A stretch of DNA of 64,000 bases from Pyrodictiaceae archaeon (GTDB lineage Archaea; Thermoproteota; Thermoprotei_A; Sulfolobales; Pyrodictiaceae): NCBI GenBank assembly GCA_027036135.1, contig JALVSY010000030.1:1-64000 (forward strand), in the 5' to 3' direction. Under the pieces are notes generated by a model. The model saw only the letters and a program-made list of their open reading frames with translations. It was not told where the DNA came from and ran no database searches. The translations under genes and the position numbers were made by a program. How positions within the stretch are numbered: position 1 is the first letter of the stretch; each line of letters starts with the position of its first letter. Shown here in pieces: positions 1 to 64,000 of this stretch.

Positions 1-25
1 CTTGCATTTCTCTTTTGAGTTAAGG
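1..25 (-). CRISPR. Leader-proximal CRISPR repeat (array presumably continues left of the window)
   Basis: Minus strand CCTTAACTCAAAAGAGAAATGCAAG resembles 25-nt Desulfurococcales repeats (...AACTCAAAAGAGAATTGCAAG) and the repeat at 6641. A leader homologous to the one at 6666-6910 follows. Confidence 0.75.
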
Positions 26-290
26 GTGTATGTTCCCTGTTGGGCCCGATGTAGTTTACCCCATGATATGCTTATTTATCCTTTTCTCCCTACATGGGAA
101 CACGTGGATCTCAGCTTAATCATCCATGTCCTCTACATGACACATGTTCTCATAGAATTTAATAGAACTGAAACAATGTTCCCAAGAAAAGATTCAACTC
201 CGCTCACAGAGTGTTCCCAAGGGAATAGATAGAGGAGTTTAAAGAACAAGGAGAACAAGGCAAACAAGTAATCGGAGAAAATAGTGATTA
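26..290 (-). promoter_or_regulatory. CRISPR leader 1
   Basis: AT-rich. TATA-like ATAAATAA (plus-strand TTATTTAT, 72-79). 145-278 aligns with 6775-6907, including a 40-nt identical block. Confidence 0.75.
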
Positions 291-304
291 AGTGATTATA
301 AGTA

Positions 305-790
305 TTATTTTATTAGGATTGCTTGAGTGGTGGTGTTGGCTGTATGTCTTGTCTGGGCTTTGGTTACATGTTCTTTTTCTAAACCGCTTATGAGCTGTGG
401 CTGGCCCTTGGCTAGTATTGTTGCGCGGAGGCCTAGGGGCGCGTAGTCTAGGAGCTTTACGTTGACCGGGATCCCGGTTAGCTTGGATAGGTGTGTGCTG
501 AGCGTGTAGGTATAGTATGGCTCATCCCTGTAGCTTATCCTGCCCGCTGTATAGACTGCTACATCAATGTCGCGGAAGAATCTGCGCTGCGTGAACCCAC
601 CGTGGATTATTGCTAGGAGGATTTCGGGGTGCTTGGCTAGCGCTGCTACTAGCTCAGCTATTATTCTCCGGGCCTCTGGGGGCATTGTGCGTGGTAGTGG
701 CTTCTCCTCTAGCTGCTTCCTCAACGCATTTCTCCAGCTCGTGGAGGAACTCATCTCTACCGCTTTTATCCCTCCCCGGGCAGCCTCCAT
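305..790 (-). CDS. Minimal nucleotidyltransferase (MNT) antitoxin-like protein; C-terminus looks degenerate
   Basis: IIHGGF...FRDIDVAVY Pol-beta-type motif and VNVKLLDYAP. Real start probably near 754. Confidence 0.7.
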   Translation of the reverse strand: MEAARGGIKAVEMSSSTSWRNALRKQLEEKPLPRTMPPEARRIIAELVAALAKHPEILLAIIHGGFTQRRFFRDIDVAVYTAGRISYRDEPYYTYTLSTHLSKLTGIPVNVKLLDYAPLGLRATILAKGQPQLISGLEKEHVTKAQTRHTANTTTQAILIK

Positions 791-829
791 GAGTACTCCT
801 AGGTCGTCTATGAACTAGTAGCGGTGGAT
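755..829 (-). pseudogene. C-terminal remnant of a HEPN (DUF86-like) toxin
   Basis: Translates IHRY*FIDDLGVLMEAARGG, resembling the DUF86 VHRYWxID tail. TAG at 815-817, in frame with the MNT ORF. Confidence 0.45.
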
Positions 830-961
830 CGCTGGATTAAGGTCTTTATATAGCGCTACATTAATGACTTCGTGACACGGATTCTAGATTATTTGACTAG
901 TATGTAGAGGAAGCATACATAAGTGCCTAGGCCTTAGAACCAGGGGTTGGGGTAAGGCTAG

Positions 962-1087
962 GTGGCTTTGAAGAAAACGATGACCTGGAGAGAGGCTATT
1001 GATAAGTTTTTTGAGGAGAGTAAATGGGAGCTTGACAAGCTTAGAGAATATGATCTTAAAGCAGTTAAGAAGCCAACTAGAGCCTAG
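962..1087 (+). CDS. Unannotated 41-aa protein, candidate Doc antitoxin
   Basis: GTG...TAG ORF MALKKTMTWREAIDKFFEESKWELDKLREYDLKAVKKPTRA. Convergent with doc and shares the CTAG stop overlap at 1084-1087. Confidence 0.5.
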   Translation: MALKKTMTWREAIDKFFEESKWELDKLREYDLKAVKKPTRA

Positions 1088-1504
1088 TCATTTTCCTTAG
1101 TGGTTCCCTCGAGCCAGTTATAGATCTTCTCAAAGCCCCACTCGCCGCGTGCAACCCCTTATAGCCGCCCTGTATACCGTGGGCCTCGTGAGCCTGTTCT
1201 TGAGTAGAAAAGCCTTCAATACCAGTGTCGCTAGCCTCTTATTACCATCTGTTAAGGGATGCCCCACTATAACCTCATAGAGTAGCGCTGCAGTCGCAGC
1301 CAGCTTCTTATCAGTGCAAGAACCCTGGGTATAGCGTGCTGCCGCCTTAGCAAACTCTATAGCCCTTTCCAGGACACCATAAGATGCAACGCGTATATGG
1401 TCCTCAGGGTAGCTTGTCCTCAGCTTCTCTACGGCGTATAGGAGAGCGCTCATGGTAGGATAATGGATTATGCATCTTCGTTCACTCTTCCCCTTCTCTG
1501 CCAC
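1084..1504 (-). pseudogene. doc: Fic/Doc family toxin with a +1 frameshift near the C-terminus
   Basis: HPLTDGNKR Fic motif. Removing one G of the G4 run near 1157 restores AAIRVARGEWGFEKIYNWLEGTTKEND*. Confidence 0.75.
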
Positions 1505-1808
1505 TACTCAGTCAGCCCCAAGAATTATTGATGATCCGGCAACAGTTCTTCTTAGAGAACCACGCTTCTATGTGTGATCAAAAGCATTGATTAACAGGAT
1601 ATGGAAGAGGCCTTTCCCGGCTATACATGTTGTAGAGCGCCTAGGTACATAGTAGGGACACTTTACCAGCTAAGACAAGAATTCTTCAATTGCTTTTTGC
1701 CTTGTTCAGAGGCCACGCGGATCAAGGCTTATCCATACTAGTCTCTATTCTCTATTTTAGGGATAAAGGGTACCTAAGAGTACTGGCTAGGTTCTAGGGC
1801 GGCTTGGT

Positions 1809-2903
1809 ATGAGTGTCTTTGTAGACAATGGTTATAGGACTAGGCTGGGGGTATCGTTCTATGACCGTGTAGCTGAGCTCGGGAACCTGGAAGAGCTTAC
1901 CGGGTCTTATCGCCTCGTCGTGGTTTATGGGCCCCGGAATGTTGGTAAGAGCGAGCTAGTGTACTACTGGGGGCGGAGACGCCATAGGCACCGGTTCGTG
2001 GCTATTCAGTCTGATCTCCTCCGGGCAAGCGAGCGGGTAGAGGGTGTTGCGCGCTACCTTGTCGCTCCAGGGGACGAGATCCGGGAGTCTATACTCGGGG
2101 CGCTACGGTCGCGTCTAAGGGATCTGGGTCTCCTAGGCCTCGTCTACGCAGCTTATGACACTGTCCGCTCATTACTGGGCGAGACCATTTTCTTCATCGA
2201 TGAGTTCCACTTATTGCCCCGCTACGCTGGGCGCCGCGCCGGGCTCGAGGAGGCCCTCGTAGACCTGGAGGCGCTGGCTCATAGCCTGGCCAAGGCCGAG
2301 GAGCCACGGCTACGGGTAGTGCTAGCTGTGAGCGAGGGATTCTTCGCCTCGCAGGAGGCTCTCACGAGGCTCCACGGCTATAGCACAGAGCACCTCTTAG
2401 TTGAGCACATGGACGAGAAGAGCTACCGTGCCCTCTACACAGAGTACGCTGAGGGAAAGGGCTGCAGCACCGACTTCGCCACAATCTACGGGGTCGCTGG
2501 GGGCGCGCCTGGCTACCTAGCAGAGCTGTGCAGCAGTCAACAAGCCGTTGAGAGGCTCATAGAGCGCTCGGAGAGCCTCCTCGAGTGGAGCCTCGCAGAG
2601 GCAAGGGAAGCCCTAGGCCTAGGCGCCCGGGAAGCAATAGAGCTATCGTATAGGCTCCTGGGCGGGGAGTCCCTGGCCCCGCTCGAGCAGCCAAGGCTGC
2701 ACAGGCTAGGCCAGCTACTAGTCCTACACAACATAGCCTACCCAGTCCAGGAAGCAAGCGGGATGAGGTACAAGCCACAGCTACCAATATACCGAGTACT
2801 CCTCGAAATAGCCGCCGAGGAGAAACAAGCCACCCTACTAGGAATAAGCGCTGAGAAAGCACTAGGGAGGGCAAGAGAACAAGTAGAGACAAACAAGGCC
2901 TAG
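1809..2903 (+). CDS. Archaeal AAA/ATPase_2-type P-loop ATPase
   Basis: FYDRVAEL start, Walker A YGPRNVGKS, Walker B FFIDEFH, GGAPGYL motif. Confidence 0.85.
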   Translation: MSVFVDNGYRTRLGVSFYDRVAELGNLEELTGSYRLVVVYGPRNVGKSELVYYWGRRRHRHRFVAIQSDLLRASERVEGVARYLVAPGDEIRESILGALRSRLRDLGLLGLVYAAYDTVRSLLGETIFFIDEFHLLPRYAGRRAGLEEALVDLEALAHSLAKAEEPRLRVVLAVSEGFFASQEALTRLHGYSTEHLLVEHMDEKSYRALYTEYAEGKGCSTDFATIYGVAGGAPGYLAELCSSQQAVERLIERSESLLEWSLAEAREALGLGAREAIELSYRLLGGESLAPLEQPRLHRLGQLLVLHNIAYPVQEASGMRYKPQLPIYRVLLEIAAEEKQATLLGISAEKALGRAREQVETNKA

Positions 2904-3065
2904 ATCAATAATCGAGCTATTCTTTCCCCACGAGGCCAAGTTCATAATTCCCTACCGCGGGCTAAACAGGACAAGAAATATTCAGAAACAAGCCCCGGGA
3001 ACAATGGATTAACAAAATGAAGCGTTTTAACACATTATTCCGAGCTCTCTTAGTTTCCTCTGCAC

Positions 3066-3396
3066 TCATTCTAGGGTTTCTCTCGCTATCCCTAGCGCTT
3101 CCTTAGCCTCCTCGGGTGCCGGCTCCTCTGAGCCAGGGTAACGAGCCTCTACGGCATGGTCGAAAAGACTTATTGCTTCCCTTGCCTCGTCAATATCCAT
3201 GCCGCTCTCCTCGATAATGAGCAGTAAGTGATCTATACTATGAGTCTTGGCGGCTACCAAGCACTATTATTAGCGCCTTAAGGGCTTTCTCGGCGACTTG
3301 CTGGGAATGGATCACGCTTATCCATGATATTTTGCCTAGCTCGTCCCCGGCTACGACGAGATCCTCCTCGGCTTTCCTGAGCCACTTACACGTCAT
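3066..3396 (-). pseudogene. HEPN domain protein, frameshifted
   Basis: WLRKAEEDL...HSQQVAEKALKALI in one frame, KTHSI...AVEARYP in another; break near 3255. ATGA overlap with the upstream MNT. Confidence 0.8.
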
Positions 3397-3752
3397 CGAG
3401 CTGGTATGCCCTCTTTCTCCACAGAGTAGAACAAGTGACCCACTATGCCCCGATAGTGCCTCCACTTGTCAAGAGAGGCAACAATCACGTCAACCGGTGC
3501 TCTAAGCTCCCATACAAGTCTCATCCTCGCACACCTCGCTAGCTCCCTCCATGTCTCGCGACCCATATCGCCAAGCACCACGACTAATATGTCATAGTCA
3601 CTATCTTCTCGGTAATCCCCCCTCGCACGACTACCAAAGAGTATGATCTTCCCGATACTAACTCCCAGCTTCCCAGCCTCCTCCAATACAACCCGCCTGA
3701 TCAAGCCAAGAACACTCCTATCAGTGACAGCTCTCGGCACATTTTCTCCCAT
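3393..3752 (-). CDS. MNT nucleotidyltransferase antitoxin
   Basis: ILFGSRARGDYREDSDYDILVV and PVDVIV motifs. Confidence 0.9.
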   Translation of the reverse strand: MGENVPRAVTDRSVLGLIRRVVLEEAGKLGVSIGKIILFGSRARGDYREDSDYDILVVVLGDMGRETWRELARCARMRLVWELRAPVDVIVASLDKWRHYRGIVGHLFYSVEKEGIPAR

Positions 3753-4131
3753 GCTATTCCTATCCTCTTTACAGCTTTTATATCCATTCCAAGCCTATCT
3801 CCTCTATCTTGCCCCGGATAGCCTAACAAGCCCTTCGGTCACGCATATACCAATAGCTCCCAGAGCTTGCTTAGAACCACTTCCTCTCAGTACCTCTCTA
3901 CAAGAAATTATCACAGAGAGCCCCTGTGCTAACCAGCCTTAGAAAAGCAATGTTGGAAAACAATACTAATTACTAGTTACTAGCAGTGCACAGTTCTCGC
4001 TGATGGAGTATCAATAAGCTAGGCGCTAAGCTTTATCCCCCCAAGCTCTATTCTCTTTAACGAGTTTCGAAGCCTCCCATGCTACGATCTAAGCTTTACC
4101 TAGAAGAACTGCTCTGGTACCATTTTACGCG

Positions 4132-4531
4132 CTACTTTGTGAAAGGGTTCGTTACTCTCAGTATTCTTCTGTAAGGTTTCTCGTCCTCGGTCACTATCTC
4201 CTCTACTCCATTGTTACGATAAGTGTATGCTAGTAGGCGATCCCAGTAGTAGCGCGGAGGAGCACTAGATGCATGAAGGATCTCAGAAGAAGCATAGTTC
4301 ACCACTTTAAGCATCCTCGATAATAGCTCTACGAGCCTAACTGCCTCCTCCCGCACCTCCGGTGTCTTCCTCGATACCACATATAGTCTCGGCTAGTACC
4401 TGAACAAAGACGGCATAATCGTTTGGATCCTCCACGGCTCCTCCCAGTATATTCGCTGCAATCCTCCTTTTCTCCTCATCTTGTGCAGCCAAGGCATATA
4501 CAAGAATGTTAGTATCCTGTCCTCTCAACAT
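4132..4531 (-). pseudogene. vapC: PIN-domain (VapC-like) toxin, frameshifted
   Basis: DTNILVYA...QVLAE, then in another frame YYWDRLLAYT...IVTEDEK; break near 4380. Confidence 0.8.
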
Positions 4532-4708
4532 AGATTTCCTCCCTTAAGGGCATCTTATCTATCCTCGCTTGCTTCCTTTTCGCAGCCTCCAATATATCCT
4601 CAAGCTCAGCTACCGGGTCAACTACTCGGTACTTACACCGCGGAGAAGCTCCTCTAACCTAACCCCCTCCGGCAATTCGATCTCAACCACTATTCTTCTA
4701 GTAGCCAT
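4520..4708 (-). pseudogene. Small VapB-like antitoxin remnant
   Basis: ATG at 4708 gives MATRRIVVEIELPEGVRLEELLRG, then a frame break to YRVVDPVAELEDILEAAKRKQ. Lies directly upstream of vapC. Confidence 0.5.
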
Positions 4709-4865
4709 AGCTCCCCACACTATTATTACTACTTGTAGGCTATCCCGCCCCCAAGAACATTCCCCGTCAACGATCATCTCTCTTAGGCAAAGTACTTACT
4801 CCATGCCATGAGTCCTAGTGAAGCCTAGCTCTGCCTAGCTAATACATGCGCCGGAGAGTCATCCG

Positions 4866-5342
4866 CTAGATACTAATAAGCACCTTGTACTCGTTGCTTC
4901 GTTGAGCTGGGTTAATACTAGTTACTATGACCGTGATCTTTCTCGGAGGAGTATTAGGGAACACGCTATACGTACCGCTCATCGGCGGGACAAGTGCTTG
5001 GCCGCAGAACGGCCCCCTACTAACACTATACCTTATGGTCATGTTTAGCACTGTCTCATCACTGAGCCTAAGCGGCCTAACACCTATATGCACGACACTG
5101 TAGCAAGCATTCTGAGGCGTCACGGTATAGAAGACATCGAGTTCGCCGCTATTATACACCGCGAACACCGAGATACTGATGTTGCCAACTATACAATTAG
5201 AAACACCATACCTTACAACACTACCTGCCCTACTTGCACCAGCACTAGCTGACTTCAATGAGGCGCCTAGACCAAAGAAAACCACCAACCCGGCTACAAG
5301 AATCAAGAACACTAGGGGGAACAATACCCCGTAACAGACCAT
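4866..5342 (-). CDS. Hypothetical membrane-anchored extracellular beta-rich protein
   Basis: N-terminal hydrophobic helix, N-glycosylation sequons, Cys residues. Confidence 0.6.
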   Translation of the reverse strand: MVCYGVLFPLVFLILVAGLVVFFGLGASLKSASAGASRAGSVVRYGVSNCIVGNISISVFAVYNSGELDVFYTVTPQNACYSVVHIGVRPLRLSDETVLNMTIRYSVSRGPFCGQALVPPMSGTYSVFPNTPPRKITVIVTSINPAQRSNEYKVLISI

Positions 5343-5642
5343 ATACCTAGTGTCTATATATTAGCAATCCAAATAATATCAATCTCTCCCATCCCTGCCA
5401 CCAAATAACGCTACAAGAGGAATAAAGAGAGATAAACCGAAAGGAACGTGATAGCTATTACTACTTTCTTTTGTCGCATCGACTACCTCGACTGAGAGCA
5501 ATCAAGTACAAGGGGCCTAGAGCAGCTAAGCCCGAGGCTCAAGCTCGTAGTATTAGGTACGGGGCTGCCATTCCTGCTAGCAGCACTACTAGCACTAACA
5601 GCGGGCAAGAGGAGAGGGAGATAAAAAGAACGGTGGCGCGAA

Positions 5643-6233
5643 ATGAGTGGATGCCGATACCTCGTCAATATGAACTATGTTGTAGACCTTGCTGCTGGGA
5701 GGAGCGGGGCGTGGAGCTTCGCTAAGCGTAATAAGTGTAGTGTGTGCGCGGGCACAGTCTTAGCTGCGGAGCTGAGGAGAGCCAGGGCCAGGTCCGAGCT
5801 GAGAAGAGCACTCATGGAGGCGGGCGTACACTGGCTCCGTGTGACCAAGGAGAGGTCTAGGGTCAGGAGGCTCCTGGCCAGGGCGCTAGCCCTTCTAGCA
5901 GACACGGGCACTGCGTCCATAAACACGGTCTATGATACAGCATACATACTCGAGGCACGCGAGCTAGGCGCGACACTGGTCACGGGAGACAAAGCAGCGT
6001 GTAAGAGAGCTATAAGACTCGGTATATGCTGCATCTATACTAGGGTGAAGCCCTGGTGCGAAGCATGCACACTAGAACAGTGGACGAGGTGCGTAGCCCC
6101 TACAAGGAGCTCACAAAAGAGGCAATCCAGGCAGCAAAGAAGGGCTACGCGAAAGAGGCAGCCGAGATCCTCACACAATACTTCTACGGCGAGATCGACA
6201 AGAAAGAAGCGGAGAGGAAGCTCAAAGCCCTAG
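5643..6233 (+). CDS. Divergent Cys-rich PIN-domain-like protein
   Basis: YLVNMNYVV / LAAELRR / YDTAYI / LVTGDK follow PIN spacing. The basic C-terminal tail overlaps the next ORF and may be run-through. Confidence 0.6.
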   Translation: MSGCRYLVNMNYVVDLAAGRSGAWSFAKRNKCSVCAGTVLAAELRRARARSELRRALMEAGVHWLRVTKERSRVRRLLARALALLADTGTASINTVYDTAYILEARELGATLVTGDKAACKRAIRLGICCIYTRVKPWCEACTLEQWTRCVAPTRSSQKRQSRQQRRATRKRQPRSSHNTSTARSTRKKRRGSSKP

Positions 6234-6247
6234 CCGAGGCGAGGTAA
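6056..6247 (+). CDS. Small helical protein, possible partner of the PIN-like gene
   Basis: Natural-looking charged amphipathic sequence (YKELTKEAIQAAKKG...EAERKLKALAE). Likely start ATG near 6065. Confidence 0.55.
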   Translation: MRSMHTRTVDEVRSPYKELTKEAIQAAKKGYAKEAAEILTQYFYGEIDKKEAERKLKALAEAR

Positions 6248-6572
6248 AAGGCATTGCAGGACTGGCTTCCCTGGGCCGTATTTGTTCCCGGAATGTTCGT
6301 GGCTCAGAGCACAACGTTTCCAGACTCCTCTATGAAGCCAGCGATAGCCAGCCTCCTTATAAACAAAAACACAGCACTTTAGTTTAGTAACATAGACCAC
6401 ATAATTTACACACCTTCTCTACCAGCATATGCGTTACACCTATGCATAATTCTCTATAAGCAACACTAGGCACGACTTACCAGCGACAAGGCACTGCCAA
6501 GAAGACGCCCATAACATCAAGAGAAAGGCAAAGAAGCCCTAATGCCTCCTATATACTTACAAGCCCAACTAC

Positions 6573-6665
6573 CTTACAATTCTCTTTTTAAGCATTTGTT
6601 AATGGATATGTGAAGTACGTGTTCAGCTCCAACATGGCTGCTTACAATTCTCTTTTGAATATTGC
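6573..6665 (-). CRISPR. CRISPR mini-array: two repeats, one ~43-nt spacer
   Basis: CTTACAATTCTCTTTT at 6573 and 6641 (68-nt period). The leader-distal copy is degenerate in its last 9 nt. Confidence 0.75.
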
Positions 6666-6910
6666 TGGTTTGGTTTCCTTTTGGATCCGAATAATAAGTG
6701 TTATGAGGCAATTATTTATGTTTGTCGGAACCACTCTAATTCCCGTGCATCAAGCTCTCCGTGGTCATCCAAGGTGTTCTCATAGATTCGTATGGATTCG
6801 AAACATTGTTCCCAAGGAAGCATTCGAATCCACTCACGGAGTGTTCCAAGAGAAAAGAAAGAGGAGATTAAAGAACAAGGAGAACAAGGCAAACAAGTAA
6901 TCGGAGAGAA
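6666..6910 (-). promoter_or_regulatory. CRISPR leader 2
   Basis: TTATTTAT at 6712-6719, the same 71-nt offset from the repeat as in leader 1. Homologous to 145-278. Confidence 0.75.
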
Positions 6911-7270
6911 TGATTATTTGTGTTGTGGCCTATTAATGCTGTATTAGGGTTTATGCTTGTTTCTTGGTTTATTGATTTTGGTATTGATTATTTTGAGCGG
7001 GGGCTTAATTTACGCCGCCTCGTGTGTTTAACTAGTTTTGCTGAGCTTGGTCTCAAGGATCATTGCTGCCGGGTTGTAGAGTGGTGCAGCGGTAGTGATT
7101 CTGTTGAGGGGTCTTTGATTACAGAGATTGCTTGGCATGGTTTTGTTGTGAGGCTTGTTGACAGGGTACTTGGCGCTCTCGGTGGTTTGGCTGAGGCTGC
7201 TTAGGGGCCTTGTTATGATAGGATCTTTTGTCTGCGTAGGGGTTGGTGCTGGTTATGAAGCTATGCTATG

Positions 7271-8227
7271 TTATATAGTCTCTTCTCTGTGAGGCAGGTA
7301 GAGCCCTGCTGATTGGTTATTATTCTTTTCCTCTGCCCATGGCTCTACTACTGGTGGTAGCTGGTGCCTCGGTGGCTCTATTGCGACTGCGTGTATCTCT
7401 CCCAGGCCTAGTCCCGGGCTCCCCCCGGCCCCAGTGTACTGGCCTAGTTGGAGGAGTTGTTTGAGGCTCTCCGCGTTCTCCTTGCCGCATACTAGGTGGT
7501 AGCGTGCCTCGCCCGCGAACACTTTTACCTCTTTGCCGTGTGTCAGCCTTATCCTCGCCTTCTTCGTGTTGTCCAGCGCTAGCTCCAGGCATTGCTGGAG
7601 GACTCTTACCAGGGGCTTGTAGTCCACCCCCGTGGCCATGGAGACCCTTCTGGCTATGCTCGCGACGAGTCTCCAGGGGCTCGGGTAGGCCACTAGTGCT
7701 CCGTGGAACCTGTAGAACGTGGGTCCGTGCCTCACCGCTATGGTTGCGGCTACTGGTTCTCCTCCTTCCTCACCGCTTGGCTCCGGGCTCGGGGCCGCTG
7801 CTTTCTCTTCTCTTAGCTCCATACTCTCCACTACTATGTCCCGGTTGAGGCTTAGCCCGGTGATGAAGCCCCTTGCGAGCACGTGGCCCGGGGCCTCTCC
7901 CGCCTTGCCCCAGAACACGGCGCGGAACCGGTACTTCTCCCCCGGGGCCAGGAACCCGGAGACCGGGGTGAAGCCGCCCCCGGCTGGGTAGACGGGGGAG
8001 ACACGGAACAACCCGCCCTCGGGGAGCATTGTGCCAGCGAGGCTCAGGCTATCGTAGACCAGTTTGCCGGAGAACACGCCGCTCCACGATACTAGCTTGA
8101 CGCGGTAAGGCACCTGGAAGACCACGTCCACTACGTAGAACCTCGTCTCTATCAAGACCTGTCTTCCCTCAAGGGATGCCCGCTGTACGCCCCTCCCTAG
8201 CGGGATAGATAGGAACCGAGGACGCAT
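7271..8227 (-). CDS. cas6: CRISPR-associated endoribonuclease Cas6
   Basis: C-terminal Gly-rich loop YTGAGGSPGLGLGEI and RAMP-like PTFYRF...YPSP motif. Adjacent to the mini-array. Start may be TTG near 8154. Confidence 0.85.
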   Translation of the reverse strand: MRPRFLSIPLGRGVQRASLEGRQVLIETRFYVVDVVFQVPYRVKLVSWSGVFSGKLVYDSLSLAGTMLPEGGLFRVSPVYPAGGGFTPVSGFLAPGEKYRFRAVFWGKAGEAPGHVLARGFITGLSLNRDIVVESMELREEKAAAPSPEPSGEEGGEPVAATIAVRHGPTFYRFHGALVAYPSPWRLVASIARRVSMATGVDYKPLVRVLQQCLELALDNTKKARIRLTHGKEVKVFAGEARYHLVCGKENAESLKQLLQLGQYTGAGGSPGLGLGEIHAVAIEPPRHQLPPVVEPWAEEKNNNQSAGLYLPHREETI

Positions 8228-8409
8228 AGATAAACCCAGCCCTGGTAGCTGTTGCGCACCTCGGCGCTACGTGTGTTCAGCCTTAATAGCTTCCCAAGGC
8301 CTCCTAATAGGTAGCGAGACTGGGGCGCTACTGCTTTGTCCAAGGTTGCTGGAGCGCTGAGAAAGTGTGCACCGGGGCGAGAAAACCATGGCCCAGGGAC
8401 AAGGAGCGA

Positions 8410-9024
8410 CTAGAGCCTGGATAGGAACTCTCCGAGAATCTTCTTGAACTCCTCTGGCCTATCCCGGTGGGCCACGTGACCCGCGCCCGGTACCTCTACT
8501 AGTCTCGCTCCTAGACGCCTAGCGACGCCGTGGGCCGCGCTGTGAGGAGCTATTGCGTCATTCTCGCCTCTTACCACTAGGGCTGGCTTCCCCGCTAGCT
8601 TGGCCCTGGCCTCCTCTAAGACCTTCTCGGCGCCGCCTCCTAAGGCGGGCCCAACTAGTACTAGGCCAAGCGTGTTCTCTGGCTCCCTCAGGGCTAGGTA
8701 GAGGGCGTACCGGGCACCCATGCTAGCCCCCACTGCTACGAAGCGCTCTATCCCGGCCTCTCTCAGCGCCTCCCTAGCTACCTCGAGGTTAGTGTCTATG
8801 CTCGTGGTTCGCTTGGTACAGCTAGTGCTCTTCCCATACGGCATATCGGGGGCCGCCCACGCCCAGCCGAGACCCGATAGATACTCTGTTATGCCTGGCT
8901 CGGTCCACACAGTGTAGCGGAAACTATAGCCGTGTAGGAGGAGGATGCCCCTCCCATCCCTGCTGGGCTCCACGAGTGCCTCGCAACTAACAGAGCCAGT
9001 CCCGAGAACCACTCTGCGCGGCAA
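8410..9024 (-). CDS. Alpha/beta hydrolase
   Basis: LLLHG, GASMGA nucleophile elbow, GENDAI, GAGH. Confidence 0.9.
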   Translation of the reverse strand: MPRRVVLGTGSVSCEALVEPSRDGRGILLLHGYSFRYTVWTEPGITEYLSGLGWAWAAPDMPYGKSTSCTKRTTSIDTNLEVAREALREAGIERFVAVGASMGARYALYLALREPENTLGLVLVGPALGGGAEKVLEEARAKLAGKPALVVRGENDAIAPHSAAHGVARRLGARLVEVPGAGHVAHRDRPEEFKKILGEFLSRL

Positions 9025-9153
9025 AGCAAGGGAACCCGGCTATCCAAGAAGCCGTGACCCTCCCCTTATAAGTAGGGAGGAACCGAGAACCAGGTAGCGA
9101 GGATGCCTACTAGGAGCCCAGAGTTGTTAAGCACCAGGGGGTCTGGCAAGGGG

Positions 9154-9981
9154 TTATTTCTCCCTCAGTATTCTTAGGAATAGGTTGAAGAAATCGGTGG
9201 CTTTCCTGGGCTGGAACCAGTCCCAGTCCTGGTTTATGCTCCAGAAACCGTAAGGAGTGTGGTCGCCTGTCACGCCGTCACCGCTCGGCCCCATCCCGTG
9301 GTCGCTCAGAATGACTATTGCCACGTCGTTGCCTAGGGCCTCACGCGCCCTAGCAGCCACTCTCGCCAAGTCGAGGTAAGCCATCTTTATCTGGGCGAAG
9401 CACTTATGCCAGCACACGTGGCCCAGGAGGTCAGCTATATCGAACCACGCCATGAACAAGTCCCAGTCCTCGCTGAGCCTCTTGAAGAACTCCTCCTTGC
9501 GCCACCGGTGTACCTCCCATATGGCCTTGATGTACTCCTGTACACCCTTCTTTATCGCCTCGTTTAGCTTCTCGTGGGGCCAGACTGGCTCGCTGTACCC
9601 CGGTATGAATAGGGCTATTGGCTTCTCGGCGTAGTCGAAGATAGTCTTTACCCGGAGCTCCTCCCTGGTATAGAGCCTCGGCTTTATGCCGAGCTTCCAG
9701 AGTATCTTCCGCTTATTCTTTATCCAGACAAGCGGTGGCTTCGTGCGCAACCAGTCAAGTACCTTGCCATAAGTCCACCAATCATCTATGCCGTGCTCCT
9801 CGGGCGGCTTACCCGTGATAATCGTTGTCCACGCCGATGGCGTGTGGGGCTTCTCGTACTTTGGGCTCCTGGCTGCCTCGTACCTACCATACCTCTTCTG
9901 CAAGAGGTCTCGTAGCCTAAGCCTCTCCACCAACGTGTACTCCAGTGCATCATAGGCGAGTACTAAGAGCCGCATAAGCAA
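9154..9981 (-). CDS. Alkaline phosphatase superfamily (phosphodiesterase-like) protein
   Basis: LAYDAL, TPSAWTTIITGKPPEEHGI, DLLGH, ILSDHGM, GDH. Confidence 0.85.
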   Translation of the reverse strand: MLMRLLVLAYDALEYTLVERLRLRDLLQKRYGRYEAARSPKYEKPHTPSAWTTIITGKPPEEHGIDDWWTYGKVLDWLRTKPPLVWIKNKRKILWKLGIKPRLYTREELRVKTIFDYAEKPIALFIPGYSEPVWPHEKLNEAIKKGVQEYIKAIWEVHRWRKEEFFKRLSEDWDLFMAWFDIADLLGHVCWHKCFAQIKMAYLDLARVAARAREALGNDVAIVILSDHGMGPSGDGVTGDHTPYGFWSINQDWDWFQPRKATDFFNLFLRILREK

Positions 9982-10075
9982 TAAGCCCCCTGATAGTGTC
10001 TATATGTTTTCCCGTTCCTAATTCCTCGGAGTAGTTCGGTAGTACCGCACAACCACTATTTATGCACAGCCGTAA

Positions 10076-10240
10076 TAGGTGGAGAGGAACCCCGCCTAGA
10101 CAAGGGTGCCTAGCGAGCTGCAGAGGAGCGCTTCAGCACCAATAACTGAGCCCGTAACAAGGCATAGCGGGGAAGCGATGATCCCCGTCACGGGTTTTTG
10201 GCGAGGACCCGTCCCAAGCAATAGCGACACGAAAGGGGGT
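10076..10240 (+). ncRNA. Putative structured non-coding RNA
   Basis: GC-rich intergenic block with several predicted hairpins, downstream of TATTTAT at ~10057. Confidence 0.3.
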
Positions 10241-10275
10241 ATGTTTAAGAGAGTGCTAGACACCTAGGATTGTAG

Positions 10276-11604
10276 GTGCCTTCCTTGGACCGAGGGGGAG
10301 GTAAGCTCAGCCTCTGGGAGGCCACCGCGATAGCCGTAGGCATAATTATAGGCGCTAGTATCTTCTCGTTAATAGGTGTTGGAGCCGAGATAGCTGGGCG
10401 CAACCTACCACTGGCATTTATCCTGGCCTCTCTCGCTGCCCTCGTCGTGGCCTATAGCTACGCGAAGCTGGGCTCAAAGATAATCTCCAACGCGGGGCCT
10501 ATAGAGTTCATTCTCCGGGGAATAGGGGACAACATTTTCACCGGGATGCTCGCGTTCATGCTGTGGTTCACCTATGTCGCGTCTATAGCGCTGTTCGCGA
10601 AGACCTTTGCCGGCTACTTCCTCGCACTCGTCCACGAGCCACTCACCAAGCTGAACATAGCACTAGTCGAGATAGTTATTGTAGCTATATTCGTTTCTCT
10701 TAACTTCCGTGGCTCGAAGACCGTTGGTAGAGCAGAGAGCCTGATAGTCGCGACGAAGCTGGGGATACTTGGCTTATTCATAGCAGTAGGTCTATGGAGT
10801 ATTAAGCCCTCGCTCCTAGCACCGCTAACCGATAAGGAGCACATAATGGGCGCCGTCTATGCCGCGACGCTCTTCTTCCTAAGCTACACAGGGTTCGGGC
10901 TCGTAACTAACGCCTCAGAGGACATAGAGGACCCGGAGCGCAACGTGCCCCGAGCAATATACCTGAGCCTGCTCATATCAACCCTGGTCTATGTCGGTGT
11001 CTCGGTGGTAGCGATAGGTAATCTCCCGGTAAAGGAGCTTGTGCACGCCAAGGAGTACGCATTAGCGGAGGCCGCTAAGCCCTTCCTCGGCGAAGCCGGG
11101 TTCACACTAATAGCGATAGGGGCTCTCTTCTCCACCTCCTCGGCGATAAATGCGACGCTCTACGGCGGCGCCAACATAGCATACGCCTTGGCGAGGGAGG
11201 GCGAGCTACCGAAAACGTTTGAGAGGAAGGCTTGGTTCGGAGCACCCGAGGGCCTATACATAACAGCTATCCTGGGCCTCTTGCTCGCATTCCTCCTAAA
11301 CCTAGACGGAGTCGCCGCTGTATGTAGCGCAACCTTCATAATAATCTACCTAGCCGTGATAATAGCCCATTACAAGCTACGCCACATAACTAGGGGCAAT
11401 GCAACGATTATACTAGTAAGCCTAGTCGTTGTAGCAAGCATACTAGTACTCCTACTCTACCACCAATACGAGACCAACCCAAGGAGCTTCTACACAATAG
11501 TAGCAAGCTATGCAGGGGCACTACTGGTAGAGTACATATACCGTGCAAGGACGAACCGCGTGATAAAGAAAAGAACTCCGATCATCGCCTCAAGGGCTCA
11601 ATAA
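10276..11604 (+). CDS. APC family amino acid permease
   Basis: GIIIGASIF TM1 motif, SYTGFG, EDIEDPERNVPRAI, about 12 TM helices. Confidence 0.9.
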   Translation: MPSLDRGGGKLSLWEATAIAVGIIIGASIFSLIGVGAEIAGRNLPLAFILASLAALVVAYSYAKLGSKIISNAGPIEFILRGIGDNIFTGMLAFMLWFTYVASIALFAKTFAGYFLALVHEPLTKLNIALVEIVIVAIFVSLNFRGSKTVGRAESLIVATKLGILGLFIAVGLWSIKPSLLAPLTDKEHIMGAVYAATLFFLSYTGFGLVTNASEDIEDPERNVPRAIYLSLLISTLVYVGVSVVAIGNLPVKELVHAKEYALAEAAKPFLGEAGFTLIAIGALFSTSSAINATLYGGANIAYALAREGELPKTFERKAWFGAPEGLYITAILGLLLAFLLNLDGVAAVCSATFIIIYLAVIIAHYKLRHITRGNATIILVSLVVVASILVLLLYHQYETNPRSFYTIVASYAGALLVEYIYRARTNRVIKKRTPIIASRAQ

Positions 11605-11863
11605 CAGCAAAATACTATGCCCCGGGGAACAGAACCAAGGTTGATCCCTAATATAGATAAATCGATAACATCATATTTATATAAATAATCATATTCATTA
11701 TTTTTGGCTTAATTAACTCGATAACTCTTATAGCCTAAGAAGTCTTAGAGAAATAATGTTATCACTAGGAGACCTAGTGTTTAAGGCCAAAATTCCTTGA
11801 GGAACCAGGCTCCGGTAACTTAAGCACCAAGAGATAAATGCTCGAAAATACTGATCCAGAGCC

Positions 11864-12634
11864 TTGGCCGAAGCAAGGGAGAATACGAGGGACCTTGTAG
11901 CCATGGTTCTCGGGCTGGAAGAATATGTGTTCCTTGTACGTAACCTCCGGGGCGTCTACGCGCCGTTATCGAGCGATGATCATGGCCGTTATGTGGGATG
12001 GCTTGTTAAGCGCTACCGTTACCGAGACATAGGTGTTGCAGATTGCACGGTGGAGGCCTCGCCCGGTGTATTTGAGGGAAGGCTTGGTGGCAAACCGTTC
12101 CACCTGCTAGAGCCCCCGACGAGGAGCCTTGAGAAGGGAGTCTCCGTGGCCGAGGAGGCCCTGGGAGACGTTATTGAGCCGTGTCTCGCGAGGACTATCC
12201 TGTTATCCCTTGTCTATGCCTCGCCACTCTACCTCACAGCCAGTGGCCTCGAGGAGCTTAGGCGCGCTGGCCTCGTCGTATACGAGGTCAAGGGGAGTAT
12301 CCCGGATCTCTCCTCGGCTCGGCTCCACATGAGGATATCTGGGTACACTGTGCTCGACTATTACGTGGAGTCGGTGAGAAGGGCCTTAGAAGCCGTGGAG
12401 AGGGGCGACGCCGAGGCAGTGCTGAGGGAGAGGGCTGGGTTCGCCGAGAAGGATTCCCGGCGCTACTGGAGGATAATGGGTAAGGGCGAGGAAACAGTGA
12501 TAGCTTATCTAGACCATGTACACTTGCTCATTGAGAAGGACGTGGCGAAGAAGCTTGTTGACCCAGAGACGAGGATTCTCCTAGCGATGCCAGCTGGCTT
12601 CGTGCTGGATCCGGCCATAGGAGCAACTGGCTAG
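11864..12634 (+). CDS. Hypothetical protein
   Basis: Long ORF with typical composition; no family recognised. Confidence 0.65.
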   Translation: MAEARENTRDLVAMVLGLEEYVFLVRNLRGVYAPLSSDDHGRYVGWLVKRYRYRDIGVADCTVEASPGVFEGRLGGKPFHLLEPPTRSLEKGVSVAEEALGDVIEPCLARTILLSLVYASPLYLTASGLEELRRAGLVVYEVKGSIPDLSSARLHMRISGYTVLDYYVESVRRALEAVERGDAEAVLRERAGFAEKDSRRYWRIMGKGEETVIAYLDHVHLLIEKDVAKKLVDPETRILLAMPAGFVLDPAIGATG

Positions 12635-12942
12635 GCGCTCTGGCCGCTGCCCAGGCTTGCTAGGGCTCTCCTCAGCGCCTCCTCTACATCGCTCCTATCA
12701 ATACCGTATATCCTTGCAGCGACCCGGTCGAACTCTCCTAGCACCTTCTCCACTACCTCCCCGAGGCCCGTCTCGAGACCCGCTAGCCTCTCTATGAGGT
12801 GCTCGGCCTTGTCCTCAGGGTCTGCGAAGAAGTCGCCGCTGAGAAGCACTCCCTTGACCCTATTATTGATTACCCGTAGGCATATCTTTACGAGCTTGCC
12901 TCCTGGGTGCTTCTTCTCTCCACAGACTATCTTAGCTGTCAT
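12631..12942 (-). CDS. lplB: Lipoate-protein ligase accessory subunit (LplB / C-terminal domain)
   Basis: GGKLV...LSGDFFADP; coupled to lplA. Confidence 0.85.
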   Translation of the reverse strand: MTAKIVCGEKKHPGGKLVKICLRVINNRVKGVLLSGDFFADPEDKAEHLIERLAGLETGLGEVVEKVLGEFDRVAARIYGIDRSDVEEALRRALASLGSGQSA

Positions 12943-13822
12943 GCTCCATGGCCTCCTCTATGTTCTTCTCTATCTCCTCTATGATTTTCTCCTGCTCAGG
13001 GCCTGGGCTAGCTGCCCACTTTAGGGCTTCTAACTCTTCCCTAGCCAATGCATCCTCTATGAAGCCTAGGTACTTTAGGTGCCACTCAGTCCTCGAGTAC
13101 TTTTCTCGGTAGAGCCGGAGAGCCTCTCGTAGCTCCTCTTGGCTCGGCGAATCCTCGGCTATGCCTAGTCCCAGTTTCTCTGCTAAGGCATCGCTTATTG
13201 CCCTGTATATCTCCTCGGGTGCGAGCTTCCTGCCCACGGCCTCCTCTAGGGTTATTACTCTCTTCTTTCTACTAGCTACGAAGCGTTTATCGCTTAGCTT
13301 CTCCCTGCTCACCTTGAGCACCCTGCCCAGTATCGAGAGGTCACTGCCCGCGAGCAGCGCGCCGTGCACAAAGACCTTGCGGGGAAGCGTCGTGCCCGCG
13401 AGCCCGGATACCTTCAACCCGTCTATCTCTATATCGTTGAGCGCCCGGTAGTAGGCGCCCCGGGCCCCGAGGCTCTCTAGGGCGGAGGCCACTGCCTCGC
13501 CTACGAGGCGGAAGAGCTCAACCACGCTCTTTACCCCGCCTAGGCCACGCCTAATGACCAGCGCGTAGTTAATGTTGCCGAGGTCGTGGTAGACGGCGCC
13601 GCCCCCGGTGAAGCGCCTGGTGAGCTTAACCCTCTCGCGGCGAAGAGCGCGCGCGTCAACCTCTAGTGCTGCGCACTGATGCCTACCGATAACAACTACT
13701 CGGTCGTTGCGCCAGAAGCGGAGAGCGGCATCCCCGCTAAATACTCGTAGGAAGGCCTCCTCGAACCCGAGGTTGAAGAACTGGTTCCCAGGCCACTCAG
13801 CGACAACGACACGGAGAGCCAT
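12932..13822 (-). CDS. lplA: Lipoate-protein ligase A catalytic subunit
   Basis: RRFTGGGAVYHDLGN, NDI...KVSG, HGALL. Confidence 0.92.
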   Translation of the reverse strand: MALRVVVAEWPGNQFFNLGFEEAFLRVFSGDAALRFWRNDRVVVIGRHQCAALEVDARALRRERVKLTRRFTGGGAVYHDLGNINYALVIRRGLGGVKSVVELFRLVGEAVASALESLGARGAYYRALNDIEIDGLKVSGLAGTTLPRKVFVHGALLAGSDLSILGRVLKVSREKLSDKRFVASRKKRVITLEEAVGRKLAPEEIYRAISDALAEKLGLGIAEDSPSQEELREALRLYREKYSRTEWHLKYLGFIEDALAREELEALKWAASPGPEQEKIIEEIEKNIEEAMEHDS

Positions 13823-13965
13823 AACGACGTCCCTCCCCAGTTAGCTTAGCCCTCTTATCCAAGGACTATGGATTAATCCCCTCTACCACTAAGAGGGGCT
13901 TGGATGGACGGAAAAATAACCAGTGCTGCGCCGAGGTAGCTGAGCTATATAGGCGTCTTCCCTTC

Positions 13966-15745
13966 TTATCTCCGCCGCTTTGCAGCTAGGTAGCCTAGGG
14001 CAGTGCCTAGCACGAGTACTGCTAGGAGCTGAGCCGAGCCTTGCTTATTCCTAATCACTGTCTTCGTGAGCGTTGTTGTGGCTGTGCTTGTCTCTGTCCT
14101 TATAGCTGTCTTGGTCACGGTGGTTTTCTCTGTGACTGTTACTTGTTTCGTAACGATATGCGTGGTTGCTGAGGCACTGGTAACGGTTCTCCAGCTCGTC
14201 TCGGTACTGGCAACTGTCTCCGTGATATTTATGACGTTCTTGGTGCGGCTGCTCTGTTCTTGTCCTAGTAGCCTCTTTGCCTCCTCCAGGGCTTTCCCCG
14301 GCTCACCTCTGGCTAGCCATGCCTCTACGAGGGGTAATGGCTCAGTCTTCTTCGCTGCGAGTATCCCAGCTAGGTGTATGAGTGCTGTCTTCGCGGCCTC
14401 GTAGCGGGATACGTCGCCTACCCGGTAGTATGCCATTCCCTCATCGTAGTAGCTCATAGGGGTCTCCTCGAAGTCCATAAGCCACCTTATCTCGCCGCTA
14501 GGCAGCTGGAAGGGGTGCAACAAGCCCAGACTATGGCCTGCCTCGTGGGCTATTACCTGGTTAATATCACCCCTTATTACTCGGAGACCGTAGCCCGGGT
14601 AGCTAGTAGCTCCGAGCCACCCTGTGTCGAACCCGGTGAAGTTGAACAGTGTTCCCTGGAACCTCATATAGCTTGGCCGCGGTGTTGCTAGTACATAGAA
14701 CACGAAGTCGCAGGCCTGGGCGATGTTCTCCGAGCCGCATGGGTTGAGGCCGTGGAATCTCTTCTTCGCGTCGAGTACTAGGAGCTTGGACGTGTTACCG
14801 TAGTAGAGGATGAGCCAGCCATTCTCGTGCCCAGCCTCCTCGAGGACCTTGTACAGCGGTGTGCCTGGCTCAGCACGTACAGTGCGGAGGTCTATGCTGG
14901 TGTTTACCCAGGGATCCATTAGCTCTACGAGGCTCCCTACGAGGCTCGTGTTGATACCAGCCCTTATTCTCGCTGTTAGCGTCTCGTTGCCATAGTCTAC
15001 TAGGACTATGTGAACCCGGTACAAGGGGGTATACCAGGGCCTCGCGGGGCATAGGGTGAGGTAGTGGAACCTTATGTTGTCGTGTACGAGCCCCCGTATG
15101 TAGCTGGCTGGGTCTCTTAGGCTCCATAGAGGTGGCTCCGTGGAGACGTTGACGGGCTTGCCCATGCCGTAGAAGGGCATAGTCTTGCTAGGCCACGGCT
15201 CCGGTACCACACTTAGGTCATAGAATACTAGGGGGTGCTCACCCGCCCAGCCCCTAACACCTTCTAGCCCAGCGACGTGAAGGTAGGGGGCTGGCTCCTC
15301 GTAGTACTGGCGAGAAACATTATCAACATTGCCTATGATAGCAACTATATCGCTTACCTCTATGCCCCTCTCCTCCACTATTTGTTGGCTAAGCCTCCAT
15401 AGCTCCTCGTAGAATGGGCGGAGCCCCAACCACCTAACCGAGAGATGATGCGCCACCACATAGTCCTTGGCCCAGCTCGGCACACCCTTGTCCACGTAGT
15501 GGCTCTCCACATAGGCTCTTAGGGGCTCGTAGGGCCCAGCTAGGCGCGTACACATAGTCTATCTCGGCGCTAACGCTCAGAACTATTCCCGAGCAGTTTA
15601 TACTGTACATGTAATGTTCTCTCTGCAGATCCTCGAGGAGTGTGTGGCTCGGGTCAAATACGAGGACTAACACGTGTAAACCGAGTACGAGCCCCTGCTC
15701 GGAGCGGGCAATAGAGCCCAGTAACATCGAAGCAAAGAAGAGCAA
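13966..15745 (-). pseudogene. Surface-anchored metzincin zinc protease, split by a frameshift near 15535
   Basis: HEAGHSLGLLHP, Met-turn TPMSY, Thr-rich linker, C-terminal TM plus KRRR. The signal-peptide portion is in ORF 15434-15745 in another frame. Confidence 0.7.
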
Positions 15746-15857
15746 TAATAAGAGTGGAGTAATTGTTCTCCGCTGTAAGGTACTGGCACCTCTCCTCCTC
15801 GGGGGAAATAAGGGGGCTAAGCCCTTGTTCCTAGTCTATGTGTTCTCTCAGCTCTTT

Positions 15858-16448
15858 CTATATATGTCTCTTCGCCTCTGTCGTGCCTTGTTCCTCGGGA
15901 AGCGCGTAGAGAACATAGGCTGATGCTATTATGGATAACAGTACTAGTATTAGTAGCGGCTTGCCTGTAACGAGGCCGTAGACCTGGGTGAGGATTATCT
16001 TTTCCCTTGGGAATTCTATGAGCCCAGCGCTTGTCCGTACAGATTTTATCTCGATGTGCCTAGCCTCGAAGAGTATGAGCTTGACTAGGGCCTGGGTTAT
16101 TGAGAGCGCGACTAGGAGTATTAGCGAGGACGCAAAGATCCCGGGGATTGTTACTCGTTGCCATCGGGGGCTTAGTAGAGAGTAGAGCGCTGTGAAAGAG
16201 AACACTATTGCTAGTCCAGCTGCCAGGAATATTAGCACCGACATGAATCTCACGTAGTCGTATATCTGTGAGTCAACTGGCTGGCCGAGGACTACTACCT
16301 GGTAGGATGTCGTTGAGACCCATCCCTTCACCGAGCCCTGGAATACTATTAATGGACGCGAGGCGCAATACACGAGCGCTATCGATGCCGCTATCTCCGC
16401 GACGGCCACCATAATTACTAATAGTCTCCACAGAGCCCCGGCGTTCAT
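15858..16448 (-). CDS. Four-TM membrane protein of the filament locus
   Basis: Hydrophobic segments; starts 3 nt after the signal peptidase stop. Confidence 0.7.
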   Translation of the reverse strand: MNAGALWRLLVIMVAVAEIAASIALVYCASRPLIVFQGSVKGWVSTTSYQVVVLGQPVDSQIYDYVRFMSVLIFLAAGLAIVFSFTALYSLLSPRWQRVTIPGIFASSLILLVALSITQALVKLILFEARHIEIKSVRTSAGLIEFPREKIILTQVYGLVTGKPLLILVLLSIIASAYVLYALPEEQGTTEAKRHI

Positions 16449-16451
16449 CTC

Positions 16452-17538
16452 TTACTTCAGCCTCAGCTTATAACTATAGACGTGGCCATAGGCCCTATAG
16501 GTGACGATAGCGTAGACGAAGCGAGCACTGCTAGGCGGGCTCGCCTCGAACACCCTGTCAACTATTACCTGGTCGCTCGCCTTTCTCCATGGGCTTCCAG
16601 GGCCGTACGCGTAGAGAAAGGTTATGTTTACGTGAAGGGGGTAGCAATTAGGGTTAAGGATCACCACCTTGCCGTTACTCTTCATTACCTTGAGGGGCTT
16701 GAAGGGTATAACAACGCTGTACTTTCCCTTTAGGTGTCCGAGCCTAGTGAGCACTGCGTCTACTGTTATGCTTAGTCTCGGGCTACTCGATTCCTCTACG
16801 TGCTTTGAGAGAAGCATTGGTGACAGGTAGATACGTAGAGTATTATTCCCCGTCACGTAGGTGTCTATCTTGGTATGGTCTACTGTCACGCTGTTCACAC
16901 TGAGTATGCGGAGCCCCCTTGTGCCGACATAGTGTATTGTTACTGTACAGTCCTTGTTATCAAAGCCTATCTTTGCTAAGTATAGGAGCGGGGCTTCACG
17001 TAGCCGAGCATTGCTATGCTCATAGATGTATAGAAGAAAGGCATTACCGCCGCGAGCACCACGTAGAAGCCGAATACGCCAGCCGCTATAGCGATCGGCG
17101 AGACTTCCTCCCTCCCTCCCTAGTACCGATGCCATACTTGGAGCCGATATGACGAGTATTACTAGTAGCAATAAGGGTATCCAGATGTACCACGGCACAA
17201 TAGCTACTACTTTCCCCTTAAGCTTGGAAACCGGGACAGGGTTATCGGGAACAGGGTTAGCATCACCCTTAGTAACTATGAAGCCATCACGTATCTCTAT
17301 GAGTCTATGGACTACGCAGTAGAGGGCACTCGTGCACCAAACAACAATATCGCCTACCTTGACGTGCTTGCCATACACTATCACCATGTCTCCCGGGTGT
17401 ATAACCGGGACCATGCTACGCGTAGGCACAATGAATATCCCGAAAGGAACTGGGAGGGAGCTTAGAGACAATAGCCACTAAGACGAAGCCTATGAGGCCT
17501 ATGGTTAGTGCCTTGCGTAGACGCTGAAGCCTCTCCAT
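16452..17538 (-). pseudogene. SipW/Sec11-like S26 signal peptidase fused to an extracellular beta domain, with frameshifts
   Basis: SMVPVIHPGD, VVHRL, TKGDAN motifs. ATG at 17538 with a TM helix is out of frame; internal compensating shifts near 17115 and 16990. Confidence 0.75.
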
Positions 17539-17607
17539 AGGGTATCAGCCACTCCTTAGCCCAGCTAGGCACTAGCCATGCTTCTCCTTCGATGAGCTGT
17601 GCTCGTG

Positions 17608-18837
17608 CTAGGCCCTGGTATAGCGGTTACTTATAGCTATGTACTCTCCATGAATAATCCTAGCACCTATATCGATTTTATTTGAGACAGGGACTGGCTC
17701 CAGGATTTTAGCGACTTGTTGCTTCACTAGGGCAGCGCTTCTGGGGTCAATGACTAGTTGTACTGGGTAGTAGGTGCATGCGCCCGTGCCTGGGCTGCTG
17801 CCGCTACAGATCTCTATGTAGAGTAGTAGCGTTGAGTTAACCTGGCTCAGCTTGGACACGTTGACGTATATGTAGCCAGAGGAGTAGCCGGAGATTGTTG
17901 GAGCTAACTCTATCCAGCTAGTAGCTTGTGTCTCCACAACACCGTTGGTTATTGTTATAGCCGTGCTCTTGACAGACGATACATTGACCAGGCTTATTGT
18001 TGCATTAAGCCCCGGCTCGATACTTGCTGAGCTTAGTATCAGCCTGGAGTACACTGGTGGCGAGAGAGAGGTTGTCGCGTTAACACCTAGCACAGTGTTA
18101 GAGAACACATAGTATGGTGTAGTTACTATAAAGTATACACTATCTATTCTAAAATCAATGCTACCACTATTAAGCAGTGTTAGTCCCTCTACGCCCACGA
18201 TGACGTAGTAGGTCTTCCCGGGCTGTACGTAACCCGTTAAATTCACTAAATAAGTCGTATAAGTCGAGGGATTAGTACGATTATAGGCTGCATAGATATT
18301 CCCTGTAGCAGGATCATATATTCCAGCAAACCAGTAGGTAAGATATACAGAATCAGTTGCATATCTGATAGTTACGTATATATATGCTGATTCTATTGGC
18401 GCGTTTGGCACACTCACCTCTTGGTAGATTAGGGCTGAATCGTAGCTCAGGGCAGGAATTGTACCATATATAGAGACGACGCCGCCAACAGCACCAGTAT
18501 CACTAGCTAGCCAGTAGCAGGAGAGATAGCTACCGGGGCTACAGTACCAGTAGTCCGGGTTGCTGTAGAACTGGGGGTTCTTTACGAGCTGCGTATAGTT
18601 AGAGGCGGTTATTGCCACATTCGCGCTGGCTGGGCTCGGGCCTAGAGAGACCGTTGTATTAAGGCTCCCCGGGTCGAGGAGAACGTAGCTGGGCTGCGAG
18701 GGATAGAGCATTGCAAGGAGGGGTGCATAGATAGAGCTATGTGCATACACAGATACGCTTAACTGGAATAGAAGCATGATGGACATAGTTATTATAAAAA
18801 ACATGTACGTAGCGATCCTCGCCTCAAGGATTCTCAC
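17608..18837 (-). CDS. Secreted Tyr/Thr/Ser-rich protein, candidate minor/tip filament subunit
   Basis: Signal peptide ending VYA|H. The N-terminal strand-like segment resembles the upstream subunit; many sequons. Confidence 0.65.
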   Translation of the reverse strand: MRILEARIATYMFFIITMSIMLLFQLSVSVYAHSSIYAPLLAMLYPSQPSYVLLDPGSLNTTVSLGPSPASANVAITASNYTQLVKNPQFYSNPDYWYCSPGSYLSCYWLASDTGAVGGVVSIYGTIPALSYDSALIYQEVSVPNAPIESAYIYVTIRYATDSVYLTYWFAGIYDPATGNIYAAYNRTNPSTYTTYLVNLTGYVQPGKTYYVIVGVEGLTLLNSGSIDFRIDSVYFIVTTPYYVFSNTVLGVNATTSLSPPVYSRLILSSASIEPGLNATISLVNVSSVKSTAITITNGVVETQATSWIELAPTISGYSSGYIYVNVSKLSQVNSTLLLYIEICSGSSPGTGACTYYPVQLVIDPRSAALVKQQVAKILEPVPVSNKIDIGARIIHGEYIAISNRYTRA

Positions 18838-18856
18838 CCATCAGCCTAGGAGGTTT

Positions 18857-19444
18857 TTAGCTCGGTGAGGCTGATAGGTATAGCTCAGCTGTTGTCGTTG
18901 TCGGTGTTGTGCCCTCGGGTATGTATACGAGCAAGTCTACCTCCCATACGCCGCCAGCGCTGAGAGTGCCTATGCTTGTCGTGCCTGTCTGTGTCAGGTC
19001 AACCATTGCCACATATGTACCAGTTGCTGGTAGTGGTATTGGCCAGCCAGTTAGGCTCCTAGTCGCGCCCTTGTTGTAGATTATTAGGTAGGCCTTGGAG
19101 CCTGCTGGTAGGCTTAGGGCTTGGCTAACAGTTATATTGACGTTATACGATGTCGCTGTATCGGTGTTCTCTATTATCGTTATGTTCTTGTAATATGTTG
19201 TCTCGTAGGTTGGGTGGAGCGTGAGCGTTAAGTTGGCGCCATTTGTTCCAACTGTTACTCCTATTGTGCCACCATTGATGTCTGTCTGGCCCGCGTTGCT
19301 ACCTGGGGCGAATATTACCTTTGGCGCTGAGGGCACTAGTGTGACGTTTACTGGATACTAGCTCATTACGTGGGCATATGCGAATGCTAGTACTAGTGCT
19401 AGCGAGGAGGCAACCGCTATTAGTGCTAATCGCTTAGCCTGCAT
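18857..19444 (-). pseudogene. Putative major filament subunit (TasA/AbpA/thread-like) with an in-frame TAG at codon 29
   Basis: MQAKRLALIAVASSLALVLAFAYA|HVMS*YPVNVTLVPSAPKVIFAPGSNAG. TAG at 19358-19360; the downstream ORF is in frame. Confidence 0.65.
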
Positions 19445-19666
19445 ACGTGCCCACCCTGGTTACCACTACGCCTTCTATTATGTTATGTTCCTTTTCTCTC
19501 AATTTGTAGTTTAAAGCTTAGTTCCTTATTAATTCGCTTCTAGAAGATGACTGAAAATATTTAGCTAATATAAAGAATTTCTAGCCATATAATTTTCTTT
19601 CTATGAATAGCGTAACTATTCGCCCATCATATAAAGACATTGTAGATATTAGTGTGGTTTCTAGCA

Positions 19667-20176
19667 CTATATATCCACTACAAATTGTACCCGCCAGCAA
19701 CCATTCTCCTTAACTATCTCCATCATAGCATAGGTCATGGCCTTCACTATCGTCCTCGTAGGGTGCTTCGCGGGATCCAGTTTCTCGCCCCATGCCCTGG
19801 CCCGTAGCCTTAGCACCGAATTTCCCTGCTCATCACTGCCCTTCTCTATTGGCTCTACCTTGAACCTTGAGAAGACTAAGCCCTCGGAGTCGGTATAGAA
19901 TAAGAGATCCTCTATCCAGCGATAGAGTAGCTGCTCCAAGTCCTCGCCCTCATCCTCTATGCTCCTCTCCTCCCTGGGCTCCACCTTGGAGGTGTCTGTT
20001 ATTACCTCGTAGACCCCGATAGCTGCTTGCTCGAAGGCCTCTTCAATACTCCGGCCCTTAGCAACAATAATTACGTCCGCTGGATGTGGTGCATGAGCCC
20101 AGCCGGGGCACTTGAGGCTAGCTATTGTCTTCTTTAACTCTTTGAGAATCTCTTCGCGCTCCATTCCCTGCTCCAC
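19667..20176 (-). CDS. Archease
   Basis: HPADV, EEAFEQAA, VKAMTY, VVDI C-terminus. Confidence 0.92.
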   Translation of the reverse strand: MEQGMEREEILKELKKTIASLKCPGWAHAPHPADVIIVAKGRSIEEAFEQAAIGVYEVITDTSKVEPREERSIEDEGEDLEQLLYRWIEDLLFYTDSEGLVFSRFKVEPIEKGSDEQGNSVLRLRARAWGEKLDPAKHPTRTIVKAMTYAMMEIVKENGCWRVQFVVDI

Positions 20177-20416
20177 GGCCGTCTCCCCCGGTATGTCTTC
20201 TTAAATTAGTATTAGGGAAGGCGCTAGTAGTGTTTTGCCGTGTTCTGCTAGACAGCGTATGTGTGCGTAGATGTGTTCTCTCCTAGAAAGCGCTCACGCT
20301 CTCCCGGGGGTTAAGGGGATACTTGATTAAGGGGCTCCGGGCTAGTTAGGCTGGTTAGGGAATAGAAGTCACTGCTCTGCAGGCTGCTCTCCGGCGCTGT
20401 ATAGGGGTGCTGCTAT

Positions 20417-20854
20417 ATGGCTCGTGTCAGGGTTGAGGCTGAGGTTAGGCCTACGGAGGACGTGGAGAGGGTTAAGCGGGCTGTTCTCAACGTGTTCGTG
20501 CCGGATACTATCCATGTCGAGGACATGGGTGGCGGGTATTACTTGGTTGTAGCGGAGTCTTATAGTCTCCGGGGCCTTGTCCGGCTCCACGAGAAGCTCC
20601 GGGTTGAGCGCATACTCGATGCTGCCCGGGGCTACATGCTCCGAGGCATTGATCGCGGCGTATTGGTGTTCAAGCTTAATAAGCAGGCCGCATTCGTTGG
20701 CCGTGTTAGCCTCATTGATATGGACGCGGAGGCTCCTATGGGCCCCATAGTATTTACTATTGAGCACCGTGATCCCCGGGCCGTTGTTGACTGGCTCGCA
20801 CCACCCACCCGAATGGGTCGACCGTTGTACGAGAACCCTATGCCGGAGGACTAG
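20417..20854 (+). CDS. UPF0201/DUF54 RNA-binding protein
   Basis: VRPTEDVERV, ILDAAR, LNKQAAFVG, WLAP. Confidence 0.9.
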   Translation: MARVRVEAEVRPTEDVERVKRAVLNVFVPDTIHVEDMGGGYYLVVAESYSLRGLVRLHEKLRVERILDAARGYMLRGIDRGVLVFKLNKQAAFVGRVSLIDMDAEAPMGPIVFTIEHRDPRAVVDWLAPPTRMGRPLYENPMPED

Positions 20855-20925
20855 GGGCTTGCCGCGCCCTATGTTTTATAAGGGCTCGGTAACTGCTATG
20901 GCTTATCACTTATCCTGGGCGTGGC

Positions 20926-21519
20926 TTGGAGCGCCGCATAGTCATCGTTGTTGCTGGTATGCCTGGTAGCGGTAAATCAGTGGTCTCAAGGGCTGCGAAG
21001 GAGCTTGGGCTACCCGTTTATGTCATGGGAGATGTCGTCCGCGAAGAAGCTGCTAGGCGTGGCCTCGAGCCGACCCCGGCTAACCTGAACATGGTTGCTA
21101 AGAGCCTGAGGGAGGAATATGGGCCCACTGTTGTCGCTGAGCGCACGGCGCAGAAGTTCCAGGAAGGCGAAGAAGCCGTACTAGTTGATGGCGTGCGGAG
21201 CCTGGACGAAGTAAGGGTGTTCCAGCGCTACGGCGACGTGGTGATAGTCGCTGTCCATGCCTCGCCGCGTACACGGTTCGAGAGGATAAGGAAGAGGAAT
21301 AGACCCGGGGACCCCAGGACCTGGGAGGAGTTCGTCTCAAGGGACATGACCGAGCTAGGCTTCGGGATAGGAAACGTCATCGCGCTAGCCGATTACATGA
21401 TTGTTAACGAGGAGAAATCCCTGGACGAGGTACTGGAGGAGACCCGGATCCTGCTCCAAGAGAAAATACTAGGCAAGAGGGGCCTAGGCCACAGCAACAG
21501 ACCTAGGAGGCACTGGTAG
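20926..21519 (+). CDS. UPF0200 P-loop kinase (dephospho-CoA kinase-like)
   Basis: GMPGSGKS, MGDVVREE, VDGVRS, ADYMIVNE. Confidence 0.88.
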   Translation: MERRIVIVVAGMPGSGKSVVSRAAKELGLPVYVMGDVVREEAARRGLEPTPANLNMVAKSLREEYGPTVVAERTAQKFQEGEEAVLVDGVRSLDEVRVFQRYGDVVIVAVHASPRTRFERIRKRNRPGDPRTWEEFVSRDMTELGFGIGNVIALADYMIVNEEKSLDEVLEETRILLQEKILGKRGLGHSNRPRRHW

Positions 21520-21873
21520 TGTAGAGCCTACTAGGCTAGTCATCCCTAGCAAGAGGTTCTCTATTCGGACAATAACCTCCTCGTCGCTTATAATATCTAT
21601 GTTGGCCCGGAGCAAGCCATCCTCGTCCTCATAGACAATGCCTGCTGCCTCGTAGAGCTCCAGCTCCTCAAGTATATCCCTCAGAGTAAAGGCTGGTGGA
21701 AGGAACCCCGCCTCCCTCAAGCGGGCAAGATCCTCTACTAGCTCGTGGAGCGGGGCAGGCGCTAGTAATAAGCGGGCTATGATAGCGTAGCGGAGCACGC
21801 TAAACGCCTTCGCGCGCTCATAGGGAGAAGCAGCATCGACACCTACTACTAGAACCGGGCTAGCCAAATGCAT
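21484..21873 (-). CDS. Hypothetical protein, possible winged helix
   Basis: Helix-turn-helix plus GIVYEDEDGLLR wing-like pattern. Confidence 0.55.
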   Translation of the reverse strand: MHLASPVLVVGVDAASPYERAKAFSVLRYAIIARLLLAPAPLHELVEDLARLREAGFLPPAFTLRDILEELELYEAAGIVYEDEDGLLRANIDIISDEEVIVRIENLLLGMTSLVGSTLPVPPRSVAVA

Positions 21874-22084
21874 TTCACCGTTATGTACTTATACCTATAA
21901 TTGGGAATAAAAGGGATAAGGCGAGAACTAACACTGATACTAAAAGACCAGGAGATAATTAATGGATAGACCAGTGTAGCACCAGAAACTTAGAAGCAGA
22001 TAGGGAGTTCTTGAGGAAAAGAGCCAGTTAGGGGGAAGAAGTTTAACAATTGTCGTTTAAAAACAAAAATCCTTTTAAACAAAG

Positions 22085-23485
22085 CTAGTGTACTGGCGTT
22101 ATCTTTCCCGTCGTCGGGTTGTACATAGCTATTGTCTTGAATTCGCATTTGCCACCGTTGCATGCGTATACCCAGATACTGTACTTCTGGTATTTCAGGT
22201 CACCATTCTTGTCTAGCAGCTTCCACCCTGTGACTCCGAAGAAGTGCTCCGCCACTATTGGTAGCACCTCCTTTATTACCTTGCCATTGTACTGCCCTGC
22301 TACCACAACTGATAGGCATGCCAGGTATGCTGCATCATAGGCGTATGGCGAGTAGGCTGACTGCGGCGGCCTACCATATACTTGCTCGAAGTGTTTCACA
22401 AACCAGGCGTATAGCGGGCTCTTCGCCGGTACAGGGAACGTACCCTCCATGTGCACCTTCAGCAGGAACTCTCTAACTGGCTTAGGTGCCTTCAGCAGAG
22501 CCGGTGATGTGAGAGCGTCGCTTGTGAACCACTGCACCTTGCTTAGAACTGGTATCTGCGATGCATGCGTCAATATGTTTATGCCATCGGTGTCGAAGGC
22601 TATTAGGAGCACTGCCACCTTTTTGCCCTCGCTTAGTAGCTTCTTTACCACTGAAGCCAGCTTCTCCACTTGCGGTGCGAAGTCACTTTGCTCCGGGTTG
22701 TAAGGTATGAAGACGACTTTTCCACCATACATCTTCTCGAAGTCGTGCTTAAACGCATCTGCCAGGCCTCTTCCATAGGCCTCGTTGCGGAATATCACTA
22801 CTACTGTATTGTAGCCCTTACTGTGTATCAATGTCGCGAGAGCCTTTCCTTGACCAAGATCGTTACCCACTACCCTGAATATGTAATCAGGCTTTGCCAG
22901 CGCCGGGCTCGTGCTAGCCGGGCTTATCATAACTATGTGGTGGGTATTGGCGAACCCCATTACACCGCTCAGAACCCAGCTACTATCGGTGCCAACCACC
23001 ACCTGGACATGGTACTCGTTGTACATGGCCTCGAGGGCTGCCAGCGCTTTCCTGGGATTCGTACCACTATCAGCAACTATCGGTACGAAGCGGAACGGCG
23101 CACCTATCGATTCAAGGAACTTGTCAAAGTCCTCGATTGCCAGCTTAGCCGCCTTTATGTTATCCCTGCCGTCGGATGCGAGGCCACCCGTCTCGGGCAA
23201 TAGTATCCCAATAGGAATCTTGCCCCTTAAGCCACAATGCTTACACGACGCCATCATAGCCTTGGTCGCAGTAATGGTCTTGGTTATCGTTACAGTCTTG
23301 GTCCCTGCAGTCACCGAACTAGCAGAGTTGGCGGCGACGGTCTTAGTAATAGTTACTGTCTTAGTGCCGCCGCCGTGGTGTGTTGCGAATCCTATCCCTA
23401 TGCCTATTATAAGACCTATTATGAATAGTGCTACTAGTACACCATTTGATGTACCCCTAAGTTTTTCCATATTCATATTATTCAC
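22085..23485 (-). CDS. Branched-chain amino acid ABC transporter substrate-binding protein
   Basis: IGILLPETG, ISPASTSPAL, YAYDA. N-terminal TM plus Thr-rich linker with duplicated GTKTVTITKT. Confidence 0.9.
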   Translation of the reverse strand: MNNMNMEKLRGTSNGVLVALFIIGLIIGIGIGFATHHGGGTKTVTITKTVAANSASSVTAGTKTVTITKTITATKAMMASCKHCGLRGKIPIGILLPETGGLASDGRDNIKAAKLAIEDFDKFLESIGAPFRFVPIVADSGTNPRKALAALEAMYNEYHVQVVVGTDSSWVLSGVMGFANTHHIVMISPASTSPALAKPDYIFRVVGNDLGQGKALATLIHSKGYNTVVVIFRNEAYGRGLADAFKHDFEKMYGGKVVFIPYNPEQSDFAPQVEKLASVVKKLLSEGKKVAVLLIAFDTDGINILTHASQIPVLSKVQWFTSDALTSPALLKAPKPVREFLLKVHMEGTFPVPAKSPLYAWFVKHFEQVYGRPPQSAYSPYAYDAAYLACLSVVVAGQYNGKVIKEVLPIVAEHFFGVTGWKLLDKNGDLKYQKYSIWVYACNGGKCEFKTIAMYNPTTGKITPVH

Positions 23486-23718
23486 CTTATGTTTTCACCT
23501 CGGGCTGGAGAGTAACGTGTAGGAATTCTGTTTAAAAGTTTTTCTTAGAGGAATTTAGTGGATTCAAGAAACTAGTTGCAAGCAAGACTTATAAGGGAGT
23601 AAGCTGATCAAGCTCCTTGCTTCGGAGTCTTCACCTAGAGGTTATGCTCCTGCAATAGAGGCCTCGGCTCCATGACTGATAACGTACTCTGACAAGAGAG
23701 CGATAAGGTGGTGGAGGA

Positions 23719-24723
23719 GTGGGAGTAACGTTCATGGTATATTCCTTGGCCTGGGGGTCTGCACTAGCTCTAATGGCTAGTGGGCTATCCCTTTATTATT
23801 CAGTAAGCAAGGTTGCCAACTTCGCGCATGGATCATATGTTAGCATGGGTCTCTTGGCCTACTTGCTGGCAATAGCTTTTGCCCACTGGGGTAGCAAGAT
23901 CACGGGCTTCGGCATAGACCACTATGCAATATTCAACATATCCAACTTGTGGGCGCTTATACCCGCCTTCTTGGTGGCCGGGCTAGTGTCTCTGGCTAGT
24001 TTCGCAGGTATCTTCTGGCCCCTAATGAAGAGAGGTGCTACCCCACTACAACTACTCGTTGCTAGCATTGGTCTCATGTTCGTGCTAAGGTTCTTGATGT
24101 ATATCGTGGCTGGCAGCATGAACTGGATAACTCTCTGGACACCTGGATCCACTACCTACCATATATTAGGCGTTAGAATTACACTTGCAGAAATCTTATC
24201 GTTTGTACTACTGGCCCTAGTCGCGGGACTCATAGCCCTACTCGAGACAAAGACACTTATCGGCGTGTCACTCAGAGCGATAGCAAGTAACCCCTCCTTG
24301 GCTGAGGCAAGCGGCATTGATAGCTTCAAGGTACAGGCACTGGCGTGGTTCCTGGGAGGAGGGTTTGCCGGGCTAGGAGGCGTGCTGATGTTTATCTTCA
24401 CCGGGCCTCCGGGCGGGAGGCCAATAGTAGAGCTTGGCTGGATGAACTTATTATCGATCTTTGCTGCAGCGGTGCTAGGCGGACTAGGCAGCTTCTACGG
24501 CACGATTATAGCCGCACTAATACTTGGGATAGCGTTTAACCAGGCAGCTGCATGGTTCACGATATACCTTAATGTCAGTAGCTCGCTTGCACTGCTCATT
24601 CCATTCGGTATAACCCTTCTGACCCTGCTATTTTTCCCGCAAGGCCTGGCTGGCATAAACTGGAGAAAGCTAGTTAACAAGATCCGTATAACACGCGTAG
24701 AAGAAGAGGTGGTAAGGCGATGA
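23719..24723 (+). CDS. livH: Branched-chain amino acid ABC permease
   Basis: ANFAHG, LRAIASNPSLAEASGI, VLGGLGS. Confidence 0.88.
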   Translation: MGVTFMVYSLAWGSALALMASGLSLYYSVSKVANFAHGSYVSMGLLAYLLAIAFAHWGSKITGFGIDHYAIFNISNLWALIPAFLVAGLVSLASFAGIFWPLMKRGATPLQLLVASIGLMFVLRFLMYIVAGSMNWITLWTPGSTTYHILGVRITLAEILSFVLLALVAGLIALLETKTLIGVSLRAIASNPSLAEASGIDSFKVQALAWFLGGGFAGLGGVLMFIFTGPPGGRPIVELGWMNLLSIFAAAVLGGLGSFYGTIIAALILGIAFNQAAAWFTIYLNVSSSLALLIPFGITLLTLLFFPQGLAGINWRKLVNKIRITRVEEEVVRR

Positions 24724-25850
24724 ACATTATAAGCTTTCTTGTCACGTATCTAAGCGTTGCAGCCGTATACGCGCTATTAGCGATAAGCATGAATATCGAC
24801 TATGGCTGGGCGGGGATACCTGACTTCGGCAAAGCAGCGTTCATAGCCGCAGGAGGCATAGCGGCCGCCATAGTTGCCACCAGGATTGTGCCACCCCTCA
24901 TGCTTCACATGCACCCAGCTAATCCCTCAAAGCTAAGCTTTTTCACCTACTACAACGGGAAAATACTGCCAGCCATTACAGCCCACCCAATAGATACCTG
25001 GATAGTCTTCATCATATCAATATTGCTCGGCGGAATTATAGCAGCTGGCTTCGCTGTCATATTCTCCTACCCAGCGATAAGGCTGAAGGAGGACTACCTG
25101 GCCATAGCCTTGCTTATGGCTGCGCAGATAGTGTGGTTATTCCTAAGAGTCTATACTCCTATAATGGGTGGCACAATGTCAATGACGTTGCCATCGCCGA
25201 GCTTTAAGCCAATAGCGAGAGCACTGTTCCACAGCACGTCTCCCAGCGCAATAGATGCCGCAAAGGCGCTGTTCTTGTGGGGGCTGGTGGGGGTGTTCCT
25301 CTACTATGCCGAAAAACAGATGAATTCACCCTTCGGAAGAATGCTCAGAATGGTCAGGGACGATGAATATGCTGCAGCAGCGCTGGGGAAGAACGTCGCA
25401 AGGGCGAGGCTCGAGTCACTAATAGTTGCATCATTCCTGGCTGGTGTGGCTGGAGCGGTATATGTGCTCATACACTTCTCCAGTGTTAATCCAGACTACT
25501 TCATGCCGGACTTGACCTTCTTCGTGTTAACTCTTGTGCTAGTAGGAGGTGTTGGGAATAACATTGGTAGCATAATCGGTGCACTACTAATAGCACTATT
25601 ATACAGAGCAAGCTACATCTTTGGAACAAGCCTAGGGTTCAGCTGGGGTAGCTACCTCTATTACATGATAATAGGACTTGCAATACTGATAACGATATTC
25701 GTGAGACCCAATGGGATTCTCCCCGAGAAGCCCGTGCGCACCCCCGCTTGGGACGTCTACGCCTTAGTTAGGGGAAAGCAACCCTGGTTCCTTAGGCGCA
25801 TCCTTATGAGAGGTCGGGGTAAGGTAAATACGGGTGAGAAAAGTGAGTGA
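24720..25850 (+). CDS. livM: Branched-chain amino acid ABC permease
   Basis: RLKEDYLAI, SPFGRMLRMVRDDE, RPNGILPE. Confidence 0.88.
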   Translation: MNIISFLVTYLSVAAVYALLAISMNIDYGWAGIPDFGKAAFIAAGGIAAAIVATRIVPPLMLHMHPANPSKLSFFTYYNGKILPAITAHPIDTWIVFIISILLGGIIAAGFAVIFSYPAIRLKEDYLAIALLMAAQIVWLFLRVYTPIMGGTMSMTLPSPSFKPIARALFHSTSPSAIDAAKALFLWGLVGVFLYYAEKQMNSPFGRMLRMVRDDEYAAAALGKNVARARLESLIVASFLAGVAGAVYVLIHFSSVNPDYFMPDLTFFVLTLVLVGGVGNNIGSIIGALLIALLYRASYIFGTSLGFSWGSYLYYMIIGLAILITIFVRPNGILPEKPVRTPAWDVYALVRGKQPWFLRRILMRGRGKVNTGEKSE

Positions 25851-26604
25851 CGAGGTACTAATAGTGGATAATGTTCACAAGTATTTTGGCGGTATAAGGG
25901 CTGTTGACGGTGTCTCGTTAAAAGTCCCAAGGGGTAGCATAGTAGGGCTGATAGGCCCTAATGGGAGCGGCAAGACTACTCTCTTCAATACTATATCCGG
26001 GTTCTACAAGCCGAATAAGGGCAGGATAATGTTCGATGGACGCGATATAACCGGGCTCCCTCCACACAGGATATACAAGCTTGGATTAATAAGGACTTTC
26101 CAGAACCCAAGGGTTTGGAGAAGCCTCACGGTGTTCGAGAACGTCCTAGGCTCCGCTAAGGATCAGCGAGGAGAAAATATGCTGTTGGCAATGATACATG
26201 CTACCTGGGCTTCCCAGGAAAAGAAGCTCGCCAAGGAGGCCCTCCACTGGATTGACTTCACTGGCCTAGCCCCCGTTGATACGAGATTCGCGCCGGAGAT
26301 AAGCGGTGGCCAGATGAAGCTCCTCGAGGTAGCCAGGGCACTCATGGGGAGCGCGAAGATGCTTCTACTAGACGAGCCGGCCGCCGGCGTAAATCCGGTA
26401 ATGGCGCGCAAACTGTTTGGCGGCATCGAGAGGCTTAGGAGCGAGATGGGGCTGACATTTCTAATAGTGGAACACCGCCTTGAGATACTCTTTGATTACG
26501 TTGACTATGTTTACGTAATGCATCGTGGCCGCATAGTTGCTGAGGGTAAGCCCGAGGAGGTCGCGGAGAACCCGGTTGTTCACGATATTTACCTAGGAGG
26601 CTGA
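25834..26604 (+). CDS. livG: ABC ATP-binding protein
   Basis: GPNGSGKT, RTFQ, SGGQ, LLDEPAAGVNP, EH. Confidence 0.9.
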   Translation: MRKVSDEVLIVDNVHKYFGGIRAVDGVSLKVPRGSIVGLIGPNGSGKTTLFNTISGFYKPNKGRIMFDGRDITGLPPHRIYKLGLIRTFQNPRVWRSLTVFENVLGSAKDQRGENMLLAMIHATWASQEKKLAKEALHWIDFTGLAPVDTRFAPEISGGQMKLLEVARALMGSAKMLLLDEPAAGVNPVMARKLFGGIERLRSEMGLTFLIVEHRLEILFDYVDYVYVMHRGRIVAEGKPEEVAENPVVHDIYLGG

Positions 26605-26608
26605 GAGC

Positions 26609-27346
26609 ATGGAGGAGGGGCTCCCTATCCGGGTTGAGAACATCAAAGCCGGTTACGGGAAGTTGGAGATACTTCATGGGGTAAGTATCCGTGCCGAGCT
26701 CGGAGAACTAGTAGCGATTGTCGGGCCCAATGGCAGCGGTAAGAGCACATTACTGAAAACGATATTCGGGTTCACGAACATCTATGAGGGCAGAATACTC
26801 CTAGGCGACATGGATATAACTAAGACACCGCCACATAAGAAACCCTACCTAGGAATGGCATACGTGCCACAAGTAGCCAACGTGTTCCCTTCTCTCAGCG
26901 TTGAGGAGAACTTGAGGCTATCATATATTGTCTTCAGGAAGAGAGGGGATGGGGCAAGGAAATTCTCCCAGGTTCTCGCAGATATTTATGAGATGTTCCC
27001 AATACTGAAAGAGAGGAGGAAGCAGAAAGCTGGGACGCTGAGCGGCGGAGAGAGACAAATGCTCGCCATAGCTAGGGCGCTCTTGACGCAACCCAGGGTA
27101 ATGCTCCTCGACGAGCCTACGGCTGCCCTTGCGCCGAAGATAGCGGAGGAGATATTCAGGATTATAAGGGAGATAGCTAATAAAGGTATAACGGTTCTTT
27201 TAGTTGAGCAGAATGCTAAGCGTGCTCTCGAAATATCCGATCGGGGCTATATACTTGTGCAAGGCAAGGTAGCGTACGAGGGTCACTCGAGGGAAATATT
27301 GTCCCACCCAGAGCTGGGGAAGCTCTACTTAGGGCTCTTGAAGTAA
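26609..27346 (+). CDS. livF: ABC ATP-binding protein
   Basis: GPNGSGKS, LSGGERQ, LDEP, VEQN. Confidence 0.9.
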   Translation: MEEGLPIRVENIKAGYGKLEILHGVSIRAELGELVAIVGPNGSGKSTLLKTIFGFTNIYEGRILLGDMDITKTPPHKKPYLGMAYVPQVANVFPSLSVEENLRLSYIVFRKRGDGARKFSQVLADIYEMFPILKERRKQKAGTLSGGERQMLAIARALLTQPRVMLLDEPTAALAPKIAEEIFRIIREIANKGITVLLVEQNAKRALEISDRGYILVQGKVAYEGHSREILSHPELGKLYLGLLK

Positions 27347-27381
27347 TCTCTATAGCTTGTTCTTTTTGCCATGCCACGAGC

Positions 27382-27996
27382 CTAGTTTTCGCTGATTGCT
27401 GCATGCATGAAGATAGGGGCATAGAGCGCTACAGAGACTAGCTCTGGTATCGCAGCGCCTGGCGGCACATCTTTTACAAAGTGCATGTACCAGATAGCTA
27501 TGTAGGACGCTAGTGCCACTGCAGCGTAGGCCTTCAGCGCAATGTTCTCCGCCCTAGCTATATAGGCTATTATGAGTGCTAGAAGTGAGAGAAAGAATAG
27601 TACTGAGACCCAGAAGTGCAGAACCCCATAGGCCTCGTTAAATACCGCTACTAGAGCGAGGCTAAAGCCTTCTAGCCATACTAGTGCCTCGCGCCAGCCC
27701 CGTAGACACTTACAAGCTAATAATGACAAGAATATAGTGCCCAATACGAGCCCCGTGTTGAAGATCTTTGCTGTGTCCGGGTGCTTTACTTGGTGCCCTA
27801 GGTCGCTTAGGGCATTGCCCCAGAAGCTGAACCACGGGGCAGCCGCTATAGCTATCCCTATTAACACGAGGGGGGCCGCGAGCGCAAGAATTGCTAGGAT
27901 GATGCACCTTTTCTTCAAAGCGTCTCCCGTGTAGTAATTAGTATCTGGTTTATGGTTATTGGTGTTTTCCTTGTAGTAGTGAGCTAATTTATTCAT
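27382..27996 (-). CDS. DUF998 family membrane protein
   Basis: WFSFWGNALSDLG, FN, LH, PEL. True start probably further downstream. Confidence 0.75.
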   Translation of the reverse strand: MNKLAHYYKENTNNHKPDTNYYTGDALKKRCIILAILALAAPLVLIGIAIAAAPWFSFWGNALSDLGHQVKHPDTAKIFNTGLVLGTIFLSLLACKCLRGWREALVWLEGFSLALVAVFNEAYGVLHFWVSVLFFLSLLALIIAYIARAENIALKAYAAVALASYIAIWYMHFVKDVPPGAAIPELVSVALYAPIFMHAAISEN

Positions 27997-28132
27997 TACG
28001 TTATTGTGGCTAATTGGTTGCTTAACCGTTGTACGTGGTATTACCTTGTAGGCTGCGGGGATAGGCTTAAAACCTTGTTAGAAACAGTTTCTAGTATACA
28101 GAGAATACGGAGAGAAAGGAATAGGGTGAGAC

Positions 28133-28843
28133 GTGATGCCCGGACAAATACCACTCATAGGAGAAAAGTTCCCGGAGATGGAGGTAAAGACTGACAGAGG
28201 AGTAATAAAGCTACCAGACTACTTCGTTGAGAAGGGCAAATGGTTCGTCCTCTTCAGCCACCCAGCAGACTTCACGCCAGTCTGTACAACAGAGTTCGTA
28301 GCCTTCGCCAAGAGGTATGAGGACTTCCAGAAGCTAAACACCGAGCTAATAGGCCTAAGCGTCGACAATAGCTTCAGCCACATAAAGTGGAAGGAGTGGA
28401 TCAAGGAGAAGCTAGGAGTAGAGATACCATTCCCGATCATTGCTGACCCGATGGGCGAGGTCGCTAAGAAGCTAGGAATGATACACGCCGAGAGCGGCGT
28501 AGTAACCGTTCGCTCGGTCTTCGTGGTGGACAACAAGGGCGTGATAAGGGCGATACTCTACTACCCACTAGACGTCGGCAGAAACATCGACGAGATACTA
28601 AGACTAGTAGAAGCCCTACAACTTAACGAGAAATATGGCCGTGCATTACCAGCCAACTGGCCGAACAACGAGATAATAGGCGACAACCTAATAGTGCCAC
28701 CAGCATCCACGGAGCAGGAGGCCGCTGAGAGAATGAAGCAATTCAAGTGCTTTGATTGGTGGTTCTGCTACGAGGACAAAGCAACCGCCGAGGAGAAGGA
28801 GTTCGCTAGGAAAGCCCTAAAGAGAGTAGCCAACTGTCAGTAA
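28133..28843 (+). CDS. Peroxiredoxin (archaeal Prx6 type)
   Basis: [24 protein letters not shown]. Confidence 0.95.
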
Positions 28844-28916
28844 CGACTAAAATATCATAGTTCGAGGCAATAACTAGGTACCCGGTTTTTACGGCTCTGT
28901 AACACTTTGTAATTCC

Positions 28917-29288
28917 TTAGCCTTTTTGCTCAAAGCACTCGCTTCTTTCTACACCCATGTGTACCCCTCCATGGCCGTAGAAGACTACCTCAACTGGCTC
29001 CAGAGTTATCAAGCCCTCCTTCACTATATTACGTAACTCTCCTAGGACGCTACGTATCTTCTCTTCCTCGTCAATAACCTCTACTACTACTGGTAAGTCC
29101 TCAGAGAGCCTGAACACGCTTATACTATGAATCTTGCTGTGAGAGCCGTAGCCAGCTATTCCGCGGAAGACTGTGGCTCCTCGGAACCCCTTCCTATGAA
29201 ACCATTCTAGTAGGTACATGTATAGTGGCTTGTGATGGAAGTGGTCTGATTCACCTATGTATATTCGTAGGCGTGCGCACCTAGTCAT
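28917..29288 (-). CDS. DUF190 (PII-like) protein
   Basis: LRIYIGESD, GATVFRGIAGYG, LSEDLP; next to crcB. Confidence 0.9.
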   Translation of the reverse strand: MTRCARLRIYIGESDHFHHKPLYMYLLEWFHRKGFRGATVFRGIAGYGSHSKIHSISVFRLSEDLPVVVEVIDEEEKIRSVLGELRNIVKEGLITLEPVEVVFYGHGGVHMGVERSECFEQKG

Positions 29289-29680
29289 CGACGATACACC
29301 ACCGCTGATAGGCTATACCCCGCGTATATCATTAGGAGCCCGAGAGCTATACTGATTCCTATGTAGAGGAGTGCTTCGCCTATAGACCAATCTAGTAGGT
29401 ACATAAATGACTCGTACATGAATGTTGAGAACGTCGTGAACGCTCCCGCGAACCCTGTCGCTATGAGGAGGCGTTGCCACCTAGTAAAGGCGCCGTAGAG
29501 AGAAGCTGCCCCCATGACGAATCCTAGTAGGAGGGAGCCGAGCAGGTTAACGGCTAGTGTGCCCACGGGAAACTCATGGCCATCTTGCACTATGCGGGCT
29601 AGTAGCCACCTAGAGACCGCTCCGAGCGCGCCGCCTATCGCTACCGCTGCCGTGTCTAGTAGAAGGTCCTCTAGCCCCAT
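29285..29680 (-). CDS. crcB: Fluoride channel Fluc/CrcB
   Basis: GGALGAVSR, GTLAVN, GAFTTFSTF. Confidence 0.95.
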   Translation of the reverse strand: MGLEDLLLDTAAVAIGGALGAVSRWLLARIVQDGHEFPVGTLAVNLLGSLLLGFVMGAASLYGAFTRWQRLLIATGFAGAFTTFSTFMYESFMYLLDWSIGEALLYIGISIALGLLMIYAGYSLSAVVYRR

Positions 29681-29843
29681 AGCCCGGTACCCTCCCCTAG
29701 GCTGGGGCCCCGAGGACTCTTTTGCTCTATGTTTAGAGGAGTAATGGTATAAGTGTGGGGCTAGCGGGATGTGAGCAAACTTATCTGGTTCGGCGCCTAG
29801 TTTATCTAACGCCTACTCCCTAGAGCTATATAGTGGTGTAAGG

Positions 29844-31679
29844 GTGGCCTTGTCAGGCGAGAAGCTGTTTAGTTGGAGTAAGCGTATTCTATGGGTAGAC
29901 CTTGGTCGTGGAGAGTTCCGTGAGTGGCACTATCCTGGCGAGATGGCTAGGATGTTTCTTGGTGGGCGTGGCTTCGCCGCCAAGATTCTCTGGGACTACT
30001 TGAAGCCGGGTACCGATCCGCTTAGCCCGGATAACTTGTTCATAGTAGCTGTTGGGCCCTTGACCGCCCTACCGGGGCCGAGCACAGGCAAGGTAATTGT
30101 TGCCGCTAAGAGCCCGCTCACGGGTGGCTACGGTGACGGCAACATTGGTTCGTGGGCATCAGTTCACCTGAGGGCTGCCGGCTGGGACGCCATCGTTATC
30201 CGGGGCGCGCTTGACAAGCCGGGCATACTCGTGGTTGAGGATGATAAGGCCCGTATCGATAGCGCTGAGGACCTCTGGGGCCTTGACACGTTCACGGCCT
30301 ATGACAAGTTGCTGGAGAAGTATGGGAAGAACATTGGTACCCTCATAATAGGCCCTGCTGGCGAGAAGCTAGTAAAGTTCGCCACTGTTGTGGCTCAGAA
30401 GGGTAGGAGTGGCGGACGCCCAGGAATGGGCGCTGTCATGGGCAGCAAGAAGCTCAAAGCAATAGTCGTCAAGGGCACGAAGAAACCAGAGCTATTCGAC
30501 CCCGACGAGTACGCTAAGTTCGCCCGGGAAGCGCTACGGGACGTTAAGAACTCGCCTAACTATAGCTTCTGGATGCGCCAAGGAACAATGGCTACTGTTG
30601 AGTGGGCTCAGGGAGCAAGCGTCCTACCAACAATGAACTTCAGGGAGGGAGTCTTCGACGACTATGAAAAGATAGGTGGCATGTATATGGAGAAGATAAG
30701 GGTTGCCCTAAGGAGCTGCCCATACTGTGCCATGAGCTGCGGCCACGTCATCAAGGACTCTGAGGGCCAAGAGGTTGAGCTGGACTACGAGAACGTGGCA
30801 ATGCTTGGAAGCAACCTCGGCATAGGGAGGCTAGAAGACGTCGCTATTCTGAACAGGCTAGCAGACTACTACGGCATGGACACCATTAGCCTCGGCAACG
30901 TCCTCGGCTACGCACTTGAGGCAGCAGAGAGAGGCAAACTAGAGATAGACGCAAGGTGGGGCGAGGTCGCGAAGATAATCAAGCTAGCAGAGGACATAGC
31001 CCATCGCAGAGGAGTGGGAGACCTCCTCGCCGAGGGCGTGAAACGGGTATCGGAGAAAGTAGGAGAGACATGGTACGCTATGCACGTCAAGGGCCTAGAG
31101 ATAAGCGCCTACGACTGCCACGCTGCACCAGGCATGGCGCTCGCATACGCCACTAGCCCGATAGGTGCCCACCACAAGGACTCCTGGGTAATTAGCTGGG
31201 AAGTACAGCACGGCCGCTTCGAGTACAACAGGGAGAAGGTAAGGAAGGTCATAGAGCTCCAGAGGATAAGGGGCGGGTTCTTCGAGTCAGCCGTGACCTG
31301 CAGATTCCCGTGGGTCGAGCTAGGTATAGACTTCAACCACTACCTAAGAATGCTGAAGGCAGCCACCGGGCTAACAATGACGATGTACGACGTGGTGACG
31401 CTAGCCGATAGAATCTATGCGCTCATAAGAATGATATGGGTACGAGAACTAGAAGGCTGGAGCATAGAGATGGACATACCGCCCGAGAGATGGTTCAAGG
31501 AGCCACTGACCAAGGGGCCATTAAAGGGAGCAAAGCTGGACAAGGACAAGTTCCTAGAAATGCTCAGAATGTACTACGAGGAGCGCGGCTGGGCAAGCAA
31601 CGGAGTACCCAAGCCAGAGACCCTCAAGCGCCTAGGACTAGAAGACACCGTACCACTAGCGGAGAAGTACGCAAAGTAA
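29844..31679 (+). CDS. aor: Tungsten aldehyde:ferredoxin oxidoreductase family enzyme
   Basis: KSPLTGG, GAVMGSKKLKA, CPYCAMSC, DYENVA, GMDTIS. Confidence 0.9.
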   Translation: MALSGEKLFSWSKRILWVDLGRGEFREWHYPGEMARMFLGGRGFAAKILWDYLKPGTDPLSPDNLFIVAVGPLTALPGPSTGKVIVAAKSPLTGGYGDGNIGSWASVHLRAAGWDAIVIRGALDKPGILVVEDDKARIDSAEDLWGLDTFTAYDKLLEKYGKNIGTLIIGPAGEKLVKFATVVAQKGRSGGRPGMGAVMGSKKLKAIVVKGTKKPELFDPDEYAKFAREALRDVKNSPNYSFWMRQGTMATVEWAQGASVLPTMNFREGVFDDYEKIGGMYMEKIRVALRSCPYCAMSCGHVIKDSEGQEVELDYENVAMLGSNLGIGRLEDVAILNRLADYYGMDTISLGNVLGYALEAAERGKLEIDARWGEVAKIIKLAEDIAHRRGVGDLLAEGVKRVSEKVGETWYAMHVKGLEISAYDCHAAPGMALAYATSPIGAHHKDSWVISWEVQHGRFEYNREKVRKVIELQRIRGGFFESAVTCRFPWVELGIDFNHYLRMLKAATGLTMTMYDVVTLADRIYALIRMIWVRELEGWSIEMDIPPERWFKEPLTKGPLKGAKLDKDKFLEMLRMYYEERGWASNGVPKPETLKRLGLEDTVPLAEKYAK

Positions 31680-31831
31680 ACTTCCGATTACCCGGATACG
31701 CCTCGTCTACATCATTTTTGCAAAGATACTATGTCTCCTAGTCTCTTTTGCTCTATTTCTCCTTGATTAGGGCTAGCTTGTTATTCCCCAGCGAGGCTAA
31801 ATTCTTATGAGAAGCGTGAAAGGGGTAGGCA

Positions 31832-32953
31832 ATGCCCAGGATAGTTGTCGCTGGATCAGGATTTGCCGGAGTAGAAGCTGTAGCTGGGCTTGCTAGTCGC
31901 GGTCTCTGCGACAAGTATGAATGCCTATGGATCTCGCCCGGGAAGGTTATGAGTTTCCAGCCTCTGATACCACTGGTGGCCTCTGGGAGGCTTAGGGCCG
32001 AGGACATAGTGTTTAGGCTGGAAGGGTTCGCGCGGAGCCTTGGAGCCGAGCTACTGGATGACAGGGTAACCAGGATTGATAAAGACAAAGTGGTTCTCGA
32101 AGAGAACGGTGACCTCGGCTATGACTTCTTAGTAGTAGCTACTGGTGCTAGGCCCGCGTTCTACGGCGTACCCGGCGCCGATACCTATACCGTGCCACTA
32201 TACACACCGAGTGAGGCCCAGAGCCTATACGAGAAGCTCGTGAGGAGCGAAGCTAGTAGTGTCGCGATAGTTGGTGCAGGCTTTGTCGGCGTAGAGCTTG
32301 GTGCTGAACTCCTCTGGCTAAACAAGGAAAAAGAACTCGGTGTAGACGTCGCGGTCATCGATATGCTTTCCGAGCCTCTCCAGTTACTCGGAAACCCTGC
32401 CGCCTCTAGGCTTGCCCGGAGAATCCTGGGCGAGATGGGTGCAATTCTTCTCATGAACCATCGCGTCGCGCGGGTTGAGCCGGGGAGACTCGTGTTCAGC
32501 AACGGGGACAGCGTAGAGGCGGACATAATTGTGTGGAGCGCTGGGCTCCAGGGACCCGGCATAGAGGCCCCAAGGGAAGCCATCGGGAAGGGAGGCTTCC
32601 TAGAGGTAGACGAGTATCTACGGGTAAAGGGTCTTGGCGGGAAAGTCTACGCAGTAGGTGACTCGGCAATCATGCGGAGAAATAACTGTGTGGCGCTGAA
32701 GATGGCGCGCGAGGCAATAAGCTCTGCGAGAACCGCGGTAGCGAACATCGCGGCCAGTATCAGTGGCGGCGAGCTGCGTCACTATAAACCGATGATAACC
32801 AACTGCTTCCCATTGGCCGGGATAAGCCTCGGCCCCGGAGACGGCATACTAGTCATAGGCAAGAGCATCGCGCTGAGGAGCAACCTAGCAGAGCTATATC
32901 ATAAAACAGTGCTAAAGTATTACGAGAAGCTGTTAGAGAGACAAGAGAAATAG
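31832..32953 (+). CDS. FAD-dependent oxidoreductase (NDH-2/SQR family)
   Basis: GSGFAG, VATGA, GAGFVGVE, YAVGD. Confidence 0.85.
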   Translation: MPRIVVAGSGFAGVEAVAGLASRGLCDKYECLWISPGKVMSFQPLIPLVASGRLRAEDIVFRLEGFARSLGAELLDDRVTRIDKDKVVLEENGDLGYDFLVVATGARPAFYGVPGADTYTVPLYTPSEAQSLYEKLVRSEASSVAIVGAGFVGVELGAELLWLNKEKELGVDVAVIDMLSEPLQLLGNPAASRLARRILGEMGAILLMNHRVARVEPGRLVFSNGDSVEADIIVWSAGLQGPGIEAPREAIGKGGFLEVDEYLRVKGLGGKVYAVGDSAIMRRNNCVALKMAREAISSARTAVANIAASISGGELRHYKPMITNCFPLAGISLGPGDGILVIGKSIALRSNLAELYHKTVLKYYEKLLERQEK

Positions 32954-32972
32954 AATAGGGGAGGGATAACCC

Positions 32973-33212
32973 TTGGATAACATAGATGATGATGCTGCTG
33001 CCGAGGCAATAAAGGTTCTTAAAGAGAAGCTTAGCAACGCAAATATAAACCCAGTGTTCATAACTATTACGAATGTGTACAGAAAAGGAAACGTATGGAT
33101 TATCGAGTTTACCTATATGTTTCGCACATATGTAGCAGAACTAGATGCAAGCGGAAAATTATTATCGCTAAGAAGCAAGACTATTCTCCAACCCACAGTA
33201 CTCGCCACGTAA
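32973..33212 (+). CDS. Small hypothetical protein
   Basis: 79-aa ORF with GGAGG upstream; alpha/beta pattern. Confidence 0.55.
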   Translation: MDNIDDDAAAEAIKVLKEKLSNANINPVFITITNVYRKGNVWIIEFTYMFRTYVAELDASGKLLSLRSKTILQPTVLAT

Positions 33213-33217
33213 ACTAG

Positions 33218-33667
33218 ATGGAAGGACACAAGAGATGATAGACTAGAGCAAAACGAGAGTATAAGAAGAAAATACGAGCAATACCATAGGCTCCTCCGAC
33301 ATGGAGAGCTAGAGAAAGCGGGAGAAGACCTATGGTCTATAACAGTCATTATGCTAGACACGATAAGCATGCTGGTGCAAGGAAGGCCCTTGAGAAGGCA
33401 TCGTGAGCTAAAAACATTTGTAAAGACCGGGGTCGCTCAACTCTACAATAGCCTAACTGGCGGTGACCCAGTCGTACTGGTTAAGCCTTTTGAAAACGCT
33501 GAAAGGCTTCACGCGAATTTTACCACGAGTTCCTAGACACGGAAGAACTGCTCAACTACATCGGGGCAGCCGAGCTCTTGGCCCAAATCCTTAATGAATT
33601 ACTGGAGATGATTATAAAGAAAATCCAAGACTCGGAGTATAAGGAGAGACTGTATTATCCTGTGTAG
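33218..33667 (+). pseudogene. PaREP1-family (HEPN-like) protein, frameshifted
   Basis: GELEKAGEDLW...AERLHANF|YHEFLD. Extra T in the T4 run near 33519; start codon also out of frame. Confidence 0.7.
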
Positions 33668-34620
33668 CGATAGACTGTTATGCCTTCACGGGTTACGTGG
33701 ATTGCTCCTGCGCCTAGGCCGTGGTATAGGCTTGTGAAGACCGTTATGACGCTATGTCTTAGCTCTTCTAGGCTCCTCTTCTCTCCATGTCTTAGCCCTG
33801 GCTCGTAGCTGCCATTGGGTCTCCAGAGGGCTACGGCGTCCACGGTCTCGTGGGCCCTTATGATTAGCTCTAGGCTATTCGCCTCGAGGAATCTTCGCCA
33901 AGCTTCTCTTCCATAGAAGTATATCCCGGGGCCTCTTATGCTGGGCGCGAACCACTCTAGGTCTCCGCGTGGATCATTCCATAGAAGCTGCATAGGTACC
34001 CCAGCAGGGTCTATTGCGTCCCGTGTACAGTGTATCTCTTTGACTTGCTTAGCTATCTCCTCTAGGCTTAGGGGCTCCTCGGGCTCGTTAGTGCATTCCC
34101 TGCACGGGACTCCCCCATGGACTAGCCATACCTGGTTATTGAGAACCATGTAGAATGGTAGGCATGTGTACAGCTCCTCTATGTAGTCCTGGGCCTCTGG
34201 GCCGAGCTTGTTAACTAGTTCCTCTCGGAAGCCATAGTAGTAATTCATCACAGGGGACTCGTGGTTACCCCTAAGCAGCACCACGTGCTCGGGCTCAGAG
34301 ACTAGGCGTTCTAGGAGAAGCTCAAGGTTCTCAACGCCGCGGGGTCCACGGTCAACATAGTCTCCGAGGAATACCACTAGGTCTACACCTAGCTCGTCGG
34401 CTAGGCTGAGAACCCACCTACTAGTCTCGGGGAAGCCGTGTGTATCCCCCGCGACTAGTACCGAGTCAGCGCCTCTCTCTAAGTAGGCGCCGTGCTGCGT
34501 GCGCAGTATGCTGAGCGCCTGCTCTACAAGCTCCTGTAGCCCACGGACCATAGCGATGCGCCTCCCCGTAGTACGAGTGATTAGTGGCAATAACAAGTGC
34601 TTATCCACATGCCCGAGCAA
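33655..34620 (-). CDS. Ser/Thr phosphoprotein phosphatase (PPP family)
   Basis: GDTHG, GDYVDRG, RGNHE, HGG, LLWNDP, IRAHE. Probable start MVRG at 34551. Confidence 0.92.
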   Translation of the reverse strand: MLGHVDKHLLLPLITRTTGRRIAMVRGLQELVEQALSILRTQHGAYLERGADSVLVAGDTHGFPETSRWVLSLADELGVDLVVFLGDYVDRGPRGVENLELLLERLVSEPEHVVLLRGNHESPVMNYYYGFREELVNKLGPEAQDYIEELYTCLPFYMVLNNQVWLVHGGVPCRECTNEPEEPLSLEEIAKQVKEIHCTRDAIDPAGVPMQLLWNDPRGDLEWFAPSIRGPGIYFYGREAWRRFLEANSLELIIRAHETVDAVALWRPNGSYEPGLRHGEKRSLEELRHSVITVFTSLYHGLGAGAIHVTREGITVYRYTG

Positions 34621-34741
34621 GGGGACTACGCAACTCCACCCCTGAGCTGCATTGCCACCTTTGTATAGGAGTGAGTAGAATTAGGGGGTATTCCTAGCAT
34701 AGATATGTAGCCGGGGCGCGTAGCTCTAGAGGGGATTAGCT

Positions 34742-35779
34742 GTGAAGCCGAGGAGCCTTGTCAGGACGCCGGTAGGCGTTATTGCTGACTGGGATGCTGA
34801 TGGCGTAACGTCTGCTGCAATGATATATTATGCTCAGCACTATAAGCGTGTCTACCCGCTTCGTGGCCGCTACGACGTGGCCTTGGAGCCTGCTGGCCCC
34901 AGGGGGTTCCCTGACGCGCTTGACCACATTGTTGGCGGTGGTGGGTGCCCGGACGCGCTCGTGGTACTCGATATACCACTGACTAGTAGCGTCTACGATG
35001 TTCTTAGCAGCTTTCTCCGCGAGTGCAAGGAGACACGCCTAGTCTATATCGATCACCACTTCTCAACCATATATATGTCCAAGAAGCTTTACGAGCTAAG
35101 CGAGGAGGTCTACCTAGGCCATAAGCCAACCGCTATGCTCACCTTTAACTTGTTACGAAGCCTAGGAGTACGCCACATGACACCGAGGCTAGAGGCCTTC
35201 ATGAAGGCTGTCGGTGTCTTGGAGAGAGGGGCGAGGCCTCTAACAGAGGCCGAGAGGAGAGTAGTCAAACTCGCCGCGAGCATCTCAAAGGCATGCACTG
35301 TTCTCCGGGACAAAGAGATGTGGCAGAAACTAGTAAAGTGGCTGGCAAGTCCCTTACCACAAGATATGCCGTTTGACCGCAAACTCGTGGAAAAGGTCGT
35401 AAGGATAGCGGAGGAGAGCGATAGAGAGATAATGGAGAAGGCCAAGGAGCTAGCAATAACAGCTCGGAGAATAGGATACATACGATTCATAGATGCCCGT
35501 GGGAAATGGACTAGTAGGGGCTCAAGCGCGCTAGCCTCCAAGCTCTACAAGGTACTAAAGCAGCCAGTAGCACTACTAATAGAGAGGGACGACGGGGTAA
35601 AACTCCTAATTATAAGGAGTAGGGGAAGGGGGGCCTACCGGGTAGCAACCGGGCTAGTAAAGGAGGGAATAGCCCTGGATATAGGTGGTCATAGCGGCCT
35701 TGCGATAGTCAGGCTCCGGGATGACCTAGACCTCTCCGAGCTAGAGAACGCGCTAAGAAGGCTTAGCCTCCACCTATAG
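34742..35779 (+). CDS. DHH family phosphoesterase-like protein
   Basis: DWDADG, VLD, IDHH, GGH. Confidence 0.85.
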   Translation: MKPRSLVRTPVGVIADWDADGVTSAAMIYYAQHYKRVYPLRGRYDVALEPAGPRGFPDALDHIVGGGGCPDALVVLDIPLTSSVYDVLSSFLRECKETRLVYIDHHFSTIYMSKKLYELSEEVYLGHKPTAMLTFNLLRSLGVRHMTPRLEAFMKAVGVLERGARPLTEAERRVVKLAASISKACTVLRDKEMWQKLVKWLASPLPQDMPFDRKLVEKVVRIAEESDREIMEKAKELAITARRIGYIRFIDARGKWTSRGSSALASKLYKVLKQPVALLIERDDGVKLLIIRSRGRGAYRVATGLVKEGIALDIGGHSGLAIVRLRDDLDLSELENALRRLSLHL

Positions 35780-35810
35780 CTAGGGTTAGGGAAGGACATT
35801 ATTTCTGGCC

Positions 35811-35886
35811 GTGTGGAGTATTGATGCACCTCCGCTGAGCAATGGATATGATGAGCGGGCACCTAGCCGAAGCTCCTGCTCCACAT
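35811..35886 (+). ncRNA. Probable box C/D sRNA
   Basis: CTGA (35835), ATGATGA (35848), CCGA (35867), terminal stem TGTGGAG/CTCCACA. Guide ATGCACCTCC is complementary to the archaeal 16S motif GGAGGUGCAU. Confidence 0.6.
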
Positions 35887-36076
35887 CTTTGTCTTTCAAT
35901 ACCTTACATTACCTCTATACCACTATGTAGCCTTAAGGAGAGTTAATAAATGAGGAAAGCACTATAATACTCAACCCCTAGACTATTAGGGCCTGGCACC
36001 TCTTCCCGGAACCCTTGAATCTACTCTATTACTCCTCGCCGTCTAGAATATCTATGATAAGATAGAGGAGTAGCCT

Positions 36077-36787
36077 ATGAGCCTCGAGGAGCCCATGAGC
36101 CGGGACATGCTACGATTATTTAAAGCCGTTGTGACAGGGCTACGTGACATAGCAAAACTGTGCGCCAGCAATCATGGGCTCCATTGTATCGATGCACCAG
36201 CATTTACCACAACGTTTCTCCGGAGCCGGGGCTTCAACGAATACATTATTCGTAGGATATGGCGAGCTGCACATGATCGTAGCGTTACTAAGGGTCAAGT
36301 AATATATAGATATGGGGGAATAGTGTTTCGTCTTAAGCCTCGGCTAGAGCATGGAACGGCGTACCACGATGCTAAAACGATGACGCCTCTCGATAGATTC
36401 GATTGCAGTATACTTGGTGACGAATGCTACGAGGTTCCGCACTGCAACTCCTTCTACATATACGTTGAGGGGGAACTAGGACACGCGTCCGTGCGTATGA
36501 ATGTGTCTTATCTCGTTGGGCTCTTGGCGAGGACGCGTTCAGGGTTTCTTAGCAAGTTCTTGGAGTTCGCTAACCGTGTTATAGAGAGGCCGCGCGACGA
36601 GTTCGAGGCAATAGCTATTCTAATGGATGATATACTATCCGTCCTAAAGGAGGAAAATAGGCTACTAGGCTTTATCCTGCCATTTGTTCCACATAGCCTC
36701 GATGAATTGCTTCGCGTGTCTCCTCTCGCTAAGAAATTGTACATCGAGCTTGTACAAAGGGGGATAAAAGCGCTCCAAGAGAGCTAG
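36077..36787 (+). CDS. Hypothetical protein
   Basis: 236-aa ORF, GAGGAG upstream; no family recognised. Confidence 0.65.
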   Translation: MSLEEPMSRDMLRLFKAVVTGLRDIAKLCASNHGLHCIDAPAFTTTFLRSRGFNEYIIRRIWRAAHDRSVTKGQVIYRYGGIVFRLKPRLEHGTAYHDAKTMTPLDRFDCSILGDECYEVPHCNSFYIYVEGELGHASVRMNVSYLVGLLARTRSGFLSKFLEFANRVIERPRDEFEAIAILMDDILSVLKEENRLLGFILPFVPHSLDELLRVSPLAKKLYIELVQRGIKALQES

Positions 36788-36906
36788 CCCAGAGAATATT
36801 TGGGAGCGTAATGATAATCTTCCTGTCACATGCCTAGCGTATATAGAGTGTTCTCCGAGTTAGCCTAATCCCGGTAAACACTCCTATACTGTTAAATGGG
36901 TATGCG

Positions 36907-38349
36907 GTGACCATGCGTGTCCTGCTTAGCCTCCCGCCCGGTATCCACCGGCTAGAGATATACAAGATAACTGGGATGAAGGCGCCTCCGCTCGGCCTAG
37001 CTTATATAGCTGCTGTGCTGGAGCGCAACGGGCACAAAGTAAGGATCATCGATACGCCGACGCTCGAGATGGGGAGAGATACATGGCTCAGTGAGGTTAA
37101 GTCCTGGAAGCCTGATCTAGTCGGGTTATCACTACTGACACCGACTGCGCCAAAGGGATACGAGGCCATCAAACTACTAAAGGAAGAGCTGCTCGACGTA
37201 CCAGTTATTGTTGGCGGTATCCACTCAACATTTATGTTTAACGAGGCCCTCGACCATGGTGCTGATATAGTGGTTAGGGGTGAGGGAGAATACACTACAG
37301 CAGAGCTAGCAGACATCATTGAGCGTTATGGGCTCGATGAGGAGAAGCTCAGAGAAGTAAGGGGGATAGCGTTCCGCTCAAAGAAGAACGGGAGAACAAT
37401 ACTTACCCCTGAGAGGCCGCCGCCCGACCTCGATGAGCTGCCGTGGCCTGCTCGCCACCTCTTACCGATGGAGAAGTACACGTTGTTCAATAAACCGATA
37501 AGGATTATACATATCATGGCTAGTCGTGGCTGCCCCTATGGCTGCATGTACTGCTCAACTAGCTACTTCTTCGGGAGGCGAATAAGGATTCGGAAAGCGC
37601 TCAACGTGGCCGATGAGATAGAGGAGGCTGTCTACAAGTATCGTGCAAAGCACGTCGTATTCGCGGACGACGATATAGGCGTTGGTAGGAGGTTCATGCA
37701 AGAGCTAATAACTGAGCTCAAGAAACGTGGCCTGGACCTAACGTTTGCCTGTGGCTCCCGAGTAGACCACATGACCAAGGAGTATATGAAGTTCCTCTAC
37801 GAGAATGGTTGCAGCGCTCTCTACTTTGGCGTTGAGTCGGCTAACCAGGAGACGCTTAACAAGATAGGCAAAAAGATAACCGTTGAGCAAGTTGAGAGAG
37901 TATTCCGCTGGAAGAAAGAGATAGGAGGATTCGCTACCGCCTCATTCATACTAGGGTTCCCATGGGAGACCATAGATGATATGAAGAAGACAGTGGAGTT
38001 CGCGATAAAGATTGACCCAGACTATGCACAGTTCACCGCACTGACCCCGTATCCCGGTACGCCTCTCTACCAATACGCGAAGAAATACGGGCTCATAGAG
38101 GATACTAACTGGGAGCACTACACTACAGTCCGGGCTGTTATGCGTGGATTCCACTTTACTAGGAAGCAGCTTCAGAGCATGATCAAGTACGCTTATCGTC
38201 GCTTCTACTTGAGGTCTGGATTTATTTGGCGCGAGCTACGAGCCGGGAGGCTCAAGGACCTAATAGGTGTTCTTTCCCGCGAGGCCCTCTCCATGATTAA
38301 GGAGTTTATTGTACACCCCTTACAGTGGAAAGGAGGTGGAAGGAAATGA
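36907..38349 (+). CDS. B12-binding radical SAM enzyme (Gmm/Grs-like lipid modifier candidate)
   Basis: PPLGLAYIAA B12 domain, SRGCPYGCMYC, GVES, TPYPGT. Confidence 0.85.
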   Translation: MTMRVLLSLPPGIHRLEIYKITGMKAPPLGLAYIAAVLERNGHKVRIIDTPTLEMGRDTWLSEVKSWKPDLVGLSLLTPTAPKGYEAIKLLKEELLDVPVIVGGIHSTFMFNEALDHGADIVVRGEGEYTTAELADIIERYGLDEEKLREVRGIAFRSKKNGRTILTPERPPPDLDELPWPARHLLPMEKYTLFNKPIRIIHIMASRGCPYGCMYCSTSYFFGRRIRIRKALNVADEIEEAVYKYRAKHVVFADDDIGVGRRFMQELITELKKRGLDLTFACGSRVDHMTKEYMKFLYENGCSALYFGVESANQETLNKIGKKITVEQVERVFRWKKEIGGFATASFILGFPWETIDDMKKTVEFAIKIDPDYAQFTALTPYPGTPLYQYAKKYGLIEDTNWEHYTTVRAVMRGFHFTRKQLQSMIKYAYRRFYLRSGFIWRELRAGRLKDLIGVLSREALSMIKEFIVHPLQWKGGGRK

Positions 38350-39887
38350 GTAGTCTAGGAGAAGTAGCCTCAGACGAGATAGAGAAGCTACACAAGGAGG
38401 CTAAGCGAGGAGGCATCGGCGCCTACCTCGCCGCCATTAGGATAATGTTCAACAACCCGGTAACTAGGTCCATGCTTAGACTAGCCATCAAGAGGATTAG
38501 GTGTGTCCACCCAGACCGTGGAGAAGTGGACGCTACACTGCTCTATCACGCTCTTACCCAGTTCGCGGGCCAAGAACTATACTCGTGCCCGATAACTGCG
38601 CGCTTCCTCTCCGCAGTGATAAACAAAATAGTTGAGATAGGTATCAGAGCGCTCCACGGAGACCTTGACGAGGCTCGCAAGGCTCTCTCAGACCCAGCTC
38701 TACGCCGCGGCGTCTCCCTAGTCTTCGAGGGCCTAGCACGCTACGGCGTGACTGTTCCACAGAAGATGCCAGCACCCTTCCTCATAGTGTGGAACTTCAC
38801 TAATATGTGTAATCTGCGCTGCAAACACTGTTACCAGAGAGCTGACCACCCATTACCAGACGAGCTGACCCTTGAGGAGAAGCTGAAGCTTGTAGACGAG
38901 CTCGATAAAGCCGGGGTAGCTGCTGTCGCGCTTAGCGGCGGGGAACCAACTATTCATCCCCACTTCTACCACATAGTGCACGAGATGGCTAAGAGAGGGA
39001 TATATGCGGCTGTGGCTACTAATGGATGGATGTTCGCCGACATAGAGAAGCTCGAGAAAGCCGTCAAGCTAGGCCTACGATATGTCGAGGTCTCGGTTGA
39101 TAGCGCTAACCCGAAGAAGCATGACTGGTTCCGCGGCGTGCCAGGCGCGTGGCAGCGAGCAGTAAAGGCTCTCGAGAACGCTGTTAAGCTTGGCGTTAGC
39201 CATGCTATGGCCGTGACTGTTACAAAGGCTAACATAGATGAGGTAGATGATATACTTGACCTCGCGGAGAGCATCGGTGTTGAGAGGGTTGTGTTCTTCA
39301 ACTTCGTCCCAGTTGGGCGCGGCAAGGAGAACATGTGGCTAGACCTAGACCCCTTAGAGAGGGAAGAGTTCCTACGCCACATCTACAAGGAGATGAACAA
39401 GAGGAAGATACAGATAGTCAGTACCGCGCCCCAGTACGGCAGGGTATCTTTACAACTAAGCGGCGGCGAAGACATAGCGCCAACACACTTCTACGTAGGC
39501 GATGACCCCATAGTAAAGGCTGTAGCAGAGTTCGTAGGCGGCTGTGGAGCCGGAAGAATATATGCAGCAATACAGCCGAACGGTGATGTTACTCCATGCG
39601 TCTTCCTACCAATCAAGGTAGGGAACGTCAGGGAGAAAAGCTTTAGAGAGATATGGGAGACCGCCCCTCTCTTCAAGAAGCTACGAGACCGCGAACAACT
39701 AAAGGGCTTCTGCGGCAAGTGCCCATTCAAGTACATATGCGGAGGATGCCGCGCACGGGCCTATGCCTACTTCGGAGACCCCTTGGCACCGGATCCTGGC
39801 TGCATCTATAACCTAAAGGAGTGGAAGAAGCTACAGGAAGAACTTGGAGTAAAAATCAAGGTAGCTGCTCCAGCAAAGGCGGCATAG
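38346..39887 (+). CDS. Radical SAM/SPASM enzyme (Gms-like candidate)
   Basis: CNLRCKHC, GGEP, CGAG...PC, CGKC...CGGCRARA...DPGC. ATGA-coupled to the upstream gene. Confidence 0.85.
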   Translation: MSSLGEVASDEIEKLHKEAKRGGIGAYLAAIRIMFNNPVTRSMLRLAIKRIRCVHPDRGEVDATLLYHALTQFAGQELYSCPITARFLSAVINKIVEIGIRALHGDLDEARKALSDPALRRGVSLVFEGLARYGVTVPQKMPAPFLIVWNFTNMCNLRCKHCYQRADHPLPDELTLEEKLKLVDELDKAGVAAVALSGGEPTIHPHFYHIVHEMAKRGIYAAVATNGWMFADIEKLEKAVKLGLRYVEVSVDSANPKKHDWFRGVPGAWQRAVKALENAVKLGVSHAMAVTVTKANIDEVDDILDLAESIGVERVVFFNFVPVGRGKENMWLDLDPLEREEFLRHIYKEMNKRKIQIVSTAPQYGRVSLQLSGGEDIAPTHFYVGDDPIVKAVAEFVGGCGAGRIYAAIQPNGDVTPCVFLPIKVGNVREKSFREIWETAPLFKKLRDREQLKGFCGKCPFKYICGGCRARAYAYFGDPLAPDPGCIYNLKEWKKLQEELGVKIKVAAPAKAA

Positions 39888-39909
39888 ACTAAAACAATTC
39901 CTCCTCCCT

Positions 39910-40863
39910 CTACTTTTTCTTTTCCTGCAAGAATAATCTTATGCCCTCAATACTATCCATGAAGACGCCCTGGATCTGCTTGCTCCACGAGAGGCTCTCG
40001 TATAGCCGCCTTGCTAACTCATCGACCTCTAGTATCTTCTTTACTAATTCCTCTGAATCAGAACTGAGGTTCTTACTTATTATTTTGACCCACAGCTTTA
40101 CTTGCTCTCCATGCTTCTCCAAGAGGGCTCCGGGCCCCGGGCCTAGATGTGTTGGCGCAACCCACTCCGGGTTATACTTCTTCATTTTCTCAAGGCTCTC
40201 AAGGAAAGGCTCTAGCTTGAAAGGCGGCGGTGTTGTTGGTACGAGACCACCACTCAGGGGGTCATAAATCCCTGCTGAGTCTCCCGTAAATATTATCGTG
40301 TCCATTGGTAGCTCTAATACGATGCTCTGGTGATGGCTGGCGTGGCCCGGTGTATGGATTATCTCTAGCATGGTTTCTCCGAGCTCTACTTGTTCTCCAT
40401 CACTTGTAGGACGGAGACCATCCATCGTGTAGGGTACTGGTTCGCCGAACTCGTGGGCGCGTTCCCCGAGGACTTGCTGTGACGCCGCCCATAGCTTCGT
40501 GGGGTCTCTTAGGTGGCGTTCTCCCCTTGGGTGAACAAATGTCTCAACACTAAAGCCTCTCTGGGCTAGATACTCAGCTAGCCTTGCCGCGCCACCGCCA
40601 TGGTCTAGGTGGATATGGGTAAGCACTATGTAGACCTTGCTGGTGCCGCGGCAGAGTCTTGTCACGGTCTCTGCTACTTGGCTAGCGGCGTTACTCGGGC
40701 CCGAGTCTATTAGGGCGCACGCCTGCCTATCCTTGACCAAGTATGTTTTTATAAAGTCTATGTCAAGCAACCAAGGCGATGCATCAACGATATAGACCTT
40801 TGCTCCTAGCCCGCTTTCAACAAAGACAACTGAGGGTATGACCAAGGCCGGCATAGCACCCAT
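39910..40863 (-). CDS. MBL-fold metallo-hydrolase
   Basis: THIHLDHGGG, PGHASHH, TGD, PTH. Confidence 0.9.
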   Translation of the reverse strand: MGAMPALVIPSVVFVESGLGAKVYIVDASPWLLDIDFIKTYLVKDRQACALIDSGPSNAASQVAETVTRLCRGTSKVYIVLTHIHLDHGGGAARLAEYLAQRGFSVETFVHPRGERHLRDPTKLWAASQQVLGERAHEFGEPVPYTMDGLRPTSDGEQVELGETMLEIIHTPGHASHHQSIVLELPMDTIIFTGDSAGIYDPLSGGLVPTTPPPFKLEPFLESLEKMKKYNPEWVAPTHLGPGPGALLEKHGEQVKLWVKIISKNLSSDSEELVKKILEVDELARRLYESLSWSKQIQGVFMDSIEGIRLFLQEKKK

Positions 40864-41092
40864 TACTTCTTTGCAAATTATAGGCTCTTAGCCCTAATAA
40901 GTAGCATTCGAGAACCCGGACACGGCCGACAATGGCGTCATTGCCTAGGAAACACTTAGCACTATGCTATGTGTTGCGAAAGCATCAAGGAGGAGCGATG
41001 ACTTTAGAAGAGTGATGAAAAGAGCGTGCTACTCTATTCCCAAAAATAGTGTTAAGGACTACTAAATGAAAAGTGTTCTGATGCTTTGTTGT

Positions 41093-41344
41093 TTATAGCT
41101 GTGCATCAAGGGTAACTGTTATTGTCTTCGCCAGGTGCTCTGGCTTCGTGTACCACTTGTCATAGGTATACTTCTTGCCCTTGAAGCTTAGCTCTACAAT
41201 CTCTCCCTTATCGCTGATATTCATTACGGTGTCTCCGTCCTTTACTAGCTTGAGCGTCGAGCCTACTAGGAGTGCCTTGAGGCCTTTCTCCTGTAGCTTG
41301 GGCTTTATGAGGTCCCTTACCTTTGAGAGGTACTCGCTGGGCAT
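41093..41344 (-). CDS. Small Lys-rich hypothetical protein
   Basis: Strong RBS GGAGGAG, upstream TATA-like TTAATAA, natural composition. Confidence 0.7.
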   Translation of the reverse strand: MPSEYLSKVRDLIKPKLQEKGLKALLVGSTLKLVKDGDTVMNISDKGEIVELSFKGKKYTYDKWYTKPEHLAKTITVTLDAQL

Positions 41345-41442
41345 TCTTCTCCTCCTCCGACGAGGCGGTGGAGGTGTTGCTACTTTATTAAGCCTTGCCC
41401 CCTTATACCCTCTGCGAAGAATTTATTGAGAAGCCGTGGCTG

Positions 41443-42444
41443 TTATGCTCCCCACTCTGTGGTCTTCTCAACTATGGAGCGGAATAGCTTGACTGCTGTG
41501 AGCTTTTCTGCCTCGTAGCCCTTCATCTCGGCTAGCTTTACTGAGGCCAGCCCAGCTATCCATGTGCCCCACACCATCTTCGATACAGTGTTTGTACCGC
41601 GCAGCTTCTCTACGTAGAAGTCAGCGGGTCTCGCTAGGCCCATGAACTCCTCTAATAACTTGCTCCAAGGCTCCTCAACGGGATCTATTACTAGGAAGTT
41701 GTAGCGCGCCTCATTGCTCCATCCCTCTAGTATATTATGACCCGACTCTGGTACATGCGAGGCATCGCTCGCAGACTTCGCGTTTTCTGCTAGCTCGCTC
41801 CTCGTCCTCACAGCAACGGGATAGTAGGGAGCCGGCGCCAACACTACTAAATTGCCCTGTACAGCCTTGAGCCACGAGGCTGTCTCAGAGGCCTGGTTCT
41901 CGGCTTCCCTGCGCTCGCTGAGGAGGCGGAGAGACTCCTCGATATCGGGGCCCGGTGTATTCAACAAACCATTACCCACTAGGCTACCTAGCAACGTGTA
42001 GAAGAGCTGAGGCCAACCAGCACGAGGCGCCGGGGCCTGCTCAACTATGGCTACAGGGAGGTTTCTCTCCCTCGCCCACGCTGCTAGCTTGCCACCAGTC
42101 GTGACTGCTACGACACGACCGCCCAGCTCGTAGCTCCTCCTCGCACAGTTGAGCGTCTCCCTCGTGTTGCCAGAGAAGCTGACAGCATAGACTAGGGCGC
42201 CGCGACTAACCCAGTGAGGGGGCTCAGCCTCCTTTAGCGAGACTATCACGGAGCCACCGTACCTTGCAGCGAGTACTGCTAGGTAGTCGCCAGCAGCCCC
42301 GCTCCCACCCATACCACATACGAGTACAAGGCTGCTCGCTGCGTAGCTGGCTGGGAGCCCGAGCGATAGGCCTGATAAATAGGCTCGGCGTGCTGGCTCC
42401 TCCCAGGAAAGATAGTACTCATAGAACCCATTCAAGCCTAGCAC
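41443..42444 (-). CDS. Bifunctional phosphoglucose/phosphomannose isomerase (SIS)
   Basis: CGMGGSG, SFSGNTRET, TTGGKL, ENAK, PESGHN. Confidence 0.85.
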   Translation of the reverse strand: MLGLNGFYEYYLSWEEPARRAYLSGLSLGLPASYAASSLVLVCGMGGSGAAGDYLAVLAARYGGSVIVSLKEAEPPHWVSRGALVYAVSFSGNTRETLNCARRSYELGGRVVAVTTGGKLAAWARERNLPVAIVEQAPAPRAGWPQLFYTLLGSLVGNGLLNTPGPDIEESLRLLSERREAENQASETASWLKAVQGNLVVLAPAPYYPVAVRTRSELAENAKSASDASHVPESGHNILEGWSNEARYNFLVIDPVEEPWSKLLEEFMGLARPADFYVEKLRGTNTVSKMVWGTWIAGLASVKLAEMKGYEAEKLTAVKLFRSIVEKTTEWGA

Positions 42445-42545
42445 CGAGTCTTATTAGCCACTAGCCTAGATACTTAAACAAAAATGAGGAACCAGCGTAG
42501 TGTATTCAGCGCTAAACACGTGACTATATAGAGCTACCTTGATTA

Positions 42546-43118
42546 CTAGACGCAGAATCCTAGCTCGCGTAGCTTGTGAACGACGAACTTCTTGTCCTCC
42601 TCCGGTAATAGTTCTACGTCTCTCCTGATTATCCTCTCGTCTATGCGCAGCCTCCCCGAGTCTATGTACTCCTTGACTATCCTTAGGTCCTCTATGTCGG
42701 GTTCGCGGGCAGCCTTTGCCTTCAAAACTATGTAGTCCTCGGGCCTGATGACGCGGATACTAGCACCGCTGATCTGCTTCGTGGACGCATTCTCTATTAT
42801 CTCGAGCGGGATATAGAAGTCGTGGATGTTCTCGTAAAACTCCGTTATTACTTCCTCGCCACTAGGAAGCCTTATGACGAACTTTGGTGTGCCCAGGGCT
42901 GTGTAGCTCATCTGCCAGCTATTACGAAACGCTATCTCCCTATACTGATCCTCCTCTATTAAGGGGCTTGGCTCGAGGACGAAGAAGTCTAAATCATCCT
43001 CGAATGATTTACGGCGAAGCTCTAGGTCGATAACAGTGCTCCCAATTATTACGCCGCGTATACCTTCTTCCTCAAGCTTCTTGACTAGCCACGCTATATC
43101 CTTTAATGTATAGGCCAA
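42546..43118 (-). CDS. Nucleotidyltransferase-fold protein (DUF2204-like)
   Basis: IIGS...DDLDFFV, PEDYIVLKAKAAREPDIEDL. Confidence 0.75.
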   Translation of the reverse strand: MAYTLKDIAWLVKKLEEEGIRGVIIGSTVIDLELRRKSFEDDLDFFVLEPSPLIEEDQYREIAFRNSWQMSYTALGTPKFVIRLPSGEEVITEFYENIHDFYIPLEIIENASTKQISGASIRVIRPEDYIVLKAKAAREPDIEDLRIVKEYIDSGRLRIDERIIRRDVELLPEEDKKFVVHKLRELGFCV

Positions 43119-43294
43119 GACTGGGCGCCTCCGCTCTGCTTACTAGGGCGAAAACAATGTATTCCCGGGAGGCTTGACTATTGTTCTCTCTGTTTTTAGC
43201 TTGTGTGCTACAAGGCGTAGGGAAGCCTCGCTAGGACTATACTGTGCGACGATGCGCTAGGGGGCTTGCCCTCTTCCGTGTAGTATAAAAATAC

Positions 43295-44809
43295 TTGTAC
43301 TTTGCGAGAATCTGTGCTCGGGGGAATGTTGTAGATATGAGGAAACAGTTCATTCTCTCCCTTAGCCCTGCAGAGGCTCGGCGTTTACTCGGCTCGCTAC
43401 AAGACATGCTGCGCCGTGTCTCAGTCGTGGACGAGGTCGGAAGCAACTATGTGACGGTAGTGGTTCCTAAGGGTAGGCGTGGCACCGAGAAGGTACGACT
43501 ATTAATGGATATATACGAGACCGAGAACAGTACCGCAGCCATACTCTATAGCGATACCGATATGATGTTCATAGACATTACCGCTACTAGGCAAGGAGTA
43601 CAGACATCTATCACAGTTACTTGTCAAGGCGTAGGCCGGGTAGAGAAAATCATCGATACCCTTGGAAACGAGCTAGCGAATCTCGTGAGAACCCGGCTCG
43701 AGAACGCTTATCCCTCAACAGATATAAACGAAGAGGATAATAAGCTTGCAGCCCTCGAGAAGTCCCCACCGCTACTCACAACGCTTGTCTACTACGATTC
43801 CTTCATCCCTGTATTCAACGTCGTCCTCGAATCTGCTCTAAGGGTTCTATCAGCTCTGGGCCCAGATCACTACCTAGTCGAAGTTGAGAGCCTGGATGAG
43901 CGCGAGCCGTTCACGCTCCGCCTCGTCGTGAGAGAGAACAAGGTTACCGGTCTCTATGCAGAGCTTCCTGGCCAGCGTCTACGCGGGGATAGCGTCCTCT
44001 ATGCTAACTTTCCTCTGGCTAGGAGGGTCAATGTAAAGGCTTGGGCCCTTTACGGCGGCAGGGAGACAGTTGTCTACGCACCACTGGAGTTAACGAGTAG
44101 TGGAGACCACAGAGTATACTGGGTCTCGGTGAAGGGCTGCGCTGCATGCGGCGGATTATTATCTAATGGCTTCATGGTCGTTGATCGGAGAGAAGCCGTT
44201 CTCATCAACCCTGCTGCCCTCGAGGAGAGACACATAATTCACATAGAGGAGCTCTTACAAGGCCTTGATAACCTTAGACACATAGTCTTAACACATGTTG
44301 AGGCAGACCTCATAGCAGGTATCGAGACAATATTGTCCCATAACCCCAGGGTCTATATCCACGCGCCACCTTACCACGCCAGTCTGCTAAACTCAGCAAT
44401 TCGCCAAATAAGTGCCAACATAAAGACGCTGCCACTACGCGAGTCGGAGACCAACACGGGACGAACAAGACTACTAGTACTAGAGGGAGCAGCTAACTCG
44501 CCGCACAACATAGCGCTCTACGACCCAGCGTCAAAGGTGTTATTCGCCGGGGTTACACTGGGCTCTATTACTCCCCCCGGACTATGGGCTCCATTTGTAA
44601 GCGATGTGGAGGAGTACTTGAAGACTGTTGTCCCCTACGTGACGCACCTAGTTAACATCAGCAAACTAAGAGCTTGGACCGAGAGAGTGAGCAAGCTAGA
44701 CGTCGAGATAATAGCTCCTCATTACGGGCCACTGGTTATTGGTAGGGATGAAGTGCGCTCCGTAATTGCTAGGCTAAGAGAACTCGCAGACCTACTAAGC
44801 AGCGCATAG
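43295..44809 (+). CDS. Multidomain protein: N-terminal alpha/beta domain, DUF2226-like module, degenerate FprA/ODP-like MBL domain
   Basis: SNGFMVVD...AVLINP, THVEADL, LYDPASKVLF, IIAPHYGP. Likely start ATG at 43337. Confidence 0.65.
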   Translation: MYFARICARGNVVDMRKQFILSLSPAEARRLLGSLQDMLRRVSVVDEVGSNYVTVVVPKGRRGTEKVRLLMDIYETENSTAAILYSDTDMMFIDITATRQGVQTSITVTCQGVGRVEKIIDTLGNELANLVRTRLENAYPSTDINEEDNKLAALEKSPPLLTTLVYYDSFIPVFNVVLESALRVLSALGPDHYLVEVESLDEREPFTLRLVVRENKVTGLYAELPGQRLRGDSVLYANFPLARRVNVKAWALYGGRETVVYAPLELTSSGDHRVYWVSVKGCAACGGLLSNGFMVVDRREAVLINPAALEERHIIHIEELLQGLDNLRHIVLTHVEADLIAGIETILSHNPRVYIHAPPYHASLLNSAIRQISANIKTLPLRESETNTGRTRLLVLEGAANSPHNIALYDPASKVLFAGVTLGSITPPGLWAPFVSDVEEYLKTVVPYVTHLVNISKLRAWTERVSKLDVEIIAPHYGPLVIGRDEVRSVIARLRELADLLSSA

Positions 44810-44820
44810 GCCAAGGAGAG

Positions 44821-45441
44821 GTGAGCGTGATGGCAGAGGGTGTTCCTCGCTTAGAGTTCAAGGGACTAGGCCCCTTCATACGTTATGGAGATATACAAGC
44901 CGCTCTCAGGAGAAGCAGGAGAGTAACAGTATCGATAGACCTTGATGCAGAGCCCCTCCTAGAGACCTGGGCTCGGAAACACCTCATAAAGGTACAGAAA
45001 ATGAGTGAAGGGATATACCTCCTTGCCTTCGAGGAGGCTAGCCTCGAGAAGCCAGCAGCGAGGCTAGAGATACCGGACTATATTCCCCAGGACCTTGCGA
45101 GGCTAGTGCCCTCGCCTACGATCACTAAGTGGAGGCGTGACCTCTCCGAGAAGCTAGCTGATCCCGCGCAGCTACTAGGTCTCGTCCTCAGAGCGCAGAC
45201 ACTATACCGTGGACCTGCCCGGGGAGAAGAGTTTGAGGACCTTCTTCGCAGAGAGGATCCCGTGCTACTAAAGGCAACCATTGATGGAAACGACGTGGTA
45301 CTGGTTATTAGGCATGGCGACGTAATAGCAGGAGCACGTATAAATAATGCGCTAACAGAGACGGAGGCAAAAGCTATCCTGCAGCGCGTGCTCCGAGAAG
45401 GCCTAAGCGTAACGATATACGATGTAGCCGCGCTCATCTAG
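44821..45441 (+). CDS. TusA-like N-terminal domain plus DUF2226-like C-terminal module
   Basis: LEFKGLGP...LETWAR...YLLAF; LVIRHGDVIAG...VTIYDV. Confidence 0.5.
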   Translation: MSVMAEGVPRLEFKGLGPFIRYGDIQAALRRSRRVTVSIDLDAEPLLETWARKHLIKVQKMSEGIYLLAFEEASLEKPAARLEIPDYIPQDLARLVPSPTITKWRRDLSEKLADPAQLLGLVLRAQTLYRGPARGEEFEDLLRREDPVLLKATIDGNDVVLVIRHGDVIAGARINNALTETEAKAILQRVLREGLSVTIYDVAALI

Positions 45442-46070
45442 GGTAGCTGGAACACTATTTTCTCATAGCCTCCGGTCCTGCCACCCCTCCTACCATATAT
45501 TGCTACGACATTATCGCCGACGATGTCCCAGTCCTCGTTACCGGGGCCCATGTCGACCTCAAGCACCCTGGAGCCCGGCGGAAATATCCAGTAGGCCTCA
45601 TAGTTATACTCTATTGGTTCCTGCTCGTAACGGTTCTCATAGGTGTTCCTCCCGGGCCGGAGAGGGGCGCGGAACCGGAGCCCAAACACTATGAAGACGC
45701 GGTCTCGGCGACCCCTAAACCCTATATCGACCAGGACAACGCGTGGACGGACACGCTCTCCATTAACGAGTACCTCCTCTTTATTAACTAGCTCCTGCAT
45801 ATTGTAGGCGAGAGACGCTGTTTCCTCCTCATAGAGCTTCTCGTCACGCAGCACAGCGTCATAGTACCCCATGGGGTCTATATAGTCAAATACAATATAG
45901 TAGGCAATGTAGCGGTAACCGACATAGAAGAAGCCCTGGGCATGAACCGGGGTTACGGCCTCACCAGCCTCTCTCAAGAAACTCTCTCTAAGCACACGCC
46001 GTGGGCCACGTCGCCCCAAGTCGCTGACACCGCTGAAAAATAATCGAGCCAGCCAAGGATAGCGCTTCAA
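45438..46070 (-). CDS. Hypothetical protein
   Basis: Long ORF coupled (4-nt overlap) to the DUF2226 gene. Confidence 0.65.
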   Translation of the reverse strand: MKRYPWLARLFFSGVSDLGRRGPRRVLRESFLREAGEAVTPVHAQGFFYVGYRYIAYYIVFDYIDPMGYYDAVLRDEKLYEEETASLAYNMQELVNKEEVLVNGERVRPRVVLVDIGFRGRRDRVFIVFGLRFRAPLRPGRNTYENRYEQEPIEYNYEAYWIFPPGSRVLEVDMGPGNEDWDIVGDNVVAIYGRRGGRTGGYEKIVFQLP

Positions 46071-46789
46071 GGGGCTAAATAGATCTTACAATTCATTGGC
46101 TCCTCGAGTTCCTCGACATGATTGCCATTTACATCGGCTGCTGCACAACCATTACTTGTACAGACAACATTAATGATGCGGTTATGCCGGGTAATGCACC
46201 TAGCATAGGCTACACTATATGACCCGCGGCTCTCGCTAAGTGCCGCTATGACTTTGCTAAGCCTATCACTACTTATCTCTGTGCTTTTCTCAGCATGTAG
46301 AACAATACGTAGCAATGCCGCAACGTCCCGGGCAAGGCTTAGGGCCTCATGGCTGAACCCGATACGGGGCTCCTCGCTAGGCGTACCCTGTGCATGGCTG
46401 GCCTCAATGGCTTGGGACACTGGCTTTTCTCCAAGAAGCTGCTCTACGCTGAGCCCTGGTACACGGGCATTAGGGGCATACTCTAGGTCGACTCGTATCT
46501 TTTCATCATTGAGCTGGATGACTTCAACGTATCCGTTTCTCTCCCCGAGCTTCTCGCGGAGCAGCTTAATGGCCTCTTCTCCCCTTATTATGTTCCCGCT
46601 CGTCTTCTCTTCGGCCATTACCGCTACTATTCTACCCCTTTGAAGCTCGAGTTCTATAGTATAGTTATCAAGGTATATGACTAGTCTTCCACTAAACCCT
46701 CTCGCTGCATAATCCTTTATAATGCTCTGCAAATCCTCTTCGAACAAGTTATGGAATTTTATGGTCTTGCCGCGACTAAGGAACAGCAC
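46067..46789 (-). CDS. DUF2226-like domain protein
   Basis: FSGRLVI...GRIVAV...GEEAI...YVEVIQL pattern. Confidence 0.65.
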   Translation of the reverse strand: MLFLSRGKTIKFHNLFEEDLQSIIKDYAARGFSGRLVIYLDNYTIELELQRGRIVAVMAEEKTSGNIIRGEEAIKLLREKLGERNGYVEVIQLNDEKIRVDLEYAPNARVPGLSVEQLLGEKPVSQAIEASHAQGTPSEEPRIGFSHEALSLARDVAALLRIVLHAEKSTEISSDRLSKVIAALSESRGSYSVAYARCITRHNRIINVVCTSNGCAAADVNGNHVEELEEPMNCKIYLAP

Positions 46790-46932
46790 CTCTTTTTCAC
46801 CGACGCACTAGCCCAAGCTAAGCTAATCCACTAGCTAAAGTAAAGAACGTAGAGAAAAATAAACAATATGTCCTAGTCATGGATTAAACAAATGAGATAG
46901 AAAGAAGCACTGAACAAAATAATTATACCTGG

Positions 46933-47292
46933 TTAGAGAGCAGCCTTTATCCGGTCCTTCTGCTTCTTCATCTCATACCTTATTCTGCCAAGGTAAGCCG
47001 TCCTATCAGATATGACCGTAAATACTGCTTCACCAAGGTCTTCTAGGAGTACATAGCTGTTAGCGTACTCTAGGATGACCATATCCATGTCTCCTAGTTT
47101 CAGCTCTGAGCCCATTCTATCAGCTGCACCATAGACAGTGGTTATCATCGCTGCCAACGCGTCGAGGTCTATCTCCAGCCCACCGGGTGTTGAGGCCTCT
47201 ATGACGAAGCCGTCTTTGCTCACGATTATTGCTCCGCGCACACCCTGTATACGTGTAAACTCTGCGACAATTGTTTGGAGCGGGGAGGACAT
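46933..47292 (-). CDS. Roadblock/LC7 (MglB-like) protein
   Basis: GVRGAIIVSKDGFVI, LAAM, ELKLGDM, LGRIRYEM. Confidence 0.92.
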   Translation of the reverse strand: MSSPLQTIVAEFTRIQGVRGAIIVSKDGFVIEASTPGGLEIDLDALAAMITTVYGAADRMGSELKLGDMDMVILEYANSYVLLEDLGEAVFTVISDRTAYLGRIRYEMKKQKDRIKAAL

Positions 47293-47405
47293 GGCCCTCT
47301 TTCCTCTCTGCTACTCTTCCACAATATGCAAACCCACTTACAAGTATTAAAAATGTCTTAGGCTCTTATATTAGTATTTTAGCCCCATATTTACTAATAT
47401 CGATA

Positions 47406-48015
47406 TTATGAGTGCAGCGGCAATATCTCTTCAACAATTATTGTCAAGGGCTCGCTCTCGCTTCGAGGAAGCAGAGTAGTTACATTAACCCTAGCCCTAG
47501 GATTCCTCTCAAGAAGCATCTTCCTAACAATAGCAGCCACTATCATCGCCTCAGGGCTTAACGGGTACTCACGGAGCCCCCCTCTTTACAAGAACCTTGT
47601 GAACAGGCATAAACATACTATCCTTTATCTCCACCCTGTAGCGGCGAAGCTTCCTACCATGCTTCTCCACGTCTTCAAGCCTCTCAACCCTAACCTCTTT
47701 CGCTATACCAAGCTTCTTGAGAACATCAGCTATTAGCTCATGGGGCTCAGATACATTATAACTTATTTTACCCTCAAGCTCGCCTAGAACCTCAAGTATA
47801 AGGTCACCTATCTCGCCGAGAAGCATCTGCGTCATAGCACCAGCTCCAGCACTACCAAGGGCACGATAAAGAGCCATTTGGTAACCAGCAAGTATAGCAT
47901 AGCCAACCATATCCAATTTCTTCCTATCCCTCCACTCAGTATTCACGCCTTCATACTCAGATATCATTGTTCGGGCCTCCATCCGGACACCCTTTTTATC
48001 TAACTTATTAAACAT
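47406..48015 (-). pseudogene. V4R-like protein with a +1 frameshift in a G6 run
   Basis: Removing one G at 47577-47582 extends the ORF (KRGLREYPLSPEAMIVAAIV...LPLHS*) to 47406. Confidence 0.55.
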
Positions 48016-48327
48016 AGCTAGAACCCCATATAATATCTTTTGATAAATAAATAAGCACCTATATTATTTCCATGACGAGTACCATATATCATATAGGGTA
48101 TAAATCATCTGCGCACTCCATGTACATGAGCATATTCATAGACGGGCTCCCATAGTATAGCAATGCACTAAAAGCAAGCATATTACTAAATCACAAGCTA
48201 CAATGCTTCATGAAATCTTTTCAGGAAATGAAAGTAGTTACAAATAAAGTAATACACCCACCACTCAAACCAAAAGAACAATGTACAAGTGCCTTTCGCT
48301 TTCCTAGCGTCTTCGCAGTAGAATTAG

Positions 48328-48402
48328 TGGGCCCGGGGGGATTCGAACCCCCGACCTCCCGGTTATCAGCCGGGCGCTCTAACCGGGCTGAGCTACGGGC
48401 CC
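48328..48402 (-). tRNA. tRNA-Ile: tRNA-Ile(GAT), no intron, CCA not encoded
   Basis: GGGCCCG acceptor stem, anticodon arm CCCGG-CTGATAA-CCGGG, GGTTCGAATCC T-loop. Confidence 0.97.
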
Positions 48403-48620
48403 GTTCCCAGGTATAGTGGTGTTCTCTCACCATATAAGGGGCTATTTTTATCTTCACTTTCTTCCAGGTAAGATATACAGCCTTACTTCTTCTTGGTTAC
48501 TTTGTTACTTTAAGAAGTATTTGTTAGGAGACTCCATGTTTCGGTGAACCCTAGCTATTTATTTTATTGATTGGATTTAGCAGAAGCTATTTTTGTTATC
48601 TCATATAACTTTTAGTATGA

Positions 48621-49589
48621 GTGGCGGGGCGAATGGAGACTTCCTTGCTTCTTGAGGCTAGGCAGAGTGCTGTGAGCGATATAGAAGTTTATTCAAAGCT
48701 TATCGCTATGACTGTTGTTGGTGTAGAGGAGGCCATAGGTAGTAACATGGTTGGTGGCTTCGTGAACCTGGTAGCGCGCAAGCTTGAAGAAGAGCTAGGA
48801 GTGCAACGTGGGAGCAATGTCCGCGAACTACTTGAATGGATTAATAAAAATACGGTACTTAGGCTCAATACTTATCGTGTTAAGGACCAACTTGTGCGCG
48901 ACGAGGAGAAGGGGCCTGCTTTCTATATGATTGCCTATGAGTGTCCAGTACGCCAGATACTTTACTTAGAGGATCTGCCTGGTGGCAGGGCACTATGTAT
49001 GATTATATGTCGTTTCCTTAGCAGATTGCTGTCGGGTGGTCTTGGCTCTAGTTGCAGGGTTGAACCAGCTCGGATTGGGCCTAATGCATGTCTTCTCCGA
49101 GTCGGTATTAGCAACTCTGTTAGGGAGAGGGTTAAGGAGCTTGATGTTACCTCTAGGAGCCCTGATATTAAGGAGTATGAGGAGTTATTGAGAAGGTTCT
49201 TCTCGGCTCTTCTCCGTAGCATAGGCTGGGCGCTTAATACGCTACTTGGTGGGAACCCTGCTATGAGTTACAGAGCAGGGAAGAGCTACGGAAGGCTTGT
49301 TGGAGCCTCTATTCTTGCACAGGGTTATGAGGCTAGTTCCCTAGATGAGGCGGTCAACATATTTAATTCTTCTATGAAAAGCTTGATAAGCATACGTATA
49401 AGTGGCTCCGCGATAGTTATCGAGAAGAGCTGGTTCGATGAAATAATTGAAAAGGAGGCAATAAATCACTCAGAGTTCATTAAAAGAGTTGTCCAAGGCT
49501 TTATCGCAGGCTCTCTCGAGACGCTACTTGCAAAACGAGTTGATCTACGCTCCCTAGGTGATAACAAGTTCGAGGTGATAATACGGTGA
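48621..49589 (+). CDS. Tandem V4R-like domain protein
   Basis: YECPVR...ALC...C...ACLL in domain 1; YRAGKSYG...GFIAGSLE in domain 2. GTGA overlap with the hydrogenase small subunit. Confidence 0.65.
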   Translation: MAGRMETSLLLEARQSAVSDIEVYSKLIAMTVVGVEEAIGSNMVGGFVNLVARKLEEELGVQRGSNVRELLEWINKNTVLRLNTYRVKDQLVRDEEKGPAFYMIAYECPVRQILYLEDLPGGRALCMIICRFLSRLLSGGLGSSCRVEPARIGPNACLLRVGISNSVRERVKELDVTSRSPDIKEYEELLRRFFSALLRSIGWALNTLLGGNPAMSYRAGKSYGRLVGASILAQGYEASSLDEAVNIFNSSMKSLISIRISGSAIVIEKSWFDEIIEKEAINHSEFIKRVVQGFIAGSLETLLAKRVDLRSLGDNKFEVIIR

Positions 49590-50590
49590 GCAAGCTTAGT
49601 TTCGCCTTTGTCCCTCTAAGCGGCTGTGGCGGGTGCGAGGTACAAGTTCTTCGCGCCTTCACCCTTCACCCGGAGCTAGAAGAACTCTACGATATAGTTT
49701 ATTGGCCCATGGTTGTTGAGACCACCGAGATCCCGGAGAAAGTTGACGTCGTGATGGTGGAGGGACTCGTCAGGACCAAGGAGAACCTCGAGAAGCTGCG
49801 AAAAGCGCGCTTCGCTGCCTCAAAACTAATAGTTGTTGGAAGCTGCGCTTCTTGGAGCGGTATCGGTGGCGCCGCCGACGCGCTCAGCGCGAGGCTCAGC
49901 ATGAAGGCGATATATGGGAGAGAACAGATAAATGAAGATGAGGCGCCCGAGATCCTGCCAAGAGTATTTGCTCCCTCGGACCTAGTTCCCGTCGACTACA
50001 TTATCTCCAGGTGCCCTCCACCCGTAGAGCATATAGTGATAACTCTCAAGGCCGTCGCAAAGGGCAAACCAGTACCCACGGCAACTAGCACTGTTTGCAG
50101 CCAGTGTCCGCGGAAGATGAAACCCATAGAGAAGCTCGAATTCAAGCCCGGGCTTCCGGGCCCCGATGCCGACCCAGAGACTTGTTTCCTTAGCCAGGGC
50201 TATCTCTGCCTAGGCTCTGTTACAACTGTTGGATGCGGTGCACCATGTCCACGCTTCGGTATACCATGTTTTGGCTGCGGTGGCCCACACTACGAGATTG
50301 CAGAGAGAAGAGATATGGATATCATTACCGCTCTTGCAAGGAAGATAGCGACATTGGCTGGGCTTGATCCAGTTAAGGATCTAGACATAGTGATTAAGAA
50401 GCTCCTAGAAGCGTACGATCCCAGGCGCTTCTATGTATTCACGCTGGGCTCTGAAGTGCTTAGGAGAAAGCCGCAAGGATACGCTGTACAAGCCATAGCA
50501 AGAAGCAAGCAGGATCCCAAGTACCGTAAGCTACTTGAGGAGAGGGCCAAGTTTGTTACCGAACAAAGTATTAACAGAAATGAGGAATAA
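49586..50590 (+). CDS. [NiFe] hydrogenase small subunit (group 3/MvhG-like)
   Basis: CGGC, GSC, CPP, CSQC, CF...CLG...C..CP...CFGC. Confidence 0.9.
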   Translation: MSKLSFAFVPLSGCGGCEVQVLRAFTLHPELEELYDIVYWPMVVETTEIPEKVDVVMVEGLVRTKENLEKLRKARFAASKLIVVGSCASWSGIGGAADALSARLSMKAIYGREQINEDEAPEILPRVFAPSDLVPVDYIISRCPPPVEHIVITLKAVAKGKPVPTATSTVCSQCPRKMKPIEKLEFKPGLPGPDADPETCFLSQGYLCLGSVTTVGCGAPCPRFGIPCFGCGGPHYEIAERRDMDIITALARKIATLAGLDPVKDLDIVIKKLLEAYDPRRFYVFTLGSEVLRRKPQGYAVQAIARSKQDPKYRKLLEERAKFVTEQSINRNEE

Positions 50591-50670
50591 GGCTTTGTTT
50601 ACTTCTTTTTCTTCTTTTAGCGCACACATATACGCGGCTTAGCATGGCCACTATTTAAGGGGGATGTGTA

Positions 50671-52128
50671 GTGGAGGAGAATAAGAACCTCGTAAAGGAA
50701 CATAGACGGCTACGCAGGGTCTTAATGACCCTTATCGAGGGCCACGCCTATGTTGTATTCAAGACGAATAAGGGTGTTGTTGAGGATGTCCTCTTCCAAG
50801 GCGTTGATACACGTATGTTCGAGACCATGTGGATAGGCATGCTGATCGATGAATTGCCACGAGTAACTCCAATGATTTGTGGTGTTTGTAGTGCAACTCA
50901 TCACGTGGCTAGCGTTAAGGCTGTTGACCAGGTAAAGGCTGTTGAGCCCCCGGAGGACGCTAAGCGGATAAGGTATATGATAAACTATGGTATTCACTTG
51001 AATAACCAGGCACTTCACCCGCTTGTATTCGGGCTGCCTGACTTCCTCCCCGCTGATATCGACAAAAGGAGTGTTCTCCAGCTGGCACGAGTCAGCCCCG
51101 AGCTCGTAAAGGCTGGAATGAGAATAGTTGAGCTCGGGTTCAAGATAGTTGAGGTCTTTGGGGGCAGGGATATTCATCCAATAAACGGCATCGCTGGCGG
51201 CGTAACAAGGAAACCAAGCAGCAGTGATATTGATAGGATTAAGAGCCTTGTAGAGAAGCACCGCGGAGACCTAAGGATATTCGTAGACGGAGCGATAAAG
51301 ATGATGGAGGAGGCTAAGGCTAAGATAGAGACTTATAAGCCGGGCTACTCCTATATGATGGCTATAGCTGGGCCGAATAACTCCTATAACATAGTTGATG
51401 GGAGGGTTAAGATAATAGACGCGAAGACAGGGGCCGAGGTAGCAGAGTTCTCTGATAGGAGCACAGAGTATCTCGAGCATATCCAGGAATACACGGTCCC
51501 GTATAGCTATATCCGAATGGTTACAACGAAGTGGAGAGCAAACGCTCCTAAGACAGGGGCTATCAACGTGGGTGCACTAGCTCGTGCTAACATAGTAAAA
51601 AGCTATGGCTCAGAGACAGCTGATGAACTTAGAGACAAGGCGTTCGAGGAATGGGGTAAGCCGTTAACACATCCATTAATGGCCACGTACATGAGGCTTG
51701 TAGAGACTGTTGCACTCTATGACATAATTAGCGAGGAGCTCAAGAAGCCGCTAGGCGATAAGCTACGCAATGAGCCGCAGAGGGAAACCGGCGAGGAAGT
51801 AGGTATAATAGAGGCGCCACGCGGAACACTAATCCATCACTACCGGGCCGAGAATACTAAAACCACGTTTATAAATATAATAACTCCTACTGCGATAAAT
51901 GCTGCCGCAATAGAAGCTGATCTAGGACAGTTCTTCAAGGATAAAAACATAGATTCTATGAGTGATAAAGAACTATACATGCATGCTGTATCAATCGTAA
52001 GAAGCTATGATCCATGCATGGCATGCGCAACACACGCTATGGATCCATCCCTGCGCTCATCGATCGCCATAGTGATAGCCGATAATAACTGGAAGCCGAA
52101 GAGGATAATTAAACCAGGAGGTGCTTAG
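50671..52128 (+). CDS. [NiFe] hydrogenase large subunit (group 3-like)
   Basis: IEGH, ICGVC, EAPRG, DPCMACATH plus a cleavable C-terminal extension. Confidence 0.92.
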   Translation: MEENKNLVKEHRRLRRVLMTLIEGHAYVVFKTNKGVVEDVLFQGVDTRMFETMWIGMLIDELPRVTPMICGVCSATHHVASVKAVDQVKAVEPPEDAKRIRYMINYGIHLNNQALHPLVFGLPDFLPADIDKRSVLQLARVSPELVKAGMRIVELGFKIVEVFGGRDIHPINGIAGGVTRKPSSSDIDRIKSLVEKHRGDLRIFVDGAIKMMEEAKAKIETYKPGYSYMMAIAGPNNSYNIVDGRVKIIDAKTGAEVAEFSDRSTEYLEHIQEYTVPYSYIRMVTTKWRANAPKTGAINVGALARANIVKSYGSETADELRDKAFEEWGKPLTHPLMATYMRLVETVALYDIISEELKKPLGDKLRNEPQRETGEEVGIIEAPRGTLIHHYRAENTKTTFINIITPTAINAAAIEADLGQFFKDKNIDSMSDKELYMHAVSIVRSYDPCMACATHAMDPSLRSSIAIVIADNNWKPKRIIKPGGA

Positions 52129-52131
52129 CCT

Positions 52132-52386
52132 ATGGTTAAGATAAGGATAGACCTTGATAAATGTAAGCAGTGTCTCAACTGTGTAAGGGCATGTACAGCA
52201 TTTGATGGCGTCTACGATGAAGGACCCGACGGATACCCGGTGGTGGCGAGACCCGAGGAATGCGTCCAATGTCTTATATGCCATACGGTATGCCCAACAA
52301 ATGCAATAATTCATGAGGATTATAGAGAGACTGTTATAATTAATCCAGACAAGGTTATAGTTGAGCGCTACCGGAATATGATATAG
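52132..52386 (+). CDS. 2x[4Fe-4S] ferredoxin
   Basis: CKQCLNCVRAC and CVQCLICHTVCP. Confidence 0.9.
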   Translation: MVKIRIDLDKCKQCLNCVRACTAFDGVYDEGPDGYPVVARPEECVQCLICHTVCPTNAIIHEDYRETVIINPDKVIVERYRNMI

Positions 52387-52573
52387 CTTTTAAGCTCTAT
52401 GGTATTTTTATATCCATAAAACACTACGTTGATACATATTAAAGCAATCATTTTAATAATAGAAAACGCTCATAGAGTTGCTTAGACATCTACGTCTAAA
52501 CACTTTTTGCCTTCCTTAATGTTTTAGAATAATTAGAGCTAAGGATGCTCTGCAAAGAACCTCCTTCGGGCAT

Positions 52574-53485
52574 ATGTGGTGGTGTATAAAGGTCTTGACC
52601 CTATCCCCCGAAGAATTGAAAAATTTTCTTATAGAACTAATACGCACAGCTGAGACAAGGCTCCCCGTTGATGTCTATGAGGCGCTGAAGCAAGCATATG
52701 AGGTAGAGGATAACCCTATTGCTAAGCAACACCTAGGCGCTATACTGAGGAATAGCGAGCTGGCAGCTAAGCTAGGTAAGCCTATTTGCCAAGACACCGG
52801 TACCCCGGTATTCTATGCAGAGATGGGGGCTGATTTCCCGCTCCGCTCAGAGTTCTACGACATCGCACGCGAAGCTGTACGGGAGGCCACTAAGCTTGTG
52901 CCCCTGAGGCCAAACGCCGTCGATCCATTCAAGAAGAAGAATACCGGTGACAATACTGGCAGATTCGTTCCTTGGTTCGAGGTAGAGATCGTACCAGGCA
53001 GCGACCTCAAGGTGACATTTGTTGCCAAGGGTGGGGGAAGCGAGGCGCCCTCAACGCTGCGCATGGGACTCCCCATAAGGGGTGTAAGGAATGTCTGGGA
53101 GACAGTGCTCCAAGCCATTGTTGAGGCTGGGCCTAAGCCATGCCCACCAGTAATTGTTGGTGTTGGTGTTGCTGCACTAAGCGACCAGGCAATGGCTCTG
53201 GCCAAGAGAGCTGCACTACTAAGACCTATTGGCGATAGGCACCCAGACCCAGAGATAGCCAGGCTCGAGGAAGAGATGCTTAAGGCCGTTAACGAGCTCG
53301 GTATCGGTGTCCACGGCTTCGGAGGCAAGGTCACTGCGCTGGATCTACACATAGAGTATGCCCACCGGCACCCAGCGACCTACGCCGTGGCTGTCGCGAC
53401 TAATTGCTGGGCGATGCGCCGCGCAACCGGGTACATAACGAGTGAGGGCAAGTGGGAGATCATATCCAAGCACATAACAGGGTAA
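52574..53485 (+). CDS. Class I fumarate hydratase / tartrate dehydratase alpha subunit
   Basis: PICQDTG, KGGGSE, PCPP, NCWA. Confidence 0.92.
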   Translation: MWWCIKVLTLSPEELKNFLIELIRTAETRLPVDVYEALKQAYEVEDNPIAKQHLGAILRNSELAAKLGKPICQDTGTPVFYAEMGADFPLRSEFYDIAREAVREATKLVPLRPNAVDPFKKKNTGDNTGRFVPWFEVEIVPGSDLKVTFVAKGGGSEAPSTLRMGLPIRGVRNVWETVLQAIVEAGPKPCPPVIVGVGVAALSDQAMALAKRAALLRPIGDRHPDPEIARLEEEMLKAVNELGIGVHGFGGKVTALDLHIEYAHRHPATYAVAVATNCWAMRRATGYITSEGKWEIISKHITG

Positions 53486-53514
53486 CCCGTGTCTCATATG
53501 GAGGTGAGTCCTAG

Positions 53515-54117
53515 ATGACAAACGTGTATCATCTACGTACCCCTCTCTCTGAGAAGGATGTTAGGAAGCTACGAGTAGGCGACACAGTGTATCTCTCCGG
53601 CCTAATATTCACGGCAAGAGACGCTGCGCACCGGAAGATACTTGACCTCATAAACCATGGCGAGAAACTACCCTTTGACCCAAGAGGACTAGCCGTATAC
53701 CACGTGGGCCCAGTTGTTAGGAGGAAGAACGGGGAATGGGAAGTAATAGCCGCTGGGCCAACGACTAGCGCGAGACTTGAGCCAGTCGAGCACGAGTTCA
53801 TAGCAAAGACAGGGGTAAGAATGATTATAGGCAAGGGCGGAATGGGCGCAAAGACAGCCGAGGCCTGTAAGAAGTACGGAGCAGTATACGCAGTGTTCAC
53901 CGGAGGCGCAGCAGTACTCGCCGCACAAGCAATCAAGAGAGTAGTAGACGTGTACTGGCTAGACGAGCTAGGCATACCAGAGGCTGTGTGGCTCTTCGAG
54001 GTAGAAGAGTTTGGTCCACTAACAGTAACGATAGACGCTACTGGCAAGAACCTATACGACGAGATACTGGAAAGAGCTAAGAGGAAAGCACAAGAAATAC
54101 TCTCAAGACTATCATAA
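53515..54117 (+). CDS. Class I fumarate hydratase / tartrate dehydratase beta subunit
   Basis: TARDAAH, GPTTSAR, IGKGGM. Confidence 0.92.
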   Translation: MTNVYHLRTPLSEKDVRKLRVGDTVYLSGLIFTARDAAHRKILDLINHGEKLPFDPRGLAVYHVGPVVRRKNGEWEVIAAGPTTSARLEPVEHEFIAKTGVRMIIGKGGMGAKTAEACKKYGAVYAVFTGGAAVLAAQAIKRVVDVYWLDELGIPEAVWLFEVEEFGPLTVTIDATGKNLYDEILERAKRKAQEILSRLS

Positions 54118-54205
54118 TTCTTTCTATGGAGATTCCAATAAAATATAATATTTTGAATAATTATGATAGAATATTTTGGAATAAAAATACGTGGCTTTAC
54201 CCAAG

Positions 54206-55138
54206 TTACTCTTTCAGCCACTCCTCTTTGAAATCTATATCGACTGGCTCCCTTGCCTGTTGCTCCGGGTCTACGCCTGGTAGCAAGTTGTGCTTTGGAT
54301 ACTCTGCTTTCACTTGTCTTAACGGTTTCTCGAGAGGCCCGGCTACTGGGCTTACTTTCTTCTTCCGCCATAGCTTGAGTCCATGTAGCAATGCTATGCG
54401 TCTTAGCTTCTGTATAGCCCCGGCAGGATCCACAGCCTTTGGACAGACAGCACTACAGCTGGCTGCAAAGTGGCAAGCAAAGCATCCATCCGCATTAGCT
54501 ACTATCGCTAGCCGTTTATCAGCTCCCGCATCACGGACATCAACTATGAAGCGATAGGCTTGTGTGAGAGCTTGAGGGCCAAGATACTTCTTGTTAGAGT
54601 TGAATACCGGGCAAGCAGCGTTACATAAGCCACACATTATACATAGACTATACTGATATATTTGAAGATGCTCCTCCGGGTACATTATGAACTCGTACTT
54701 AGCGTCATCAACTTCTTTTTTATCACGCCTAATTATGTATGGCATTATCCTTCTATGATTTTCTATGAGCCTAGTCATATCGACTATAAGGTCACGTACC
54801 ACGGGATACCCAGGAAGAGGCGCTATCTCAATAACATTGCTATGATTTTCTTCTAGGAGTTTAAGTACTTGTGTCTGACAAGCTAGTCTTGGCATACCGT
54901 TTATGAGCATACCACAGCTTCCGCAAACACCCATTCTACAACTATACCTCATTGATAATGTAGGATCAAGGTTCTCTTTTATCCATATCAGTGCATCAAG
55001 TACAGTAAGGCCACGGTACACTGGTACCTTGTATTCCTGTATCCACTTCTTCTTGGTCTCCGGGTTGTATCGATGAACCCGGAATACAGCTTCTTTGTGG
55101 CTAGGTATATTGGAGGCCATAGAGCCTTCACCAACCAA
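54206..55138 (-). CDS. sdhB: Succinate dehydrogenase/fumarate reductase Fe-S subunit
   Basis: CRMGVCGSC, LAC, CIMCGLCNAACP, CHFAASCSAVCP. Probable start ATG at 55120. Confidence 0.95.
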   Translation of the reverse strand: MVGEGSMASNIPSHKEAVFRVHRYNPETKKKWIQEYKVPVYRGLTVLDALIWIKENLDPTLSMRYSCRMGVCGSCGMLINGMPRLACQTQVLKLLEENHSNVIEIAPLPGYPVVRDLIVDMTRLIENHRRIMPYIIRRDKKEVDDAKYEFIMYPEEHLQIYQYSLCIMCGLCNAACPVFNSNKKYLGPQALTQAYRFIVDVRDAGADKRLAIVANADGCFACHFAASCSAVCPKAVDPAGAIQKLRRIALLHGLKLWRKKKVSPVAGPLEKPLRQVKAEYPKHNLLPGVDPEQQAREPVDIDFKEEWLKE

Positions 55139-55451
55139 AGGATCTTATTAAGCCTACTCCGCCAACCCATAGAACCGTTATTAATAGAATCCAGTAAACG
55201 ATCTCAGTGAATATTCTGCCAGCCTTGCCAGATACATAGTCGTACATAACTGAGCGAAAGCCCTCAAGGCCGTGATATGATGCGAATATGAGGAGGAGCC
55301 ATAGTACTGGTGACCGAGGGGGCTGCTGAATAGACCATGATGATGGTACATGATGCTCTAATAGGTGCAGAGGCAGGATTATTATTAGCAATAGCGCGAA
55401 TATGTATCTAAGGTTTTGCCTTATGGTTTCAAGCGTGGACATCAGAGTCAC
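55128..55451 (-). CDS. sdhD: SDH/FRD membrane anchor (SdhD-like)
   Basis: Three TMs, YHGLEGFRSVMYDY. Confidence 0.75.
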   Translation of the reverse strand: MTLMSTLETIRQNLRYIFALLLIIILPLHLLEHHVPSSWSIQQPPRSPVLWLLLIFASYHGLEGFRSVMYDYVSGKAGRIFTEIVYWILLITVLWVGGVGLIRSFGW

Positions 55452-55460
55452 CCCTCTATG

Positions 55461-55859
55461 CTACGGATAAGCTATTAATATATATGTATATATTGATATA
55501 AATAATATAGCCAATATTATTAGTACGTGTTGGAGTACTCGTTGCTTTGCACGAAGCGTTCCAGAAATATATGGCGGCTTCGGTAGCTCTGGCTTACCTA
55601 TAGCCAGGCCAAGGTACTCTGTTATTATTAGGCGTATACCATTAAGTCCATGTATACTAGCAACAGCTATCACAATAAACCTAATTATCTTTGACGAAAT
55701 TATATAAGATGATAAAGAAGCAAAACTAGTATATCCAGCAAATACAGCACCCATGCTTATTACGTGTATAAGGAAGTAGGCGAGAAGGATTAGGCCAGTA
55801 ACTCTGTGTAAGTAAAATGCAAGCCTCTCAGGATTATTCCTTATACTAACTCTTCCCAC
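55461..55859 (-). CDS. sdhC: SDH/FRD cytochrome b subunit
   Basis: LHRVTG, HV, HGLNGIRLI. Confidence 0.85.
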   Translation of the reverse strand: MGRVSIRNNPERLAFYLHRVTGLILLAYFLIHVISMGAVFAGYTSFASLSSYIISSKIIRFIVIAVASIHGLNGIRLIITEYLGLAIGKPELPKPPYISGTLRAKQRVLQHVLIILAILFISIYTYILIAYP

Positions 55860-55938
55860 ACAAGTTCACCTCCTATATCCTACTCATGGGCCCGCTAACT
55901 AGATGCAAGGATTGCATTATTGAGGGAAAAGGTAAATC

Positions 55939-57777
55939 TTAGTACTTCCTCGCTATTGGCTTCCATGTCGTTATTCTCACCGGAGTATATGTCACTTCTA
56001 GTCCTCCATTAGAAGTCATATATACCAACGTATGCTTGAGCCAGTTGTCATCGTCTCTCTTAGGATAGTCTATACGATAATGGGCACCACGGCTTTCCGT
56101 CCTTAGCAACGCTCCATAGATGACTGTATAGGCAACGTCAACCATGTTCTGGGTTTCGAGAACCGTTATCAAGTCCGTGTTATAGATTCTTGACTTATCG
56201 CTCGGATACACATTCCTCATTTCCTTTCTTAGCTCAAGTGTAGTCTGTAAAGCCTTCTTGAGGCCGCTTTCGTCGCGGAACACATACACATACTTATCCA
56301 TCGTCTCTCTAAGCTTAGCACGTACTTCGTAAACAGTCACAGAGCCAGACTCGTGCTTTAATAGTTCATCAAAGATACGTTTCTCCTCTTTCTCTATTAG
56401 CTTCTCGCTGGGCTTTGGCTCTGGAGCTCCCTGTTCTTTAAGCTTCATCACATACTGTGCCGCTTGTCTCCCAGCAATCCTGCCACTTACAAGGCACTCA
56501 GCTGTACTGTTCGATCCAAGCCTATTAGCGCCGTGTACGCTAGCACACGAGACCTCGCCAGCCGCCCATAAGCCTTTTACCCACTTGTCCTCAATGTTTA
56601 AGACCCTATAGTACTTATCAGTGTGTATCCCGCCCATCGAGTAATGAGCCACAGGCCTTACAGGTATTGGTTCGGAGACAGGGTCTATTCCTGCATGCTT
56701 TATAGCTATCTCTCTTACCGCTGGTAAGCGCTCATTTATACGCTCTTCACCTAGGTGTCTTAAGTCGAGGAGAACGTATTCAAGGCCGCTTACCGGGTCT
56801 TTAAATCCGCGGCCCTCGAGTATCTCGGTCATCTCTGCGCGTGATACAACGTCGCGTGGGGCGAGCTCCATTTTCTCTGGAGCATATTTCTTCATGAATC
56901 GTTCTCCGTTCTTATTAATTAGGTAGCCACCCTCACCTCTGGCACCCTCTGTTATCAGTATTCCGCTAGGTACAAGACCTGTTGGGTGGAACTGTATAAA
57001 CTCCATATCCTTGAGGGGTATGCCGGCTCGGAGAGCCATTGCCTGACCATCGCCGGTAACTGTGTGAGAATAAGTAGTAAATTTGTAAATACGGCCAACG
57101 CCACCAGTTGCTATTATTCCTGCACGTGCGCGGAATACAAGAAACTCTCCAGTCTTCATATCTATTGCCGTAACGCCCTTAAACTCGTTGTCTTCAATCA
57201 AAATACTTGTCACATAGACCTCGTCGTAACGATCCCAATTATCATAGCCTACTAACCTGCTATAGAGCGTCTGCATTTCAAAGAAGCCGGTCTTATCTGC
57301 TGCAAAGCATGCCCTGGGGAAGCTGTGGCCTCCGAAAGGCCTTTGTGCTATCCTGCCATCGGGGCGGCGGCTCCAGGGCATACCCCAGCGCTCAAGCTGC
57401 CTTATCTCCTCGGGGAGGAGCTTTACCATGAGCCATACGGCATCCTGGTCAGCAAGGAAGTCAGCACCCTTAATAGTGTCCCATGCGTGGAGAGCGAAGC
57501 TATCACCTTCCTCAGGGTAGAGAACAGCTGCCGTTCCACCCTCCGCGGCTACACTATGACTACGCATTAATTGTATCTTGCTTATGAGCGCAAGGCTAAC
57601 CTTGTCCCCAAATGTCCTCTTAACCTCGAGGGCTGCACGTAGCCCAGCTATACCCGAGCCTACTATCACGATATCGTAGTAAAGGGTGTCTGTCAAAACT
57701 ATACGCCTCACATTAAGCCGCGAAGCGCCTAAGGCTCTTTTCTCTCCAGGTTTCAAAATCCCTACGGTGAGGTACAT
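55939..57777 (-). CDS. sdhA: SDH/FRD flavoprotein subunit
   Basis: [34 protein letters not shown]. True start probably near 57695. Confidence 0.95.
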
Positions 57778-57941
57778 TAAGCGTATTGGCTGTTAAACTG
57801 GCTAATCTTCATATAGATTACACTACAAAAACAAGCTATAATTGATAATAATACTTATTTATAGATTAAATTATTCTTTACTGAACCCCTACAGCATAAA
57901 GACCTTGCAGAGGCTGTATAGGCGTAGCGGTAAGGAGCGTT

Positions 57942-59135
57942 ATGGCGAACAATACATGCCCCGAGAAACTCGTAGTAATAGGTGGCGGGTTCGTAGGGCT
58001 TCATAGCGCTGTTCATGCAGCAAAGAAGGGCATAGATGTACTAGTCATAGATATTAGCGAGGACGTTGTCCGGAGAATAAACTCTGGCAACAGGGACGCG
58101 CTACACATACGTGAACCATATATACTTGATAACTGGGATAGCGTCAAGGCACGCATCCATGCGACAACAGAGTATAGCGAGGCCAAGGGCTCGCGCTACT
58201 TCATAGTCGCTGTCCAGACCCCGCGGAAAGGAGAAGTAATAGATTACTCGCCGCTGCTAAGCGTCGCGAAAAGCCTAGCACCCTACCTAGCACGAGGCTC
58301 ACTCATCGTATCAGAGGTCACGATTTATCCCGGAGGCACCATGGAGCTCCTCGCCAAGCCACTGAGCAAAGCTACAGGGTTCAAGCTCGACGAGGAACTA
58401 CTTGTAGCCCATGTCCCCGAGAGGCTAAACGCTGGCTCTACCAAATGGACGCCAGAGAACATACCTCGTGTGATCGGGGGCATAGGGCCCCGGAGCCTAG
58501 AGGCAGCAATAAGGCTCTACAGAGACTGTCTAGGCGCACCAGTTCACCCCGTCCACGATATACGTGTCGCAGAGGCCTCAAAGCTCCTCGAGAACAGCTT
58601 TAGGTTACTCAATATCTCGTTCATTAATGAGCTTAAGAGAGCATTTGACAGGATAGGGTTAGACATAAAAGAGGTAGTGAGGGCTGCCTCTACTAAACCC
58701 TTCGGCTACATGCCGTTCTACCCAGGCCCCTATGCAGGGGGAGCATGCTTGCCAAAGGATGCCTTCATGCTAGAGACAAAGACCGATTCACTCCTCCTAA
58801 GAATAGCCCGCTACATAAACGAGACACAGCCGCTCTACTACGCAGCACTACTTCTCAAGAAGATACGGAGGCAGGGTGCAAGGAAGATATTATTCTATGG
58901 GCTAGGATTTAAGCCGAACTCGCCATATCCCATTGAGAGCCCAGTGCTACGGGTGATTGAGGAGCTGAAACAATTAGACCCAGGGCTTGATATAAGGAGG
59001 TTTGATCCCCAGATTCCTTGGTTAAGTGACTTCAGAGAAGAGGAAGAGGCTATAAGCTGGGCTGACCTAGTTATACGCTGGGGCTATAAAGATAAGCAAC
59101 TAGGAACAAATGTAGTGGAGCTCGAAGACTTGTAG
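57942..59135 (+). CDS. Nucleotide-sugar dehydrogenase (UDP-glucose/GDP-mannose/UDP-ManNAc family)
   Basis: GGGFVG, PERL, KLLEN, GGACLPKD. Confidence 0.88.
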   Translation: MANNTCPEKLVVIGGGFVGLHSAVHAAKKGIDVLVIDISEDVVRRINSGNRDALHIREPYILDNWDSVKARIHATTEYSEAKGSRYFIVAVQTPRKGEVIDYSPLLSVAKSLAPYLARGSLIVSEVTIYPGGTMELLAKPLSKATGFKLDEELLVAHVPERLNAGSTKWTPENIPRVIGGIGPRSLEAAIRLYRDCLGAPVHPVHDIRVAEASKLLENSFRLLNISFINELKRAFDRIGLDIKEVVRAASTKPFGYMPFYPGPYAGGACLPKDAFMLETKTDSLLLRIARYINETQPLYYAALLLKKIRRQGARKILFYGLGFKPNSPYPIESPVLRVIEELKQLDPGLDIRRFDPQIPWLSDFREEEEAISWADLVIRWGYKDKQLGTNVVELEDL

Positions 59136-59173
59136 TGCTCTACTCGCGGGCTATGTGAAGGGGAAGATCTTTC

Positions 59174-60157
59174 TTGGCCAAGAAGGTATTGTTGACTGCT
59201 GCACCTGGCGGGCACTCTGGCTATGCCTATGCGATAGCATATTATCTACGGAGCCACGGTATTGAGCTTGTCTTCATAGTAGCTCAGCACGATAAGTGGG
59301 CTCCTAGGAAGCTAGAGAGGCTAGGAGAAGTAATCCGTATACCTATGCCACGTTTACCCGGCGAGCCCCTCTACTGGACGCTTCATAGGTGGCCAGCAGC
59401 TTTTCTAAGAGCCATGCGGGTAGTCAAGAAGGAGTACCGGGTACTCGTTAGCTGTGGAGCCAACCTGAGCATAGCCCCGGGAGTAGCCGCGAAGACTAAG
59501 GGACTTAGGCTAGTTAATGTCGAGAGTATTGTGAGGCTCAGCACGCCCGGGCGTACGCCAAGACTGCTACACCGCTTGGCCGACAAAACCCTGGTCCATT
59601 GGCCTGAACAAGCCAAGCTTCTCCCAGGAGCGGAAGTAGTTGGCCCGATATACGAGCCGCCGAGATATAAGCCTAGAGACGAGGGCTACATCCTAGTCAC
59701 AACGGGCACCATGGGGCATAAGGCTCTCTTTGACGCATTATCCAAGCTAGGCCTACGCAACATTGTCTTGCAGACGGGGCGAGTAGACCCGGAGCCTTAT
59801 CACAGAAAGAACCCTACGTGGCGCGTCTTCCGCTTCGACCCCGACCTCGATAAATGGATAGCTAGGGCTAGTCTTGTAATAACACACTTCCCGGGAATGA
59901 CCTCCGCTACAGCAGCACTCGCATATAATAAGCCAGTTATACTTGTAGCAGCTCCTCATCTGAGACTCTCGGCACCTCAGCGAGACGGACCCCTCTATGC
60001 CGAGAAAATAGGCGCCATTTACCTATCAGAGGTGTCCCCGAAGAGCCTTATGGAAGCAATAGAGAAGGCAGAGGGTCTAGAGCCTAAGCGTCTCGATAAC
60101 GGGGCTAAGAGGGCAGCGGAGATAATAACAAGGATATATTCCGGTAAAGAGGACTAG
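59174..60157 (+). CDS. Fused Alg14/Alg13-like GlcNAc transferase (Agl24-like)
   Basis: PGGH, NVESIVR, VHWPEQ, ILVTTGTMGH, LQTG, ITH. Confidence 0.7.
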   Translation: MAKKVLLTAAPGGHSGYAYAIAYYLRSHGIELVFIVAQHDKWAPRKLERLGEVIRIPMPRLPGEPLYWTLHRWPAAFLRAMRVVKKEYRVLVSCGANLSIAPGVAAKTKGLRLVNVESIVRLSTPGRTPRLLHRLADKTLVHWPEQAKLLPGAEVVGPIYEPPRYKPRDEGYILVTTGTMGHKALFDALSKLGLRNIVLQTGRVDPEPYHRKNPTWRVFRFDPDLDKWIARASLVITHFPGMTSATAALAYNKPVILVAAPHLRLSAPQRDGPLYAEKIGAIYLSEVSPKSLMEAIEKAEGLEPKRLDNGAKRAAEIITRIYSGKED

Positions 60158-60160
60158 GCC

Positions 60161-60508
60161 TTGAGGAGGAACCGAGCCAAGATACATAGGCATAGGTGCT
60201 GTAAGCCGGGTTATCGTGGAGAGCTATGTGAGCTCTTAGAGACCCTGCTTCTCAACTCCCGTGACTTCTTTGACAAAAATGATTGTCTTAACAGCGATGG
60301 TAGGCGACTACTTGAGACAATTATCCGCCTACTACTGGACGAACACCACGAGTATAAAGAGCTTGTTAAACGCGTACGTAAACATCCATGTCTGGAGAAC
60401 ATATTGCGCTTATCAAGCGTTTTCTATAACTGCGATGCATACCTGTTCTACAGTATTGGCCGCAGATCATGGTATAGCATAGGGAATGGTGATATTATGC
60501 TGGGATGA
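60161..60508 (+). CDS. Hypothetical protein
   Basis: ORF 3 nt after the glycosyltransferase; LNSDGRRLLE pattern. Confidence 0.5.
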   Translation: MRRNRAKIHRHRCCKPGYRGELCELLETLLLNSRDFFDKNDCLNSDGRRLLETIIRLLLDEHHEYKELVKRVRKHPCLENILRLSSVFYNCDAYLFYSIGRRSWYSIGNGDIMLG

Positions 60509-60569
60509 GTGAACCAACAATCATAAAATTGATCATATCTTAATTTAATATACTATGTTATTAATATAA

Positions 60570-62111
60570 TTATTGATATGAAAGAAGTTCTGATCTCCTC
60601 CTTCTTAGTGCCATTATTCTTCGCGCTGACTCCAAGGCGTAAAAGAATCCTACAACCTCTAGGCGGCCAAGAGTCATTAACACCATGAGTATTATTTTAG
60701 CTGATAGAGGTGCCGAAGCAGATGTTATCCCTACGCTTAGACCCGTGGTGGCGAGTGCGCTGGCAACCTCGAACGCAGCATCTATAACATGGTATTGCGG
60801 GTTAAACACAACCATGAGTATGGTCCCGAGGGTTTCTCCTACTATGTAGAAGGCAATAACGGCAAAAACTGCTGCTATCTCTGAATAATCTATAGTGTAG
60901 CCGCCTATGCGCCTCCTCACTATAACGTCTCCCTGAAGCGTCTCTTTTATATTCCACCACATGTTCTTAAAGAACACTATTAGTCTATATTGCTTGATGC
61001 CGCCAGTTGTTGAGAGAACCGAGCCACCTATTAGCATAAGGATTATAAGTATTAGCTTCCATAGCTCCGGCGCCTTGCCCAGATTACTTATGCTGAAACC
61101 AGTTGTTGTTACAGCACTTACTACATCGAAGAGCGCTTCCCTGAACGGGTTATTGGTTGTCCACTTCATACCGAGTCGTAGTAGAAGCGGAGCCGATAGC
61201 AACGTCGTTATTGCTATTATTAGGAGGAGAGATGTTGTTTCTCCACTAAACTTCCTCTTCTTACCAGTAAGAAGCGCGTAGAGGTCTGCGAAGTTGCATG
61301 CACCGAATATCATGCCTGCTATTACTGCTAGCTCTATTTTGAAAGAATGGTAGAACGCTATACTAGCGCTATGTGTCTCGAAGCCACCAGTCGAGAGAGC
61401 AGTCATTGCATCATATACTGCGTTTGGGAGCGGGGCGCCAGCGAAGTATATGAGCGCTATATCTACTAGGGTGAAGAAGAGGTATGTGAGCATTAGTGCT
61501 CTTAGGCTTTTGGCTATGCTTGGTTCTAGTCTCTCGTATCTGCCCTCTGCTAGGCCTACGAGGTGAGCTGGGAGCCCGCCTAGCCGGGCGAACACGAAGA
61601 ACATAACCACTATGCCGAAGCCTCCTAGCCACTGGCAATAAGCCCTCCACCACAAAATACTCGGAGGAAGCTGCTCCACGCTGGGTACATAGCGGTGGAA
61701 AAACGGGTCAACACCACCAGTGAACACAGAGAGACCAGTAGTAGTATAGCCACTAATACTCTCAAACCAAGAATCAACCAAGGGTATATGGAGAACAACA
61801 CTAACCGGAACAGCAGAGAAAAAAGGAGTCAAAACCCAAGCAAGAGCAACAAGAACAAATGCTTCCTCTTTTCGCATGCTACGTGAGGGCCTAGTATACA
61901 TGAGCCATATTATCGAAAATGCCAGATATCCTATACTCCAGGCTAGTAATTGCAATGAATACAGAATATCTCCGCTAAGAAGTCCCGTGATTGCAGCTAA
62001 TAAGTGAGTTATGCCAGCAAACGCTACTGATACGACAAGATACCTAACTAAGGGAGATACATAAATAACACGCCCTGACTCTGTACGCCTCGCCGAAGTA
62101 ATGCTTGCCAT
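60570..62111 (-). CDS. trkH: Trk potassium uptake membrane protein
   Basis: FESISGYTTTG, QWLGG, STGGF, TTTGF, GGIK, GRLE. Confidence 0.93.
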   Translation of the reverse strand: MASITSARRTESGRVIYVSPLVRYLVVSVAFAGITHLLAAITGLLSGDILYSLQLLAWSIGYLAFSIIWLMYTRPSRSMRKEEAFVLVALAWVLTPFFSAVPVSVVLHIPLVDSWFESISGYTTTGLSVFTGGVDPFFHRYVPSVEQLPPSILWWRAYCQWLGGFGIVVMFFVFARLGGLPAHLVGLAEGRYERLEPSIAKSLRALMLTYLFFTLVDIALIYFAGAPLPNAVYDAMTALSTGGFETHSASIAFYHSFKIELAVIAGMIFGACNFADLYALLTGKKRKFSGETTSLLLIIAITTLLSAPLLLRLGMKWTTNNPFREALFDVVSAVTTTGFSISNLGKAPELWKLILIILMLIGGSVLSTTGGIKQYRLIVFFKNMWWNIKETLQGDVIVRRRIGGYTIDYSEIAAVFAVIAFYIVGETLGTILMVVFNPQYHVIDAAFEVASALATTGLSVGITSASAPLSAKIILMVLMTLGRLEVVGFFYALESARRIMALRRRRSELLSYQ

Positions 62112-62709
62112 TCCCGGATCCTCTGTTCAAGGCTTAGAGTATTAACCTCTCCGAGAAGCATCGGCTTTACTGATTCATAGGATAAAACGCTTTATCTTTT
62201 GCTGGACGTTTATAATACTTCTCTTAAACATAACCAGTGTTATCATTGAAAGCCAACCTGGTACTTAACTAGCTCTCAACAAGCATATCAAATGACAATA
62301 ATCAAGTGAATTATACCAGCTACCGCTACGTAGGGCACTATATAAGTATGTAGAAGAATTGAACAACCAATTTCAATTATTCATCATTCAAACATGCAAT
62401 GACTTGGCTCTATAAAAGTAAAAGGCATTACTTTATGACTGGCTTCACAAACTCTTCTCTGAATCTAATACAAATCTTCAGCGCCTCCTTACCAGTGCTG
62501 AATAAGCTAGTTTAACATGCATCAAACAAGATACCATGACCGCTAAACAACGTCACCAAGGGACTTTACTAGCTTCTAGGCTGAGAGCCATGGATGAAAA
62601 TGCTCATAAAACCTAATGAGAAGGATGATGGTGACGACACTTGTCTAGAAGTCTTAGGAAAACGATCTTTGGTTTAGCTTAACCGAGCAAAGGAGATTTG
62701 AACAGGGGG

Positions 62710-62786
<77 letters not shown>

Positions 62787-62870
62787 ACCTCCTCGCCTAG
62801 GGGAGGGTTCCGTGTTCTTGTTGCATTGTCTGGGACTCTAGCTTATATTGGCTTCTCTCGTGGCGGTATC

Positions 62871-63359
62871 CTAGGTTAGTCTTATTATTGCCTCGTTTAC
62901 TTTTCTCCTTACCTCGTCTATGCTTGGTAGCTCTGCTATCATTCTTACCTTGAGGGTTATTGTTATCTCGCCTTCCCCAGCATCATAGGTTACATCGTAC
63001 TCGTCTACTCCTTGGAACTCCTCGGACGATTCTATACTCGCTGCGATTTCTTCCTCTACTACTCGTTTATCAAGGCCTTTATCGACCCGTATAGTGTACA
63101 CTGCTTCTACGCCATCCGGGCTCGCGTCGATGAAGACGCTCTCTATCCCGGAGCCCGGTGACAGCTGAATAACTATTCTCGGACCATAGGGATCTATCTC
63201 TATGTCCTCAACCGTTGTAATCTTAGCGCCAAGGGGCTCTATTATTGGTCGAAGTGCTTTCTCAACCAGCTTAGCTAGTCTGATTAGGTGCTCGTCCTCA
63301 GCCAATGAATTCACACCATTATCCTGGTTTATGAGAAGAGAAGCTATTACCTTTCCCAA
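62871..63359 (-). CDS. Acidic hypothetical protein
   Basis: Natural-looking ORF; start probably near 63314 or 63305. Confidence 0.65.
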   Translation of the reverse strand: MGKVIASLLINQDNGVNSLAEDEHLIRLAKLVEKALRPIIEPLGAKITTVEDIEIDPYGPRIVIQLSPGSGIESVFIDASPDGVEAVYTIRVDKGLDKRVVEEEIAASIESSEEFQGVDEYDVTYDAGEGEITITLKVRMIAELPSIDEVRRKVNEAIIRLT

Positions 63360-63452
63360 ACCTCAACTAACTCCTAGGTATGAATATTACGTAATAATTG
63401 TAAACGGTAATTAGGATCCGAGTATCGCGAAAATAATTGCTAAGGCATAGAT

Positions 63453-64000
63453 CTATTTCTTTGCCTCTGTTAGTTTCTCCTCGACGAATTCTCTGATGCG
63501 CTTAGTGCCTTCAACTATGTCTTCTCGGTTCACCGCGAAGCTTATGCGTATGAAGCCCTTGCCTGCTTTGTCAGGGAAGTTGGTTCCTGGCAGGGTTACT
63601 ACTGCTTTCTCCTCTACTAGTTTCTCTGAGAACTCCTCTGTTGAGAACCCGGTCTCTTTGAGTACCTTGGCTATTCGTGGAAAGATGTAGAAGGCGCCAC
63701 GCGGCTTTGCTACCTCGAATCCGGGTACCTTGCTGAGCTCCTCGTATATGAGGTCACGGCGCCGCCTAAACTCCTCTATCATCTTCTTGACGGGCTCCCA
63801 TGGGCCGCGGAGAGCTGCTGCTCCTGCCCGCTGACTGATACTCGGCGCGCAGCTATAGATGTTGACTGCGAGTCTTCTCAGAGCTGTTATTACCTCTTTC
63901 TTCGCTGCTATGTAGCCTAGCCTGAACCCTGTCATCGCGAATGTCTTTGAGTGCCCATTAACGTATATCACGTAGTCCTTCCAGCCTGACTGCTCAAGGA
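63453..64000 (-). CDS. Class I/II PLP-dependent aminotransferase (aspartate aminotransferase-like), 5' part outside the window
   Basis: NGHSKTFAMTGFRLGY, GAFYIFP, FIRISFA. Confidence 0.93.
   Translation of the reverse strand, partial: LEQSGWKDYVIYVNGHSKTFAMTGFRLGYIAAKKEVITALRRLAVNIYSCAPSISQRAGAAALRGPWEPVKKMIEEFRRRRDLIYEELSKVPGFEVAKPRGAFYIFPRIAKVLKETGFSTEEFSEKLVEEKAVVTLPGTNFPDKAGKGFIRISFAVNREDIVEGTKRIREFVEEKLTEAKK

Follow-up and report, generated by a model that had tools for sequence, protein, structure and literature searches.

Gene content of the locus

The window, that is the whole stretch of DNA analysed, comprises 64,000 nucleotides of contig JALVSY010000030.1 from a Pyrodictiaceae archaeon (GCA_027036135.1), the genome of which (G000) is 99.6% complete. 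The open reading frames listed in a preliminary description of this DNA were recovered at the same positions and, together with a tRNA-Ile gene, are presented in Table 1. No att-like repeat of the tRNA-Ile end is present in the window.

Table 1. Features of the window between positions 43,295 and 52,386
Feature	Position	Strand	Description
g1'	43295..44809	+	504 aa; N-terminal region (aa 1-~285) and ODP-type diiron MBL (aa 290-478); unit A
g2'	44821..45441	+	206 aa; SirA/TusA/IF3-C-fold N-domain, disordered linker, C-domain (aa 106-201); unit A
g3	45438..46070	-	<=210 aa; highly conserved; not evidently in any unit
g4'	46067..46789	-	240 aa; DUF2226/PatA_N-like N-module (aa 1-~115), linker, weak second module copy; unit B
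g5	46933..47292	-	119 aa; roadblock/LC7 (MglB-like); unit B
g6	47400..48015	-	148-aa ORF (47569-48015), frameshifted; possibly V4R/ATC-hydrolase superfamily; unit B
tRNA-Ile (GAT)	48327..48402	-	ARAGORN; boundary between units B and C
g7	48621..49589	+	322 aa; tandem V4R/Bet3/H-NOX-fold (model); unit C, first gene
hydS	49586..50590	+	[NiFe]-hydrogenase small subunit, MvhG/VhuG-like; unit C
hydL	50671..52128	+	[NiFe]-hydrogenase large subunit, MvhA/VhuA-like; unit C
ferredoxin	52132..52386	+	84 aa, 2x[4Fe-4S]; unit C, last gene
Unit A	43295-45441	+	ODP-type diiron-domain fusion and SirA/IF3-fold N-domain protein
Unit B	46067-48015	-	Roadblock and two-module DUF2226-like protein; frameshifted 148-aa gene beside the pair
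Unit C	48621-52386	+	Four-gene operon: g7, hydS, hydL, ferredoxin

A hydrogenase operon led by a tandem V4R protein

The small subunit of the hydrogenase matches Oxidored_q6 in Pfam (E 1.3e-19) and VhuG in NCBIfam (2.3e-43), with MvhG as the closest solved chain (5odc_E, 7e-46), while the large subunit matches NiFeSe_Hases (E 7.4e-27) and VhuA (1.7e-53) and is closest to MvhA (5odc_F, 1.7e-68). Because all hydrogenase NCBIfam scores fall far under the curated cut-offs, the subgroup was assigned by nearest neighbour rather than from a phylogeny that includes reference sets. HydS has 13 invariant cysteines and keeps those needed for three clusters, and a signal peptide was not evident. Both Cys-pair motifs and the C-terminal extension are present in HydL, and the ferredoxin (Fer4_10, E 8.5e-11) contains eight invariant cysteines. 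A genome-wide search for FlpD/MvhD did not find this subunit.

The first gene of the operon, g7, has a probable ATG start at 48633 and overlaps the start of hydS by 4 bp. Of 25 homologues, 15 match Pfam V4R, with a best E of 1.1e-4, while the window protein itself lies below detection. Its AF2 model (pLDDT 90.5) has fold matches to the TRAPP core (Z 10.8), PoxR (Z 10.2), DmpR (Z 9.4) and MJ1460 (Z 8.6), TRAPPC3 being also among them; Foldseek returned no match at E<=0.001, and the N-terminal half matches known folds at background level only (YslB Z 7.9, H-NOX Z 6.2). The model indicates that g7 is a member of the V4R/Bet3-fold superfamily with two domains in tandem. An invariant Glu-Cys...Cys...Cys signature is found in the first half, and distant copies still keep the three cysteines and the preceding Glu/Asp. 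The operon was correctly recognized in the preliminary description as a hydrogenase operon led by V4R.

In relatives, g7 is followed by hydS in all 12 related loci that were fetched, even where g7 identity is only 24-26% (L027, L028, L029). All four genes were recovered in 11 of the 12, with the ferredoxin gene after hydL in 11; at the exception (L028), only g7 and hydS were recovered with the queries used. ORF clustering of 11 of these loci revealed no further gene family common to more than four, and none of g1-g6 occurs in the fetched flanks of any of the 12. Homologues of g7 are present in 14 of 301 genomes of the class (G000 included). Of 22 genomes from the window's family, 10 have one, and at phylum scale 6 of 401 do, all from the same order. 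Among 23 family genomes, V4R and HydL occur together in 11 and are jointly missing from 12, with no discordant case, these genomes being kin and so not independent.

Proteins of units A and B

The ODP/FprA-like MBL proposed for g1' was confirmed by a Pfam ODP match (PF19583, E 1.7e-18), and its closest matches among solved structures are to oxygen-binding diiron proteins (6qrq, 9.2e-13; 6qnm, 1.3e-10). ODP is an O2 sensor of chemotaxis. Diiron-site residues retained in g1' are HxExD, the second His and the Asp of YDP; Tyr stands in place of the last His, and the residue just before it is a His. No Pfam match was obtained for the N-terminus even at E<=10, and only two full-length homologues were retrieved in a search of 5.8 billion proteins. 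In its neighbour g2' (AF2 model pLDDT 82.7), residues 8-72 align with Smr (Z 8.3), SirA-like 3hz7 (Z 7.5) and TusA (3lvj_C, Z 7.1) in VIA-align. The TusA-like call therefore stands for the SirA/TusA/IF3-C fold but not for the chemistry, since the domain has no cysteine, which leaves the proposed reading of sulfur status unsupported. Genes of the g2 type adjoin g1-like genes at five other loci (L043, L044, L049, L050, L055).

The preliminary description had counted three DUF2226-like proteins. For g4', this was upheld by a match under the Pfam cut-off (E 6.6e-4, 19.7 bits against 22), accompanied by a sub-threshold DUF4388 match, and by a profile built from 13 g4-type N-modules. This profile retrieves 88 representatives; among the 87 scanned, eight match DUF2226 (six over the cut-off) and 79 have no Pfam DUF2226 match at E<=1e-3. 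One bona fide DUF2226 protein reached by the profile also carries DUF4388 (PatA_N), a domain linked to roadblock operons. The duplication proposed within g4' was recovered as a weak second copy in the C-terminal half, seen in 57 of 89 proteins scanned (11 at i-E<=0.01). For g1' and g2' the assignment is tentative: the hhalign scores to the DUF2226-like module (P 0.014 and 0.0062, the latter to the N-module) exceed those of 110/110 column shuffles, yet are little above reversed controls, so that the sequence evidence for such modules is marginal, and the C-domain of g2' is possibly related to the DUF2226 module. A literature search found no paper mentioning DUF2226.

The identification of g5 as a roadblock/MglB protein held firmly (Robl_LC7, PF03259, E 3.6e-16, with a weak MglB NCBIfam match at 9.1e-5), and no second roadblock match was found in the genome. 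Roadblock genes adjoin g4-like genes also in L042 and L053, and the pairing occurs at three loci in two genera; in the tree, g4' groups in one clade with the copies that adjoin roadblock genes in G153 and G264. Elsewhere, roadblock genes neighbour Band_7 and UPRTase genes (G063, G068) or an HrcA-CBS gene (G034).

Of the two V4R-like genes initially proposed, g7 is confirmed and g6 is a candidate. The latter has no Pfam match, Atlas leads to DUF5943, ATC_hydrolase and MetOD1 (scores 0.87-0.92) and an hhalign P of 0.061 against g7, and possibly belongs to the V4R/ATC-hydrolase superfamily. A frameshift within a run of G ends its ORF early; reading on in the next frame to about 47400 restores the ~195-aa form of relatives. 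As the run is homopolymeric, the frameshift may be an assembly error. Counting G000, 15 of 29 family genomes have a g6 homologue. The g3 protein is 76-82% identical across genera, had no match in Pfam, NCBIfam or PDB sequences, and probably starts 18-30 codons inside the called ORF.

A parent eight-gene cluster

A cluster of eight genes, encoding a DUF2226-like protein, a double Zn ribbon protein, a kinase-like protein, a VWA protein, a 255-aa protein, a PP2C, a SirA-fold protein and an ODP fusion, is located on another contig (C7) of the same genome and also in G153, G063, G096 and G272, other genera being among them. Its members have diverged, fast-evolving paralogues in g1', g2' and g4', with 35%, 29% and 28% identity to the cluster copies, and long branches in the tree for g1' (1.53 changes per column) and g4' (0.8-1.06). 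The diiron ligands are better kept in g1' than in the cluster copies, several orthologues having lost most of them. All 18 PDB sequences matched by the kinase-like protein at E<=1 are protein kinases, at E-values (0.12-0.99) that are not significant, and its sequence shows Gly-loop/Lys, H-x-D...N and D-x-E stretches.

The cluster is probably a signalling module of the Ser/Thr-phosphorylation type, in which the ODP diiron domain would be the likely O2/redox input and the DUF2226-like and roadblock proteins would act as adaptors. Given its kinase-like protein and PP2C, the wiring is likely phosphorylation-based rather than kinase-free. Indeed, the kinase-free character noted earlier applies to the window but not to the genome, which has two Pkinase matches over cut-off besides the kinase-like cluster gene. 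The lack of a response regulator and His kinase in the window was confirmed, the genome having no response regulator and a single HATPase_c match outside the window. The window also lacks a GTPase gene, as noted earlier, and the genome has no Ras-type GTPase above cut-off, which counts against the proposed relay to an unlinked small GTPase.

Interpretation of the locus

In the complete genome of a same-genus relative (G153), g1'-g2'-g3 lie at ~1.099 Mb and the roadblock-g4' pair at ~0.688 Mb, a gap of ~410 kb between units A and B, and a search for the V4R and hydrogenase genes found none. In another close relative of this genus (G219), g6 and g4 share one contig. We consider it likely that three units, each inherited on its own in relatives, have come to lie side by side in this particular genome: a self-contained operon that encodes a Mvh-like (group-3c-like), cytoplasmic [NiFe]-hydrogenase with g7 as its partner, and units A (g1'-g2') and B (g4'-roadblock, g6) as diverged spare copies of parts of the eight-gene cluster. 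The three may have met by chance in one archaeal genome; for A and B, however, adjacency may be a remnant of an ancestral cluster rather than pure chance, because G063 and G096 show the syntenic gene order PGI-DUF2204-g1-g2...g4-like-g3.

The preliminary description had joined all ten genes into one kinase-free network reading H2, O2/Fe or sulfur status and relaying it through roadblock/DUF2226 interactions to an unlinked GTPase. Most domain types are as it described, the genes lie side by side here in a genome with no response regulator, and the roadblock-g4' pair recurs. However, two of its pairings, roadblock/DUF2226-like and V4R/hydrogenase, hold across loci while the whole does not: none of g1-g6 lies within the fetched flanks of the 12 hydrogenase loci, and in G153 units A and B are far apart and unit C was not found. 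Genes left and right of tRNA-Ile are thus unlinked in relatives, an outcome that the preliminary description had itself named as counting against its network. With the lack of a Ras-type GTPase above cut-off, the kinase-like gene and PP2C of the parent cluster and the cysteine-free SirA-fold domain also against it, we regard a single network as very improbable. That units A and B are duplicates in decay, which today serve hardly any function or none, is also unlikely, if somewhat less so. The frameshift in g6, the long branches, the replaced diiron His of g1' and the full cluster elsewhere in the genome would fit decay, but the frameshift may be an artefact, the ORFs of g1', g2' and g4' are intact, G153 keeps them at 68%, 58% and 31% identity, close homologues of g4' (62-98% identity) occur in nine clusters from other samples, and the diiron site of g1' surpasses that of the cluster copies.

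For the hydrogenase, the large subunit would split or produce H2, and the small subunit, by way of its three Fe-S clusters, would hand the electrons on to the 2x[4Fe-4S] ferredoxin of the operon, which would replace the missing MvhD/heterodisulfide-reductase partner. Against this scheme, a non-bifurcating flow from H2 to ferredoxin is thermodynamically awkward when H2 is low. From its linkage and fold, g7 would be a dedicated protein-level partner of the enzyme: a pseudo-dimer formed within a single chain by two domains with ligand pockets, of which one would be pinned by a Cys3(+Cys/Glu) metal site, most likely placed on the ferredoxin/small-subunit side and tuning or gating electron output on binding a small molecule or metal. 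As g7 has no DNA-binding domain, it is not a transcription factor. A less probable but credible alternative is that g7 serves not the mature enzyme but its maturation or assembly (e.g. metal delivery or subunit holding), or is a sensor with a non-hydrogenase target. Strict linkage suits a maturation factor equally well, g7 has a conserved, Cys-rich putative metal site, and other V4R domains, PoxR, MopR and DmpR among the fold matches, are ligand sensors; yet g7 has no output domain, its first position and translational coupling to hydS suggest equimolar production, and to our knowledge the [NiFe] maturation proteins (Hyp proteins, endopeptidase) have unrelated folds. The V4R-hydrogenase link is the part of the locus worth following.

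Comparison with known systems

The hydrogenase resembles group 3c Mvh/Vhu (MvhAGD bound to HdrABC; 5odc), a cytoplasmic enzyme whose subunits are its nearest solved relatives, but differs by its 2x[4Fe-4S] ferredoxin and tandem V4R protein, by the lack of any MvhD/FlpD found in the genome and by NCBIfam scores that fall well short of the cut-offs for VhuA and VhuG. The proteome of Pyrodictium delaneyi is reported to contain a "type 3 cytoplasmic hydrogenase" (PMC8105010), which may be the same enzyme. The V4R/TRAPPC3(Bet3)/PoxR-MopR-DmpR superfamily is related to g7 by fold and by the V4R matches of homologues; g7 differs in having two domains in one chain, no AAA+/HTH output domain and a fixed place in a hydrogenase operon. 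Its putative metal site, built on Cys, is similar to the Zn sites reported for Thor-TRAPPC3 and PoxR (PMC10933270).

The C-domain of g1' aligns with ODP (6qrq/6qwo, 6qnm/6r9n) at the motifs H-x-[DE]-x-D and YDP but is fused to a ~285-aa N-terminal region and has Tyr at one His ligand position. The g4' family is related to DUF2226 (PF09987)/PatA_N (DUF4388, PF14332) through the bona fide DUF2226 proteins that its N-module profile retrieves, and is a divergent subfamily. As in MglB/MglA systems, g5 is a clear Robl_LC7 protein, but the genome has no Ras-family GTPase above cut-off and the recurrent neighbour of g5 is DUF2226-like. Finally, the eight-gene cluster resembles the ArnA/ArnB module that regulates the archaellum of Sulfolobus, with the ArnC/D kinases and PP2A, in its make-up of VWA, zinc-ribbon, kinase-like and Ser/Thr phosphatase proteins. 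A search found no sequence match to solved Arn proteins, and the cluster differs by a PP2C in place of PP2A, by the lack of a Pfam FHA domain and by the additional DUF2226-like, SirA-fold and ODP-fusion genes.

Gene content and surroundings of the locus

The stretch from 43295 to 52386, which the preliminary description proposed as one kinase-free gas and redox signalling network, is occupied by ten ORFs and one tRNA gene on contig C30, which includes the window, in a genome of 2.2 Mb that is 99.6% complete. Named homologues of the window proteins were found in Pyrodictium abyssi (P0010) and Pyrofollis japonicus (P0034), which points to a family of the Pyrodictium type and away from the Thermoproteales. 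The best-supported picture, which we consider probable, is that of three units: unit A, the ODP fusion gene g1' and g2'; unit B, g4' and the roadblock gene g5, with g6 beside them; and unit C, the tandem V4R gene g7 with hydS, hydL and fd, coding for the small and large subunits of a [NiFe]-hydrogenase and for a ferredoxin.

Coordinates of the genes discussed (window positions unless another contig or locus is named; primes mark diverged window copies)
Feature	Position	Strand	Remarks
Stand-alone MBL-fold hydrolase	39910-40863		upstream of g1'
Bifunctional-type PGI/SIS gene	41443-42444		upstream of g1'
DUF2204 nucleotidyltransferase	42546-43118		upstream of g1'
g1'	43295-44809	+	unit A
g2'	44821-45441	+	unit A
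g3	45438-46070	-	in no evident unit
g4'	46067-46789	-	unit B
g5	46933-47292	-	unit B; Robl_LC7
g6	47569-48015 (ORF); 47400-48015 with next frame	-	beside unit B
tRNA-Ile	48327-48402	-	
g7	48621-49589	+	unit C; overlaps hydS by 4 bp
hydS	49586-50590	+	unit C; Oxidored_q6 (Pfam)
hydL	50671-52128	+	unit C; NiFeSe_Hases (Pfam)
fd	52132-52386	+	unit C; Fer4 families (Pfam)
Fumarase alpha and beta	52574-54117		directly 3' of the ferredoxin gene
SdhB/C/D/A-like set	54206-57777	-	beyond fumarase
Eight-gene cluster	locus L054 6189-13719 = contig C7 about 1204200-1211700		same genome
Another V4R-like ORF	contig C7 1121971-1122123		same genome
Divergent hydrogenase operon	locus L027 7506-10775 (genome G256, contig 17)		family genome also carrying the standard operon

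In other genera, too, the g1 locus is bordered by the PGI and DUF2204 genes, and the fumarase and Sdh-like genes (52574-57777) are absent from the hydrogenase loci of relatives. The g3 product shows 76-82% identity across genera, a conservation far above that of its neighbours; alignments suggest a true start 18-30 codons inside the ORF, and no match was found in Pfam, NCBIfam or PDB sequences. A tRNA-linked island found no support: the tRNA-Ile end has no second copy with up to 3 mismatches allowed, there are no direct repeats of at least 16 bases in 40000-56000, and the GC contents of 45438-48015 and 48621-52386 both fall at the 35th percentile among the 3-kb windows of the genome. Nothing therefore points to an insertion in recent times.

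Separate inheritance of the units and a related eight-gene cluster

The proposal of one linked network was not upheld, since the units are inherited apart. The 12 hydrogenase loci contain no homologues of g1-g6 within the flanks retrieved. In G153, a complete genome of the same genus, PGI, DUF2204, g1', g2' and g3 lie together (L055), the roadblock, g4' and Zn-ribbon genes (L042) are ~410 kb away, and the homologue of g6 lies apart from both groups. Elsewhere the roadblock gene adjoins Band_7 and UPRTase genes (G063, G068) or a HrcA-CBS gene (G034). Gene adjacency in one genome was no evidence for a system.

Contig C7 carries a cluster coding for a DUF2226-like protein (262 aa), a double Zn ribbon protein (260), a kinase-like protein (365), a VWA protein (263), a 255-aa protein, a PP2C (280 aa), a SirA-fold paralogue of g2 (193) and an ODP-fusion paralogue (492). 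It also occurs in four family genomes (G153, G063, G096 and G272), and g1', g2' and g4' share 35, 29 and 28% identity with the cluster copies. The 365-aa protein looks kinase-like: each of the 18 PDB sequences that it matches at E<=1 belongs to a protein kinase (best E 0.12), and it has a Gly-rich loop with a Lys after it as well as H-x-D...N and D-x-E stretches, which we take to be the kinase motifs. The cluster as a whole has the appearance of a module for Ser/Thr phospho-signalling that includes a diiron sensor. We regard it as a candidate for O2/redox-responsive phospho-signalling in organisms without two-component systems; it also provides genomic context for DUF2226, of which we found no description in the literature searched (subscription journals and supplements were outside its coverage).

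In the tree, g1' and its G153 orthologue form a long branch beside the G063 copy, while g4' forms a group with the roadblock-linked copies of G153 and G264 from which the copies linked to the cluster are excluded (support 94/98). Because the whole cluster sits between DUF2204 and g3 in G063 and G096, the window locus is probably the ancestral cluster site, now occupied by diverged remnants and the roadblock block. The likeliest interpretation of units A and B is that they are accessory copies, as sensors and adaptors, of a cluster for phosphorylation-type signalling.

The absence of response regulators reported for the window extends to the whole genome, and that of His kinases holds for the window, the single HATPase_c match of the genome lying outside it. 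The term kinase-free has to be qualified, as the genome holds two Pkinase matches above cut-off besides the kinase-like cluster gene. An unlinked small GTPase, proposed as a possible output, found no support: PF00071 gave three matches in the genome, all under cut-off and none on the contig of the window.

Domain composition of units A and B

Residues 290-478 of g1' are an ODP domain (PF19583, E 1.7e-18, 67.7 bits against a cut-off of 27.2) whose nearest solved structures are oxygen-binding diiron proteins (6qrq, 9.2e-13), as anticipated in the preliminary description. The protein keeps H-V-E-A-D (H-x-E-x-D), the His of SPH and the Asp of YDP, and has Tyr at the His position of APxHG, with a His one residue earlier; these are presumably the diiron ligand positions, as judged from the alignment. 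Several g1' orthologues are without most of the ligand residues.

The AF2 model of g2' (pLDDT 82.7) has an N-domain of beta-alpha-beta-alpha-beta-beta topology. Foldseek returned nothing at E<=0.001, and VIA-align of residues 8-72 gave Z scores of 8.3 for Smr, 7.5 for SirA-like 3hz7, 7.4 for SepF and 7.1 for TusA (3lvj_C); because it is tied with Smr and SepF, the TusA/SirA match holds at fold level only. Sulfur carriers of the TusA/SirA type have a conserved persulfide-carrying cysteine. Residues 1-72 of g2' contain no cysteine, and in alignments of 6 or 9 homologues no invariant position is a cysteine, so that a sulfur-carrier role is unsupported, though the earlier TusA-like call was right for the fold.

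Of the three proteins described as DUF2226-like, g4' retains this assignment, and g1' and g2' are borderline candidates. Its own score for PF09987 (19.7 bits) is below the 22-bit cut-off; a profile of 13 N-terminal modules, searched against 1.84 billion representatives, matched 88 proteins at E<=1e-3. Pfam scanning of 87 of these gave DUF2226 at E<=1e-3 in eight (six above cut-off, one also with DUF4388/PatA_N), and two were plain false positives (Calx-beta, Big_13). Judged by this transitive profile search, g4' is a DUF2226 member at superfamily level. Of the 89 proteins scanned, 57 match the HMM a second time, weakly, towards the C-terminus (11 at i-E<=0.01), which fits a duplicated module. 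With g1' and g2', hhalign found collinear alignments to the N-module (P 0.014 and 0.0062, respectively); their scores (22.2 and 21.4) were reached by 0 of 110 column shuffles, with reversed controls close (18.9 and 14.7), and the Atlas leads to the module are weak (0.82 and 0.79).

The roadblock assignment of g5 is secure (Robl_LC7, E 3.6e-16); searches on PATAN with roadblock gave nothing relevant in the literature. No Pfam match was obtained for g6, which has Atlas leads of 0.87-0.92 to ATC_hydrolase, MetOD1 and DUF5943, a V4R-related set; hhalign did not convincingly link it to g7 (P 0.061 over 24 columns). MetOD1 is described as similar to V4R and HNOB in the accessible text of PMC5847659. 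In 14 other family genomes the g6 homologues measure ~190-200 aa; the 148-aa ORF is broken by a frameshift in a G-run, and the conserved ~55 residues at the C-terminus continue in the next frame. The ORF, as its reading frames indicate, is a truncation and represents either a pseudogene of recent origin or an error of assembly.

The hydrogenase and its linkage to a V4R protein

In PDB sequence searches the best solved matches of HydL and HydS were 5odc_F (1.7e-68) and 5odc_E (7e-46). Both Cys-pair motifs are intact in the large subunit, and the small subunit has 13 invariant cysteines. The nearest NCBIfam models are VhuA and VhuG, with scores far under their cut-offs; subgroup placement is by nearest solved and model relatives rather than by a reference tree. 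PF02662 (MvhD/FlpD) gave 0 matches in the genome, the control matching in two methanogens. Beyond its DPCxxCxxH motif HydL has a conserved tail of ~25 residues (consensus ...I/V-V-A-D-E/N-N-W-K-P... in the window and L018-L022), presumably the piece cut off during maturation. The TAG triplets flagged inside hydL frames are true stop codons only. A "type 3 cytoplasmic hydrogenase" reported in the P. delaneyi proteome (PMC8105010) may be the same enzyme; no V4R gene next to it is mentioned in the accessible text of that study.

The preliminary description of a V4R-led hydrogenase operon was confirmed: hydS directly follows g7 in 12/12 fetched loci and all four genes are present in 11 of them, only g7 and hydS being recovered from L028 with the queries used. 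ORF clustering of 11 hydrogenase loci revealed no further family common to more than four. The g7 family occurs in 14 of 301 class genomes (this one included), in 10/22 genomes of the window's family and, at phylum scale, in 6/401 genomes, all of the same order. Where both were looked for, in 23 genomes of the family, g7 and HydL are jointly present in 11 and jointly missing in 12. Unit C is patchy within the genus, with an 88% identical HydL in G302 and none found in G153, G219 and G301. A second, very divergent V4R-hydS-hydL-fd operon (g7 identity 24-26%) was recovered in L027, L028 and L029; one family genome has it beside the standard operon, and two further families each contribute a genome with it. 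In the genomes searched, the set is confined to the window's family and some neighbouring lineages within its order. The literature searched, again exclusive of subscription journals and supplements and in part seen as excerpts, contained no V4R-led hydrogenase operon or V4R-hydrogenase link, the query "hydrocarbon binding protein" with hydrogenase and archaea returned nothing, and Podar 2008 (PMC2253512) mentions no hydrogenase, roadblock or operon.

Fold and possible role of g7

A search of 5.8 billion proteins yielded 32 homologues of g7, three of them labelled "predicted hydrocarbon binding protein" by JGI. Of the two V4R-like genes reported earlier, g7 stands by its fold and by Pfam: at E<=1, V4R matches 15 of the 25 homologues aligned with it, the best reaching 1.1e-4. 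The g6 gene may belong to the same superfamily. The window protein itself has no Pfam match at E<=10, the two homologues with printed bit scores (L027 and L029) reach 26.6 and 23.1 against the 31-bit cut-off, and the g7 profile gave chance matches only to PDB sequences (E 0.69 and 1.4). The L027 homologue scores ATC_hydrolase in its N-half (29.7 bits, above the 28.1-bit cut-off) and V4R in its second half, and the L029 homologue has its V4R match in the N-half.

The AF2 model (pLDDT 90.5, pTM 0.88) consists of two similar halves. Foldseek gave nothing at E<=0.001, with TRAPPC3 (2.6e-3, prob 1.00), DmpR, MopR and PoxR as top rows; the lists for the g7 and g2' models also held unrelated low-probability rows, e.g. 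CodY and gyrase. By VIA-align the C-half (~205-322) resembles the TRAPP core (Z 10.8), BcsD (10.7), PoxR (10.2), DmpR (9.4) and the MJ1460 V4R protein (8.6), and the N-half (17-169) gave YslB (7.9) and H-NOX (6.2), neither of them above the background stated for the tool. Residues E107, C108, C126 and C157 are invariant and C130 nearly so, being missing only in distant copies; cysteine-built Zn sites are described for Thor-TRAPPC3 and PoxR in the accessible text of PMC10933270. Another V4R-like ORF on contig C7 is a 182-aa open frame with a Pfam V4R E of 1.7e-5, under cut-off.

In the best-supported picture, unit C is a compact system in the cytoplasm, made up of the hydrogenase and its ferredoxin, to which the V4R protein is an obligate partner. 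The genomic linkage, the fold and the lack of an output domain lead us to favour, at somewhat short of even chances, a role of g7 as a protein-level partner or gate of the hydrogenase. A maturation factor or an outward-signalling sensor we regard, even together with other roles, as unlikely. Complex prediction of HydS, Fd and g7 gave 0.83, 0.83 and 0.84, falling to 0.00 and 0.00 when g7 was replaced; replacing HydS still gave 0.79, so the score is unspecific to HydS and may stem from the retained ferredoxin chain. We give the prediction no weight on binding in either direction.

A bolder and rather doubtful reading makes g7 an unrecognised subunit of a distinct Mvh-like class, V4R2-HydSL-Fd, in which it would replace the MvhD/Hdr coupling. 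Through the ligand pocket and Cys-metal site of g7, a small molecule or the redox state would then decide whether electrons pass between H2 and ferredoxin. If so, a V4R/Bet3-fold module would control a hydrogenase at the protein level, independently of transcription. V4R domains are widespread in archaea, but to our knowledge hardly any of them has been assigned a partner or ligand. For one V4R family, that of g7, co-inheritance identifies a partner unambiguously, namely the simple set of three proteins that form the hydrogenase and its ferredoxin, and the function of this family becomes directly testable.

Comparison with known systems

The Arn-type module pairs an FHA-Zn-ribbon protein with a VWA protein (ArnA/ArnB). 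The VWA and double Zn ribbon proteins of the parent cluster may be comparable; no FHA match was found, and neither protein matched Arn proteins among PDB sequences at the thresholds used. Unit B differs from the MglA-MglB switch, as a Ras-type GTPase (PF00071) above cut-off is missing from the genome. With the TusA/SirA family g2' shares the two-layer fold but not the persulfide cysteine; g1' belongs with the ODP family by both its Pfam score and its similarity to solved members. The V4R superfamily (PF02830 and kin) is represented in g7 by its alpha-beta V4R/Bet3 fold, most clearly in the C-half, with the Pfam gathering score unreached. Unit C resembles group 3c (Mvh-type) hydrogenases in its MvhA/MvhG-nearest subunits with intact Ni-Fe and Fe-S ligands; it differs in that the MvhD (FlpD) coupling to heterodisulfide reductase is missing and the operon instead carries a ferredoxin and a V4R protein. 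Such an Mvh-like hydrogenase without MvhD/Hdr bears on the supply of reduced ferredoxin in hyperthermophilic H2-oxidisers.
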